From Heteronotia binoei (lineage: Eukaryota), in NCBI RefSeq assembly GCF_032191835.1, contig NC_083223.1, positions 248,372,001 to 248,436,000 of the forward strand: a stretch of DNA of 64,000 nucleotides, in the 5' to 3' direction. The notes below the pieces were generated by a model that worked only from the letters and a program-made list of their open reading frames with translations, was not told the DNA's origin and did no database searches. This document shows, in pieces, positions 1 to 64,000 of this stretch; the first letter of the stretch is position 1; the number at the start of each line of letters is the position of its first letter. A program made the translations under genes and the position numbers.

Positions 1-1301
1 TGCGAATCACTGCTTTCTTTTTGTGCTTCTGGCCACGGGTAGGTTTCTGTCTCAATGGGATGGTTGCTGACACAGCTTCAGGATGAGCAACAGCCATGGC
101 TGTTAACATGTGGAACTCATCTGCTTGGAAAGAAAAAACCAGATTAGTGCAGACGTTGACCATGCATGAAGTGATACAGAGGACTGCACTAGGTGAGGCT
201 CCCAATCCCATACTTGACCCTTTAGCTTCAACTGTCCATGCAGAAAGCCAGCTCCAGTCAGTTCACCAGTGAATCCAGCAATTACATTCAATTTATTTTC
301 AGCTACCCTCCCCACTTCAGATCCTCATTCTTGCTACAACAGAAGCCCCAAATCCTGAAGGATCCAACAGGCTCTGCAGAACTGAGAACTAACTTTCCAC
401 AAGACTACAGCCAGTATAATAATTTAATGTACTGCCCTTTCACACTACAGAGTCTCTGCACGAATCCTGATACCTAAGAGTAAGGATAGGATAATCCTTT
501 CATCAGCAAACCACACCCATTAGACCAGCCATTTATTTCCACCCAATCAATCTCCAGACATACCTCCCCCCAAAATCTCCATGAATGGATGCAGAAAGGC
601 AAACTCTTTCAGGGCCTGTCTCATGCAGACTTGAGCACAGTGAGAAATGGCTGATGAGCTGGACTCTAGGACAGTGCAGCAAATGTAAGGAGAAAGAGGG
701 ACAATCAGTGCAATCCTAAGGACACTTTCCTGGGAGTAAGTCCCATTGAATAGGCTGTAATAGAATTCAGAGTAGACCTGTTTAGGATTGCTCTCTTAGC
801 CTGTAATCCACCTTGTTCTCTTATGCTCACTGACTCTGCAAAATATTTTCATTAAGCCATTTCTTTTCTTCTCTTCTTTGCAAAACAGATAGATGGAATG
901 ATTCTAGTTTCCAGCCATGGCAAAAATAGGCTTATCAGAGACAGAAAAACACCCTGAAGCATACCAGAGGCTTCCCGATGGTCTGTTTCCTTAGGTTGCT
1001 TCTTCAGTTGCTTAGGAAGAGGCTCGCCTTCTTCTGACTCCCGTCCTCTCTTCTTGCAGCAGGAGCTCTGCCATTCTTCCTGGAGACAGCTTTCCACACT
1101 AGGGGTGACTGCTGTGTCTGCCTCACTCACAACTGCTCCAGTAGAGGTCACCACCTCCAAGGCTGTATCGATCTGCCCACCCCAGCGAGTGTTCTCTGAG
1201 CAAGTCTCCATGCAAATGGACAGGCTGGCACCTCCATCCACTTGATCTATGGCTTTCTTGGCTATCCCCATGGCACAGCCTGATGTGGGGCAAGATTCCA
1301 T
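1..1301 (-). CDS. GTF3C2: 5' coding exons of a minus-strand gene continuing beyond the left edge; probably general transcription factor IIIC subunit 2 (assigned by synteny)
   Basis: Exon 1359-965 (acceptor ctttcttgcag, ATG at 1301, MESCPTSGCAMG...KKRGRESEE...REAS, donor GT at 964) and exon 120-<1 (acceptor ttctttccaagcag, DEFHMLTAM...PLRQKPTRGQKHKKKAVIR) join in phase 1 with an open frame. Position tail-to-head with EIF2B4 matches the human GTF3C2-EIF2B4-SNX17-ZNF513 order. Similarity to the human N-terminus (MDTCG...ALG) is weak; no WD40 region is in the window. Confidence 0.55.
706..793. mobile_element. Short palindromic MITE (TIR cagtgcaatcct...aggattgc)
   Basis: Inverted termini gcaatcctaa (710-719) / ttaggattgc (782-791) around a ~60-bp core; a similar palindrome occurs at ~26718-26800. 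Confidence 0.55.
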
Positions 1302-2779
1302 GAAGGCACCACAGCTGTTCAGGGAGGTGCTATTCCTCCCATTGCGTTCTAGGCTCTGCCTGCAAGAAAGGGATGAAAATGAAGGAGCGTACAAACAAGA
1401 AAAACCATGGGAGGACTGGTATTGATTGAAATTAAGTCAGCAAATACAGAAAGTAATTAATAGCTGTTCAAGACATTTAGAATACAAATCTAAGAACACT
1501 GAAGAATGAAAAATAAGAACACAGGGAGCGAGAAACCCACTTTTCTAAGTTAGGTAAGAAATAAACAGGTAGACACAAGCACACATACTTTTTTTGCTGC
1601 CTGTAGGATGCTTCTTTCATTACTTTCAGCAACCTGGTCTTTGTGCAAGGTGTTGCTTCACTAAACAATAACTTGAATTGGGCAGGCGCTCTTACAGCAG
1701 GCCATCTTTGTTTTGCTTCCTCAGCAGAATGCTGCAGTATTAGTATCCCAGACTAATCCGGAGGAAGATTAGTATGGGTTTGGGCTATTTGTTCCTGCTG
1801 TCTCCTTTACCACTGTGTCATTATTAGTTATTGAGGATTGAACCAAAGGCCAGAAAAGGGTCCTTGATATGTCCTATTCATTTTGTGGCTTTAGCCAATG
1901 CATTCTGCTTTAGATCTCTATCTGTAAAAGGGCCACAACAATTATTCTTCCCTCACATGGAGATTGTGGGGCTAAGGAAAAAAAACCCAAAGAATCTTGC
2001 AAATTAAATGTTCTAGACAAAGAACAATACAAATTATATACAGCAGTAATGCATTACCTCAGCAATACTACAACATGTCAATACTATTAGGGCCACACTG
2101 TAGATAAGAGTGGACTTATGGCTCAGAGTAGCTTGACTAAGGCCATGCAAGAACATCATGGCAGAGTTGAGAATTGATGAAGGTGTTTCTAGCTAAACTG
2201 CAGTTAAAAAACAGCTGAGGATGCATTTAGTTTTCTGACAATAAATATATTGTCTGTAATATTCTGTAATAACAGAAAAAGTATTCAAGTAACCTTTATG
2301 ACCACTTTATAAGGGGGTTCAGTATTATCCTTGGGGAAAAAGAAACTCTCCTGATATTTCTGGAGACATATGGATCCAGCCAGGCTGCCTGCCATCTCCT
2401 GCACAACACCTCTGCAGTAGTACTCAGAACGTTTCTGGTTAGATGTGCTATTTTAAACAGGCACCATACAAAGTGTTTGCTCTAGTTTCAGTCTGTTTTT
2501 CCCCTTCGTTGCAACTATTGCCATGCCAAGATGGTACCGCCTTTTGATTGCTGGGCTACAGCAACCCAGGTTCAAGTCCCCATTCATTAGGCAACCTAAG
2601 CCACTCTCAACTTAGCCTACCTCACAGGGCTGTTGTGCTGCTAAATAAGATGAGCATGTAGAACTATATTCGACACGCTCCTTAGAGAAAAATCGGGATA
2701 AAAACGTGACAGATGTCTCCCGAATGCGACTGGCGTCTTTGTAACCTGGATGGCAGAACCTGCCGGCTAGGCCAGCCGG

Positions 2780-3070
2780 TGATTCAAATCAGTCCGCAAG
2801 AAGCTCCTAGTTGAGGGCTTCTGCACGGGCCGCACAGGATACCGCTACCCAGAACAATACCGAGAACCTCTCCCCTCCTGTCGGGAAAAGGAAAAAGCCC
2901 AAAGAGCCAACCAGCTGTCCTCTCGCCACTCTCACCTCGAACCGCCTTTTCTTCACAGAAACCGGTCGGGAGGAGGGGTGGCGGAGCAATCAAGATGGCG
3001 ACCGTTACGGGCTCGTTCCGATGACGTCAGCGACTCAACGAGTACGCGCTGGCTTGCTGCGCGCGACGCG
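2780..3070 (-). promoter_or_regulatory. CpG-island promoter and non-coding first exon of the leftmost (GTF3C2-like) gene
   Basis: CpG-rich; full CRE palindrome TGACGTCA 3022-3029; YY1-type CAAGATGGCG 2991-3000; minus-strand donor GAG|GTGAGA with exon ending at 2936. Confidence 0.7.
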
Positions 3071-3445
3071 AAGAGCTTGCTGCTCAGCCAGCTTTTGGAA
3101 ATATGGCCTGTACATTTTTGTGCAGCAGAGCACCGTTGGAGTATAAGAATGGCAGAAATGTGGGCTCTTGTAACTAACGCGCAGTGTTGTGTAGAGTACG
3201 ACTGCCCCATATTTAAAAGTTTCCTTTCTGCTCATCTCTTGCCTTGAAAATCTTCCACGATGGCTGTAAATTAGCAACGCTTTCTGCTATCAGTTTCCTA
3301 CATGGTACGATGTCCTTACCTAGATTATATCATAGCCCACTCTCTTTTAAAAAAAAGTCTACTAGGATCACATCACTAAGCTCCAACTTCATTCTCAAAC
3401 CAAGCTAGCTAGCAATAATCCTCACTTTGCTCTGTTAGACTTGAG

Positions 3446-3618
3446 TAAAGTTGCCACTTGCCAGCTCTGGGTTGGGAAATATCTGGAGATTTTGTGGGTG
3501 GAACTTGAGGAGGGACAGCAATGGTGTATAATGCCGTAGTCCACCTTCCAAAGCAGTCATTTTCTCCGGTTGAAATTATCTCTGTAATATGGAGTTCTCC
3601 TGGAGATTGGCAACCCTA
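3446..3618. mobile_element. Non-autonomous hAT (Blackjack-type TIR) MITE, degenerate
   Basis: Termini taaagttgcca ... tggcaacccta resembling the TAGGGTTGCCA TIR; internal sequence shared with 18179-18823. Confidence 0.6.
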
Positions 3619-4356
3619 TTTTTCAGGAAGTGACCATGTTGGTCTGTAGTAGAACAGCTAGATTTGAGTCCTGTAATTCCTTAGTGGCCAACAAGATTTT
3701 TGAGATATAAACTTTAAGAGTCAAATCTTTTGTCCAATGGGAATGATTGTATATAGCCAAAGGAAACTGGAAAGCCCCTGGGTCTGTTAGACCTCTCTTG
3801 CTCCATAAATTTATCCCATTTTTAACAAAACCACCTAAAGCTAGTGACCACTGCTATTATATCATGACAGTGAATTCCACATGTGCCTTGGAAAACTGCA
3901 GCTGCCTCTCACTGAAATTGCATCACTAGGTAATAATGGAAGCAGAAGTTTCTAGTTCCAAAGACACCCCGCTCCCATTAAAACCACATAAAGTAGGAAG
4001 GTTATGGGCACAAAAAGCTTCCATTTGTCCCATCGTTAATAAGGTTTCTTTGCACAACCAGGCAAGGTCACTTAGAAGCTTCTGGAGTTCATATAAGGAA
4101 AATTAATTACTCAGTTCTCCACCTTTCCTGCCATTGGCAAAATATCCCAAAAGTCAATTTAGCTGAAAATTTTATTATTTTAACAGATGCAGCCCAAAGC
4201 CACAACCAAGAACCCAAATAGTGCACTGCTGTATTGTAAATCATTATTATTCCAAGACAGAATAAATTTTACAGCATATTGATGGAACTCTCTGGAGCAG
4301 TGGTGCTCTGAATTCTTGATGCTTGGGGGTGGGGGGAGCAGCAAGGGGAGGGCTTA

Positions 4357-5400
4357 ACATAAGAGAAGCCATGTTGGATCAGGCCAATGACCCATCCAGT
4401 CCAACACCCTGTGTCACACAGTGGCCAAAAAAAAAAAAATTACACACACACACTGTAGCTAATAGCCACTAATGGATCTCTGCTCCATATTTTTATCTAA
4501 CCCCCCCCCCCCCTTGAAGCTGTCTATGCTTGTAGCTGCCGCCACCTCCTGTGGCAGTGAATTCCACATGTTAATCACCCTTTGGGTGAATTACTTCCTT
4601 TTATCCATTTTAACCTGACTGCTCAGCAATTTCATCGAATGCCCATGAGTTTTTGTATTGTGCGAAAGGGAGAAAAGTACTTCTTTCTCTACTTTCTCCA
4701 TCCCATGCATTATCTTGTAAACCTCTATCATGTCACCCCGCAGTCAACGTTTCTCCAAGCTAAAGAGCCCCAAGCGTTTTAACCTTTCTTCATAGGGAGG
4801 GTTCCAAACCTGTAATCATTCTAGTTGCCCTTTTCTGGACTTTTCCCAATGCTATAATATCCTTTTTGAGGTGCGGTGACCAGAATTGCACACAGTATTC
4901 CAAATGAGATTGCACCATCGATTTATACAGGGGCATTATGATACTCGCTGATTTGTTTTCAATTCCCTTCCTAATAATTCCCAGCATGGCGTTGGCCTTT
5001 TTTATTGCAAACGCACACTGTCTTGACATTTTCAGTGAGTTATCTACCACGACCCCAAGATCTCTCTCTTGGTCAGTCTCTGCCAGTTCACACCGCATCA
5101 ACTTGTATTTGTAGCTGGGATTCTTGGCCCCAATGTGCATTACTTTGCACTTGGCCACATTGAACCTCATCTGCCACGTTGACGCCCACTCACCCAGCCT
5201 CAACAGATCCCTTTGGAGTTCCTCACAATTCTCTCTGGTTCTCACCACCCTGAACAATTTAGTGTCATCTGCAAACTTGGCCACTTCACTGCTCACTCCC
5301 AACTCCAAATCATTTATGAACAAGTTAAAGAGCATGAGACCCAGTACTGAGCCCTGCGGCACCCCACTGCTTACCGTCCTCCACTGCCCATTTATACTCA
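4357..5400 (-). mobile_element. 5'-truncated CR1 LINE (RT C-terminus and 3' tail) inserted in opposite orientation into another CR1 3' UTR
   Basis: ORF 4790-5401: SGVPQGSVLG...FADDTKL...LEYCVQFWSPHLKKDI (CR1 RT). Reverse 3' tail at 4357-4430. Host plus-strand CR1 3' UTR at ~4290-4356 resumes at ~5410-5537. Confidence 0.92.
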
Positions 5401-5669
5401 CTCTTTGCTTCTAGTGTCCTGGTCCCACTGATGGACTTCCTGATGGCATCTGGTGCTTTTGGCCACTGTGTGACACAGAGTGTAAGACTGAATGGGCCAT
5501 TGGCCTGATCCAACATGGCTTCTCTTATATTCTTACGATGTGGGTATGCACCTTACCAAGCAAATTTGCAAGAAAAAAGTCACACTACAGAACTGCAGCC
5601 TATTCCACTTTAAGGACAGAGGGTTCCCAGTATCTGGCCCTGACCAGCAAGTGAACCCAAGATAAGAAA

Positions 5670-7020
5670 CAGAGCTGGAAGGTATCTCAAAGGTTATCCA
5701 GTCCAACCACCTGCACAATGCAAAAAAATCACAACTACCCCATCCCATTTCCCCAGTGACCCATGGCGTATGGCCAGAGGAAGGCAAAAAAAAAGAAAAA
5801 GAAAAACCCCAATCTGGCCTGGAGAAAAATTCCTTCCTGACCCCAAAGGGGCAATTAGCATTACCTGGTCCCTGGGCATGTAAAAAACAGTCTGGAGAAC
5901 TGAGCACTGGCCCATCCTTTCCTGCTCACTCTCCATGCCCAAATTCACAGATTATTGCTATCAGATGGCCATCTAGCCTCTGCTTAAAAACCTCCAAAGG
6001 AGAGCCCACCACCTCCCAAAGAAGCCTGTTCTGCTAAAGAACTGGTCTGTCAGGAAGTTGTTCTTAATGTTTAGCTGAAAATTCTTTTGATTTCATTTCA
6101 ATCCATTGGAATCTGGTCTGGCCTTCTGGGACAACAGAAAACAACTTAGCTCCATCCTGTATATGACAGCCCTTGAAGATGGCTATCATATCATGTTCCT
6201 GTCCTCTCCAGGCTAAACATACAGAGCTCCTTCAACCTTTCCTCACCATCTTTGCCCTCCTCTAGACAAATTCCAGCTCATCAATATCCTTCTTAACCTG
6301 TGGCACCTAAAACTACACACATTGCTCCAAGCGAGGTCTAACCAAAATCACATTTGTCTTTTTAGCTGCTGCATCACACTGCTGACTCATGTTGTGTAGT
6401 CTACTGAGACCCCTGGATTGTTTCCACATGTGCTACTGCCAAGATTAATCTCCCCCATCCTACAATTATGCATTTTATTTTTCCTACTTAAATGCCAAAC
6501 TCTCTGCTGAAATTCTAAGTTTTAGCCTAGTTTTCCGGCCTAAGATCATCCTGTATCCTGTCTTCTACTGTATTTTCTATCCCTCCCAATTTAGTATAAT
6601 CTGCAAATTTAGTGAGCATGCCCTCTGTTCCTTCATCCAAGTAATTTACTGTTGGAACAGCACAGGGACCAGGACAGATCCTTCAGGCACTGAGAATGTA
6701 AGATCCCAGATCAGACCTGTGGACCACATAGTCCAGCATCCTCTCTCACACAGTGGCCAACCAGTCCCTCTGGATAGCCAACACAGCATAGAGGGTGAAG
6801 CCTTCCCCCGTATGTAGCTTTCTGGCACTGGTATTCAGAGGTTTACTGCCTCAATGTGGAGATTCCCTTTAACCACCATAGCTAGTAGCCACTGATACTA
6901 TGAATCTGTCTACTCCCCTTTTTAAAGCGGTCTGTGCCCATGGTCATCTATACGTCCTTTGGCAGTAGATTCCACATTTTAATCACTCACTGTATAGAGA
7001 AGTATCTCCTTTTTCTAAAA
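5670..7020 (-). mobile_element. Two older CR1 fragments (about 5670-6670 and 6695-7020)
   Basis: Reverse CR1 3' ends (gagctggaagg...tccagtccaacc; agatcagacc...tccagcatcc) followed by degenerate CR1 ORF2 sequence. Confidence 0.7.
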
Positions 7021-7824
7021 CTATCAAACCGTTCCATGTTCCAGCTCCTAATGCCTCTCTGGGAAAACCCCACACCATGATCAACTCTTACAATATTAGC
7101 CCTTTAAGTGCTGAAAGACACCCCACTGTCTGCATTTAAAGGACCAGGGTTTAGGCTTGGAGGAGAGACAGTTTCCACTGGGACACTCCAGAGCCAGAGT
7201 GGTGTACAGGAGGTTAAAAGTGTTAAGACTACTGTCTCTGAGACCCAAGTTTAAGTCCCTGCTTCAATATGGCCGAGGCCTGCCCTGATATTGCCTTTTG
7301 GCACAGTGATTCAGAGACTGGTTGCCTCTGAACTCAAACTTGCAAGAATGGGTTCAAATGAGTCAGTCCTGGCCCAGCTTGGCAGATCAGCAGTGAGCTG
7401 CACAGGAGGTGCCTGCAGAGGGACCAGACCACCAAGCCCAGCAGTTGTGTGGAAAGGAAGGTCTGTGTGGACAAAGGTGTAGAAAGGCGAACAAGCGCTG
7501 GCCCCTTGAAATCAGAACAAAGGCCTTTCTGGGCAGGAAAAGGAGGGACACAGTAAAACTCCTGCGAAGCTGTGCCTAGCTTCAAGACAGAGGCTGGGGT
7601 TCCTGCCTATGTGGCAACCCTGTCTCCCAGACTGGGATACAGATACCCAGGAGTGAGGGAAAGGCACTCCGCACCGGCTTACAGGTACTCACGTATATGG
7701 CTTCATAACTTCCCGGCCTGAGCCCTGCCTCCCATGTTGATGGCCTTTGCAGATGGTTCTATATATACAGACGGGGGTGGTTCTCACTTGGACGCATGCA
7801 GTGTTTCTTACATGGACACCTGGT

Positions 7825-8000
7825 CCAAATCAGACTATTGGTTCATCACAGTCAAGACTGTATACTCAGACTGGCAGCAGCCCTTCAGGGTCCCTGATAG
7901 AGGTCTTTCACATTGCCTCCTACAGGAGCCTTTAAACTGGAGACTGAACCTGGGACCTCCTGCATGCTAAGTAGATACTCTACCACTGAGCCCCAGCCCC
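7825..8000 (-). mobile_element. tRNA-derived SINE with CR1-type tail (Squam2-like); further copies at about 9400-9570(-), 16840-17030(-), 28910-29090(-), 30950-31110(-), 41870-42030(-), 59960-60170(-), 61385-61590(+)
   Basis: Reverse complements of the head gggctgtggctcagtggtagagc...gtcccaggttcaatccc and tail gtagacaatactgac...ggacc...ctgattcagtataaggc seen intact at 12551-12751. Confidence 0.75.
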
Positions 8001-8116
8001 AGAAAGCCAACTTTGCAGTGGAATAGGGGAAGGGAAGATGCTGTGGGGACAATGCTTGGAGTCATGTCTTAGTTCAGGAGCACACACAGCACAGGCACAG
8101 ATCAGGGCACACAAGG

Positions 8117-8122
8117 TTTATT
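8117..8122 (-). terminator. EIF2B4 polyadenylation signal AATAAA
   Basis: tttatt on the plus strand, 22 nt after the TAA stop (8145-8147). Confidence 0.65.
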
Positions 8123-8144
8123 CACTCCCCCCTCCCCTCCCACA

Positions 8145-11100
8145 TTACTGCTCCACATTCTTGACACGCAGCACAACAGGAACGGAGGTGCAAGGGATCA
8201 TCCCCAAGTCTGTGATCACCAGATCCACCAGCTCCATGGGGGTCACGTCATAGACCAGATTGAGGAGGCGCAATGACTTGCTGTCTTGCCAGTCAGCCAG
8301 TGGGATCCTCCCTCGATGCGGCACTATCAAGTCATCGGGGTCATCTGCGGGGACAAAGATCCATTCGGGAAACAAGCAGGTGGGCAGGGGCTCCCTCCCT
8401 CCCTGAAGCAAAAGCAGTGGGGCACAGCTGGATCTGGGCAGCAAGGCAGGGATGCTAGGATTCTGTGAAGGAGCAAGCCCCTCCTTCCCTGCTTCCACAA
8501 CTAGAAACCTGTCTCAAACTCCTTATTTTATTTTTTTTTATTTAAGATTTATACCCCGCCCTTCCCACAAGTGGGAAGATGTCATTATCGCCATCCCTCA
8601 GGGAACAGCCCCTGCCAGGTCTGGAGAAACAGAATCAGATCCCAAATGGGCAACCTAGGACTTGCCCAGTCCCACCTCCCACACGTTTTGGTGCCCACCC
8701 TACAATGGTAATCTGCTGCCTCTAGCCACAGGGGATGTAGCTTGCGCATTTTGCAGGACCACCCCTTGGAGATGGTAGAAAGCATCAACCACCGTATCTT
8801 CTGCCTGTCTGCAGCCCTGCCTGCCTCCAGGATCACCAGCGATTTGCTCCCCAGGTAGTTTGACGCCCTGTTTGACCTTGAGGGTCTCTGAGCTGCTCTT
8901 GCCCCTACTCAAACACAGGATTCTCACAAAGGTGAGCACATGCTGTAACCACCTGAGGTTACTGAAGCTAGGGGAGGACAGAAATTCAGCAGGATAAAAG
9001 CAGATATTCCACTCTTGCTGGTTGGCCCCTATACAACAACATACCAAGTTCATTGGAGACAAAGGAGTCGGTCTGGACCCGGTCACAGAACTTGTACGTC
9101 TCACAGCAGACCAGGACTGGCACATTATGGGCCTTGGAAATTAGGGCTATTTGCGATGTGCCCATCCGTGACATCACAGAGCCATTGGCCAATAGTGCAT
9201 GGGCTCCCAGCAGTACTTTGGAGACCTGAAAGGGTGGACAAGTTAGGCTATTAATTCCCTTTCAGACGAGCCCTAATTCCCTTTCACTAACCCCACCATC
9301 CAGCCAACTGTGACTTCCCCTCAAGCCAGGTGGGCAGCCACCTCTCTTTCCCCTTTCCTCTAATTCCATCAAATTACCAGGTTTTGCTTAGGCGGAGTCA
9401 AACCCTTGGCCTATCAAAGTCAATATTGTCTATTCAACTGTCAACAGCTCCTCAAGATCTCAGTCATTCACATCACCTACTACCTGATCCTTTTAACTAG
9501 AGGTGGTGGGATTGAATTTGGGACTTTCTATGTGCAAAGCAGATGCTCTGTCCCTCAACCACGGCCCCCTCTCAGTTTCTTTGCCCACATCCTCTCTCCT
9601 CCCCTCTCAGACCCTAATTCCTGCCCCTTTCCGCTAAGCACCCCACCTCAGGCAACACATAGGAGATGGCGTTGATAAGCACATAGCTGCAGCGGACACC
9701 CTGCTTCACCAGTCGATGTAGAGTTTCCCGGCCCTCCAGCCGCGGCCGACTGTCCACCACCACCACTCGGAAGGCACGGCCCTTGGCGTGGGCATCACAC
9801 AGTGTGCGGCTCACCAGGGAGGAGCTGCCAGGCAAAAGCACACAGAGGCAGTCAGCAAGGAACCTAAGCCATGGACCAACCTGCCACTCATGTCCCATAC
9901 CTTTCTACTCGCCACAACTGCTAGCTGAGCAGGAAGGCACTGCTTCTTTCTCCCTTGATTTTCAGTGCGGCCTTAAATGTAATGAAGTTTGGCAGCTGCT
10001 AAGTCAGGAACCTAAACCACAGCTCCTGCCAAAAGGATATAACCCACACCTCTCCCTGAGAGTGTTGCACTGGCTACAATAACCGCCTGCTCTGCATGCA
10101 AAAGGAGAATTTAGGAGTAAAGGTGTCAGCTGTGTAACATCAAGACTAATACTTTTTCCCAACCTGCCAGGACACCGCCAGAGGTACAAACCTTTTGGCA
10201 AGAGCCAAAGGCTCTAGCCCATGAGCTGCCATCCTTGAATGAACTGCAGCTAGAACGTATGATGTGTTGTTTTTTTTAAAGTTTCAATGGTATTTTATTT
10301 GTTTGAATTGTTTATTTAAATCATACTTGTCTGTTTCTATGCTGCTTTGGGGTAACAGAGCACTATAATGGTCCAGCATCTCATTTATGGAATGATCTTC
10401 CTTTTAAGAGCCAGTTTGGTGTAGTGGGTAAGTGCGCGGACTCTTATCTGGGAGAACCAGGTTTGATTCCCCACTCCTCCACTTGCACCTGCTGGAATGG
10501 CCTTGGGTCAGCCATAGCTATCACAAGAGTTGTCCTTGGAAGGGCAGCTGCTGTGAGGGCCCTCTCAGCCCCACCCACCCCACAGGGTGTCTGTTGTGGG
10601 GGAGGAAGATAAAGCAGATTGTGAGCCACTCTGAAATTCGGAGTGGAGGGCAGCATATAAATCCAATATCATCATAATCATCATTTAAGACTCACCTGGC
10701 ACCTATGCTTTACACTGAGCTGGATTTGCAATGCTAGATTTTAATGACTATCTTTTAATGCTTTGTTTTGATTATTTTTATTTTGTAATCTGCCTCAGGT
10801 GGGTTCCTGGAAAGGCAGCATAATTTCTTCCTAATTAATAATAATACAGTGCCTTAACAAATAAAGCACTGGTAAGCAAACTGACAGACTTGATGGGATC
10901 AACACCCACCCACAGTAGTAGCCCTGCCCTCTGTTCCGCTTCCAGTTCACCCGAGCAGCAGGATTTCACCATCCTGACCCCTACAACACAGCTCCATACC
11001 ATCCGTATACCAGAATGACATCCCCGTCGTTGATCTTTTCAAAGGCAGACTTGGAGATGGCTGCAGCAGCCAAAACAATCTTCTCCCGCACATACTTGTC

Positions 11101-13711
11101 AATGGTGTCTTGTAGCACCCCCTTGGCCTGTTGCCGGAAGAAGGGTCTGGTCATATCTGGAGAGATCCGCATCAAAGTCCCACCCTCCTATTTTGCTCAA
11201 ATTGATAACCCCACCTCCACCACCACACACATAATTTGACATAAGTCACTTGGAATTCAAATGATGGGGAGAAAAATGAGGCATTTAAACAAATCAGTGC
11301 CTCAAAGGACGGCTGCTTATTGCAGCAATGTCCTGATCCACAGCCCTGGGGAAAAACAGAACTCACTTCCTCCTCTCGCATGTTTCCAGGCAACCCTGAG
11401 ATCTCCTTCTTGAGGAATTTGATGGCGTTGCCCATACTGGCCGAGAGGGGCCGACACTGATTCAGGAAGCTGCAAAGGAAAGCTGTACTCAGCCCAGCCT
11501 AAGGGAGCTGTACTCAGCCCAGCCTAAGGGAGCCCTCTCCAGTAATGCCTACCCTTCCAGAAGGCCCTCTAAATCCCTGTCACCTGATGTAGGGCTTCAG
11601 CTTGTTCACCAGGTCCCGTGAGAGCTCCTCGTTGGCGGGGGTGGTGTAGTCTGCAATGACCTGAGAGGGAGAAAGAAGCCGCCATTGGGAATGCTCCTCG
11701 AATCCCCAGCACAGCAGAACCCCACAACCCACATACCTGTTTGAAGACACGCAAGAGAGAGATGCAACGGGCATTGGAGCCATTGATGATGCCCTGGGAA
11801 TACTGCAGGCCGAGACGCACCACTGCTGGATGAATAGCAGATGCAGGGATGCTGAGGGAGAGCAGGAATGAGCAATTACTACTTTATAGCAATTTACTTT
11901 TATTTATTTAATTGTACCCCACATTTCAATTCTTGGGATTGTCCTCAAGTGGCTTAACAAGTACAAGCAGAGAAATAAAAAGAATGTTGTGGCACATGTG
12001 GGTCATCTGCCTGTGATGGGGATGCCAGCAGTAACACAACCCTCCATAATTCTTGGTCTGCAGTGGGGTTGCTGTGAACTTGCCTGCAACTGCTATCCTC
12101 CCTGTACTTTGCATGAGGGCTGTTTCCTATGCTTATTTCCTTCAGCAGAATAGGCAAAAGAGACCAACTAGCTGCGCTGGATTTGGCAATATGACAGCAT
12201 CAGGATCTTGGGTTTGTGTTCTCTCTCCCCTGAGGTCCCCCAAGCATTTTACACAAGAAAATAAATCCATACAAAACTCCATATCTCAACACACTTCAAA
12301 AGAAAGTGCACATGAAGGGTGTGGTAGGTTATTGGTAGTGAGCATTTTTGCTACCGCAGCTGAACTGTGATATTAAAACAGCCCTGAATCAAGATAAACA
12401 GTGGCTCACTGGGAACTTTTCAGTAGTCTCAGGGATAGCTTGACCACAAAAGAAAACCCCCCAAGAAGAATAATTTGAGAGAGGGACATGCTTTGGCAAT
12501 GCTTGCAGGGCCACACTACAAATGAGGGACTTGTAGTCCACGAGATGTGAGGGACAGTGGCTCAGTGGTAGAGAATTTGCTTGGGAAGCAGAAGGTCCCA
12601 GGTTCAATCCCTGGCATCTCCAAAAAAGGGTCCAGGAAAATAGGTGTGAAAAACCTCTGCTTGAGACCCTGGAGAGCCGCTGCCAGTCTGAGTAGACAAT
12701 ACTGACTTTGATGGACCAAGGGTCTGATTCAGTATAAGGCAGCTTCATATGTTTATATATGAGACCCTGATTTGGATTGGGCGCCAGCACAGTGACCCCA
12801 GGAGCTCCTGTTTTCACCTCCATATCTTTCCAAGTGTAGAAATAGACAAGCTGGATCAGGGCCTCACAGCAAATTTCAAAAGCAGACAGGGTCAAGAGCC
12901 TGGGGGTGCTGTTGGAGCCGTCCCTAAAGATGGAGGCTCAGATAGCAACCACTGCCAAGTCCGCGTTCTTTCATCTTAGACGGGCAAGGCAGTTGGCCCC
13001 CTTCCTGGACCGCGACGACCTAGCAACAGTGATCCATGCTACGGTCACCTCGAGATTGGATTACTGCAATGCCCTCTACATGGGGCTGCCCCTGTGCCAG
13101 ACCCGGAAATTGCAGCTGGTGCAGAACGCCGCGGCCCGGCTGTTATTGGGCCTCCCAAGGTGGGGGCACATCCGGCCGGGCCTTCGGGCTCTGCACTGGC
13201 TTCCAATAACATACCGAGTCCGGTACAAGGTGCTGGTCATTACCTTTAAAGCCCTATATGGCCTGGGACCTGCCTACCTGAAGGACCGTCTCTCCCCACA
13301 CGTTCCCCAGAGAGTACTGAGGTCTGGGACTCAAAACCTTCTCACCATCCCCGGGCCCAAGGAAGTCCGTCTCAAGACAACCAGAGACAGGGCCTTTTCT
13401 ATAATGGCCCCCACATGGTGGAACCAGCTGCCGGAAGAGGTGAGGGCCCTGCGGGATCTTACTCAGTTCCGCAGGGCCTGTAAGACAACCCTCTTCCGGT
13501 TAGCTTATGCCGACTAGATAAATGTAGCTTATCAGATTTTAGTGAAATATACTGGATAGTTTTAATGTTAAGATTTTAATGTTTTTAGGTTTTTTAAATG
13601 TTTTGACTTTTAAATGTATTAACTTTGTACCTTGTTTTATTGTTTTGTCGTTGTTGTGAGCCGCCCTGAGCCACTCTGTGGGAAGGGCGGGATATAAATT
13701 ATAGAATAAAA

Positions 13712-13758
<47 letters not shown>

Positions 13759-16700
13759 ATGAACCACAAATGCTTCTAAAATGCCATTTGCAGCCACAGG
13801 ATGGACCCAGGTGCCTTGTCTGTTTGATTATTAACTGTATACTGGAATTTATGGAGGGAGAAGGTAGAAAAAGAACTACTTTTCTCCCTTTCTCACGATA
13901 CAATAACTCGTGGACACTCAATGAAATTGCTGAATAGTCAGGTTAGATTGGAGAAAAGGAAGTACTTCTTTATCAAAAGGGTGATTAGGAGCGCAATCCA
14001 GAGGGGAGGGGCGGAAAGTCTTTTGGAAGCAGACGAGCTAGAACGTGGGTGCAGGAAGGTTTCGCACCGATGTACGACCGGCGCCGCCAGAGCAAAAGGG
14101 AGGTACTGGGTGGGAGGCCGCCCGAGCAGTGCCCTGCCCAAGGGCAGCGGTGCCTGAGGGCTGCGCCCAAGCACGGGTGGAAGTGAGGCGGAGCGCGGTG
14201 TTCAATCAGAGAAGGGGTGGAGTTGGGGGCGCAGCCAGGCTTAGGCGGCTTCCTGAGCAGTTCGGCCCATGACATCCCCCCCCCCCCCCGAGAGGCGCCA
14301 CTTTACACCTGCAAAAATGGCGGTGTGCCCCATAGACACTCATTGAAACTAAAAACAAAGGTTGCCGCAGCCACTGCAGAAGCTCGGAAACCCCCTAGGG
14401 AGCGGCGTGATTGCCTCACCCATCCCCTCATGGCTCAGGCTGATGAGCCCCCTCCCCATCACCCAATCACGGTCTCCCCCCTCCTAGAAATACTTCTGCT
14501 CTGGCCTCGCACAACTTTGTTGTTAGGAAAAGGAGCGAATGGCGGGAGGTTCTGCCGGTGAGCTCCCGGCCATATGGACTTAGAGTGAGGGACAGACAGG
14601 CACACTGGTGATGGGTTCTGCATCTCGCGGTTGCTTTGACAGTATCTTTGCCTTGCGAGGGGGAGAGAGAGGTCTCTCCCCTGAGGCTAACTGCTCTTGT
14701 TTCCAGGTCTCCACAGGTGCCGGGCTCCTGGAGGCTCTGCATGCGAGGACTGTCGCCCATGACTGGGTAAGTTCCATTGTCCCGCCCTCCCCCTCGACCA
14801 CTTGGTGTGCGAGTGTCTCTGGCACATGAACCAGGCAGTGGGCTCGGGCAGGGGGCATCTGCTGACCCCGCTTCCCTGTGCTGCCGCCTGCTCCCTGCCC
14901 TTGGTCTGCCCTCTGCCGCGTTCCCAACCCCTGGCAGGGCACGAGGTACGTGTGCGTGGCAGCTGCCCCGATGCGGGGAGGTGGGTCAGAGACAGTCCCT
15001 TTAAGAGAGCAGCCAGCTGAAACGCAGCCTGTTCTTCCAGCTGCCGCCCCTGCAGGTGCTCTTGATTTGTCTCTGTTTTGCAGGTGGGACTCCAACACAG
15101 AGGCTTCCGCATGTGCCGCTCCACCGCCCCCCCCCTCCCTCAGCTGCTTCTGCCCGCCGTTCGGAGCAGAGCCCCGCCCACGGTGAAACTGCCCAGTGTG
15201 TGCCAGGGAGACTGTCGCACTCTGTTCCAGAAAAATAAAGTCTGAGCTGTGGCCTCTGTTGTCTCTCCCGCTTGACATCTGCTGCACGTTCCCTGGGCAA
15301 CCCCTCCCCATCAGTGGCCACTCCGAGGGAATGCCTGGGAGGGTGGGCAGACTTGGGTTGGGAGGAGTCTATGAGCCGCCACACTGCCCCCCGCGTGGCT
15401 GGACTGGGGAGGGGAGTGCCACCCCTCAGCCTGCCCGGGCTGACAGCCTACCCGACCCCACATGACTGTTGTGCGCAGGGCACTAAGGGGGGGCTGATGA
15501 AGTGGACTCAGAGTTCCGCGGCTGATGCACGCCCCAGGGGAGGTGTTCTGTGCACATGGCAGGGGGTGTCAGGGCAACACAGGGGGTCTCTGGGTGGGGG
15601 GGTGTCTGCTGCTGGGCTGCTCACTCCCAGACACATATTCCAGCTGCTGTCTATGACAGCGAACTCCTGCACTTGGTACTTCCTGCTTGCCTGCCTGCCA
15701 TTGGTAGAGTCTCTGACAGCAGGAGGGTGTGAGGGGATTGATGGCTTCTCCGTGGTCCTGTGCAGGCCTGTCCCACCCCCACCCCACCCGCCACCTTGCC
15801 AGGCTTCTCATGTGCGCATGCCCAGCCTCACTCCTGTTCCCTCCCTGTGTTGGTGGGCCGTCTCTCCTTTGCCTGTGATGGTCTGCCCATCACTGGCTCC
15901 ATTCTCTGTTTGGGGGCGGGTTGGGGATGGCTATCAGCCTCTCTGGGGCTGCCCCTCCCCATCCCTGACGGTCATGAGCCATGGCGCATGCACCAGGACT
16001 GGCCAATGGGGGGGGGGGGCTGGCCCTCCCCTCCAGCTGCCTCCGCCTCCCTTCCGTGCCTCCGCCAGCCCAGCAATGGCAACCGTCTCCCTCACAGCAA
16101 GCTACCCCTCTCCCCTCCCCACGCTCCAGCGTGCCGAAGTCCTCAGGAAGTCTACTAGTGGCGCACCAGCTACACCGTGGCCGGCCTCCCCTTATCTCTG
16201 GAATGGGCTGCCCGACGTGGAATTCACTGCCACAGGAGGTGGTGGTGGCTACAGGCATAGCCAGCTTCAAGAGGGGATTGGATAAACATATGGAGCAGAG
16301 GTCCATCATTGGCTATTAGCCACAGTGTATTGTTGGAACTCTGTCTGGGGCAAGTGATGCTCTGTATTCTTGGTGCTTGGGAGGGGCAACAGTATGAGCA
16401 CTTCTAGTGTCCTGGCCCCACTGATGGACCTCCTGATGGCACCCGGGAGTTTTGGCCACTGTGTGACAGAATGTTGGACTGGATGGGCCATCAATCTGAT
16501 CCAACATGGCGTCTCTAATGTTCTTATTATTGTATTTATTGTTTTATTGTTACCTGCCCTGAGCCCTGCTATGCAGGGGAGGGAGGGCTAGAAATCAAAA
16601 TAAATAAATAATCTTGTAGCTTGGTTCCCAGTACAATCCTAATCAGATGGTGCATTCACACTACACTACATAATGCGTTTTACATCTGGATTTTTGCTGT

Positions 16701-19700
16701 TCTAACACAGAAATAATCCAGGTGTCAAATGCATTATTTAGTGTAGTGTCAATGCACCAAGAGTTATACCTTTCTTAGCCACTGATTTCAAAAGATTTAG
16801 AAGGGTTTAACTGTTTAGATTGAACATTCACAAAGCTGCCTTATGCTGAATAAGACCACTGGTCCATCCAGGTCAGTATTGTCTACTCAAACTGGCAGAA
16901 ACCCTTCACGGTCTCAGGCGGAGGCCTTTCATCTCACTTCCTGATCCTTTTTTAACTGGAGTTGCCCATGACTGAACCTGTAACCTGGGACCTTCTGTAA
17001 GCAAATCAGGGTCTCTTCCACCAAGCCACAGCCCTCCCAGTTACGTGTTTCCTTGGAGGCCCGCCTGCAATCCACCAGGGACAGGGCCTTCTCCATAACA
17101 GCTCCTTTCTGGTGGAACCAACTGCCGGAAGAGGTGAGGGCCCTGTGGGACCTTGGTCAGTTCCGCGGGGCCTGTAAGACAGCCCTCTTCTGGCTGGTTT
17201 ATAATTAACTGGCATTGGAAGCTGAGTGTAGTTCTGATAGACCGCCGTTATATGTTTTATTATTCTACTGTTTTAATTATGTAAGATGTTTTAAATTCAA
17301 ATTATGTTAGATTTTTATGTGTTGTGAGCCGCCCTGAGCCACTTCAGTGGGAAGGGCGGGATATAAATAAACTTGAACTTGAATACAAGAAGGGGATCCA
17401 CCAATGAATGGCATCTAAGTACCAACAGCTGCCTTGGCAAGACAGGAGCAGTTTCCCAGTCTCGACAGGGCCTTTATCCAGGTCTCAGTGAGATGGCCAA
17501 AGGTGTGTTGTCCATCTTTCCCTTTCCTCTAAGAGCGCCTGGCTCAGTTGTTCAGTTCTGGGCACCCCCTTTGAGTCCCACTGTGATGGAGTCCCTTTTG
17601 CAGGGTTTCAGTGCATCCTCACCACCACATGCAAGCACCCACCTCATTTGCTGTGTGAGCAACACTTTGCGGCTGTACTGGTGCAGATGGGAGAAGAGAC
17701 TGACTTTGGCACCGTAATCCGGTCTCAAAGGCACCTGGGCAGATAGCAAAGAACAGAACTGAAAGACACCTGCACTTCCTGGCTACCAGCAAGGGGCTCC
17801 CTTCCTGTATTTCACCCTCTCCTACAGCTTCTTCACTCTGCATATTCCTACTTCAAAATAATTTCTATTATGTGTTGATTTGCAACATTCTTGCATGTCC
17901 CCTTATAATTACAAGATGGAGGGCAGAGTGATTTGCCCAGTACCTCCCAAATCATCTTCCCCCAAGCCCACAGCTCAGCTCCAACCCCAGACCACGCAGG
18001 CAAACACTGGCCTAACACTCACAGCCACCATCCAAATTCAAAACCAATGAGGGGCAGAGTATAAGCCTCCCAAGAAACCTTGGACTAGCAGCTCTTGCAT
18101 TAGCCCCCCAAATGTTTGGGGGCTGATTACCTACAAATGTGAGAGCCAGTGTGGTGTAGTGGTTAAAACTGTCAGACTTAGGGCTGCCAACCTCCATGTG
18201 GCACATGGAGATCTCCTGCTATTATGGTTGATCTCCAGATGACCAAGATCAGATCTCCTGGAAAAATGGATGCTTTGGAGAGTAGACCCTATGGGTGATT
18301 ACAGACTGGCACTTTGAGCTGACTCAGAGACAGCTCTCACATCAACCCAAAAAACCCTTCCACACATAAACGTCTGCCACCTGTCCCCGTCCCGTCTGCA
18401 TCTGGAAGTGGAAGGGTCCAAGGGAGGCGCCTTGGTGATGTGAAACCACCACGCTGCCCAAAGCCATTTCCAGCTTTTTTGCCTTTTGAAAACCTAACCA
18501 AAGCACATAAGTGCACAAGCACTTGACACTTCAGGAGAAAAAAAGAGCAGTCCAGTTTCTGAGGCGCCCCCCCCATCTGAGTGTGCCAAGTCGCCTTGCA
18601 GACGGGATGGGGCTGCCTCACCGGGGAGCATGTGGAAGCTTCAGAGCAGCTCTTTTTGAGCTGGCCCAATTCGGGACCCCTCCCAACCTCCACAAACTGC
18701 CCATCTGTTATCACCCTATGAGATTATATCCTGTTGAAATCTCTCCCCTCCCCAAACCCCATCCTCCCCAGGCTCCACTCCCAAAATCTCTAGATATTTC
18801 CCAATCCAGAGCTGGTAACTCTAGTCAGACTAGCATCTAGAAGATCTGGGTTCGAATCCCTAGTCATGCCATGGAAGCTCATTGGTTTACCTTGGGCCAC
18901 TCACACACACTCGATCTAATTTACCTCACAGAATTGTTGTGAGGATAAAATGAAGAAGAGATTGATACAAGCTGTCTTCCCATTGGGGAAAAAAGCCAGG
19001 TACAGATGACAGGGCCGGGTTTAGGAGAGGGCAAGTGGGGGTGCTTGCCCCGGGCACCATCACGAGGGGCCCCAAATTGGCCATCCTCCCACGCTTTTCT
19101 CCTCCCCCGGTCCGTGTGCACAGACTGGGGGAGGAGAAAGCAAGGGTGTTTGCGCCGTCCTCGAAGCTGGAGATGCCGCAAATGCTGCCTCAGCCCCTTT
19201 CTCCTCTCTCGGTCTGTGTGCACAGACCCAGGGAGGAGAAAATGAGGGCATCCCGGCGTGGTTTGCACCATCCTTGAAGCAGAGGCCAATACAAACACCA
19301 CTCCCCCCCTTTTTCCTCCTTGGGTCTGTGTGCACAGACCCAGGGAGGAGAAAGCCAGGGCATTCCTGTGGTGTTTATGCCGGACGGTGCAAACACTGCT
19401 CCCGCCCCCTTCTCCTCCTTGGGTCTGTGTACAGACCTGGGAAAGAAAAAAGGGGCGGGCAGAAGACTGGGGCTGCTTTGTGGGGGTGGGGTGCCTTTTA
19501 GTTTTGCCCCTGCTCAAAAAATGGGTAGATCCGGCCCTGAGAGATGAAGTAAATAAAAACATTTCAGGACTGCTTCCTACAGCTAAAGCAAAGCAGCAAG
19601 CCACAGGGCTGTTGAAACTAGGCATCCCCACTCCTACCTGCTGTCGCTCCAGCTTCTTGGCCAGTTTCTTAAGTGCAGCCGGGTCATCGACTTGCACGTG

Positions 19701-20542
19701 TTCGGGGAGCCGCTTCACCACTAGGAAGGGGTGGGGGGGAGGAGAAAACCAGGTCAGGGACGAGGCTGACCCAGGGAGGCTCATTCCCACCCGAAGGGGT
19801 CGCCGGAGCAGAGTCCTACCTGGCTGGGCCTCGCTAGGCACGAGCCGAGGCTTGGCGGGTACGGCGGCGGCCGGGCTCTGCTGCTCTCCTTTCTTGGTCT
19901 GCTTCAGGGCCCGGTCGGCCTCCTGCTTGGCCCGCCGCTCCGCCCGCAGCTCGGCCTTGCTTTTGCCACCCGCGGCCTTGTCAACGGCCATGGCAGGGGC
20001 CGCCGGCGTTCCTAGAGGGAGGGAGGGAGTGAGAGGGTCAGGAGCCAGGGCGCGGCTTCCCTCTCGACCAGCCAAGCCTCGGCGGAGACAGGGGGCGCTT
20101 TTCCCCACCGCGATGGGGGAACTTCCAGCAGCCAAGAGGGAGCCAAACGGTTGCCAGGCTTATGTCCATCTGCCCACCCGCCCCGTTCAAGGCTGCGCTC
20201 GCTCCCTGGCCGGGCCCCATCGACAACCTGACAGCGACGGCGGCGGAGCACTGCTGGGTGCAGGTTGAGCGAGGGGGGCTCCCTCCTGCTGTTGTTGCTG
20301 CCGCTCCGGCTGCTCCTCTTGGCGGCGCTGCTTCTTTTTCTGCTTCTTCTCTTTGCGGAGCTGCAGCTTCTCCTCGTGGGAGAGCTCCGTGCCGGGCCCC
20401 TGCAGAGGTGACCGTAGGTTTAGTCAGAGCGGACCGGCGCCTCCCGCCGCAGCCTCGGCCACCCAACCCGTACCTGGATCCGCTCCGCGCTCGACGGTGG
20501 CTGGACGCCTTCCCTGGCCTCGCGGATGCGCTGCTCCGCCAT
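8145..20542 (-). CDS. EIF2B4: Translation initiation factor eIF-2B subunit delta (529 aa, 12 coding exons)
   Basis: Exons (5'->3'): 20542-20474, 20399-20228, 20011-19820, 19720-19638, 17734-17643, 11851-11737, 11660-11584, 11469-11367, 11127-11000, 9824-9647, 9225-9045, 8344-8145. All are GT-AG, phases are consistent, and the total is 1590 nt. Motifs [77 protein letters not shown]...VPVVLRVK match eIF2B-delta. The first exon is the least certain. Confidence 0.96.
10408..10685 (+). mobile_element. tRNA-derived SINE (Squam3-like); further copies at about 8530-8700(-), 40570-40730(-), 45360-45590(-), 58783-59050(+)
   Basis: A-box tggtgtagtgg, B-box ggtttgattcccc, body ctcctccacttgcacctgctggaatggcc, L2-type tail gtgagcc...atataaat; near-identical copy at 58783. 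Confidence 0.85.
12551..12751 (+). mobile_element. tRNA-derived SINE with CR1-type tail (Squam2-like), intact copy
   Basis: gggacagtggctcagtggtagag (A box) ... ggttcaatccc (B box) ... gtagacaatactgactttgatggacc...gcagcttcatatg. Confidence 0.85.
12900..13760 (+). mobile_element. 5'-truncated L2 LINE with (AAAT)n tail
   Basis: ORF 12906-13517: [14 protein letters not shown]...[12 protein letters not shown]...LHWLP (L2 ORF2 C-terminus); 3' end gtgagccgccctgag...gggcgggatataaat then an (AAAT)n run. A shorter L2 3' piece lies at ~17040-17380. Confidence 0.92.
13863..16530 (+). mobile_element. CR1 3' fragment split by a 2.2-kb insertion (13863-13987 and 16215-16530)
   Basis: ...aagtacttctttatcaaaagggtgatta | acgtggaattcactgcc... 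reconstitutes the contiguous CR1 sequence seen at 45185-45235. Confidence 0.85.
13988..16213. mobile_element. GC-rich 2.2-kb non-autonomous element with imperfect TIRs (possibly PIF/Harbinger-like)
   Basis: Left end ggagcgcaatccagag vs reverse complement of right end gcagcccattccagag (13/16); cleanly interrupts a CR1; left flank TTA, right flank lacks a matching TSD; no recognisable transposase. Confidence 0.6.
16649..16758. mobile_element. Palindromic MITE
   Basis: ggtgcattcacactacact ... agtgtagtgtcaatgcacc inverted termini (18/19). Confidence 0.65.
18142..18990 (+). mobile_element. Nested cluster: SINE interrupted by a hAT MITE (18179-18823), itself interrupted by a Harbinger-like MITE (18293-18716)
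   Basis: Perfect 8-bp TSD GTCAGACT (18171-18178, 18824-18831) around TAGGGCTGCCA...TGGTAACTCTA; inner element GGGTGATTACAGA...TCTGTTATCACCC with 3-bp TSD TAT; SINE A box lies before and B box (gggttcgaatccc) after the insertion. Confidence 0.85.
19010..19539. mobile_element. Non-autonomous hAT element with four internal ~44-bp hairpins
   Basis: TIR CAGGGCCGG...CCGGCCCTG; TSD acagatga/agagatga (7/8); repeated palindrome TTCTCCTCC..GGTCTGTG-TG-CACAGACC..GGAGGAGAA at ~19096, 19198, 19311, 19409. Confidence 0.85.
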
Positions 20543-20750
20543 TGCCTCTCAGTGCTAGCCAGAAGCCGACGGCAGGCGACTGGAGCCGCGAGGCAGCGAC
20601 GCCTGCTGGAGGGAGCGAGGGCGTCAGGCAAGACGGAAACAAGGGCGCAAGGTCGCCTGCAGCGGCGGTACTGCGGAGGCCCTCGCTGCCCAGCCCTGAG
20701 CATGCCTACGGGGACTGCGGCTGTGCCCATAGCGATGGGAGGTGGGTGGA
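19780..20750 (-). promoter_or_regulatory. CpG island covering the first EIF2B4 coding exons (candidate promoter)
   Basis: Very high GC and CpG density across three exons and their introns; in-frame stops (TAG, TGA) upstream of ATG 20542 show the upstream segment is UTR. Confidence 0.6.
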
Positions 20751-21546
20751 GAGAAGGGGATTGTCCCTCGCCAATCCTTCTCCTGGGAAGGCAGCTCTGC
20801 GCTCCCCCAGTGATCAAATGACTGGTTTAGGCCAGTTTTCCAGCCTGTCAAGGTCATCCTGTTTCTGTCTTCTTCTGTGTTTGCAACCCCTCCCAATTTA
20901 GTATCATCCTGGCCCCACTGAGGGACTTTCTGATGGCATCTGGGTTTTTTGGGCACTGTGTGACATGAGAATGTTGGACTGGATGGACCATTGGCCTAAT
21001 CCAACATGGCTTCTCTTATGTTCCTGTTGCGCCTGCATCTGGATGCCGGTGGGGCGGCAAGGGGTTCGACCAGATCACCTGCATGTCAATGGGACGTAAA
21101 GAAAGGATCCTCTGGAGTCTAGGGACTGGGGTCTCTGCCCACAGGGACATTGCTGAGAAGTTGAATGCATGTTTTGTCTGACTTTTTTGCTGAGGAAGAT
21201 GTTACATTAGGTGCTGTTTTCAGGCAGAGGGATTGATTTCAGTAGTCTTGAGATTACTACTGGACATAGGTGTGCACTAGTACTTGGGCCTTTTCAGAGT
21301 CGAATAAAGCGAGGACACAACAGAGGCATTTCAAGTTATTGTGCATGGTGTGCAAAGAATTTATCTGGAAGCAAAGGGTCTGCCAATGAGTCACTGCTTC
21401 GGATGTTTCTGAAAAAGTGAGCCCTGAGTCAGTGACTCATGAAAGCTCCTACCCTGCCACAAATTTTGTTAGTCTTTAAAAGGTGCTACTGGCATCTTGC
21501 TCTTTTCCACTGTTACAGACAGACAGCACTCCTCAGAGGAAGAGGG

Positions 21547-21810
21547 GAGTGTGTGTGTGTTAAGTGCCATCAAGTCGCTTCCTTCTTATGATGACCATAC
21601 CCATGACCTCCAAAATGTCCTCTCGTTAACAGCCTTGCTCAAGTCTTGCAAACTGATGGCCAATACTTCCTTTATTGAGTCAGTCCATGAACATTTCATG
21701 TTGGGGTCTTCCTCTTTGCTGCCTTCAAGTTTATCATTAGCATTATCATCTTTTCCTGTGACTCTTGTCGTCTCATAATGTGGCCAAAGTACAATAACCC
21801 AGTTTAGTCA
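21547..21810 (-). mobile_element. RTE-BovB / Sauria-SINE-type 3' fragment
   Basis: (gt)n-ttaagtgccatcaagtcgcttcc... followed by ttattgagtcagtccat...ggtcttcctct...atgtggccaaagta, the reverse of a BovB-like 3' end. Confidence 0.65.
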
Positions 21811-21883
21811 CGTTAGGGAGAGTTATCTACTATACTGTAGCACACAGTAGACGTTTCCTTGAAATTGGAGCCAAGACAGGCTA

Positions 21884-22468
21884 ACACATGCACACTCTGT
21901 CACACACACACAATATAATATATAGTGTGTGTGTGTTTGTGAGAGTGTGTGAGACTGGCGTGTGTATGTGTATGCAGGGCTTTTTTGGTAGAAAAAGCCC
22001 AGCAGGAACTCATTTGCATATTAGGTCACACCCCCTGACATCACTATTGTTTCAGATAGGGCTTTTTACAGAAAAAGCCCAGCAGGAATTCACTTGCATA
22101 TTAGACCACACCCCCTGACACCAAGCCAGCCGGAACTGCGTTCCTGCTTTAAATAAAACACATGCACACTCTCTCACACGCACACTATATATATGGCATG
22201 TATATATAGTGTGTGTGAGAGAGTGTGCATGTGAGAGAGTGTGTGTGTGAGACTGGTGTGTGTATGTGCATGCAGGGCTTTGTTGGTAGAAAAAGCCCAG
22301 CAGGAACTCATTTGCATATTAGGTCACACCCCCTGACATCACTATTGTTTCAGATAGGGCTTTTTACAGAAAAAGCCCAGCAGGAACTCACTTACATATT
22401 AGACCACACCCCCTGACACCAAGCCAGCCAAAACTGCGTTCCGTCTTTAAAAAAAAAAAAAAGCCCTG
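21884..22468. repeat. Tandem duplication (~21884-22156 and 22157-22468) of a CA/TA/GT microsatellite block plus a CAGGG-type hAT MITE (21975-~22150 truncated; 22273-22468 complete)
   Basis: Both units start aacacatgcacactct and contain cagggc(t)n(g)gtagaaaaagcccagcaggaactcatttgcatattagg; the second ends aaaaaagccctg. Confidence 0.85.
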
Positions 22469-22579
22469 TATATATGCCAGTGCAACACCCACTTATGTGC
22501 AACACCCATGCCTGTCTGGCATGTTTGTTGTAACATACAATTTTTTTGCAGTTTAAAGGAGATGTGTGACTGCAAAAAT

Positions 22580-25500
22580 CTCTCGGCTTGGCTTCGCGAA
22601 CGAAGATTTAAGAAGGGTGCAATAGTCCACGTCTGCTGCAGGCTCGCTGGTGGCTGACAAGACCAATGCGGGACAGGCAGGTCCGGCCACAGTGGCTGCA
22701 GGGAAAAGTCTGATTTAGGGTTGGTGCTGTAGCAGTGCGATTCTTCCTCAATCTCCTTTTGTCCTCAAGACCAGCTATGCGTGCGTTCTCAAAAGAAGAG
22801 ACAGCCTGGTGGATGGTGTGCCTCCATGCTTTGCGATCTGAGGCTAGGTCAAACCACTGGTGATGGTTGATGCGACAGGTGCCAAGGGATTTCTTCAAGG
22901 AGTCCTTGTACCTCTTCTTTGGTGCCCCTCTATTTCGATGGCCGGTGGAGAGTTCGCCATACAGAGCAATCTTGGGAAGGCGGTGGTTTTCCATCCTAGA
23001 AATATGCCCTGCCCAGCGCAGCTGCGTCTTCAACAGCAGTGCCGCGATGCTGGTAACCTCCGCCCGCTTGAGAACTTCAGTGTTGGTCACAAAGTCACTC
23101 CAGTGGATGTTGAGGATGGTGCGAAGGCAGCGCTGATGAAAGCGCTCAAGGAGTCGCAGGTGATGACGGTATAAAACCCACGATTCGGAGCCATAGATGA
23201 GGGTTGTCATCACAACCGCTTTGTAAACATTGATCTTTGTGCCTTTTTTCAGATGCTTGTTGCTCCACTCTTTTGTGCAGTCGGCCAAAGGCACGGTTTG
23301 CCTTTGCCAGCCTGTTGTCAATCTCCTTGTCGATCTTAGCATCTGAGGAGATTATGCACCCCAGGTAGCTGAACTGCTGGACTGTCTTCAGAACTGATTC
23401 ACCCACAGTGATGCAGGGAGGGTGATAATCTTCCTGGGGTGCAGGCTGGTGGAGAACTTCTGTCTTCTTCAGACTAACTTCTAGGCCGAATAGCTTGGCA
23501 GCCTCTGCAAAGCAGGACGTCATATGCTGCAGAGCTGATACCGAGTGGGAGACGAGTGCAGCATCATCAGCAAACAGTAGCTCTCGGATGAGTTTTTCCA
23601 TTGTCTTGGAGTGGGCCTTTAGTCACCTCAGGTTGAACAGGCTGCCATCGGTGCGATAGCGGATGTAGACACCATCGTCATCATCTAGATCTACTGCGGC
23701 TCTTTGAAGCATCATGCTAAAGAAGATCGTAAAGAGTTGGCGCGAGAACGCAGCCTTGCTTTACACCTGTGCCTATTGGGAAGGTCTCCGAGAGGTCGTT
23801 GCAGTGTCTGACTTGGCCTCGCTGGTCTTCGTGTAGCTGGATGATCATGCTGAGGAACCTTGGGGGACATCCTAAACGTTCCAAGATTTGCCACAGGCCT
23901 TTCCTGCTAACGGTATCAAAAGCTTTGGTAAGGTCGACAAAAGTCACATACAGAGCCTTGTTCTGTTCCCTGCATTTCTCTTGGAGCTGCCTGAGAACAA
24001 ATACCATGTCGGTGGTGCTCCTGTTAGCTCTGAAGCCGCACTGGCTCTCTGGGAGGAGTTCTTCTGCAATGGCGGGCACCAGTCTGTTCAGGAGTATTCT
24101 GGCAAGGATTTTGCCTGCGATGGAGAGCAGGGTTATCCCCCGGTAGTTGGAGCAGTCTGACTTTTCCCCTTTGTTCTTGTATAGGGTGATGATGATTGCA
24201 TCGCGAAAGTCCTGTGGTAATTTGCCTTGTTCCCAGCAGGTGACAAGTACTTTGTGAAGTGAGCTATGTAGTACTGTGCCCCCATGCTTCCAGATCTCTG
24301 GTGGAATTCCATCAACTCCTGCTGCCTTGCCACTTTTCAGTTGCTCGATGGCTTTAACAGTCTCTTCTAGAGTGGGGATCTCATCCAACTCTGTTTTCAC
24401 TGGTTGAAGTGGGGTGAGGTGAATTGCTGAATCTTGAACTACGCGGTTGGCACTGAAGAGAACCTGAAAATACTCCGACCACCGGTTCAATATGGATGCC
24501 TTGTCTGTGAGGAGCACTTGGCCGTCTGCACTACGCAAGGGTCTCTGAGTCTGATATGATGGACCATATACTGCCTTCAGGGCTTCGTAGAACCCTCTTA
24601 AATCACCAGTGTCTGCACACAGCTGGGTTCTCTCAGCAAGCTTGGTCCACCACTCGTTCTGAATGTCTCGAAGCTTGCACTGGAGGTTGCTACATACAGC
24701 GCGAAAGGTTGCTTTTTTCCCAGGACAGGAGGGCTGAGCAAGATGTGCTTGGTAGGCAGATCTCTTTTTCGCCAGTAAATCTTGGATCTCTTGATTGTTC
24801 TCATCAAACCAGTCCTTGTTCTTCCTTGTGGAGAACCCGAGGACTTCTTCAGAGATCTGCAGGACGGTAGTTTTTAGGTGTTCCCAGAGTGCTTCTGGAG
24901 AAGGGTCTGTGGGGCAACTGGGGTCCTCAATTCTTGACTGGAGTTTTGCCTGGAAGGCAGCTTTAACTTCAGCTGACTGGAGACTGCCAACCTGAAACTT
25001 CCTCCAAGGGATACCTCCTCTCCTGGGTGTGGGTTTAAAGTGAAGACGGAGATTGCAGCGTACAAGACGATGATCCGTATGACATTCTGCACTGGGCATT
25101 ACTCGGGTGTGTAAGACATCTCGAAGGTCTCTCTGGCGCACCAGAATGTAGTCGATAAGGTGCCAGTGCTTGGACCGTGGGTGCATCCAGGTTGTCTTCA
25201 GACTGTTCTTCTGCTGGAAGATAGTGTTGGTGATGGTGAGCTGGTGCTCCATGCAGAATTCTAGCAGGAGGCGCCCGTTGTCATTGCAGTTGCCAATGCC
25301 GTGTTTGCCAAGTACTCCTTTCCAGGCTTCCGAGTCTTTACCTACTCTGGCATTGAAGTCGCCAAGGATGATCACCTTGTCCTCTGTAGGGGTCTTCCGT
25401 ACGAGGTTGTGTAGATCAGCATAGAACTTGTTCTTTTCTGCAGGATCTGCTTGAAGGGTTGGGGCATACACACTGAAGAGTGTTGCATGCTGCTTGTTTT

Positions 25501-26662
25501 GAAGTGGGAGGCGCATGGACATGATGCGATCTGAGTGACCTGTTGGCAGGTTTTCGAGTTTGGAGGCAATGGAGTTCCTGACCATGAAGCCCACGCCATA
25601 AAGGCGGCTCTCAGCCTTTGACTTACCGGACCAGTAGAGGGTATAGCCAGCACCGTGTTCTTGAAGACTACCTTCCTCAGGGAAACGGACCTCACTGAGA
25701 GCTGCTATGTCGATATTCAACCTGAGAAGTTCGTGGGCAACTAGAGCAGAGCGTCGTTCAGGGCGACCACTGTCTACTGTGTCAAGCATGGTTCTGATGT
25801 TCCAACACGCAAGCTTTAGTCTTTGCACACTTTGTGAGGCAGGTGCATGCCTTTTCTTTGTTGTTATTTTTTGACCGCAAGTAAGGATGCCCGTTGACCG
25901 TGGCTAGCCAACTGGGGTGGAGGAGACGAGCTTTGTTTAGGCCACCTTTTCTAGGCCCCTCTCCGTGTGGAGCAAGCAGTGCTGTCCCTAGATAAGGCTG
26001 CTTGGTCGTTCAGGGTGCTGCCGAAAAATGCTTTCGTCTCCGGGTTAGCATCAGGCGACCAATACCCTGAACCGCCTACATGCAGGATCGGGACTGCAGC
26101 TTCCAGTGGCACCTTCCACCTGCCGTTTCGCCCCTTGCCCATCGCTGCAGGACTTGATGCGTTGTGGGTTGTGTATGTGGATATGCCCTTCAGGCCTGCG
26201 CAGAGGAATTTTTTAGGTGAAGCCCAGTGTGCGCGGTGCTGGCTCCACCCTTTCACCTGGGGGGTCATCTGCCATGGCCCAGTAAGTCGGGACGCCGGCA
26301 GCGAGTCCTCCAGGTGGTAGGTGTTACATTAACGAGCTCTATCTGCCCGGGTTTGATGTTAGAGTTTTCCTTCTCTTAGGCTGGCAAGGTTGGTGGGCCC
26401 AGCCTGCCCATCCGGTTATACCGCCGGACAATTTGGTCGCACCATAACGTAGCAAACTCTGTGAAAAACGGGGGGGACCAGCGAGAAGGGGTGGGTGGGG
26501 GGGGGTGGGCTCCCTCTGGGTATCCTACCCCCCCAGAGAAAGTGTATGCGCAATACATAGCCTCTCCTCTCCCGGTGTAGTGAATGCCGCGTGGTCACTG
26601 TCTGTCTATGCCTGGCAGATGGTCACTGCAATGGCCTCTCCTGCATTACTGCATCCGTAGCA
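22580..26662 (-). mobile_element. Full-length RTE-clade LINE (RTE-1/Expander-like, not BovB), disabled
   Basis: 11-bp TSD ACTGCAAAAAT (22569-22579, 26663-26673). APE domain LACWNIRTM...IAALSEVR, RT ESQCGFR...FVDLTKAFD...GVKQGCVLAP...LLFADDAAL, C-terminal CSHCGRTC...SHQRAC. Lesions: 2-bp deletion ~23735, TGA ~23623, 2-bp deletion ~23270. 3' end tcttcgttcgcgaagccaagccgagaga. Confidence 0.95.
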
Positions 26663-27769
26663 ACTGCAAAAATAGCACTAGTTATTTTTATCTTGCCAGT
26701 GTCCCATTTAAATCGGGCCTGAAATTCTGCAGAATTATGCAGTTTACACTCATTGATTTCAATGGATTTAGACAGGAGTAATTCTGCATAGAATTGCAGC
26801 ATGAGAGAAAATTGTAGAGGACAGGTATGTTATTGTCTATCACAATGTTCATTGTATTTATTACCTTGTTTTAAATGCATTGTTGTCTACTTTCATAGAC
26901 TGCTTTTCCACTTTGAGCGAAACGACAGTTTTGATTGTTTTCTGGTTCTGTACCTATAAGCCGCCCTGAGCCCGTTACGGAAGGGCGGGATATAAATTTG
27001 ATTAAATAAGTAAAAGAATCCTATTGCATTGTTCACTGGATGTCTTTTAAAATACTTTGTAATCTTCCTTGAGTCTCAAAAAGAGAAGGCAACAAATGAA
27101 GCAAATAAATTAATAAAATCCATGGCTATTAGCCACAATAGCTAAATAAAGCCTCCAAAGTCAGAGGCAGTGCATCTCTGAATACTGGGCAGAGGAGATC
27201 AACAGCTGGGAAGGGCTACTGTGCTCTACAGGCATCAGAAAACACCCCTTATGTCTTTTATTTGCATCAGCCAAAATGCCGCAAAACATCGTATGCATCC
27301 TGTTTCCCACAGTGGCTGCGAGAAACCGGAAGGATGCCGGGGTAGATATTCCTTCTTACTGTCTCTCTCCCGATGCAGTTAATAGCTTGTATCCAGTTGC
27401 TACTAGTCATGACCGGTGAACTGGGGTAGGGAGCGGAAGCTTCAAAAAGTGCAACTCTCACAAAAGAAAACCCAGGCGAATGATCCCAAGCATCCGTTCA
27501 ATAGATAGAAAAGCAAAGGGGCGGTGTCAACATTACCCACGTGTTGCAGTCCCTTTAAAGGGACGTACCATGCCATCTGCTAAGGAGGGGTATATGTAGT
27601 GTAAAGGAGAGGAAATCCCTCTCCTGGCTTTCTCCCGCTGTTCAGAGGTTTCCTAAGAGGTTGGATCCAAGATGCACTATATCCATCCCTTGCCATAGCA
27701 GCAGAAAGACTGCCTTTTCTCTCCACAGTCCTTGTTGTCTCCCCTCCCTTGCTCCGGCACTTGGTCCTT

Positions 27770-28230
27770 CCTGAGCCGATCCATTCGGTGCAATAAGAGG
27801 GGGGGGGAGGACCGCGTACGAGAGAGGCGGCCAACCCCCCTCTCCCCGCCCACAGTAGTGCGGCCTCCTCCCCCAGTCCCCTGCAAGATGGCGGTGTTTG
27901 CGGGGCTCCGTTCCGGCCTCAGTCGGAGGTAGCAGCGGACCTGGGGCCAGGCGACAGGGGGCGGCGATGCACTTCTCCATCCCGGAGACCGAGACCCGCG
28001 CCGGGGAAGGCGGCAACGGAGCCTACGTGGTGGGTGTCGCGGGGGGGAGGGAAGCCACAGCCTTCTTGCTCCTCTGCCGTCGCGGGCCGGGGGGGGGGGG
28101 GCGGGCGAACGGGGAGGTGGCGATGCTGCCCCCTCTGCACGCCCGGCGCTCTGGTGTTCACTGTGGGGTAAGAAGATATTGGGTTGTACCCGATGGGCTT
28201 CCCGGTCCCTTTTCCGTTATGAGAGTGGTG
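27770..28230 (+). promoter_or_regulatory. CpG-island promoter of SNX17
   Basis: CpG-rich; YY1-type CAAGATGGCGG 27884-27894 and GC box upstream of ATG 27967. Confidence 0.75.
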
Positions 28231-31200
28231 TGCTTGGCCACCCTCTCGCTGCTGGAGCTGGAAGGGGCTGCTGCCTACCTGCACGGAATCTCAAACACAC
28301 AACGCTGCACCGGCTGTGGCATCAGGTGGTCCCGGGTCCTGTTTTTAGCAGCTGGCATGCTTTTTTCCTTCACGTCACCTCCGCAAGTTCCCTGCAAACC
28401 CACAGAAGCTGCTGGAGCAAGGCTTTTTGGGAGGCAGCTCTGTTGGTTCGCGCCTGCGCCCATTCCCCTCCTTGCTTATTCTTTCCCAGCGTTACTTTGC
28501 AAGTTATGTGTCGGAGGTATGAAGCTCGCGGAAGGATTTCTCTGCTAACCTATCAATTCGTTTTGCCTTTATCCCTGATAACGGGATTCTAGTCTGGACA
28601 AACACATTAAAAACAGCACCACACAAGCCTCCAAAATAATCAAAACAGCCTCGAGTCCAATAGTGATACTGGCCCTTGAAGACATCCCAGAAATGTTAAA
28701 GCATTCATTTACATTCTGGAGGACTCAAAATCTCTTTTATAAAGTCCTGTTTTACAATCCCTAATATAGCCCTTCTAGTAGAGTAGGGAAGAGTTTTGTG
28801 TTTGTGATTTTTCCAGCCTTTCTCTCCCAGTTAGGTAACTCTTCTGCAGCCATTACCAAACCACAGTATGTGACCATTTTCTTGCTGTTAAGATGTATGA
28901 AACTGTCTGATAGAGAGCCCGGTCCATTGGTCTGCATTGCCCAGAATTGTTTGCTCTGGCTGGCAGAGATTTTTCAAGGGCTCAGGCAGAGAAAATATTT
29001 CCCAACATCTGCAATCTGAGATCCTTTCACTGGAGATTGAACCAGGAACCTTCTGCAATCACGGCTGGTGCTCTGGAGTGAGCTGTGGCTTCCAACTTGT
29101 GTAGTTTGTTTAAATGCCTTTGACAACTTTTGCAAGAAGCAAGCAGTAACTGCTCTGTAGCTGCCTTCAGCCTTCCTCTTTCAGTAGCTTTTTTTTCCTT
29201 AGTATTTTTTATTAAATAGTCTTCACCTGTTTCTACTTGAGACCTAATGGGGAGAGCCTCTCTCTGGATTACCCTTTCCTACCTAGCATGTTGCTGAGCT
29301 GCTTGTTTGATATGTATATGCATGCATAGTATGCAGTTGATGTGTACAAAGATGACTGCTGGTATTACTCATTAATCTGGGTTCCTTCTCTGCTGCTTCT
29401 GTGCTGGGGGACTGAGCAACTGTTTCCATTCCTCTCAAGGTCTTCTTGGAAGAGGGAGTGCTACAGCTTCTGCTTCACTTGTGATGGTACCTTTCTCTGG
29501 AAGTGATAGCAAGCATGTTTTTCATCAGTCTTTTCCTCCTTCTGTTGTGTACACTTCTTGTAGAAGCCATGCAAGTAGTTGTATGAAGAAAATTGGCTTA
29601 TGCTGGAACCACACCATTGGTCTGCTAAAGTCAGCCTTGTCTATTCTGACTGGCAGTGGTCCTTCATGTTACCCTTTTAACTAGATTGAAAACAAGACAT
29701 TCCATGTGCAGTCTGAAGGGCTGCAGAACAAAGCTTTGTAGAAGAGGCTTTGGCTGTCGTAAATGAGTGCTTTAACATTTCTATATGCAGGGCTTTTTTG
29801 TAGCAGGAACTCCTTTGCATATTAGGCCACACACCCCTGATGTAGCCAATCTTCCAAGAGCTTACAGGGCCTACTGTAAGCTCTTGGAGGATTGGCTACA
29901 TGAAGGGGTGTGTGGCCTAATATGCAAAGGAGTTCCTGCTACAAAAAAGCCCTGTCTATATGTCTTGAAGGGCAAAGAGCACTGTTGGACTCAGATATTT
30001 CAGGCACACACTCTCGTTCAGTTCAGGGAATGTAGTTTTCTTAGGATGAATGTTGCCTTAGAAGACTGTATTATGCTAGCCTGTGGTAATCTTCCTTTTC
30101 CCTTTCCCCTTCTGTCATTTATTTTCCAGTGCAAAGCAGAATATCCATATGCACCAGCACCTCTTTTGCCCCTTAGAGGTTGATCTACTTCAGGGCCTCT
30201 TGAGCCTTTATGCTGGGAGCTAAGGCATCTTTGGCTAGGCTTGGCCAGGGATCTGCAGCCCTTTCACAGTCCAGGCAGAGTTGTCATGGGGTTGATAGGA
30301 TATCTCTTACCTGGGAATTCTTGCCAGGTCCTACCACCCCAGTGGGGGACAGCTGGCAGGGCTTCCTCTCCCCAAATTGGGTCTCTTCAGCCTATCCTTA
30401 CTGTGTGTCCAGCTGTTGCCTGCATTCCTGATGCTGCCTTCTTTCACCCCGGCAGGCCTACAATATCCACGTGAACGGTGTCTTGCACTGCCAAGTACGG
30501 TATAGTCAGCTGCTGGGCCTGCATGAACAGGTGAGGAGCTGGGAGGGGGAGAGGTGCTGGAATCTGCCATTAGAGTTATGAGGCTTCTAGGATGCAGGAT
30601 GTGCTCCCAGCCTTGCGAAACTGCAAATGGTGAAGCTGTGTTAAGTGTCTTTTCTGGTATGCTGGCTTCTACTACTACCATGAGACAGAGGTGACTCCAC
30701 AGGGAGTTCCTGTTCTGAAGCCAGGGTGAGGTGTGACAGCCCTCTGCCAAAATTCGAATGGCAAAATGAAGAGCCATTCTTGACTCCTTTAGAGGTGTCC
30801 TTGTCTTTCTGCAGTTAAGGAAAGAATATGGTGCCAACGTGGTACCAGCCTTCCCCCCAAAGAAGATCTTCACACTCACCCCAGCAGAGGTGGAGCAACG
30901 ACGGGAACAGCTGGAGAAGTATATGCAGGCTGGTGAGTGACATGAGTCTACCTTCTACTGAGTCAGCCTTGTCTACTTGGACAGGTGGTGGCTTGCAGGA
31001 CCTCAGACAGGGGTCTTTTGCCTCTGCTACCTGATCCTTTTAGCTGGAGATGGCAAGGCTGAACCTGGGACCTTGTGCCTGCAAAACAGATGCTGTACTG
31101 CGAAGCCACCCTCCCCTAAGTTTTCTAAACAGCTGTTGAAGTCTGGAAAGGTGTTGGGAGAAGGAGGAGTTGAGACATCTAAGCAAAGGCACTGTCCTGA

Positions 31201-34200
31201 TGGGGAGGGAGTGGAACATTTTGGGCTGACCATGACCTCTTTTGTTAAACCCCAGTACGACAGGACCACTTGCTGGGAGGCAGCGAGATCTTCAACAGCT
31301 TCCTGCGCAGAGCTCAGCAGGTGAGAAAGGACAGGGGGCAGCTTTTTTTTTTGGAGTGGGGGTGAGTGTTGGAGGTAAGGGTTAGAGTGTTGCAAATAGA
31401 GGTGAACAGACCACGATCCCTGTGTGCCCTCAGGAGACCCAGCAGATCCCTACTGAAGAGGTGCAACTGGAAGTGCTTCTGTCCAATGGGCAGAAGGTGA
31501 AGGTCAACATCCTCACCTCGGATCAAACCGAGGATGTCCTCGAGGTGAGCGCCTTCCTGGGGGTGGCAGCACCTGTTAAGTGGAGAATCAGCAGAGGTGG
31601 GAAATGGTCAGTAAGATCAGAAGTTTTTTCATCTCGGTCATTGGTCAGTAAAGTCAGTATTTCTTGCTTTTGTGAATACAATTTGTGGGGGGGGGGTTGT
31701 TTTCATTACTGCATGGGGGAGGAGAAGAGGACAAGAAAAAATGCTTGCAGATGCAGTGCAGAAAAATTGAGAAATGAGAGTTAATAACCTTTTCCAGCAA
31801 AAAAACCAAAGATAAGTAAAAGCAAAGACAAGTCTTACAGTAATTGTTTTATCATAATGATTATTTTATGTATGATTTTTAACATGTTTTATTATTTGTT
31901 ATTTCTTAAATCCATCCCTGTAAACAGAGCTCGGGGGGGCAGTGTACAACAATAAATATTCTATAGGTTAAAACATTAAAATTACATTTAAATATCAGCC
32001 AAATATTCTATAGGTTAAAACATTAAAATTACATTTAAATATCAGCCAAATTTGCTCAAATGGGGATCTAAATTTCTAATTATACTACCACCTTGTTGGG
32101 AGGCAGGGAATAACAGCCAGACGAATGCCAGACATTAAGGGCCATAAAGACAAGCACTGAAACCTTGAATTTCAACTGGTAACCAGTGCAGTTCAAGCAG
32201 CACAAGACGAATGTGTGCTGTTCATGAGGTCCCCATAAGGACCCGTGTAGCTGCATTCTGTACCAGCTGGAGTTTCTGGGTCAGTCTCAAGGATCAGCCC
32301 ATGTAGAGCAAATTACAGTAGTCCAATCTGGAGGTAACTGTTGCATGGATTACTGTGCCTAGGTCAGGCAGAAGAGTTAGGGAGCCAGTTGCCTAACCTG
32401 GTGAAGCTGGAAAAATGCCAGTCTGGCAACATTTGTGATCTGGACCTCCATTGATCTGGGCATCTGAATCACACCCAGGCTCTTGACAGTTGGTGCTAGT
32501 GTTAAGGGCATGCCGCAAGACTTGGAAGTTGGCACCCCAACCCTGAATCCTCCCTGCCCAGCCACAGAACCTGTTTTAGTAGGATTTAGTCTCCGCCAGC
32601 TCTGCTTTAACCATCCCACTATAGCCTCCAACCCCTCGGCCCAGGGCTCTTTTTCTGGAAAAAGAGGTGCTGGAACTCTCAAGAGGGAAATGAAGGAGAA
32701 ACACACGGGTGCCCCTCATGAACTTTTAAACATGTTTTGAGAATTTTGTTTCCACAAAAAGGTTCCAGAACTCTGTTCCGCCACATTCCCTTCAGAAAAA
32801 AAGTCCTGCCTCAGCCAAACCTAATAGAACAGCATACAGCCGGCCACCCATCAACAGTTGTAGCTGGGGTGCAGCGTGTTGGTGACACCCCAGCCTGAAA
32901 CGTTTTTTTGCTATTATCTGCAGTATGCAGTCAGTTTTAAAAGGGAATCTTTTTTGCCTTAAATTTTGTACAATAATGAAAACATTGGCCTATCTTCATA
33001 AAAACATAATTTCAATAAAAAGAGGTGCAGCGACTGGCTATGGGTATGGTGGAGTCCAGATAATAATTTTTAATGAAGTCCCAGTTTTGTTTTATCAATG
33101 GACTGAAATTAAATTCTTCAGTAATTTGTCAGTTTGGGGCCAGTCTTTTTGGAATTTTGGCCAGTAAAATCAGTAATTTTTGACCCTTTGACTGGTTTCC
33201 ACCATGAATGCGATGCTGAAAAATTACATCTTCAAAATGTTTCTTGTCCTTCTCAAATCAAGCTCTTTGTGAAAGGGTGTGACAAAGCAGCATCTTCTGG
33301 CTTGCTCCCTCTGTCATGTCTGCAACCAGGACAGCCTTTCCCAAGCTACAGCTGTAGGAAGAGTTCAGATTATGGTGACTCCCTCCCATTGTTTTCAGGC
33401 TGTAGCCTCCAAGCTGGACCTGCCAGAGGACTTGATTGGCTACTTCCACCTCTTCCTGGTACGAGAAGCCAAGGACGGAGCCTTTTCCTGTGAGTGTCCT
33501 CTCTTGCTGGCCCTGCTGTGTGATGCTGGGGGGAGGGGGGGAATAACTGGTTGTGTGCGAGAACTGGAGGGGGGGGCATTGCAGTGGGTGTGCTGCAGCC
33601 CAGCTTTTTCTGAGCCATCTTCTCTTCCAGTCATTCGGAAACTGCAGGAGTTTGAACTGCCGTACGTGTCTGTTACCAGCCTCCGCAACCCAGACTACAA
33701 GATCCTTCTGCGGAAAAGGTACATGGGAGCGCAGGGCAGAAAGAGCAGCAAGCAATGATCAGTTGTGATCTGATTGAGCAACCCCATGAAATCTAGCTAA
33801 GGGTCACCTTTCCTGTACTCTCCCCTCTCCCTCAACCAGCTACTGGGACTCAGCCTACGATGATGATGTCATGGAGCAGCGGGTGGGGCTGAACCTGTTA
33901 TATGCCCAGGTGAGAGGATCTGGCTCTTGTAGGGAGTGTGGAGAAGGGAGCCGACAGCAAGCAGTGCGGCACTGTCTACTTTCTCTTTCTGCCCATCTCT
34001 TCACAGACAGTAGCAGACATTGAGCAGGGCTGGATACTCGCCAGCAAGGAACAGCACCGACAGCTGAAGTCCTTGCAGGAGAAGGTCTCCAAGAAGGAGG
34101 TGGGCCCCCCTTCCCCTGTAAGCAGAATCTCTCTGGCACTAGTTTTAAGCTGCTTCTGACTCCTTGGCTTCCTCAGTGGCAGTCAAGGTGGGAAATCAGG

Positions 34201-35652
34201 CAGCAGTGACAGATAGGTGGGCTCTTGTGCCAACGCTCCCTTTTCTTCTTTTCACGCCACAGTTCATCCGCCTGGCGCAGACTCTCAAGTATTATGGTTA
34301 TCTCAAATTCGACCCCTGTATTACCGACTTTCCAGAGAAAGGCTGCCATGTCATTGTCGGAGCTGGGAACAGCGAGCTGAACTTCCAGGTCAAGTTGCCG
34401 AATGACCAAATCAAAGAGGGGAGTTTCAAAGTGACCCGCATGCGCTGCTGGCGGGTTACTTCCTCGGTGAGTAAAGCTGTGAAGCTACCTTAGTCTGACG
34501 AGACCCTGTTTTCTGGTGCAAAGCAGCAGAAGCTTTCGGGACAGGCAGAGAACAGTCTTCCCCAGCCCAGCTATTGGGAGTTCCTAAAGAACAAACCTGG
34601 AAACTTCTGCATCTGCTCTGCTTCTAGGAAGCTAGCTGGTACCCCTTCTGCAGCCACATGTGCTTGAGCTTCAGGCTCTCACACTGCACATTTTTCAGGT
34701 CCCTGTGAACAATGGTACATCAGGCCCAGCAGCTGGCAAGTCGGATGTGAAACTGGAACTGGCCTTTGAGTATTTGATGAGCAAGGACCGCCTGCAGTGG
34801 GTGACTATCACCAGCCCACAAGTAGGTATCCAGTGGGGGGGGATGGGGGACCTTGGCAGGGGTTTCATCTCTTATTTGCATTTTCAAAGCTTCTAGGAGG
34901 GGAGAGAAAAAACTGCAAAATTGAGACTTAAGCTTCTTCCCCCCCCCCCCCCCCTTTAAGGCTATAATGCTGAGCATCTGTCTGCAGTCTATGGTGGATG
35001 AGCTGATGGTGAAGAAGTCAGGAGGCAGCATCCGCAAGGTCAGAGTTGGTTCCAGCAGGCTTTTAGGAGCTTTAGTTGGGCGGGGGCGGGGGGGGACAGA
35101 ACAATCATTTTTCCTCTTTAGAACCTTGGAAAGGAAAGGCTGGAGCAGAGCCCTATAAATGCTGCATATTCAGATGCTTTGGTGTCATTTCCCTTTCAGA
35201 TGTTCCGAAGGCGAGCCAATGGTGCCCTGCAGCGTTCGGACAGCCAACAGGCAGTGAAGTCGCCTCCACTTCTGGTAAGTAAGCCTCATCCCTGGATCTC
35301 TCTCTCCTTTACCCCATTTGGGGCATATATTGTTTTCATCCCTCTAATACATCTGCTTGTCCTGCCAGGATTCTCCTGACGCCAATAGGGAATCAATTGC
35401 AAAGGTCTCGGTAAGTCACATTGCCTTGTGTCATTATTCCCATAGGATGGAGACCAGTCTCTGCTTGGGGGGGGGGGGGAGGCCTGGAAAGTGGAGGAGG
35501 GCAACATTTCTAATTCCTTTTTCTTCCTGCAGAGCAAGCTCAGCTCTGTCAGCCTGCGGGCAATCAGCCATTCCAGCTCTTCCACTGACATCCGGGCCAA
35601 CGACTTCCACGGCAACTTTGCCTTTGAAGGCATTGGCGACGAGGACCTTTAG
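27967..35652 (+). CDS. SNX17: Sorting nexin-17 (471 aa, 15 coding exons)
   Basis: Exons: 27967-28029, 30456-30530, 30815-30932, 31256-31320, 31434-31544, 33399-33489, 33631-33718, 33840-33909, 34007-34099, 34263-34466, 34699-34821, 34961-35038, 35200-35274, 35369-35410, 35533-35652; GT-AG, 1416 nt. MHFSIPETE...AYNIHVNG (PX domain), FERM-like KVTRMRCWRVTSS, and C-terminal HGNFAFEGIGDEDL match SNX17. Confidence 0.98.
29788..29954. mobile_element. Nearly fully palindromic 167-bp hAT MITE with perfect TSD
   Basis: CAGGGCTTTTTTGTAGCAGGAACTCCTTTGCATATTAGGCC...GGCCTAATATGCAAAGGAGTTCCTGCTACAAAAAAGCCCTG; 8-bp TSD TCTATATG on both sides. Confidence 0.93.
31954..32047. repeat. Exact 47-bp tandem duplication
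   Basis: aaatattctataggttaaaacattaaaattacatttaaatatcagcc x2. Confidence 0.95.
32080..32880 (-). mobile_element. Degenerate L2 fragment interrupted by a hAT MITE (32642-32808)
   Basis: Minus-strand GLEAIVGWL...LNPTKT...VKSLGV...AFFQLHQVRQLAP (L2); insert CAGGGCTC...AAAGTCCTG with TSD cctcggcc/cctcagcc. Confidence 0.8.
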
Positions 35653-36349
35653 GCGCCTGGCCCTGCTGCATCTGTGGAATGTATGACCTGCTCCAGGGTT
35701 GTGAGATGGATCTGCCTCAATCAACCCCAGCTGGCCTCCCCCGTCCTCCGCAACCCGTGCCTGCAGCCTGTGGGGACTTGCTTTGCCCTTTGCAAGGCAG
35801 CCGCATGGGACAACCGGCTGGCAGCTTCCGCTCCATACATGCCAAGTTAGGGTAGAGTGGACACTTGCACAAAAAGAAAGAGCATTCATGGCTCTGGCGC
35901 TAACCATAGACTCCAGCATAACCGCTAGGCTTATAACCTTGTTTTTATCTTCCTGCTGTTTACAGATGAACATTAACGAATGTTTGTGGCAATGATTAAA
36001 TAGTCCATGATTGGGATTGGGGCCTGTGAGCCCTCCCAGTGCTGCTCCCTTCTTTTCTGTGTAGCTAAGCTAGCAAACTATTCTCCCCTGCCAGTGAAAG
36101 TGTGACTGGTACTGCTTACCTGCTTTTGGTGGGAGGGGGAAGAGCTGAGACAAAGCGGGCTAAATGGTTCTTTTGGTGGGGTCTCTGTCCAGGAATTATT
36201 TCCAAAATAAAGAAGAGCAATGGAGGAGGAAGGGGGGGGGAAGCCCCATAGCTGCCTGCTCTGAACCTGTTCCCTTCAGGTCGGACTTCGGTTCACATAG
36301 CAACAGAAGGCTCTGGGCTCAGATACTATCCCTTCCTGACCTCAGCCAA

Positions 36350-36378
36350 AATAAAGCAAGATAAGAAAACCATTTAAT
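36350..36378. terminator. Candidate convergent poly(A) signals: AATAAA (+, 36350-36355, SNX17) and ATTAAA (-, 36373-36378, ZNF513)
   Basis: Hexamers read directly from the sequence; an alternative SNX17 ATTAAA lies at 35995-36000. Confidence 0.45.
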
Positions 36379-36809
36379 GCGTTAATACACCATATAAATT
36401 ACACAGACTCAAGCAGCAACCACAGTTAAAGGGAGGGGGAGGTGTGGTAGGCACAAAAGACAGAAAAGCACCAAGAACTTCCCCCTCCCCTGGCTTCAGC
36501 TGCCCACCCCTCCCCCCGCCCCAGCAGCAGGCCGAATCTGTCACACTGATATGAGATGGAGCAGAAAGTTAAGATTTGCTTTCTCCAGCCCTCAAAATTG
36601 CTTAGGACATAGTTCAGAGCTTATAAAGTAACACCCCCTCCCCCCCGAGGTATGCACAGCTTCCATCCGGCCCCAGAAGCTTGCTAACAAGTCAGTGCCT
36701 CAAGTCTACCCCCACAGGCAGTGAAGACTGATGGATACCATTCTGTCTGCCAAGAGTGCAGAAGTGTTCAGGACCACCTCTTCAGTGTCCAAAAAATGTT
36801 CGCCCTGCT

Positions 36810-39800
36810 TTAAGGCATACTGTTGTCAGGGCCAGGTTCCCCTTCATCCGGCAGGACCTGCCCATGCACCTTTTGATGGCGCTTGTAGTTGTCCCAGTGG
36901 CCAGTGGTGTAGGGGCAGATGCGGCACTGGAAGGGCTTCTCACCGGTGTGTCTCAGCATGTGACGCTTGAGATTCATGCTCTGATTGCAGGAGTAGGAAC
37001 AGAGGCGGCAGCGGAAGGGCTTGTCCCCCGAGTGGATACGGCCATGGCGCTTGAGGTTGGCAAGATTGCCACAGGCATAGGGGCACAGCGGGCACTTGTA
37101 CGGTTTCTCACCAGTGTGCACCCGCTGATGCCGTTTGAGGTTGTCCAGGTGTGCTGAGGCATATGGGCAGAGGGCACAGGCAAAAGGTTTTTCACCGCTG
37201 TGTGTCTTCATGTGCCGTGCCAGGTGGTTGGGATAGGTTGTGACAAAGGAACACAGCTGGCACGAGAAGCCTTTAGGAGATGCGGGCTCAGTCCCCAGCA
37301 CTGTCAGGCTGCAGCGCCCACACACAGGCTCACCCAACCCCTCATCAGCCTCCAGAACCAGTCCACAGGCCCTGCAGGTGAACGGGAATAGCAGCTCGGG
37401 AAGAACAGTGGCAGAGTCCTCAGCTCGCAGAAAAGGGGAGCCAGGCAGCAGTGGTTCTGTGGAAGAAAGAAGCAGTGAGCAAGTTTGCTGACTTTCCCAA
37501 TTTCCCTGTGCAGGTCAAGGACCTGCATCTCCATTTTCATTAGCAACATCTCTTTCCCCCCTTTCCTTTGGTTCAGGCACCAAATAACTTCCTGCAGCCC
37601 ACCCCCAAGCCTGGGCTGTAAAGCTCCTGAGAAACAGGTTGTTATAAAACTGAAGCATGGATCAGCAACAGGAGTTTAGTTTCTCTGTGGGGAAGGTTGG
37701 AACTCCTGGTTGCAGACTCCACTAGCCCACTGAAGTGGCAGCTAATTTCTGTCATAGAACAAGATGACAGATCCCTGCTCTAAAGAGTTCTGCAGTCTAA
37801 AATTTTAGAGGGGGAGATGAATTACATGTCGATTGCAGCAAAAAAGGACAGGCAGCAGTCTTGTGACACTTGGACTACACTCTATTCCAGCATAAGCTTT
37901 TGTAAACTAGAAGTCCACTAGCTCATACGCTCTTATGCGTGCTCTCTATGCAGTCATTTTACAGAGAAGTATTTTTTTAAAAAAATCAGTGAAGGGATAC
38001 AGACTCAAGAAAAGTATTCTTAGGCTTAATTTCAACAGGGCAGGGAAATAGCCCAGGTTGGAGATTCAGACTCAAATGATGGTAAGCAACATTTGCCCTA
38101 GAACTGGAGAATCATAAAAGCTTCAACTTGGGAAGGTAGCGTTTGCTACATCAAGGGTATTGCCAAGCCTTGCTGCTATGCAACCCAGGGCCCTTGCTCT
38201 GACTATACCTGTCTCCTGGTCAGCTGCAGGTGGTCCCTCCAACTCTGGCTCTGATTCCCCTTGCGGCTGCTGGCTATTGTGCTGGACAGAGTTGCCATGG
38301 ATGCAGCGGCAGTTGCAGGGGCTGCTGCGCGCTGGCTGTTCCTGGGCGTGGACTCGCTGGTGCCTCTTGAGGTTGCCAAGGCTGCTGCAAGCAAAGGGGC
38401 AAGTGGGGCAGCGGTATGGCTTCTCGCCCGTGTGGGTGCGCAGGTGACGTGTCAGGTTGACCAGCTGGGCTGAGGCGTAGGAGCAGTGCGGGCAGCGGTA
38501 AGGCTTTTCACCGTTGTGAGTCTTCATGTGGCGTTTGAGGTGGCTGGAGTAGTGTGAACTGAAGGAGCACAGCTGGCAGGAGAAGACCACACGCCCCTTA
38601 AGGGAGCCTTCCTCGTCCCCCTCGGGGCAAGGACGGCAGGGGGTGGAGCCGGGAGCAGGCAGGCCACAGTGGTGACAGGCCAGGCCTGGGCCACCAGTCT
38701 CTCTGTCCTCCTGGGTCTGACACAGAGGTGCGAACTCCTCCTCGCTCAGTGGGTAGGCCGGCAGCCCAGGAGTCCCCCCAAGGGAGTCTGCAGCACACAA
38801 GGAGGGGGCATCAGGTAGGCAGCTGTGGGGATCCTCACCTTGGCCTCTCCCTTTCCTGCTGGTACAATAGGGGGTTACCGGGTGGGGGACCTAAGCTGCA
38901 GGAATCCCTCCACCCTCCCTCTGGGCTCCCTTGCCCCACTGTTCCCCTAAAAGGGACTCCTGAATGTGTAGCCTCTCTTGTCTAGAAACTCTGGAGCAGG
39001 GGTGGCTAAATTTGCTTAAGGTAAGAGCCACATAGAATAAATGTCAGATGTTTGAGAGTCAGAAGGAAGGCAAAGGGGGGGGAGGTGGAAAGCAACCTTA
39101 AATGCATCTTTCTAGCCACTGGCTGGCTTGGTGATATTAAAGAGACATTAAAATGCCTTCTCCAAGCTATCTGGCAAGGCGGTGGGGGCTTCAGGAGCCA
39201 CACAATATGTGTGAAAGATCCACATGTGGCTCCCGAGCTGCAGTTTGGCCACCCCTGCTCTGGAGTCTTGTCCAACAGATGCAGCTGTTCTGCATGTTCC
39301 CTACAAAACATTCAGCTTCTCTCCTTCACCACCACCTCCCATCTCACTACAAAGAGGGGAGGGAGAAAAAATTAGTTTGGTTTTGACACTTCTGGCTCTG
39401 AACTCAGCTAAACAAGAACTGAGGACACCCGAAACGCCACTGTTCCAAGACAGTAGCCCAGTACAAAAACAGCACTTACTAGCCCAGGAACACTACTTGG
39501 GCTACCTGGGGGGCCCAAGGACCACAACCTCCCATCCCCCGAACCAACCTTCTGAGTCCTTCTCGAAAGCCAGGATCTGGTCGCCACTCTCCTCCAGTTC
39601 GTGCTCCAGGAGGAAGTTCCCTTGCGGCGCCAGGTTGTCTCCCGGGAGTTCAGCGGGAACTCCGACGGTATCCACTGCAACAGAGGGAAGCCGCTTCAGA
39701 GACCGCCAACCAGAAAAAGTCATCTGGGCACCAGCCTAAGGAGGGGAAGTGGGGAGCATCCCAGGAGGAGTCCCAAGCCCAACCTTCCCCGCCCCCGCCC

Positions 39801-40029
39801 TTTGACAAAGGTTTCTAGCCCTCATGACTGCCTGACCAGAGAATCGCGGAGTGGCTGCTCGGCCTGGAGACAGCAGGAGGAGAATCTTCGGGAGGGATCA
39901 GCCCGAAGTTCCTCCGGTGTAGAGGATCAGCCTGGAGGGGGAAGACACCAGCAGCCCCTCCGCGGAGAAAAGGGCCGAGGCTGTCTCACCTTTGACTGGT
40001 TGTGGGTTACGCTGCTTCCGGCGGGGCAT
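36810..40029 (-). CDS. ZNF513: Zinc finger protein 513 (463 aa, 4 coding exons)
   Basis: Exons 40029-39990, 39674-39549, 38787-38209, 37456-36810; all phase 1, 1392 nt. MPRRKQRNPQPVK start, AFEKDSE, HYSSHLKRHM, ASAQLVNLTRH, LPELLFP, YPNHLARHM, NQSMNLKRHMLRH, TTGHWDNYKRHQKVHG are diagnostic of ZNF513. Confidence 0.96.
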
Positions 40030-40540
40030 TTTGCCCGGCGGGGGAAAGGGCGGCCGCTCCAGCCCTGGGTGCCTCCCCCGCACCGGGTCGCTCAACGCCG
40101 CTCGGCCTCGTCTTCCGCCTCCACCGCCCCCAGGCCCCGGCAGATGCTCCCGCCGACGCTCCCGCCCATCCGCGGGGCGGGCTGCCAGAGCAGCGCACGG
40201 TTCCGGTTCCGCTCCCGTCCGCGCTGCAAGACGGGAAATGAAGTCCTGAGAAAACACAAAAGAAGACAAAAAGGAAGGACCGGTGGGACCGTGAAGAACA
40301 CTCCCTTACGCAACAGCCGAGGGGCGTGGTGGGGTACGTATCGCGTCAGCAGTGACGTCACGCCGCTCACATCGCTTCGCCCTCTCCCCGCTAATAATTA
40401 TACCTTCGCCTTCTGCTTCCGGTTGCCGCGAGCCCTTTAAGAAGTGTCCTGATTGGCCGAAGAAATAGGCGGGCGTTTTGGGTTCACCGCGGAGCCCAGC
40501 GAAAAGTTGGATACGCCTGTGCGGTTCCGAATGAAGAAGA
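39600..40540 (-). promoter_or_regulatory. CpG-island promoter of ZNF513
   Basis: CpG-rich; CRE TGACGTCA 40353-40360, ETS-type CTTCCGG ~40416-40422, reverse CCAAT (ATTGG) ~40452. Confidence 0.75.
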
Positions 40541-43500
40541 CTTGGTTTTCATACGCTGCTTTTCTCTACTCCAAGGAGTCTCACAAAGCGGTTTATAATC
40601 CCATTCCCTTCTTCTCTCCCCACAACAGGCACCTTGGGAGGGCAGTGGGGCAGAGAACCGGCCCAAAGTCACCTAGCTGGCTTCGTGTGGCGGAATGGAG
40701 AATCAAACCCGGTCTTCCAGATTAAAGTCCGCTGCTCTCTCTCTCTTTTTAAAAGAATAATTTTTATTGTCATCGCAAACGGCTTACAAAGAATATTAAA
40801 GCATTAAAAATAACACATCAGGAAATACATACAATCCACACACGTGTAGAGGTACATGAAAAAATATATTTTACAAATTAAGTTAGAGAAAAATAATCAG
40901 CAAAACTAACTCTTAAAAAGGGTGACCACTTTTCCATTATAGACCTATGCTAACGTGGTGTAGCTCAGCAGTGATCTTGTCTAATACAAAATAGTCCTAG
41001 ATTTTAAGATACCAAACTCATATATAAGGAGGATTCTCATCTTTTCATTTATGTCCGCTGCTCTTAACCAGGCTCTAGACCAGGCTGGCTCTGTTCTCGC
41101 CCATGGGCTGGTAGCGCTCAGGTAGCTCTGATTGTTATTTGTCAAGCCTTGCCAGACTGGTTGTGCAGTCCTAGCAAGAGTCCAGTAGCACCCTTAAGAC
41201 TACGAACATTTGTGATAGGGTATGAGCTTTGGTGAGTCACTGCTCACTTTTTCAGATGTTTTAGCAGTAAATTTCCTTGAATTCAGTGGGATTTGCTCCT
41301 TTGTCAGTGCAATGAAGTGTCCTGGCTATGAAATGAGATCTGAGAGACCTGAGTTTAAATTTCCACTCTTCCATGAAAGTTTGCTGGGTGACCTTTGGGT
41401 CAGTCACACCCACTCCCCCTTGCCACCTCACCTACTTCGCAGGATTGTTGTGAGGGCAGGCTGCTTGAGAAAATAATGCACATCCTCTTAAGTGTGCAAA
41501 TTTTTGCAGTCATAGTGAATCCTCAAAGCAAATCCAAGGATTGCATGGTATCCCTTTTGGATCGTTTGGGTTGTTCATTGTGGCACCTTTTTTGATGTTA
41601 GGCTCAGAAATCTTTCCGTTTAAGGGGATTGGTTAGGTATGCACCAATTCACAGCTCTCTGCCAAAACATGAAAAAGGGCAAGAAGAGGCTGGCTGGCCT
41701 TGACATTTGTATTGTGTAAGCACAAGACACATTCTACAGTCTCTTGCACTATAATCATAGACCTGAAGCCATCCACTTGTTCCCTGTATTTGGGGACTAT
41801 ATTCCAGCAAGGGGCTTAGTTACTTGCTAAAGTTTTGCTAAATGGAATTTATGATTGTACAGTAAACAGCCTTATACTAAGTCGGAACACTGGTCTACCA
41901 CGGCAGCTCTTCTGGGTCTCAGGCAGAGGTCTTTTTCATTATATTCTACCTGATCCCTTAAACTGGAAATCTGGGGGTTGAACCTGGAACCTTGTATGTG
42001 CAAAGTGATTACTCCACCACTCAGCCATGACCAGGCCTCAGATTCAGTGGGAGCTCACAGGAGCACAGCTCCTGAACCTTTCTGAGAGTTCCACCTTCTT
42101 GTCCATTGAATAGTATTGCAGCTGCATAACAATCCCTCGATGAGCTCCACCACCTATTTTTCTACAAAATGACCCCTGGCCATGACCACTCCAAAAAAAG
42201 GAGATGGGGAGAGGCATCACTCCCATTTGGCTAAAAGAGTAACTGCAGGTGCTGTCCAACGTGTCAATAATGACCTCAGTGCTGGAGCAGATTTATATGA
42301 GCAGAAGTAGTTATAAGAATACCATGGCTATTGATATTTTAGTATTTGGAAGGTCACAGCCAGGATTCATGTGCCTTTATGGCAAGCAACTTATTGTGGC
42401 CTAGGGAGTTAAGATACACACATTCAAACATAGGTGAGAGCATGGCCAGAGATAGGCAATCCATACTGGCTATATTATTACAATACAAAAACCATTTCCT
42501 GAATAATTCCTTGTTCCCCGCCCCCCTTAGTCTAACAAAAGGTCTTCTTTCTTCATTTCATGGAGAGTTTGTCTGCTCTATGCATGACAATCTTTTCACA
42601 GGGAAATCTGTTTCTATTGCAGCCAAAAGGAATTCTTTTTATTTGGAAGTACAACTTGGAAGTGGCAGTGCTGTGATCAGCTGCTATTATGATCAGCTGG
42701 GGCAACCAGCCTTTTGCTAGGCAGAGGAATTTCCCTGGGAATAAGTTTTCTCCATAACTCAGTTTGGATGAGGTTTTGGGGGAGGCCTTCCTTCCAACAT
42801 CAATGAGGCATGACCAGGCAAATTACAGGACCTCTGGGTAGATATGGAAGAGCCTAGAAAACATACTTGGAGAAACAAACAAACAAAACAACAATAATAA
42901 ATGCATTTTTCTTTTAAAGCTTTTCTTGGCTGTCCACAAATTGCCATAACTTGAGCTCCTGTTGAGATAGGGTTGCACATATTAGCTAAATTACCACACT
43001 TGTTTTTGAACTGGAGGCTTCCTCCTCCTCATATGGAGTCTTAGTCTGACAAGGTCTCTATCCTTCCATCATTTAAGGGCAAATTTTATACACCATACAT
43101 TATGCAGAATACAAATCCACAATATAAACCTATGCATCACTTCTCATAATTCAGGCTAGTGTACACCCATATAGAAAGCATGCACCTAGAGATTCGTGAG
43201 AGGCTTTTTACTTTGTTGCAACAGATATGAATTTTAAAAAAGAAAACATGAAATTGTGCACAAGATTGGAGCTTCAAAAAGAGATTACCAGAGTTGGAAT
43301 TACCCCTGGATTATGAAAATGGTCACAAAAAGGGAAGGAAAACTTTTGCTATAGCTTTGGAACATATGAAATTGTCAAAAATAAGAAAAACGTCAAAAAC
43401 AAACAAAACAAAACTGAGTCCTCAATAGAACACTTCCAGCTTTAACATACATGTATATGAGGGATCAGATTCAAAATGATTAGGGAACTGGATCAGAGAA

Positions 43501-44559
43501 TTTAAACCATTTTTCTCTGTGCCAGTTCATCCAAAATTTGTTCTGTGGGTCTCACATAGGTGTGAGAGTGGGTTTCAACAAACTTTAAATAAATAAACTT
43601 AGGAGAAAACCTAGTAAGGAGCTTGCACAGCCAAGGAGATGTGTGAGGCAGTGCAAAGATGTAATTCAAAACTGATGCATAAAGCAGGGTGCTAAAACAT
43701 GCACCTTGATGAAGAAGGTTGAAATAATGGAGAGGCTGAAACTTCATAAAATAAAAATAGATAAGCATATAGATGCCTCTTTCCATAGGTAAGAGGTTCA
43801 TCAAATAGCTAAAGAGGAAGATTGATATGTACAGTTCATAGATGGAACATAACTATAAATGACATTAAGAGAGCAAATGAAGATATTCATTTGAGGAATG
43901 CAGAATATTAGTAAAGTCCAGATTTCTAATGAAGACCAAGAGTTTTCAGGAATTCTGCCTAGTGAATTACCAATAAATCTAGAAAAGCTTTTCTATGAGA
44001 AACACGACACTGAGAATAATTGGGTCTTAGTATTAGTTTTTCAAGACTTAAGAGAGAAGCTGCACAGTGAGAGGGTAGTTTTATCAAAGGAAGGGTATAG
44101 ATGTTCTTTTATAACACATGCTGTAACTTCAAATGAAAAGAAGTCTTGTAGGAACCAAAATTTGTGAGGTGGAATTTTAAAACACTGTTATTTTCAGAAA
44201 ATAAAAATTCAGAACCAACAACATAACGAATTTTCAAATTTAAATGAATGAAAAATTGGGAAGATAAAAAACTGTGTTAAATGTAAAACTAATAGCCTTG
44301 ACAGGAGACAAGATACATAAATACAAACAAGTCATAGATTTCATTGTGAGTTGCAAAAACAGCAGCAACCAAATTCTCTGGAGATGGCTTTTGCCCAGCC
44401 TCTTCCAGCATTTGAGGCTGAGATTGAAATTGGGAATCAGATTTGGAAGACTGTGATACCATGCCATCTTTAGCTGGGTGCCAGAACCCACAAAAGACCT
44501 GCAAGAGAAAACACAGCAGCATGCCTACACCTCAGTTAAGGGGAGCTGGACCATGCCAA

Positions 44560-44975
44560 GTTAATAAGCCCAAAGAAATTCAGGTTGTTCCTGAACCTGC
44601 ATTTGGGTAGGGACCTTCATTTTCACTCCTTTTAATTGTTTTTGAAGAGTGGCTTTCAATGTCTGATTAGCATGTTCCACGATAGCTTGGCCTGTGGAAT
44701 TATAAGAAATACCAGGACTGAGACTGATGTCTCATTGGATACAAAATGTTTGGAAACCATCAGAACAGTAGGCAGGGCCATCATCTGTCCTGAGTTTTTG
44801 AGGTTTCCCCAGAACAGTGATGGCAGCAATTAAGTGAGCAAAGACATGATTTGTGGCTTCACCAGTGAGCAGTAGCCTAAAGATATTTAGAGTACATGAC
44901 TATACAAATATGGACACAGTATCAGGGTTTCAGGGAAACTATATGGTTAATATCCATTTTTCAAAGTTTGTTAGG
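44560..44975 (-). mobile_element. Class II (betaretrovirus-like) ERV integrase core, degenerate
   Basis: Manual translation: PNKL*KMDINHI...VHICI..YSKYL*ATAH/TGEATNHVFAHLIAAITVLGKPQKLRTDDGPAYCSDGFQTFCIQ*DISLSPGISYNSTGQAIVEHANQTLKATLQKQ, colinear with HERV-K/MMTV-type IN (WQMDVTH...TDNGPGY...GQAIVERTNRTLK). Confidence 0.88.
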
Positions 44976-45675
44976 GAGCACTTTCCCTATGAGGAAAGGT
45001 TAAAACACTTGAGGCTCTTTAGCTTGGAGAAACATTGACCACAGGGTGATATGATAAAGGTTTACAAGATTATGCATGGGATGGAGAAAGCAGAGAAAGA
45101 AATACTTTTCTCCCTTTCTCACAATACAAAAACTTGTGAGCATTCAATGAAATTGCTGAGCAATCAGGCTAAAACAGATAAAAAGAAGTACTTCTTCACC
45201 CAAAGGGTGATTAACATGTGGAATTCACTGCTACAGGTGGTGGCGGCAGCTACAAGCATAGCCAGTTCCAAGTGGGGACTAGATAAAAATATAGAGCAGA
45301 GGTCCATTAGTTGCTATTAGCCACAGTATATATAAACCTATATATGTGCATGTGTGAATGCATAGAAAAAGACATTGGATCTATATTCTGCCCTCCCTCA
45401 CAACAGACACCCTGTGAGGTGGGTGGGGCTGAGAGGATTCTCACAGCAGCTGCACTTTTAAGGACAACCTTTGCCAGAGCTATGGCTAATCCAAGGCTGT
45501 TCCAGCAGTTGTAAGTGGAGGAGTGGGGAATCAAACCTAGTTCTCCCAGATAAGAGTCTACACACTTAATCACTACACCAAACTGACACATATATTGGTC
45601 ACTGGATGACACAGAGTGCTGGACTGGATGGGCTGTTGGCCTGATCCAACACAGCTTCTCTTATGTTCTTATGTT
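44976..45675 (+). mobile_element. CR1 3' fragment inserted into ERV pol, interrupted by a Squam3-like SINE (~45360-45590)
   Basis: YEERLKHL.LFSLEK...MIKVYKIMHG...KYFFTQRVINMWNSL; CR1 tail resumes at ~45590 and ends ttatgttcttatg. Confidence 0.88.
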
Positions 45676-45719
45676 AGTTTGCAAACTACACAGGTTAACA
45701 GCATAAATAGAGAAATAAC

Positions 45720-45815
45720 ATCTTTCAAAATCTTACAAGCAAATGCATTGCCCTGAGCAATCACACCAGGAAGATTAAAATTCTTTTCACTATGAGTAAC
45801 AGAAAATAGGTAACT
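45720..45815 (-). mobile_element. ERV pol remnant: RNase H C-terminus
   Basis: Translates FSVTHSEKNFNLPGVIAQGNAFA, comparable to betaretroviral ITHIRAHTNLPGPL..AN.QAD; correct position upstream of IN. Confidence 0.6.
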
Positions 45816-45869
45816 CACAACAAAAAATTAAAAACTGCAAGATTAAAAGCTTTTGACGGTGCGTCACTG

Positions 45870-46730
45870 ATACCAGTGCGCAGGGTCAGGAGCTTGGGAG
45901 TGCTACTGGAGTCTTCCTTGACAATGGAGGCCCAGATAGCAGCCACTGCCAAATCCACCTTTTTCCACCTTAGGCAGGTGGCTCCCTTCCTGGAGCGCAA
46001 TGACCTGGCAACAGTGATCCATGCAACGATCACCTCGAGGCTAGACTACTGTAATGCCCTCTACATGGGGCTGCCCCTGTGCCGAACCCGGAAGCTGCAG
46101 CTAGTGCAGAATGCAGCAGCCAGACTGCTATTGGGCCTACCTCGGTGGGAACATGTGCGGGCTGGGCTGCGGGAACTGCATTGGCTGCCAGTTATTTACC
46201 GAGTTCGTTACAAGGTGCTGGTTATTACCTTTAAAGCCCTATATGGCCGAGGACCTGTTTACCTTAGGGACCGCCTCTCTCCATATGTTCCCCAGAGAGC
46301 ACTGCGATCCAGCTCACAAAACCTTCTGGAAGTACCTGGGCCAAAGGAGGCCAAACTAAAAATAACCAGAGAACAGGCCTTCTCTATAAAAGCACCCCAA
46401 TGGTGGAACTGCCGGAAGAGGTGGGACATTAGCCAATTCCGTAGGGCGTGCAAAACCGCCCTCTTCCGGCTAGCCTTCCAAGATGAAACCTGAAATGAAC
46501 ACCATGCCATCACTAACATCAACAATCGAGTTAGCAATAAGATAAGATTATTTTAGATTGATTTTAGATTTTTATGTTATGTAAATTTAATGGTAAATTT
46601 TAAATGGTATAGAAATGTATAATTGTTTTATTGTTTAACATGGCTTTTGCCACACTCTGTAAGCCGCCCTGAGCCTGCCTCAGTGGGGAGGGCGGGATAT
46701 AAATAAAATTTTTATTATTATTATTATAAA
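45870..46730 (+). mobile_element. 5'-truncated L2 LINE
   Basis: ORF 45876-46493: VRSLGVLL...[12 protein letters not shown]...VQNAAARLL; 3' end gtaagccgccctgag...gggcgggatataaat and (TTA)n. Confidence 0.9.
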
Positions 46731-46869
46731 AGTATAATCAATCAAATTAAGGTTAATTTGGAGAGATACATGAACCAGGAAGCTGATGAATCAAATTAAA
46801 TGTATATAAGGTGTCTTATTAAGTTGAAAGCCTGTGTGAATAGTAACAATTTCAGCCTGCTGCACTGAG

Positions 46870-47075
46870 CCCTGCTGAAAAGTAAAGTATATCTTTTACA
46901 CTTCCCCCCCCCCCAACAAACTGAGTACTCATTTGACCAACCCCAGAAGAGTGGAAGCCTGAGTAACCTTGAGGCAGCTACCTGAATCCAGCTTCCTCCA
47001 GGATCAAACTCAGGCTGTAAGCAGAGCTAAAGACTGCAGTACTGCAGCTTCAACACTCTGCACCATGGGGCTCTT
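46870..47075 (-). mobile_element. Sauria/Squam1-like SINE, 5' portion
   Basis: agagccccatggtgcagagtg...aagctgcagtactgcag...gagtttgatcc...ggtagctgcctcaagg...cttccac...aaatgagtac; truncates the ERV gag. Confidence 0.7.
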
Positions 47076-47513
47076 TTTGAATCCAAATTAGCATTTCCCT
47101 TGGCCAATTTCATCATCAATTCTCCTGCTGCATCAGGATTATCAATCTGTCTTCTGATTGCTGCCTGAAGACAATTGATAAAGTCTAGGTAGGGCTCTTG
47201 TGGCTTTTGACAGACAGTTGCAACAGGGAGCACAGCTTGCACTTCAATAGTACTGAACTGTCCAGATCCATATAGTTGTTCAGCAGTATAAGACCCATTG
47301 GAGCCACACCCTTGAGCATCAGCCAAATTACAATATTCACTGTCCCATGCCACATACTGTTCAGGAGTTAACATCATCCTTATCACATTTTTCCAATCTT
47401 GAGGAATCACAGTGTATCCATTAGAGATTCCTTCTAAAAGACTTTGCACATTGGTTTCCCCTATGCCCATATCTCTGATAGCCTTTTGAGTTTCACTCAA
47501 GACAGAGTGGGGC

Positions 47514-50500
47514 TGTAGTGTATGGCGTTCGCAGAACGCAACCAGTTCATAAGGGCCACAACAGCAGAATGACATCAGTCCACCCCAGCCGCGGAGGCAA
47601 CTGAGAAACATCCAGGTGCCTCCGCGCTGGGCGCAACGATCCGCCAATCACAGCTCGTGGCGGGAAATACGGCTGGCCGGCATTGGACCGGCCAGCAGGG
47701 AGAATAGTCCGGCAACTGTATATATGCGGGACCCGGCCCGCGTGCTCTCTCTCTCCATCTTGTATAGTACCATGGAATAAACTATGTTGCCCTACGCTCG
47801 TCTCCAAGTCTGGTACTTTACAGTGGCGACGAGGATGGGATCCTAGCCTCATCGGCTACGACGGAGATCTTGGGCAACGAACGACCGGACACGACCGCCG
47901 CCGCCACCATGGCCAACCAGGGCGGGATCACCGGCTACCTCGAGCCTTTCGACCCTGCAAATCCAGAGGGCTGGGAGTCCTACTCGGAACGGGTCGAGTT
48001 CTACCTCCGGGCCAACAAGATCACCGACGCCGGAGCAAAGAGGGATGCCCTCCTGAGCGTTTGCGGGCCAGCCACGTTCGAGATCGCAAAGGGTCTCTCG
48101 GCGCCCGCCCGCCTGGCGGAGAAATCCTACGAGGAGATCATCAGGCTCCTCACGGGCCATTTCTTGCTGCAGCCCTCACGGGTGGCTCGCAGATTCCTGT
48201 TCCACAGAAGGGACCAGACCGCAGGAGAGTCAGCAGCGGACTACTTGGCGGCCCTCCGCAAACTCGCCGGGAACTGCAACTTTCCCCAGCTGGAGGAAAC
48301 CCTGGCCGACCGATTCACGTGGGGCCTCCGCGATGAAAGGCTCCAACAGAAGCTCTTCGCCAAAGAAGAGCTCACCCTCCAGGGCGCCTTCAGCGAGGCG
48401 GTAGCGTGGGAGAGGACCGCCAGGACGTTTCCCCGGGCCAAGACCGAGACCGCTCACCACGAGGAGCTGGACCCCGAGCACCAGGACGAGGGAGAAGCCT
48501 TCCAGACACGATGCGCCGCAGGACCCGCCGCCCGAGCTCCACAGCGCCCCCGAGCCCACGAACGGCCGAGTCAGCGCACCAGCGAAAGGGCCAAATGCGC
48601 CAGCTGCGGCGACCCCCACGATCGGCGGGACTGCCAGTACCGGACCTGGGACTGTAGGAGCTGCGGGAAGACCGGCCACATCGCGCGAGCCTGCCGAGCC
48701 AAGCTCAACCGCCCGCGGCCGACCGCCCACCACGAGGCCGCCGAGTCCCACTCCACCGCCTCCACCTCACTTCAGGTACTGAATTTGCCCCTGACCACCC
48801 CCAACAAGATAACGATGGCGGTCCTCATAGACGGGGCCCCCTGCACCATGGAAGTGGACTCAGGCTCCTCCATCTCCATAATTGCGGAGGAGACCCTGAG
48901 AAGGCTACGCCCCGGCCAGGGGCTGCAGCTGCGACCGGCAAATTTCATATTGCGGGACTTCCAGCAAAACCCGGTCCAAATAGCGGGGTGGGCACGGGTG
49001 CTGGTGGAGCGGGGGTCCTTCAGAGGGCCCCTAGACATCCTGGTGGTCAGGCGGCCGCTTACCACCCTGTTGGGTCTTGCATGGTTTGGCCCCTTGGGAA
49101 TCCGAGTAGAGGTGGCGCGCACAGCCACAGCAGGAGGGTTCGGGGAGGTGTGCGGAGAGTTCCCCGACGTATTCGATGGGTCGCTGGGTAGTTACAAGGG
49201 CCCGGCCATCTCCCTACCGCTCGACCCGACGGTCAGACCGATCCGGCTCAAGGCAAGGAGGGTCCCCTTCGCCTTGAAGCCCAAGATCGAGGCAGAGTTG
49301 GACCGCCTAGTAGCCCAAGGGGTCCTGGAGCCAGTCGATTACGCCATGTGGGAGACCCCCATAGTGACCCCGGTCAAACCAAATGGGGACGTGCGGATAT
49401 GTGCCGATTACAAGTGCACAATTAACAAAGCGCTCCAAGACAACCCATACCCGGTGCCAGTAGTCAGCCACGTCCTGGCAGCCCTGGCGGGGTCAAAGAT
49501 TTTCGGGAAGCTGGACCTGGCACAAGCCTACCAGCAGCTCCCAGTGGACGCTAAAACGGCCGAGGCACAGACGATAGTTACCCACAGGGGGGCGTTCAGG
49601 GTTAACCGGTTGCAGTTTGGGGTCAGCGTGGCTCCGGGGATCTTCCAGAGTATAATGGATGCTCTCCTTAAAGGGATCCCCGGAGTCCAGCCGTTTTTCG
49701 ACGATGTTTTAATCGCCGCCCCGGACCCTGAGGAATTCCGCAACCGCCTGCGAGAGGTGCTCCGCCGTTTCCAAGCCGCTGGACTAAAAGTTAAGAGGGA
49801 GAAGTGTATGCTGGGGGTGCCACGGGTGGAGTTCCTGGGTTTCGCAGTGGACGCGGAAGGAATCCACCCGACAGAGGAAAAGACCAGGGCCATTGTTCAA
49901 GCCCCAGCCCCCACGTGTAAAGCGGAGCTACAGAGCTTCCTGGGGGTCCTCAATTTCTACCACACGTTCATACCCCACAAGGCGGCTCTCGCCGAACCCC
50001 TACACCGATTACTGGACAAAAAAGCTCCATGGGTGTGGGGGAAGAAGCAAGCCGCCGCCTTCCAGGCAGTTAAAGACGTTCTGGTTTCCAACGGGGTGCT
50101 GCACCACTTCGACGAGCGCCTTCCGGTCATCTTGGCTTGCGATGCATCGCCGTACGGGGTGGGCGCAGTCCTGGGGCACCAGTTACCGGATGGCCGGGAG
50201 GTTCCGGTCGCATACTACTCACGCACCCTGACTTCGGCAGAACGGAACTATGCACAAATCGACAAGGAGGCCCTGGCCATAGTAGCGGGGGTCCATAAAT
50301 TCAACGATTATTTGTATGGGCGCCGGTTCACAATAGCGACGGACCATAAGCCGCTTTTGGGTCTGTTGGCCCCAGACCGACAAACTCCCCAAATCCTGTC
50401 CCAGAGGGTGTTGAGGTGGAATCAATTCCTCAACTCGTACACCTACACGCTGGTACACAGGGCGGGCAAGGCAATGGGTCACGCGGACGCTCTCAGCCGG

Positions 50501-52227
50501 TTGCCGCTCCCTGACACAGGCCCCGATCCAGCCCCAGCACACCAGGTCATGTCGATCGAGTCGCTTCCGGAGCAGCCCCTCCACGCGGCGGAGGTGGCTA
50601 GAGCCACCGGAAAAAACAAAACCCTAGCACGGGTGCTCGACTGGGTGGTGAGGGGGTGGCCAGAGGGGAACATGGGGGAAGAGTTCAAACCCTACAAAAT
50701 GCGAAGGGAGGAACTCACAGCCCACAAAGGGTGCCTACTATGGGGGAGCAGGGTAGTGGTCCCCCCCCCTCTACAGAAACGGGTCTTAGAATCACTCCAC
50801 GAAACACACCCAGGCATAGTGAGAATGAAGGCCCTGGCCAGGAGCTACGTATGGTGGCCGGGGATGGACGGGGAGATAGAGAACTGGGTCCGGAGATGCA
50901 GCACATGCCAGGAGTCGCGGCCGGATCCACCCAGCGCCCCGGCTACACGGTGGGAGACCACAAGGAAACCGTGGTCCCGGCTCCACATTGATTTTGCCGG
51001 GCCGTTCCAGGGACAGATCTTCCTAATCATTGTAGATGCATACACCAAATGGTTAGAGGTCGTTCCCGTAGGGTCTACTTCGTCAGCAGCAGCCATTAGA
51101 GCATTACGCAGGGTCCTGTGCACCCACGGTATTCCGGACACCATAGTCTCGGACAACGGGGCAGCGTTCACCTCGGGGGACTTCCAGGCGTTCCTCCAGA
51201 GGTACCTCATTAGACACATCCGGTCAGCCCCCTTCCACCCGGCCACCAACGGCCAGGCCGAGCGGATGGTCCGAACAACAAAAGAGGCCCTGGGAAGGGT
51301 AGTGCAAGGCGATTGGGACCACCGACTAGCCGCGTTCCTCTTCGACAACTGGGTCATCCCAAACCCAGTCACCGGGGTCAGCCCAGCCGAGCTCCTCATG
51401 GGACGCAAGCTCACCACAAGGCTAGATCGGCTAAACCCCGACAGAGCCCCCGACGTGCGAGGGTCCCCGGAGGTCAGAGACGCGGCTAGGGGGTTCTTCG
51501 CAGGGGATCCAGTGTTCGCCCGCAACTACGCTGCAGGCCCCGAGTGGGTAGCCGGGCGGGTACTACGGGTCGTGGGTTCCCGCCACTATGAGGTATCCAC
51601 CGAGGGGGGCCAGATCCTACACCGGCATATCGACCAGTTACGCCGCCGGACTCTCCCAGAGGTACCCACGGAAACGAGGGAGGGGGCAGGGTCCGAGGGG
51701 CACCCAATGACACCTGCACCGACACCACGGCCACACACACCGGCAGAGGCGGACCAACCCTCGGACCCCGACCCACAACCCAACAACGCTCAAACCCCCG
51801 GGGAAACCCCAGAGGCGGAAGTAGCCCCGGCACCACAAGCAACTCCCAGGCGTTCAACACGGGAGCGCCGTCCTCCCGCCTACCTCCAGGACTATGTCAC
51901 TAACTAAGGGGGGAGGAGTGTAGTGTATGGCGTTCGCAGAACGCAACCAGTTCATAAGGGCCACAACAGCAGAATGACATCAGTCCACCCCAGCCGCGGA
52001 GGCAACTGAGAAACATCCAGGTGCCTCCGCGCTGGGCGCAACGATCCGCCAATCACAGCTCGTGGCGGGAAATACGGCTGGCCGGCATTGGACCGGCCAG
52101 CAGGGAGAATAGTCCGGCAACTGTATATATGCGGGACCCGGCCCACGTGCTCTCTCTCTCCATCTTGTATAGTACCATGGAATAAACTATGTTGCCCTAC
52201 GCTCGTCTCCAAGTCTGGTACTTTACA
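47514..52227 (+). mobile_element. Full-length Ty3/Gypsy LTR retrotransposon (Mag-like, two CCHC knuckles), 4714 bp
   Basis: LTRs 47514-47822 and 51919-52227 (309 bp, TG...CA, one mismatch at 47740/52145); TSD GGGGC; PBS TGGCGACGAGGATGGGAT 47824-47841, complementary to the tRNA-Ser(GCT) 3' end; PPT AAGGGGGGAGGAG 51906-51918; LTR CCAAT, TATATAT and AATAAA. Confidence 0.98.
47909..51907 (+). CDS. Uninterrupted Gag-Pol polyprotein of the Gypsy element (1332 aa)
   Basis: Kozak gccgccaccATGG; Gag with CASC...H...C and CRSC...H...C; protease VDSG; RT LDLAQAYQQL...FFDD; RNase H CDASPYG...TDHKPL; integrase HETH...CSTC, IDFAG, SDNG, QAERMV; no stop or frameshift. Confidence 0.95.
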   Translation: MANQGGITGYLEPFDPANPEGWESYSERVEFYLRANKITDAGAKRDALLSVCGPATFEIAKGLSAPARLAEKSYEEIIRLLTGHFLLQPSRVARRFLFHRRDQTAGESAADYLAALRKLAGNCNFPQLEETLADRFTWGLRDERLQQKLFAKEELTLQGAFSEAVAWERTARTFPRAKTETAHHEELDPEHQDEGEAFQTRCAAGPAARAPQRPRAHERPSQRTSERAKCASCGDPHDRRDCQYRTWDCRSCGKTGHIARACRAKLNRPRPTAHHEAAESHSTASTSLQVLNLPLTTPNKITMAVLIDGAPCTMEVDSGSSISIIAEETLRRLRPGQGLQLRPANFILRDFQQNPVQIAGWARVLVERGSFRGPLDILVVRRPLTTLLGLAWFGPLGIRVEVARTATAGGFGEVCGEFPDVFDGSLGSYKGPAISLPLDPTVRPIRLKARRVPFALKPKIEAELDRLVAQGVLEPVDYAMWETPIVTPVKPNGDVRICADYKCTINKALQDNPYPVPVVSHVLAALAGSKIFGKLDLAQAYQQLPVDAKTAEAQTIVTHRGAFRVNRLQFGVSVAPGIFQSIMDALLKGIPGVQPFFDDVLIAAPDPEEFRNRLREVLRRFQAAGLKVKREKCMLGVPRVEFLGFAVDAEGIHPTEEKTRAIVQAPAPTCKAELQSFLGVLNFYHTFIPHKAALAEPLHRLLDKKAPWVWGKKQAAAFQAVKDVLVSNGVLHHFDERLPVILACDASPYGVGAVLGHQLPDGREVPVAYYSRTLTSAERNYAQIDKEALAIVAGVHKFNDYLYGRRFTIATDHKPLLGLLAPDRQTPQILSQRVLRWNQFLNSYTYTLVHRAGKAMGHADALSRLPLPDTGPDPAPAHQVMSIESLPEQPLHAAEVARATGKNKTLARVLDWVVRGWPEGNMGEEFKPYKMRREELTAHKGCLLWGSRVVVPPPLQKRVLESLHETHPGIVRMKALARSYVWWPGMDGEIENWVRRCSTCQESRPDPPSAPATRWETTRKPWSRLHIDFAGPFQGQIFLIIVDAYTKWLEVVPVGSTSSAAAIRALRRVLCTHGIPDTIVSDNGAAFTSGDFQAFLQRYLIRHIRSAPFHPATNGQAERMVRTTKEALGRVVQGDWDHRLAAFLFDNWVIPNPVTGVSPAELLMGRKLTTRLDRLNPDRAPDVRGSPEVRDAARGFFAGDPVFARNYAAGPEWVAGRVLRVVGSRHYEVSTEGGQILHRHIDQLRRRTLPEVPTETREGAGSEGHPMTPAPTPRPHTPAEADQPSDPDPQPNNAQTPGETPEAEVAPAPQATPRRSTRERRPPAYLQDYVTN

Positions 52228-52889
52228 GGGGCAACACAGTATAGTTAACAACTTGCTGCCTATTCTCATTCTGTGCATATGTTACTGGGCATACCGATAA
52301 AAGGTCAGGCAACTCTTCCCTTGTCAAATGCACAGGGCAAATAGACAACATTTCTGCCAGTTCTGGGACATCTTCCAATTTAGCCTGATCAAGTTCCTTC
52401 TCCAAAACTTCACAGACCATGCATCCCAGGGAGTTAGATGGTGGGCCCACGGGTGGATCTGTTGGTGGAGGAGGGGGAGAAGGAGGAGGAAGAAGAGGAG
52501 GGGCAGGGGGCACTAGTTGGACACCAGTGCCTTTTAAGGGACAATCTTTGGAGAGCTGGCTTGGGTTAGAAACGGGCATAAATTTCTCTACTGCATACCT
52601 GCATTTATGCCAGACTTGCAGCAGTTTAACAGAAGCTCAAGGCTCTGTGTGAAAGGTCTTCCCTATCTTCTCCCAGTCCCAAAGTTTAAGAGAACCTCCC
52701 TCTGGGTACCAGGGGCATTGCTTACTGATCTCTTGTAACAGAGTCTTAAGTTGGCCAGAAGTCACGGATCCGCTGGACTTTTGGATCAAAAACTTTAACT
52801 CACCTAAATGTTTCTGCTCAGCCTGAGAAAACCGTCCACCCATACTTACCAAATGAAAGGGGTCATATGGCAGCAGTGTTGCCATAGTG

Positions 52890-53018
52890 ACCATCTCCCT
52901 CACGGCAAGCTACACTTCTCCCCTCCCCATGCCCCAGCGAGCCAAAGTCCTCAGGAAGTCTACTAGCAGCGCGGCAGCTACGCCATGGCCGGCCACCACT
53001 TATGTCTGGATTGGGCTG
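52890..53018. mobile_element. Terminal 129 bp of the same element family as 13988-16213
   Basis: Ungapped hand alignment to 16082-16210 gives about 111/129 identity; ends ctggattgggctg. Confidence 0.8.
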
Positions 53019-53643
53019 AAAATCTTTTTAAAAACACAGTGCAATAAAACAATCAATGGATACAGTAGACAATGCAATAAAACTATTATAAAATTTTGAA
53101 ACAATGCAATAATAATAATAATATTTTATTTATATCCCGCCCTACTCACCGTAGTAGGCTCAGGGTGGCTCACAAACTATGGCATAAAAACAAGTTACAA
53201 TAATAAAACATTATATCCAACAATATACAATTAACGATATTTGCTATTACATTAAAACATTATAATTAAAACCATCAATTTAATTAGATTCTAACAATAA
53301 AACCAGTACAATTAGATTCTAACAATAAAACCAGTACAATACATATAGCCAATGATGCAATAAAACTACCTATTTTTTCACAGACATTAAAACTATAGTC
53401 CTGTTCTCTTTATAAGAATGCCCTCCTGAACATTTTCATTTTGCATGTTCTTCAAAACTATAAAACTATTGGGGCCCCCTCAATTTCTTAAGACCCTAAC
53501 CCATTTCTATTAAATGCTTATAAGGTGTGGGGGGATAAGGATAACATGGTTAGTTTGAAAGTCTGCACTTTTCTTGAGCAAAATGATCTGTAAACATTCC
53601 TGAGTGATGTTGCTTTCTTTGAACCTATAAAGCCCTGGTGTTT

Positions 53644-54161
53644 TAGAGATGCCAATCCCCAGGTGGGAGCAGACCCTCCCCCGCTTCAGAGTTGTCAAAA
53701 ACCGGGGGGGGGGGGGGAGATGTCTGCTGGGCGCTTCATTATTCCCTATGGAGATCGATTCCCATAGGGTATAATGGAGAATTGATCTGAGAATTGATCT
53801 GAGGGTATCTGGGGCTCTGGAGGAGCTGTTTTTTGAGGTAGAAGCACCAGATTTTCAGCATAGCATCCGATGACTCTCCTCATAATGCTCTCCAAGTTTC
53901 AAAACGATTGGACCAGGGGATCCAATTCTATGAGCCCTGAAAGAAGGTACCCCTATCCTTCATTATTTCGAATGTAGGGAAGGCATTTAAAAGGTGTGTG
54001 GTTCCTTTAAATGTGATGGCCAGAACTCCCTTTGGAGTTCAATTGCGCTCGTCACAACTTTGCTTATGGCTCCACCCCCAGTCTCTTGGCTTCACCCTCA
54101 ATGTCTCCTGGCTCCACCCCCAAAGTCCCCAGATTTTTCTTGAATTGGACTTGGCATCCTA
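53644..54161. mobile_element. Non-autonomous hAT (Blackjack-type) element, degenerate
   Basis: Termini tagagatgcca ... tggcatccta; no clean TSD. Confidence 0.65.
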
Positions 54162-54539
54162 TCTTTATCTACAGATTAAGTGAGGGATACCTTCATATCA
54201 AGTCTGTTCAGATATCTCATCAGCTTTAGGCATGCTCTTGGATCACCTGGTAAGCTAATGCTGATTAGACATACCAATGTTTTGGAGAGGGCAAACCTAC
54301 CAGTGATAGATGGCATCACTACCTGTTCAAATTAAAAATCTAGGGATATTCTTGAACCCCCAGAGTCAGTGACCTGGAATAGTTTATTACCTTTATGTAT
54401 TGTTCAAAAGTTCTTTTTCCTCTAAATGTCTAGCCTGGCCTTTCTGAGCCATGTTTCAGGAGTTTCCAGCCTTGACTACTGTAATGTGCCTTACATGGGG
54501 GCTGCCCTGGAAGACAGCCAAGAAGCTTCAACTGTTTCG

Positions 54540-54885
54540 GAAGCCAAAAAGCTTCAATTGGAGAAGAGGAGGTTGAGGGGGGATATGATTGCTAATTTTA
54601 AGTATTTGAAGGGCTGGCACTTAGAGGAGGGCAGGGAGCTGTATGGATTTAAATTAATGGTGGGAAGGTACCAGTTTGATATTAGAAAAAAACTTTTTTA
54701 CAGTAAGAGTCGTTCAACAGTGGAATCAGCTATCAAGGGAGGTGGTGAGATCCCCCTCATTGGCAGTCTTTAAGCAGCAGCTGGACAAACACTTGTCAGG
54801 GATGCTAGGCTGATCCTGCATTGAGCAGGGGGTTGGACTAGATGATTTGTATGACCCCTTCCAACTCTGATTCTATGATTCTAAA
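54540..54885 (+). mobile_element. CR1 3' fragment (preceded by an L2 piece ~54190-54500); further CR1 pieces at ~57930-58100(+) and ~59115-59520(-)
   Basis: LEKRRLRGDMIA.FKYLKG; 3' end ggggttggactagatg...cccttccaactc...(attct)n. Confidence 0.85.
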
Positions 54886-56828
54886 GTGCTCTGGTAAAAG
54901 ATAGCATGGTCATACTTGCACGTGTACCAGCTGCATGTTACCAGTTTGCTTCTGGCCCTAATTCAAAATGCTGATGTTAAAGCTGTTTGCGGTCTTGCAG
55001 TTACATACCTGAAACCACCCTTTTCTATTTGAGCCCATATGCCAGTTAAGAACTGACCTGCTGGCATTATAGGGAGTCATTGGTTGGGTGATATTGTCAG
55101 TGCACTTACCTGGGGCTTTCAAAGTTATATCATCTCTTCTTTGGAACCATGTTCAATGAGATGAGAAATTCCCTGTTAAACATTCATGGAAGATGCTAAA
55201 TTTCCTTCTTCAGTCTGAGCAAAATATGTGATGCAACCCGGCTGAGTCATCTTTACTCTGGCTTATTAATATGTGGTCCCCTTGATATACAGTGATAAGA
55301 TGTGATGATGTTTGATTAGATGGTTTTGTGGCATTTGATTATTTCAATCGATATCTGTTACTGACACAGATGAGCTATTTTTTTTTTGTGGGAGCGGAAG
55401 CCAGCGTGAAAGTTTTCAAAATAAATAGAATGGCAGCATCCCAAATTCAAGGCTGAGTCCAGCAACTGAGCTCCTGTCATGATGTGCCAAGCATTGGATG
55501 GCTGCCCCTGAGGCAAGATTCTCACCTGCCAGTGCTGCCACCCTTAATTTGGTCTCCAGACAGTGATTAAAGGCTGCTGAGGCTGGGCCTGACAATGCCA
55601 ATGTCTTTTTAGCATTCTGGGTTCATTGATTTTTCCCCTTCACTGATCTTCTCCTGCTGAGGACTCCTCCCAACAGGAGCTATTTGCTAGTGCAGGACTG
55701 GCACTGGAGTCTGAAGACTTCAGAGATACCTTCTCTGTGAGGCCAATGAACTGGCAAAGCTCGGGGATGGACTACACTTCCCAGGATGCCATGCAGTTGC
55801 TGGAGTGCAGAGTGTGCAGCGGCTGGGGGAGGGGGGCTCAGCTGTTAGTGAAGAAACAGGCAAGGCAAGGCAGGGGCTCATCAGAGAGCGAGAGGCAGGT
55901 AAGCCAGCATCCTTCATCCTTCCTGGCCCTCCCCTAGTTGCCCAGGCAACACTGCTGCAAGGATCCAGCCTGCTCCAGCTGCTGGTAAAGGACAGGGTGA
56001 CATCTGGTTCTCCTTGACTGCTGGGCTGGGATGCTTTCTCTTGATTGGGGGTGGGGGCAGGAGTGGAGGCCAGCTAGAAGCCCCAGTGCCCAAAAGAAGG
56101 GAGAGAAGCAACAAAGCCCCAGCTTTCCAGCGCTAAAGAGACTGCTGATGGTCAGTGCAGGGGGAGCTCCTGGCCCCTTCACACCATTAGTCCCAGAGAG
56201 GGGCAGAGCAGGCCATTCCATGACTTATCAGCCCCGGCAGTCTCTCCCTCCCTTCTCAAGCTCCTGCCTGTGCCCTGCAGGCTCTTCTAATATTGCCAGT
56301 TCTGGCAAAAACCTTGTAGGCCAGCCAGACTGGGCAGGGCTGCCAACCTCGAATTCTCCTGGATTTTTAACTGATCTCCACTCTAGAGAGATCAGTTCCC
56401 CTGGAGGGAAAGGGCAGCTTCAGAGAGTAGACTCATATCCCACTGTGCTCCCTCCCCTCCTACAACTCCTGCACCCCAAGGCACCACCCTTACTCTCCAG
56501 AAATTTCCCAAGCCAGAACCAGCTACCTGAAGTATGACCCACAGCATGCAAAGTCAGGCTGGGCTTCTTGGGCACCACGACTGAGTTCCTTGTCTGCCTT
56601 CCTCCTCTTCTCCTAGGTTTGCAGACTTTGATGGGAAGGAAGGTGATGATGGTGCAGCTCCTTGTACTCAGAGCCAACTGAGAGAAAGGCCTTGGAGCTC
56701 CTGGGCATGGGGCAGACATCTATGTCCGGGGAGCCTCTCTGTCTGTCTGCTACTCATCCTGGCTGGAGAGAACTATGTCCTGATAGCTGCCTGCCTCCTC
56801 CTTGAGCCAACCCTTCCTCATCTCCAGC

Positions 56829-59800
56829 ATGAAGCGGCCCAAGGTGGGGCCTCCCTCCCTCAGCATCCTGCGTCTTTTTGGGCGGAAACCCAAAGTGACT
56901 TTGGAACAGGACGGGAAGCTAGAATCCCCTCTGGGCAACCCTGAAGAGACCCACATCTCTCTGGTGCCAGAGGAGGAGGAGGAAGAGGAGGAAGAAGAGG
57001 AAGGCTTGATAGAATGCCCACTGTGCCTGCTGCCCCAGCCTCCGGAGGCCTTCCCTGCACTCTCCTGCTGCTCCCACCTGTCCTGCCTCACCTGCTTGCA
57101 GCAATACTTGCGCATTGAGATCAGCGAGAGTCGTGTCCAGGTGGCCTGCCCGCATTGCCCTGCTCTCCTCCAGCCGTCTGAGATCCATCAGCTGCTTCCT
57201 GAGGCCAACCTGTGCGAGAAGTATGAGGAGTATTTGCTGCGGCGCCTCCTGGTGTCTGACCCAGGCACGCGCTGGTGCCCAGCTCCAGATTGCAGGTGGG
57301 GCAATGGTAACCTTTGGGGGAACTCATGTGGAGGGACAGCTATCAAGAAAAGAAGTTGGCCCTTTGGGCCAGAGAAGATACCCTTATCCCATTGGTGAGG
57401 GCTGCTGTGGGCGGGATCCAGACTATGCTTTCCACTAGTAGAAGGAGGGGTATAATTTCTACCAGGGCTTTTTTTGAGCAGGAATGCACAGGAACGCAGT
57501 TCTGGCTGGCTTGGTGTCAGGGAATGTGGCCTAATATGCAAATATGTTCCTGCTGGGCTTTTTCTACCAAAACACCCTGTGTGAAACAATGGTGATGTCA
57601 GGGGATGTGGCCTAATATGCAAATGAGTCCCTGCTGGGCTTATTCTACAAAAAAAAGCCCTGATTTCCACCCATTCCCCTCCTCCTGCCGCAGACTCCTT
57701 ATCACCCAGGAACAGCATTTTGAGGAGATAAATGGATGGCAGTGAGAGGCAGGAGGAGACAAGGAAGTTCTGTTTGGCTAATGGAAGTGCCTTCCATTTA
57801 GTCTGGGTTTGTGCCAACTGGCCAGGTGAAGCTCCAGAAGACCCTTGTGGTTGTCTAAGTGCTTTGTGTGTTACTGCCCAGAGAGGAAAAGGTCCCAGTG
57901 GTTTCTTTCATCCTTCATAAACTTTGTTATATAGTGAAAGAGGATGTAGTGATGGCCATAGGCATAGACAGCTTTAAAAGAGAATTAGGCAGGTTCATGG
58001 AGGAGAGGTCTTACCAGTGGCTACTAGCCATGGTGGCTAAAGGGAACTTCCACATTCAGAACCAGGAGGCAACATCAGGAGAAGACCTCAGCTTCTAGGT
58101 GTCAGCGCAGGGTTCGTTGACTTCAAAATAATAGAACTCTTTCTTTTGAAATAAGTTTCTTTTATTGAATATACAATGTTACTGCTGCAGAAGGTCTTTG
58201 AGAGTGATAACATACATGGAACAGGCACTAGCATTTATGGGGGCACATCAAAGACAGGGGCCTTTAAATCATTCTCAAAACAAAGTTACTTTCCCTCTCG
58301 AAGGTGTTTGATTCACACGCTGGCTATCTCCTTCCCTGGGCCATCCACCCTCCCCCTTTCGGCCGATGTCCTTGCGGCGGCTGGGAAGCGGCGGCGCCTC
58401 CCTCTGGTCTTCCCGCCGCCGTTTATGGCTTCTGGCGCCCTGCTCTTCCCTCCCCCTGGTTGGCATACCTAGCATTCTATCAAAGGGCCCTAGGGTTAGT
58501 TCTAAGCAAATAAACAGTATAGGCAATGTGGTTAGGATCAATAGGATGCAATTGAACACAAGCTGACACTAGGCCCTGTATCTGGCCCTCCAGAGTTACT
58601 GGTCAGCCATTGAATGAGACTGGATGCTGGACTAGATGGACTACAGGTCTGATCCAGCAGGGCTCTTCTTATGTTCTTGCAGCAAGCAGAGAAGAGCTGC
58701 AGGGATGGCCCAGGAACTCATTGGAGACTGTTTGGTTCCCACTTGGAAGGGCAGGATCAGATGCTTCCCAGGTTTGGTCTTCAGAGCCAGTTTGGTGTAG
58801 TGGTTAAGTGTGCGGATTCTTATCTGGGAGAACCGGGTTTGATTCCCCACTCCTCCACTTGCACCTGCTGGAATGGCCTTGGGTCAGCCATAGCTCTGGC
58901 AGAGGTTGTCCTTGAAAGGGCAGTTGCTGCAAGAGCTCTCTCAGCCCCACCCACCTCACAGGGTGTTTGTTGTGGGGGAGGAAAATAAATGAGATTGTGA
59001 GGCGCTCTGAGACGCTTGAGTGGATGGTGGAATAAAAATCCAATGTCGTCTTCTTCCCCTTTCCATTCTTTAAAAAAAAAATCAACGTAATTAAGAATGA
59101 CCTTTCTCTGCCCAAGAACATAAGAAGCTAGATCAGACCAGTGATCCATCTAATCCAGCATCCTGTCTCACACAATGGGCAACCAGTTCTTCTGCAGGAC
59201 CAACAACAAGGCACAGAGACTGGCTTGGAATTCAAAGGTTTAGTGCCTCTGAATGTGGAGGTTTCCCTCAGTCAATATGGCTAGTAGCCGCTGATAGACA
59301 TATCCTCCATGAATCTATCTAATCCCCTTTTAAAGCTGTTTATTCATGTGGCCATAACTACATCTTCTGGCAGCAAATTCCACATTTTAGTCACTCTGTG
59401 TAAAGTATTTCCTTCTGTCTGTCCTAAATCTACTGCCTATCAGCTTCATTGGAAGTCCTCAAGTTCTAGTCTTTTGGGAGAGGGAGAAAAAGTTCTCTTT
59501 GTCATTTCTCTCCACGCCATGCCTGAATCCTCTGAGAGTTCCTGCCAGTCAGAGCAGGCAATGCGGGGCTGGATAGACCAATTACCCCAGGCAGTGCCTG
59601 CAGCTCCCTAAGTTGCCCCTCTATGTGCAATGTTAGATCTCAGCTAAGGAAGGCAAAGCTGAATTTTCTGCTGTGATGGAGGAAGAGGGTGTGGGGACAG
59701 GGGGAAGCTGCTGGAGGGTTTTCAGGAGACTGGGGTGAAAGCTGAGCCACAAAAGCCCCCAAACAAAATTTCTCCTGGCCCCCTGTCCTTCAGACCACAA

Positions 59801-62800
59801 TTTGGGCCCTTGTCACATTCAGAATGTTTGATAAGGCGTTCCATTGTGCTATCTGCTAGTGGCATCTGGCTTGGCTCTGACATGTAGGCTGAGGGAGAGG
59901 CTGCATTCTTGCTCACCACTATTGCAGGGACATGGAGTAACATGCCTAACTATGAACACCTGAAGCCGCCTTATACTGAATTACAAACCTGGTCTATTAA
60001 AGTCAGTTTTGTTTGTTCAGACTGGTAGTGGCTCTCTAGGGTCTCAGGCAGAGGTCTCTCACATTACCTGTTGCCTGGTTTTGTTTTGCTTTTTCACTGG
60101 AGGTGCTGGGGATGGAACCTGGGATCTTCTCTGTGCCAAGAAGATGTTTTACCACTTAGCTGCAACCTCTCCCCATTACTGCTCTGGTTACTATGTGGGC
60201 TTCTCAATGCTTGAGTAAGATCGGAGCTGAGATCTCTCTCTCTCTCAGATTTCAGAGGACACAGGAAATACCTAAAAAGAATCTAAATTGAATTGCTCCT
60301 GACTATTTTGCCCTGACTTACCTTCTGTTTTAAAGCATGAGCTCAAGTTGCATGCAAGAGCGATTGCACTAAACTGAGGAGCTTCTCTTTGGGACCTGAG
60401 AGAGCCAAACTCCTCTAAGCACTCCTTAAATTCCACCTAGAACCTCCCGGCAAGTGGCAAAATATCACAAGTACTTGTGTGTTTTATGAATACAACAGAA
60501 GCACTGACAATTAGGCACAGAACATAAAATTTGTAAATACGGCATATCCACAATGGTGGCGGAAAGCGCTGTCAAGTTGCAGCTAACTTATGGCAACCTT
60601 GTGGGGTTTTCAAGGCAAGAGATGATCAGAGGTGGTTTGGCATTGCTTGGCTCTGTGTTGCAACCCTGGGCTTCCTTGGTGGTCTCCCATCCAAGTACCA
60701 ACCAGCGTTGACTGCTTAGCTTCTGAGATCTGAGGAGATCAGGGTGGCCTGGGCCATCCAGGTGAGGGCATACCTGCAGTACTGCTGGCCCGATCCTATC
60801 TAGCACAACTGGTGGTATGTTTCTGCCTTCCTTTCCCTAGAGTAACCTCCTGTGCCCTGCAGCTCAAAATTGGACCCTCAGGGATCAGTGAAGCTCCAGG
60901 AACAATGTATATGTGTGTAGGGAGGGGGGAAGTGGGAGTTTGCAGTGGACATGAGGGGAGAAATTATCCAAAACCTGCATGTCCAGGTGAAAGCATTTTC
61001 TGTAAGCAGCAGAGGTTAGGATACAAGCCAAGTTTGGCTTGAACTGCAGCATGCAGCCTGGGTTATATTATTAGACGATATCAGGGAGAAGCTGCTTTGT
61101 TGGATTTCCCCAGCTTGAAAAACAAAGCATGGATGTGACTGGCCAGTTCCTGTCCCTGTCCTCCCCTCTCTTCCTCAGAGACAAGTCAAACCTTTAAATT
61201 CAGCTGTTTTTAAAAGACCCATGCATGGTGGGAATGGTTGTGGGGACTATATTTCTCAGTAACCCCAGGCTGATCTTCCCAGAAAATGCAACATCAACTC
61301 AGAACGAGAAGCTGTTTAAGTATACCTAGTTCTATGCTGGATTGCTGCAGTCTTTTTGCAGATTTAACACAGCAGAATGTTAGGAAAGGGCCATGGCTCT
61401 GTGGCTGAGCATATGCTCGGCATGCAGAAAGTCCCAGCTTCAGTCCCCAGCATCTCCAGTTAAAAGGATCTGGCAGTAGGTGATGTGAAAGGTCTTTCTC
61501 TGCTTGAGACCCTAGAGAGCCACTGCCAATCTGAGTAGACAATACTGACCTTGATGAACCGATGATGCAGTTTCAAGTAAAAGACATGAGTTCCCATGTG
61601 ACATACTCTCAGATAATGGACTCGGGGCATGCTAGTCTGAAGAGTTGCTTGTCATTGGCCAGGAGCATCAGATGTCTGACCTGCACAGGACCAGAGTCTG
61701 TCCCCAGCTCAGGCCGGCTGCAAAAAAGACCCTTAAGGATTATTGGTGGCTTGTGCTGCAGTAGACTAACATGGCTGGTGAAAGAGCATGAAATAGTGTT
61801 GAGATAAATAAATAAGGCTTGCATGGGAACCAGATCCCACTGGGAGGCCTGATGCTGCCCAGAGATACAGCAATGTTCAGTCCAGAAGTTGCTCCCCAAT
61901 GTGAAGGATTCTTGCCAGGGATGCAATATTCAGCCACTCAGGGATCCAGACACTCTGGACAGTGGATCACACCTGAACTGATACACTGGAGGCCAAAGTG
62001 CCACATCCCCTGCTGAACCTTAGTGACTCTGGCTTGCATTTTAGCACAGACTCTCAAGACCAAAAAGCAAATTTCTTATGAGTGGACAGTAATTTCTGAC
62101 CCACTGGGACAGCAATTCTGGAGGCTCAGTGGGCTGCAGCAGGAGGGGGGAGTTAGCAGAACTTGCCAGCCTCTCTCAAGAAGATGTAAGCATCCTTTAG
62201 TCTTTGGGACTGCATGTGGGTAGCTACACACCTTTGCTCTCACCCCATCCCCAAAGGAGATCACAATCTTTCCTTATCATGGAGAGTCTGGAACCTGGTC
62301 TCCCTCTGTGATCAATTGATACGAGTCTAGCAAAGAGGGGAAATCCACTGTCATCTTCTCAAGAAGCAACAGAGCTTGGAGTGAACTGGTTGGGGGAATG
62401 CATGCAAGAGAGTTGACCTGGGAGTGGATATACTGAACCTAACCTGACACCTTTCCTCTTGTTCTTTCTCTTAGCTATGCGGTCATTGCCTACGGCTGTG
62501 CTGAATGTCCCCGGCTTGTCTGCGGCCGCCAGGACTGCAAGACAGAGTTCTGCTACCACTGCCGGCAGCCCTGGCACCCCAACTCTTCCTGTGAGCAGGC
62601 CTGGCGAGAATGGAACCGGCAAGCTCCAGGGGCAATGGAGCTGTCCACCCAGCTGATCCAGAAGGAGGAAGCTGCCCGGCGTGAGTCTGGCCAAGAGGGT
62701 GTAGTATGTGCCTCTGTTCTCCCAGCACCAAGATGTGGTGAGATCAGGATGTCCCTTATCTCTAGGATTTGGGGAAGAACCCAGCACCTTTCTCACCAAG

Positions 62801-63080
62801 CTTGGTTCCCCAAATGGGGCACTGTAATTCCTTATCTGCTAGTGGCCCACTGCCAGGGGTCCCTCCAAGGCTCTGCTCCATCACTGGAGACTAACAACCC
62901 TCTCCCTTGTCTCTCCTCTGCCCCACCAGCAGACACAGAAACCATCAAGGTGTGTCCCCGCTGTGGTGCCTTCATCATGAAGATCAATGACGGGAGCTGC
63001 AATCGCATGAATTGCACCGTCTGTGGATGCCTGTTCTGCTGGCTGTGCTTGCGAGAGATCACGGATGTGCACTTCCTCAG
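56829..63080 (+). CDS. RNF19-family RBR E3 ubiquitin ligase (RNF19A/B-like paralog); first three coding exons, gene continues past the right edge
   Basis: Exons 56829-57295, 62475-62680, 62930-63080 (GT-AG, phases 2/1/2). RING1 CPLC...CSHLSCLTCLQQYLRIEISESRV...CPHC; IBR RWCPAPDCSYAVIAYGC..CP...EFCYHCRQPWHP; RING2 CPRCGAFIMKINDGSCNRMNCTVCGCLFCWLC. These motifs are RNF19-specific, but the N-terminus and linkers match neither RNF19A nor RNF19B as I recall them. Confidence 0.92.
57463..57662. mobile_element. CAGGG-type hAT MITE in intron 1 of the RNF19-like gene
   Basis: CAGGGCTTTTTTT...AAAAAAAGCCCTG; TSD atttctac/atttccac; reverse-orientation relative of 22273-22468; two ATGCAAAT octamers (57536, 57617). 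Confidence 0.9.
60553..60780 (-). mobile_element. 5S rRNA-derived SINE with Sauria/BovB-type tail (5S-Sauria-like)
   Basis: Minus strand ccctgatctcctcagatctcagaagctaagcag...ctggttggtacttggatgggagacc matches the 5S internal promoter region; tail ...ggttgccataagttagctgcaacttgacagcgctttcc. Confidence 0.8.
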
Positions 63081-64000
63081 GTGGGGGAGGGCAGATTGGT
63101 GCAGTGGTCAGGGGAACTGTAAAGAGAAACTGGGCCTTTCCATTTGGTCCTTCTTCCCAGGTTCCTTCATGAAATGGAAGCTTAGGCAGCGTCAGATCTA
63201 CCCTGATGCAGCACTTAAAACCCGCATCAAATGTCATGTCTGTTAGTTTTCTAGAGGAACTGGATGGCTACAGTGTGAGGCAGGATGCTGGACTAAATGG
63301 ACCAGTGGTCTGACCCAGCAGGTCCCTAATTCAATTTATTATGACTTTAAGCAGAGGCCACCATTTATTTATACTTTACAGCTGAACTTGCATGCTGTTT
63401 TCTCCTGCAGAAGGCTGCCAAAATGGCTTTCAGCAGTCAACTGGGCAATAATCAGTCACTACACAGTTCTAAAAACAGTAATCTAAAAATTAACTGCAGA
63501 TGCAGGAATGTAAAATTAAGTGAACTTGATTATCACAAAACATCTGGTGGAAAAAGAAAAATCTGCCAAAAATGGCAACAGAGTAGGCTTGATGGATCTC
63601 TTTTGGGTGTCCCAAAATATTATTGGAGGGGAGGAGCAGAGCTGACATTAGTTGGGCCTGAGACTCTATACAAGCAGAGAGAAGAGTAGAATTTGCTGTT
63701 AACCACACGAGGCAAGGGTCCAATTAAACACAGTGGAAGTCATGGATCTCTCATTATTTTAAAAGTAAATGCTGGGGGCTTGTGACCAAGTTCAGGCCAT
63801 TTGGGGAAGGGAGGGGGGGTTTAATCCTTCTGCATAGTTTGGCCTATCAAAACCACCTTCCTTATGCTGTTATGAGCCTCAGAAGAGGGAAAAAAGATAT
63901 CTATAATTGTCCATAATTCTCCCTTCCAAAATGTGATTACATTTGTGTGGGTGAGGTGGGGTGGAGGTGGAGTTTTCAAAGATAAAATCATGCAGATGTG

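Follow-up and report, generated by a model that had tools for sequence, protein, structure and literature searches.

The DNA analysed here (the window) is a stretch of 64,000 nucleotides of Heteronotia binoei. We find that it contains an RNF19-type gene, of which three exons on the forward strand encode a RING1-IBR-RING2 module (Table 1). A sequence-only reading of this DNA had placed such a gene at 56829–63080, and this interval extends exactly from the start codon to the final base of exon 3. Exon 1 ends in ...PDC followed by AG/gt (phase 2), exon 2 lies between an ag acceptor and gtgagt, and exon 3 ends in ...HFL followed by AG/gt. The splice sites are canonical, the frames are open and the reading phases are compatible across the three exons. 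Of about 530 codons, 273 are located inside the window. Below, we place the gene in a group of RNF19 genes that we call clade C. The window ends before exons 4–7 of the clade C gene, which encode the SPSGCTFWGKKPWS motif, a pair of membrane helices and a short tail; intron 3 spans about 1.66 kb in the gecko Paroedura picta, and a tblastn search of the Paroedura orthologue (P0176) against the window gave no match past 63099.

Table 1. Features of the window at and around the RNF19-type gene.
Feature	Positions	Strand	Description
EIF2B4		-	In the window; IF-2B matches
SNX17	27960..35650 (about)	+	Exon translations; Pfam PX, SNX17-31_F2_FERM and SNX17_FERM_C
ZNF513-type C2H2 gene	36813..38890	-	Two large coding exons; Pfam zf-H2C2_2 and related matches
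Retroelement block	44560..52860	.	Between ZNF513 and the RNF19-type gene, outside the gene; enlarges the intergenic region
Exon 1	56829..57295	+	Start codon, basic N-terminus, poly-Glu run, RING1, first part of IBR
Intron 1	57296..62474	+	5.2 kb, gt...ag boundaries, dispersed repeats inside; non-coding identity to Paroedura 70–79%
Exon 2	62475..62680	+	Remaining IBR with all Cys/His ligands, variable linker
Intron 2	62681..62929	+	249 nt, in frame, without stop codons
Exon 3	62930..63080	+	RING2 (Rcat)
Catalytic Cys codon of RING2	62998..63000	+	Cys retained
Codon at catalytic His position	63004..63006	+	Arg
Codon at triad Glu position	63031..63033	+	Leu
Start of intron 3	63081..64000	+	Gene continues past the window end

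The exons were searched singly, and no spliced protein model was used in any search. In Pfam, exon 1 matched RING and IBR, exon 2 matched IBR and exon 3 matched IBR/IBR_1 above the gathering score. When searched against the PDB, exon 1 aligned with RING1 of ARIH1 (E 4e-9), and exon 3 aligned with RING2 of ARIH1, ARIH2 and parkin (HMMER alignments). The window exons thus contain RING1, IBR (BRcat) and RING2 (Rcat) in the order of RBR ligases, with their zinc ligands. All best matches that bear a family name are RNF19-type. Together with the annotated gecko protein P0176, the Pfam and PDB alignments bear out the earlier assignment to an RNF19-type RING1-IBR-RING2 gene. The basic N-terminus and the poly-Glu run described in the same reading are both seen in exon 1, and the basic motif (MKRPK...FGRKPK) is conserved from teleosts to the gecko.

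The ZNF513-type gene is located upstream of the RNF19-type gene and is divergent from it. It shares 93–95% identity with a Paroedura gene that is flanked by SNX17 and the gene of P0176. We observed the order SNX17 - ZNF513 - clade C - PPM1G in Paroedura and the order ZNF513 - clade C - PPM1G in the crane. PPM1G is directly downstream of the clade C gene in Paroedura and is not found in the window. The claimed position of the gene beside SNX17 and ZNF513, with PPM1G outside the window, is thus correct, and the complete SNX17-ZNF513-PPM1G block around an RNF19-type gene is seen in Paroedura, its ZNF513-PPM1G part also in the crane. Paroedura has only 1.25 kb in place of the stretch 42365–53030 of the window. 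In the catfish, a C2H2 gene lies upstream of the clade C gene with only its 5' end within the locus, where its identity as znf513 is not demonstrable.

P0176, annotated as 'RNF19B-like', is a protein of 530 amino acids. Exons 1, 2 and 3 match its residues 1–154, 156–223 and 225–273 with 96, 96 and 100% identity, respectively, and these contiguous matches to residues 1–273 confirm the exon model. At the DNA level, the exons are 94–97% identical to Paroedura, compared to 70–80% in flanking and intron DNA. We counted 32 synonymous and eight non-synonymous differences in 270 codons, for each exon separately and then summed. The resulting dN/dS, a check that had been suggested for this gene, is 0.07 (dS 0.20). 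Thus, in exons 1–3 the gene is intact and under strong purifying selection. After RING2, in the region called 'dorfin domain' in the RNF19 subfamily, P0176 contains the SPSGCTFWGKKPWS motif and hydrophobic stretches at 292–326 and 343–386; the corresponding exons are those outside the window. Furthermore, a clade C protein of 512 amino acids is encoded on a Logan contig of 2,054 nt, a length that fits only an intron-less transcript assembly. This points to transcription of clade C.

We inferred the main tree with IQ-TREE (LG+C20; 51 rows and 333 columns) from proteins cut to the core that extends from the RBR module to the membrane region, with the window exons as separate rows. The window gene falls into clade C (support 100/100, stem 0.71), which excludes every sampled RNF19A and RNF19B sequence and was also recovered by FastTree and by a quick tree without the long rows. 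Clade C contains ray-finned fishes, coelacanth, lungfish, salamander, caecilians, squamates, alligator and birds, and its inner topology approximately follows the species tree. Since it spans ray-finned and lobe-finned vertebrates, it is at least as old as the bony vertebrates. In the same tree, RNF19A includes shark, mammals, turtle, bird, three squamates and fishes. RNF19B forms a clade (100/100) that was sampled only from pipefishes and a sturgeon fragment, with no tetrapod; a search with amphioxus RNF19 as the query for both paralogues returned RNF19A only. The window gene is thus outside the RNF19A clade and separate from fish RNF19B, the only RNF19B sampled, which argues against orthology to either. 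Clade C is a well-supported group apart from RNF19A and RNF19B, and the prediction of a third RNF19 paralogue, for which a phylogeny of the RBR module had been proposed, agrees with all three trees.

Clade C shares several features with RNF19A (dorfin): a basic N-terminal motif, a RING1-IBR-RING2 module near the N-terminus and, right after RING2, the SPSGCTFWGKKPWS motif with a pair of membrane helices. The exon boundary within the Ser codon after ...HYL/HFL also looks common to clade C and what we take to be the structure of human RNF19A. Over the core, the clade C protein of the gecko is 56% identical to gecko RNF19A and 57% identical to fish RNF19B. RNF19B (NKLAM/IBRDC3) has the same architecture, but the fish proteins have a distinct conserved N-terminus (MGSEKDSE...) and a His/Glu triad besides forming their own clade. 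RNF19A differs from clade C in its Cys-His-Glu triad, its separate clade and its location at a locus other than ZNF513-PPM1G. It is also longer (810–900 amino acids), whereas clade C proteins have about 520–650 and are without the long C-terminal extension. Furthermore, clade C evolves far faster than RNF19A: gecko RNF19A has 97% identity with its shark counterpart and 81% with the amphioxus protein, whereas the gecko clade C protein is 65–66% identical to those of coelacanth and milkfish and 54% identical to amphioxus.

The most pronounced difference concerns the catalytic triad of RING2, whose role in RBR ligases has been described (PMC3940038, PMC3730226). The three positions of the window gene align to Cys357, His359 and Glu370 of ARIH1. 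In PDB entry 2m9y the aligned position of the catalytic Cys is Ser; this entry is presumably the C357S active-site mutant of ARIH1. The window gene thus departs from the Cys-His-Glu/Gln triad of the parkin, HHARI and HOIP type, with Arg in place of His and Leu at the position of parkin Glu444. We find His/Glu in 184 RNF19A, RNF19B and invertebrate proteins; in clade C, 99 proteins have Arg/Leu and 33 have Arg/Gln. Cys-Arg-Leu is found in the lobe-finned lineage and Cys-Arg-Gln in ray-finned fishes, and the two account for nearly all members. Clade C has replaced the ancestral Cys-His-Glu by Cys-Arg-Leu/Gln, which is a new observation here. The triad is present in eight of the 13 human RBR ligases and the RING2 His is absent in five (Wauer and Komander 2013), so that the triad does not define RBRs and the loss of His alone is no proof of changed or lost activity. 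Like these five, clade C retains the catalytic Cys and the zinc ligands and has no His at Cys+2; in contrast to other RBRs without this His, its loss is derived within a subfamily where all other members, including those of invertebrates, keep His/Glu.

Among the 120 best relatives of the window gene, we found no mammal, turtle, frog, shark, ray or lamprey, and mammals are plentiful among the RNF19A matches. The apparent absence of clade C from mammals is judged from these 120 matches. Retention in squamates and loss in the human lineage had been proposed; the squamates are confirmed, but the gene is not limited to them, as it occurs from birds to ray-finned fishes. In databases, clade C proteins are variously named "RNF19A-like", "RNF19B-like", "RNF19A" and "RNF19B", RNF19B being the name that most pipelines use in sauropsids; NCBI gives 'RNF19B-like' or, in some birds, 'RNF19B'. 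We found no paper on this gene, so that the expectation of a locus known only by automatic 'RNF19A/B-like' labels holds. A look-up in the ESM Atlas returned generic RBR clusters only. A word search with exon 1, whose length limits admit fragments only, gave no full-length kin; its leads were Logan exon ORFs and a partial bird "RN19A/B ligase".

How did clade C originate? The block EIF2B4-SNX17-ZNF513-C(-PPM1G) is of the 2p23.3 type, and its neighbours have paralogues beside RNF19A and RNF19B, which we take from general knowledge to lie at 8q22 and 1p35 in human. The Hsa 1/2/8/20 paralogon includes SNX27/SNX17/SNX31 and SLC30A2/3/8, with SNX17 at 2p23.3, SNX31 at 8q22.3 and SNX27 at 1q21 (PMC6585022). 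The position of clade C is consistent with this paralogon, and the vertebrate RNF19 genes, clade C included, form a group (97/95 in IQ-TREE) with the single amphioxus RNF19 gene outside. Most likely, clade C arose in the early vertebrate duplication that made the Hsa 1/2/8/20 block, and accelerated evolution and then loss in mammals would have followed. The previously suggested ohnolog origin is consistent with this paralogon but unproven: the order of RNF19A, RNF19B and clade C is unstable across trees, no shark is among the 120 best relatives, and RNF19B was sampled from fishes only. In IQ-TREE, clade C is sister to or inside an unresolved RNF19A comb (97/97), whereas in the quick tree it lies outside RNF19A, RNF19B and the outgroups, and amphioxus is no longer outside the vertebrate genes. 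AU tests rejected neither RNF19A monophyly (p 0.22) nor a grouping of RNF19B with clade C (p 0.19).

The same instability, together with the undiscriminating AU tests, would also fit a single-gene or segmental duplication, independent of 2R, on the stem lineage of the bony vertebrates or before it. The authors who described the paralogon argue that its blocks arose by small-scale duplications (PMC6585022), and no cartilaginous fish or lamprey is among the 120 best matches to clade C, which in IQ-TREE is older than the split of ray-finned and lobe-finned vertebrates. As the neighbouring paralogues and the outside position of the one amphioxus gene in IQ-TREE both speak against it, we regard such an origin as possible but rather unlikely. 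It is very improbable that the gene is a fast-evolving sauropsid RNF19B (or RNF19A) orthologue that has relocated, or that it was duplicated recently in a single lineage, and we reject this reading. The NCBI names and the trees without tetrapod RNF19B point in its direction, but clade C includes sturgeon, bichir, gar and teleosts, fishes that also have RNF19A and RNF19B (clade C with RNF19A in Chanos and with an RNF19B fragment in sturgeon; RNF19A and RNF19B in syngnathids), and the squamates Paroedura, Rhineura and Podarcis each have, besides clade C, an RNF19A gene on a different chromosome-scale contig. That the gene is a decaying or non-functional copy is equally hard to credit and is rejected: although only exons 1–3 are in view, His and Glu are lost and there is a retroelement insertion about 4 kb upstream, the retained Cys and zinc ligands, the intact exons and the purifying selection speak against it, and the His/Glu replacements are fixed across clade C, whose age exceeds 400 million years, and thus are no sign of decay.

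With an early vertebrate duplication as the preferred origin, we consider it highly probable that exons 1–3 in the window belong to the gecko orthologue of a third gene in the RNF19 family. Judged from the 530-residue orthologue, its product would be an RBR ubiquitin ligase anchored in a membrane. With E2~ubiquitin bound to RING1, the ubiquitin would form a thioester with the conserved cysteine of RING2 and then be transferred to a substrate. The two hydrophobic helices right after RING2 would anchor the protein in the membrane as in RNF19A and RNF19B, followed by a short tail that lacks their long C-terminal extension. The ubiquitin-discharge step probably differs from that of RNF19A and RNF19B. 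A further proposal, which we offer tentatively and do not favour, is that clade C is a catalytically rewired, membrane-anchored ligase that has used Cys-Arg-Leu/Gln for more than 400 million years and was dispensed with in mammals; its discharge chemistry or acceptor preference may be different, or it may act as a regulatory partner of RNF19A and RNF19B.

Counts and studies of RBR ligases usually start from about 14 human members, RNF19A and RNF19B among them. Our results suggest that an additional, rapidly evolving RNF19 gene is present in most bony vertebrates; mammals are missing among the 120 best relatives of the window gene. In birds, reptiles and fishes, the inconsistent labels of clade C can introduce errors into orthology tables and into studies of expression. 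As a third family member on the Hsa 1/2/8/20 block, clade C bears on the debate between whole-genome and segmental duplication. With two of the three triad residues replaced and the Cys kept, it provides a natural test of what His and Glu contribute in an RBR ligase.

The sequence-only reading had placed an RNF19-type RING1-IBR-RING2 gene at 56829-63080, and these limits agree, exact to the base, with the ATG and the 3' boundary of the third exon in our gene model. The three exons have canonical splice sites and compatible phases across both introns, resulting in one continuous RBR module. Pfam RING and IBR models were recognised on each exon; in HMMER alignments, exon 1 matched the ARIH1 structures over RING1-IBR, and exon 3 matched ARIH1, ARIH2 and parkin over RING2. 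The closest annotated orthologue is the "RNF19B-like" protein of Paroedura picta (P0176, 530 aa). The exons match contiguous residues of this protein with 96% (residues 1-154), 96% (156-223) and 100% (225-273) identity, which confirms both the splice model and the gene as first read. As intron 3 of the P0176 gene is ~1.66 kb long and 920 bases are left in the window after exon 3, the window gene continues past the window end.

Positions of the RNF19-like gene, its neighbours and repeats within the window
Feature	Position	Strand	Remarks
EIF2B4	upstream in window	-	IF-2B Pfam matches
SNX17	about 27960-35650	+	PX and SNX17 FERM matches
ZNF513-type C2H2 gene	36813-38890 (coding exons)	-	upstream of RNF19-like gene
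Retroelement block	44560-52860		between ZNF513 and RNF19-like gene
RNF19-like exon 1	56829-57295	+	ATG, basic N-terminus, glutamate run, RING1, IBR start
RNF19-like exon 2	62475-62680	+	remainder of IBR and linker
RNF19-like exon 3	62930-63080	+	RING2
Arg codon	63004-63006	+	His position of the triad
Leu codon	63031-63033	+	Glu position of the triad
SINE-like repeats	10307-10609, 58653-58985, 21885-22413, 29776-30180	+	pseudo-ORF translations
SINE-like repeat	57191-57907	-	pseudo-ORF translation

Intron 2 (62681-62929) comprises 249 nt in frame and contains no stop codons, within an open frame from 62443 to 63243; its retention would insert 83 residues between IBR and RING2 with the frame unbroken. 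EIF2B4, SNX17 and the RNF19-like gene all carry short, dispersed SINE-like repeats in their introns; these belong to two families and have near-identical pseudo-ORF translations.

To detect relatives, exons were queried singly in a word search and then in an exhaustive search of cluster representatives. Due to the length window, the word search with exon 1 yielded fragments only, among them close copies that share the N-terminus, and incomplete proteins from birds. The first full-length match, a 523 aa "RNF19B-like" protein of Rhineura floridana, came from the cluster representatives. With this protein as query, the best 120 proteins were about 430-810 aa long (most 470-650) and came from squamates, many birds, alligator, axolotl, caecilians, coelacanth, lungfish, sturgeons, paddlefish, bichir, gar and teleosts; mammals, turtles, frogs and cartilaginous fishes were absent from these 120. 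Mammals, turtles and one shark were well represented among the RNF19A matches of a later search. The gene is thus retained in squamates, as had been proposed, but its distribution is far wider. The names of the 120 proteins are inconsistent (RNF19A-like, RNF19B-like, RNF19A, RNF19B, "RBR-type E3 ubiquitin transferase"), in line with the expectation that databases hold the gene only under labels of this type. In many birds, Alligator and Rhineura the 515-530 aa form is accompanied by shorter annotated isoforms of about 470-480 aa, suggesting that an alternative splice is conserved in this group of proteins.

For phylogenetic inference, proteins were trimmed to the RBR-to-membrane core and the window exons were kept as separate rows. 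In the careful IQ-TREE analysis (LG+C20, 51 rows, 333 columns), the window exons group with Paroedura, inside squamates, within a third RNF19-family clade, here clade C, that has a support of 100/100 and whose stem is 0.71 substitutions per site long. Its internal order mirrors the species tree, with sturgeon, bichir, gar and teleosts on the ray-fin side, and coelacanth, lungfish, amphibians, then archosaurs and squamates on the lobe-fin side. RNF19A (shark, opossum, mouse-like rodent, chicken, turtle, three squamates, teleosts) and RNF19B (pipefishes) fall outside. Clade C was also recovered at 100% by FastTree (82 rows) and by a quick tree that left out the long rows and included a sturgeon RNF19B fragment. 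In Paroedura, Rhineura and Podarcis alike, RNF19A is a separate gene on another chromosome-scale contig. We thus conclude that the window gene is neither RNF19A nor fish-type RNF19B (the RNF19B sample consists solely of fishes, namely pipefishes and the sturgeon fragment) nor a recent duplicate. The proposed third paralogue is borne out within this sampling, and the clade C gene is older than the ray-fin/lobe-fin split.

The deeper position of clade C differs between trees. In the careful tree it groups with RNF19A sequences that form an unresolved comb (97/97), and amphioxus and the invertebrates fall outside the vertebrates (97/95), whereas it branches outside everything else in the quick tree without long rows. 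In AU tests, neither a monophyletic RNF19A (p 0.22) nor a grouping of RNF19B with clade C (p 0.19) was rejected. The core is near-invariant in RNF19A (97% identity between gecko and shark) whereas clade C is fast (65% between gecko and coelacanth); its deep position is thus exposed to long-branch effects. Dragonets have a very divergent extra "RNF19A-like" copy on a long branch (0.7), represented by the 733-aa P0105 of Synchiropus splendidus and its cluster members and distinct from their ordinary RNF19A-like protein (882 aa).

The full-length orthologue P0176 has an RNF19 layout: an N-terminal basic motif (MKRPK...FF.RKPK, retained from teleosts to gecko), RING1-IBR-RING2, a SPSGCTFWGKKPWS motif, two hydrophobic segments at residues 292-326 and 343-386, and a tail, which is short and lacks the long extension of RNF19A/B. 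By homology, the protein would be anchored in a membrane, accept ubiquitin from an E2 on its RING2 cysteine and hand it on. In parkin, HHARI and HOIP, a His lies two residues past the catalytic Cys with Glu or Gln nearby, and mutating these triad residues weakens ubiquitin transfer (PMC3940038, PMC3730226). Cys-Asn-His ... Glu is present in all 184 RNF19A, RNF19B, amphioxus, crinoid, mollusc, annelid and insect proteins examined. Clade C has Cys-Asn-Arg instead, and the place of the Glu is taken by Leu in 99 lobe-fin-lineage proteins, including the one in the window, and by Gln in 33 ray-fin proteins. In the HMMER alignment to ARIH1, the Arg and Leu of the window correspond to His359 and Glu370. 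Of the 136 clade C proteins whose RING2 motif could be read, only those of sea eagles (Haliaeetus; P0192, P0223, P0246), with His, and of Falco peregrinus (P0207), with Cys, depart from the Arg. In total, 15 core sites have fixed replacements specific to clade C. The clade C active site marks a fixed departure from the ancestral triad of the family. The loss of the His does not imply inactivity, as five of 13 human RBRs are likewise without it (Wauer and Komander 2013).

None of the zinc ligands is lost in the window gene, and the cysteine of RING2 is likewise kept. Compared to the Paroedura locus, substitutions counted per exon and then summed gave 32 synonymous and eight non-synonymous differences over 270 codons (dS 0.20, dN 0.013), and the dN/dS that the first reading had called for is 0.07. 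DNA identity is 94-97% in exons and 70-80% in introns and flanks. A clade C protein of 512 aa is encoded on a Logan contig of 2,054 nt, a length compatible solely with a spliced transcript; clade C is thus transcribed in at least one species.

The expected neighbours SNX17 and ZNF513 were found in the window, and their order recurs in Paroedura: SNX17 (+), ZNF513 (-), clade C gene (+), PPM1G (-). The whooping crane has ZNF513 (-), clade C gene (+), PPM1G (-), and in a catfish a candidate C2H2 gene is located upstream, likewise oriented divergently. Window positions 42365-53030 (10.7 kb) match just 1.25 kb in Paroedura (locus L003, 5927-7181); the retroelement block is thus an insertion missing at the orthologous site. 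In bichir and sterlet, both basal ray-finned fishes, the next gene downstream is of collectin type (collagen and C-type lectin; Polypterus L005 82029-85173, Acipenser ruthenus L007 36286-37953) and not PPM1G. Human COLEC11 lies at 2p25 and COLEC10 at 8q24, positions that would match the same 2p/8q paralogy.

The clade C block is the counterpart of human 2p23.3, and human RNF19A and RNF19B lie at 8q22 and 1p35. RNF19 thus forms a three-member family on the Hsa 1/2/8/20 paralogon. Families of this paralogon include SNX27/SNX17/SNX31 at 1q21.3, 2p23.3 and 8q22.3, and SLC30A2/3/8 at 1p35.3, 2p23.3 and 8q24.11 (PMC6585022). These positions are consistent with an early-vertebrate origin of clade C by genome duplication, which makes the whole-genome-duplication copy of the sequence-only reading plausible, though not proven. 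The authors of PMC6585022 favour segmental duplications for these blocks, and our trees cannot decide between the two origins.

A literature search, which did not cover Marín's 2009 survey, found no publication on the clade C gene and no matches for "RNF19C" or "RNF19A-like"; "RNF19B-like" occurred in two papers on insects and one on a carp-goldfish hybrid. The RBR surveys consulted build on the human set, with no RNF19-type members besides dorfin and IBRDC3. The gene models are already in public annotation; what is new is the recognition of a distinct ancient RNF19 member with an altered active site.
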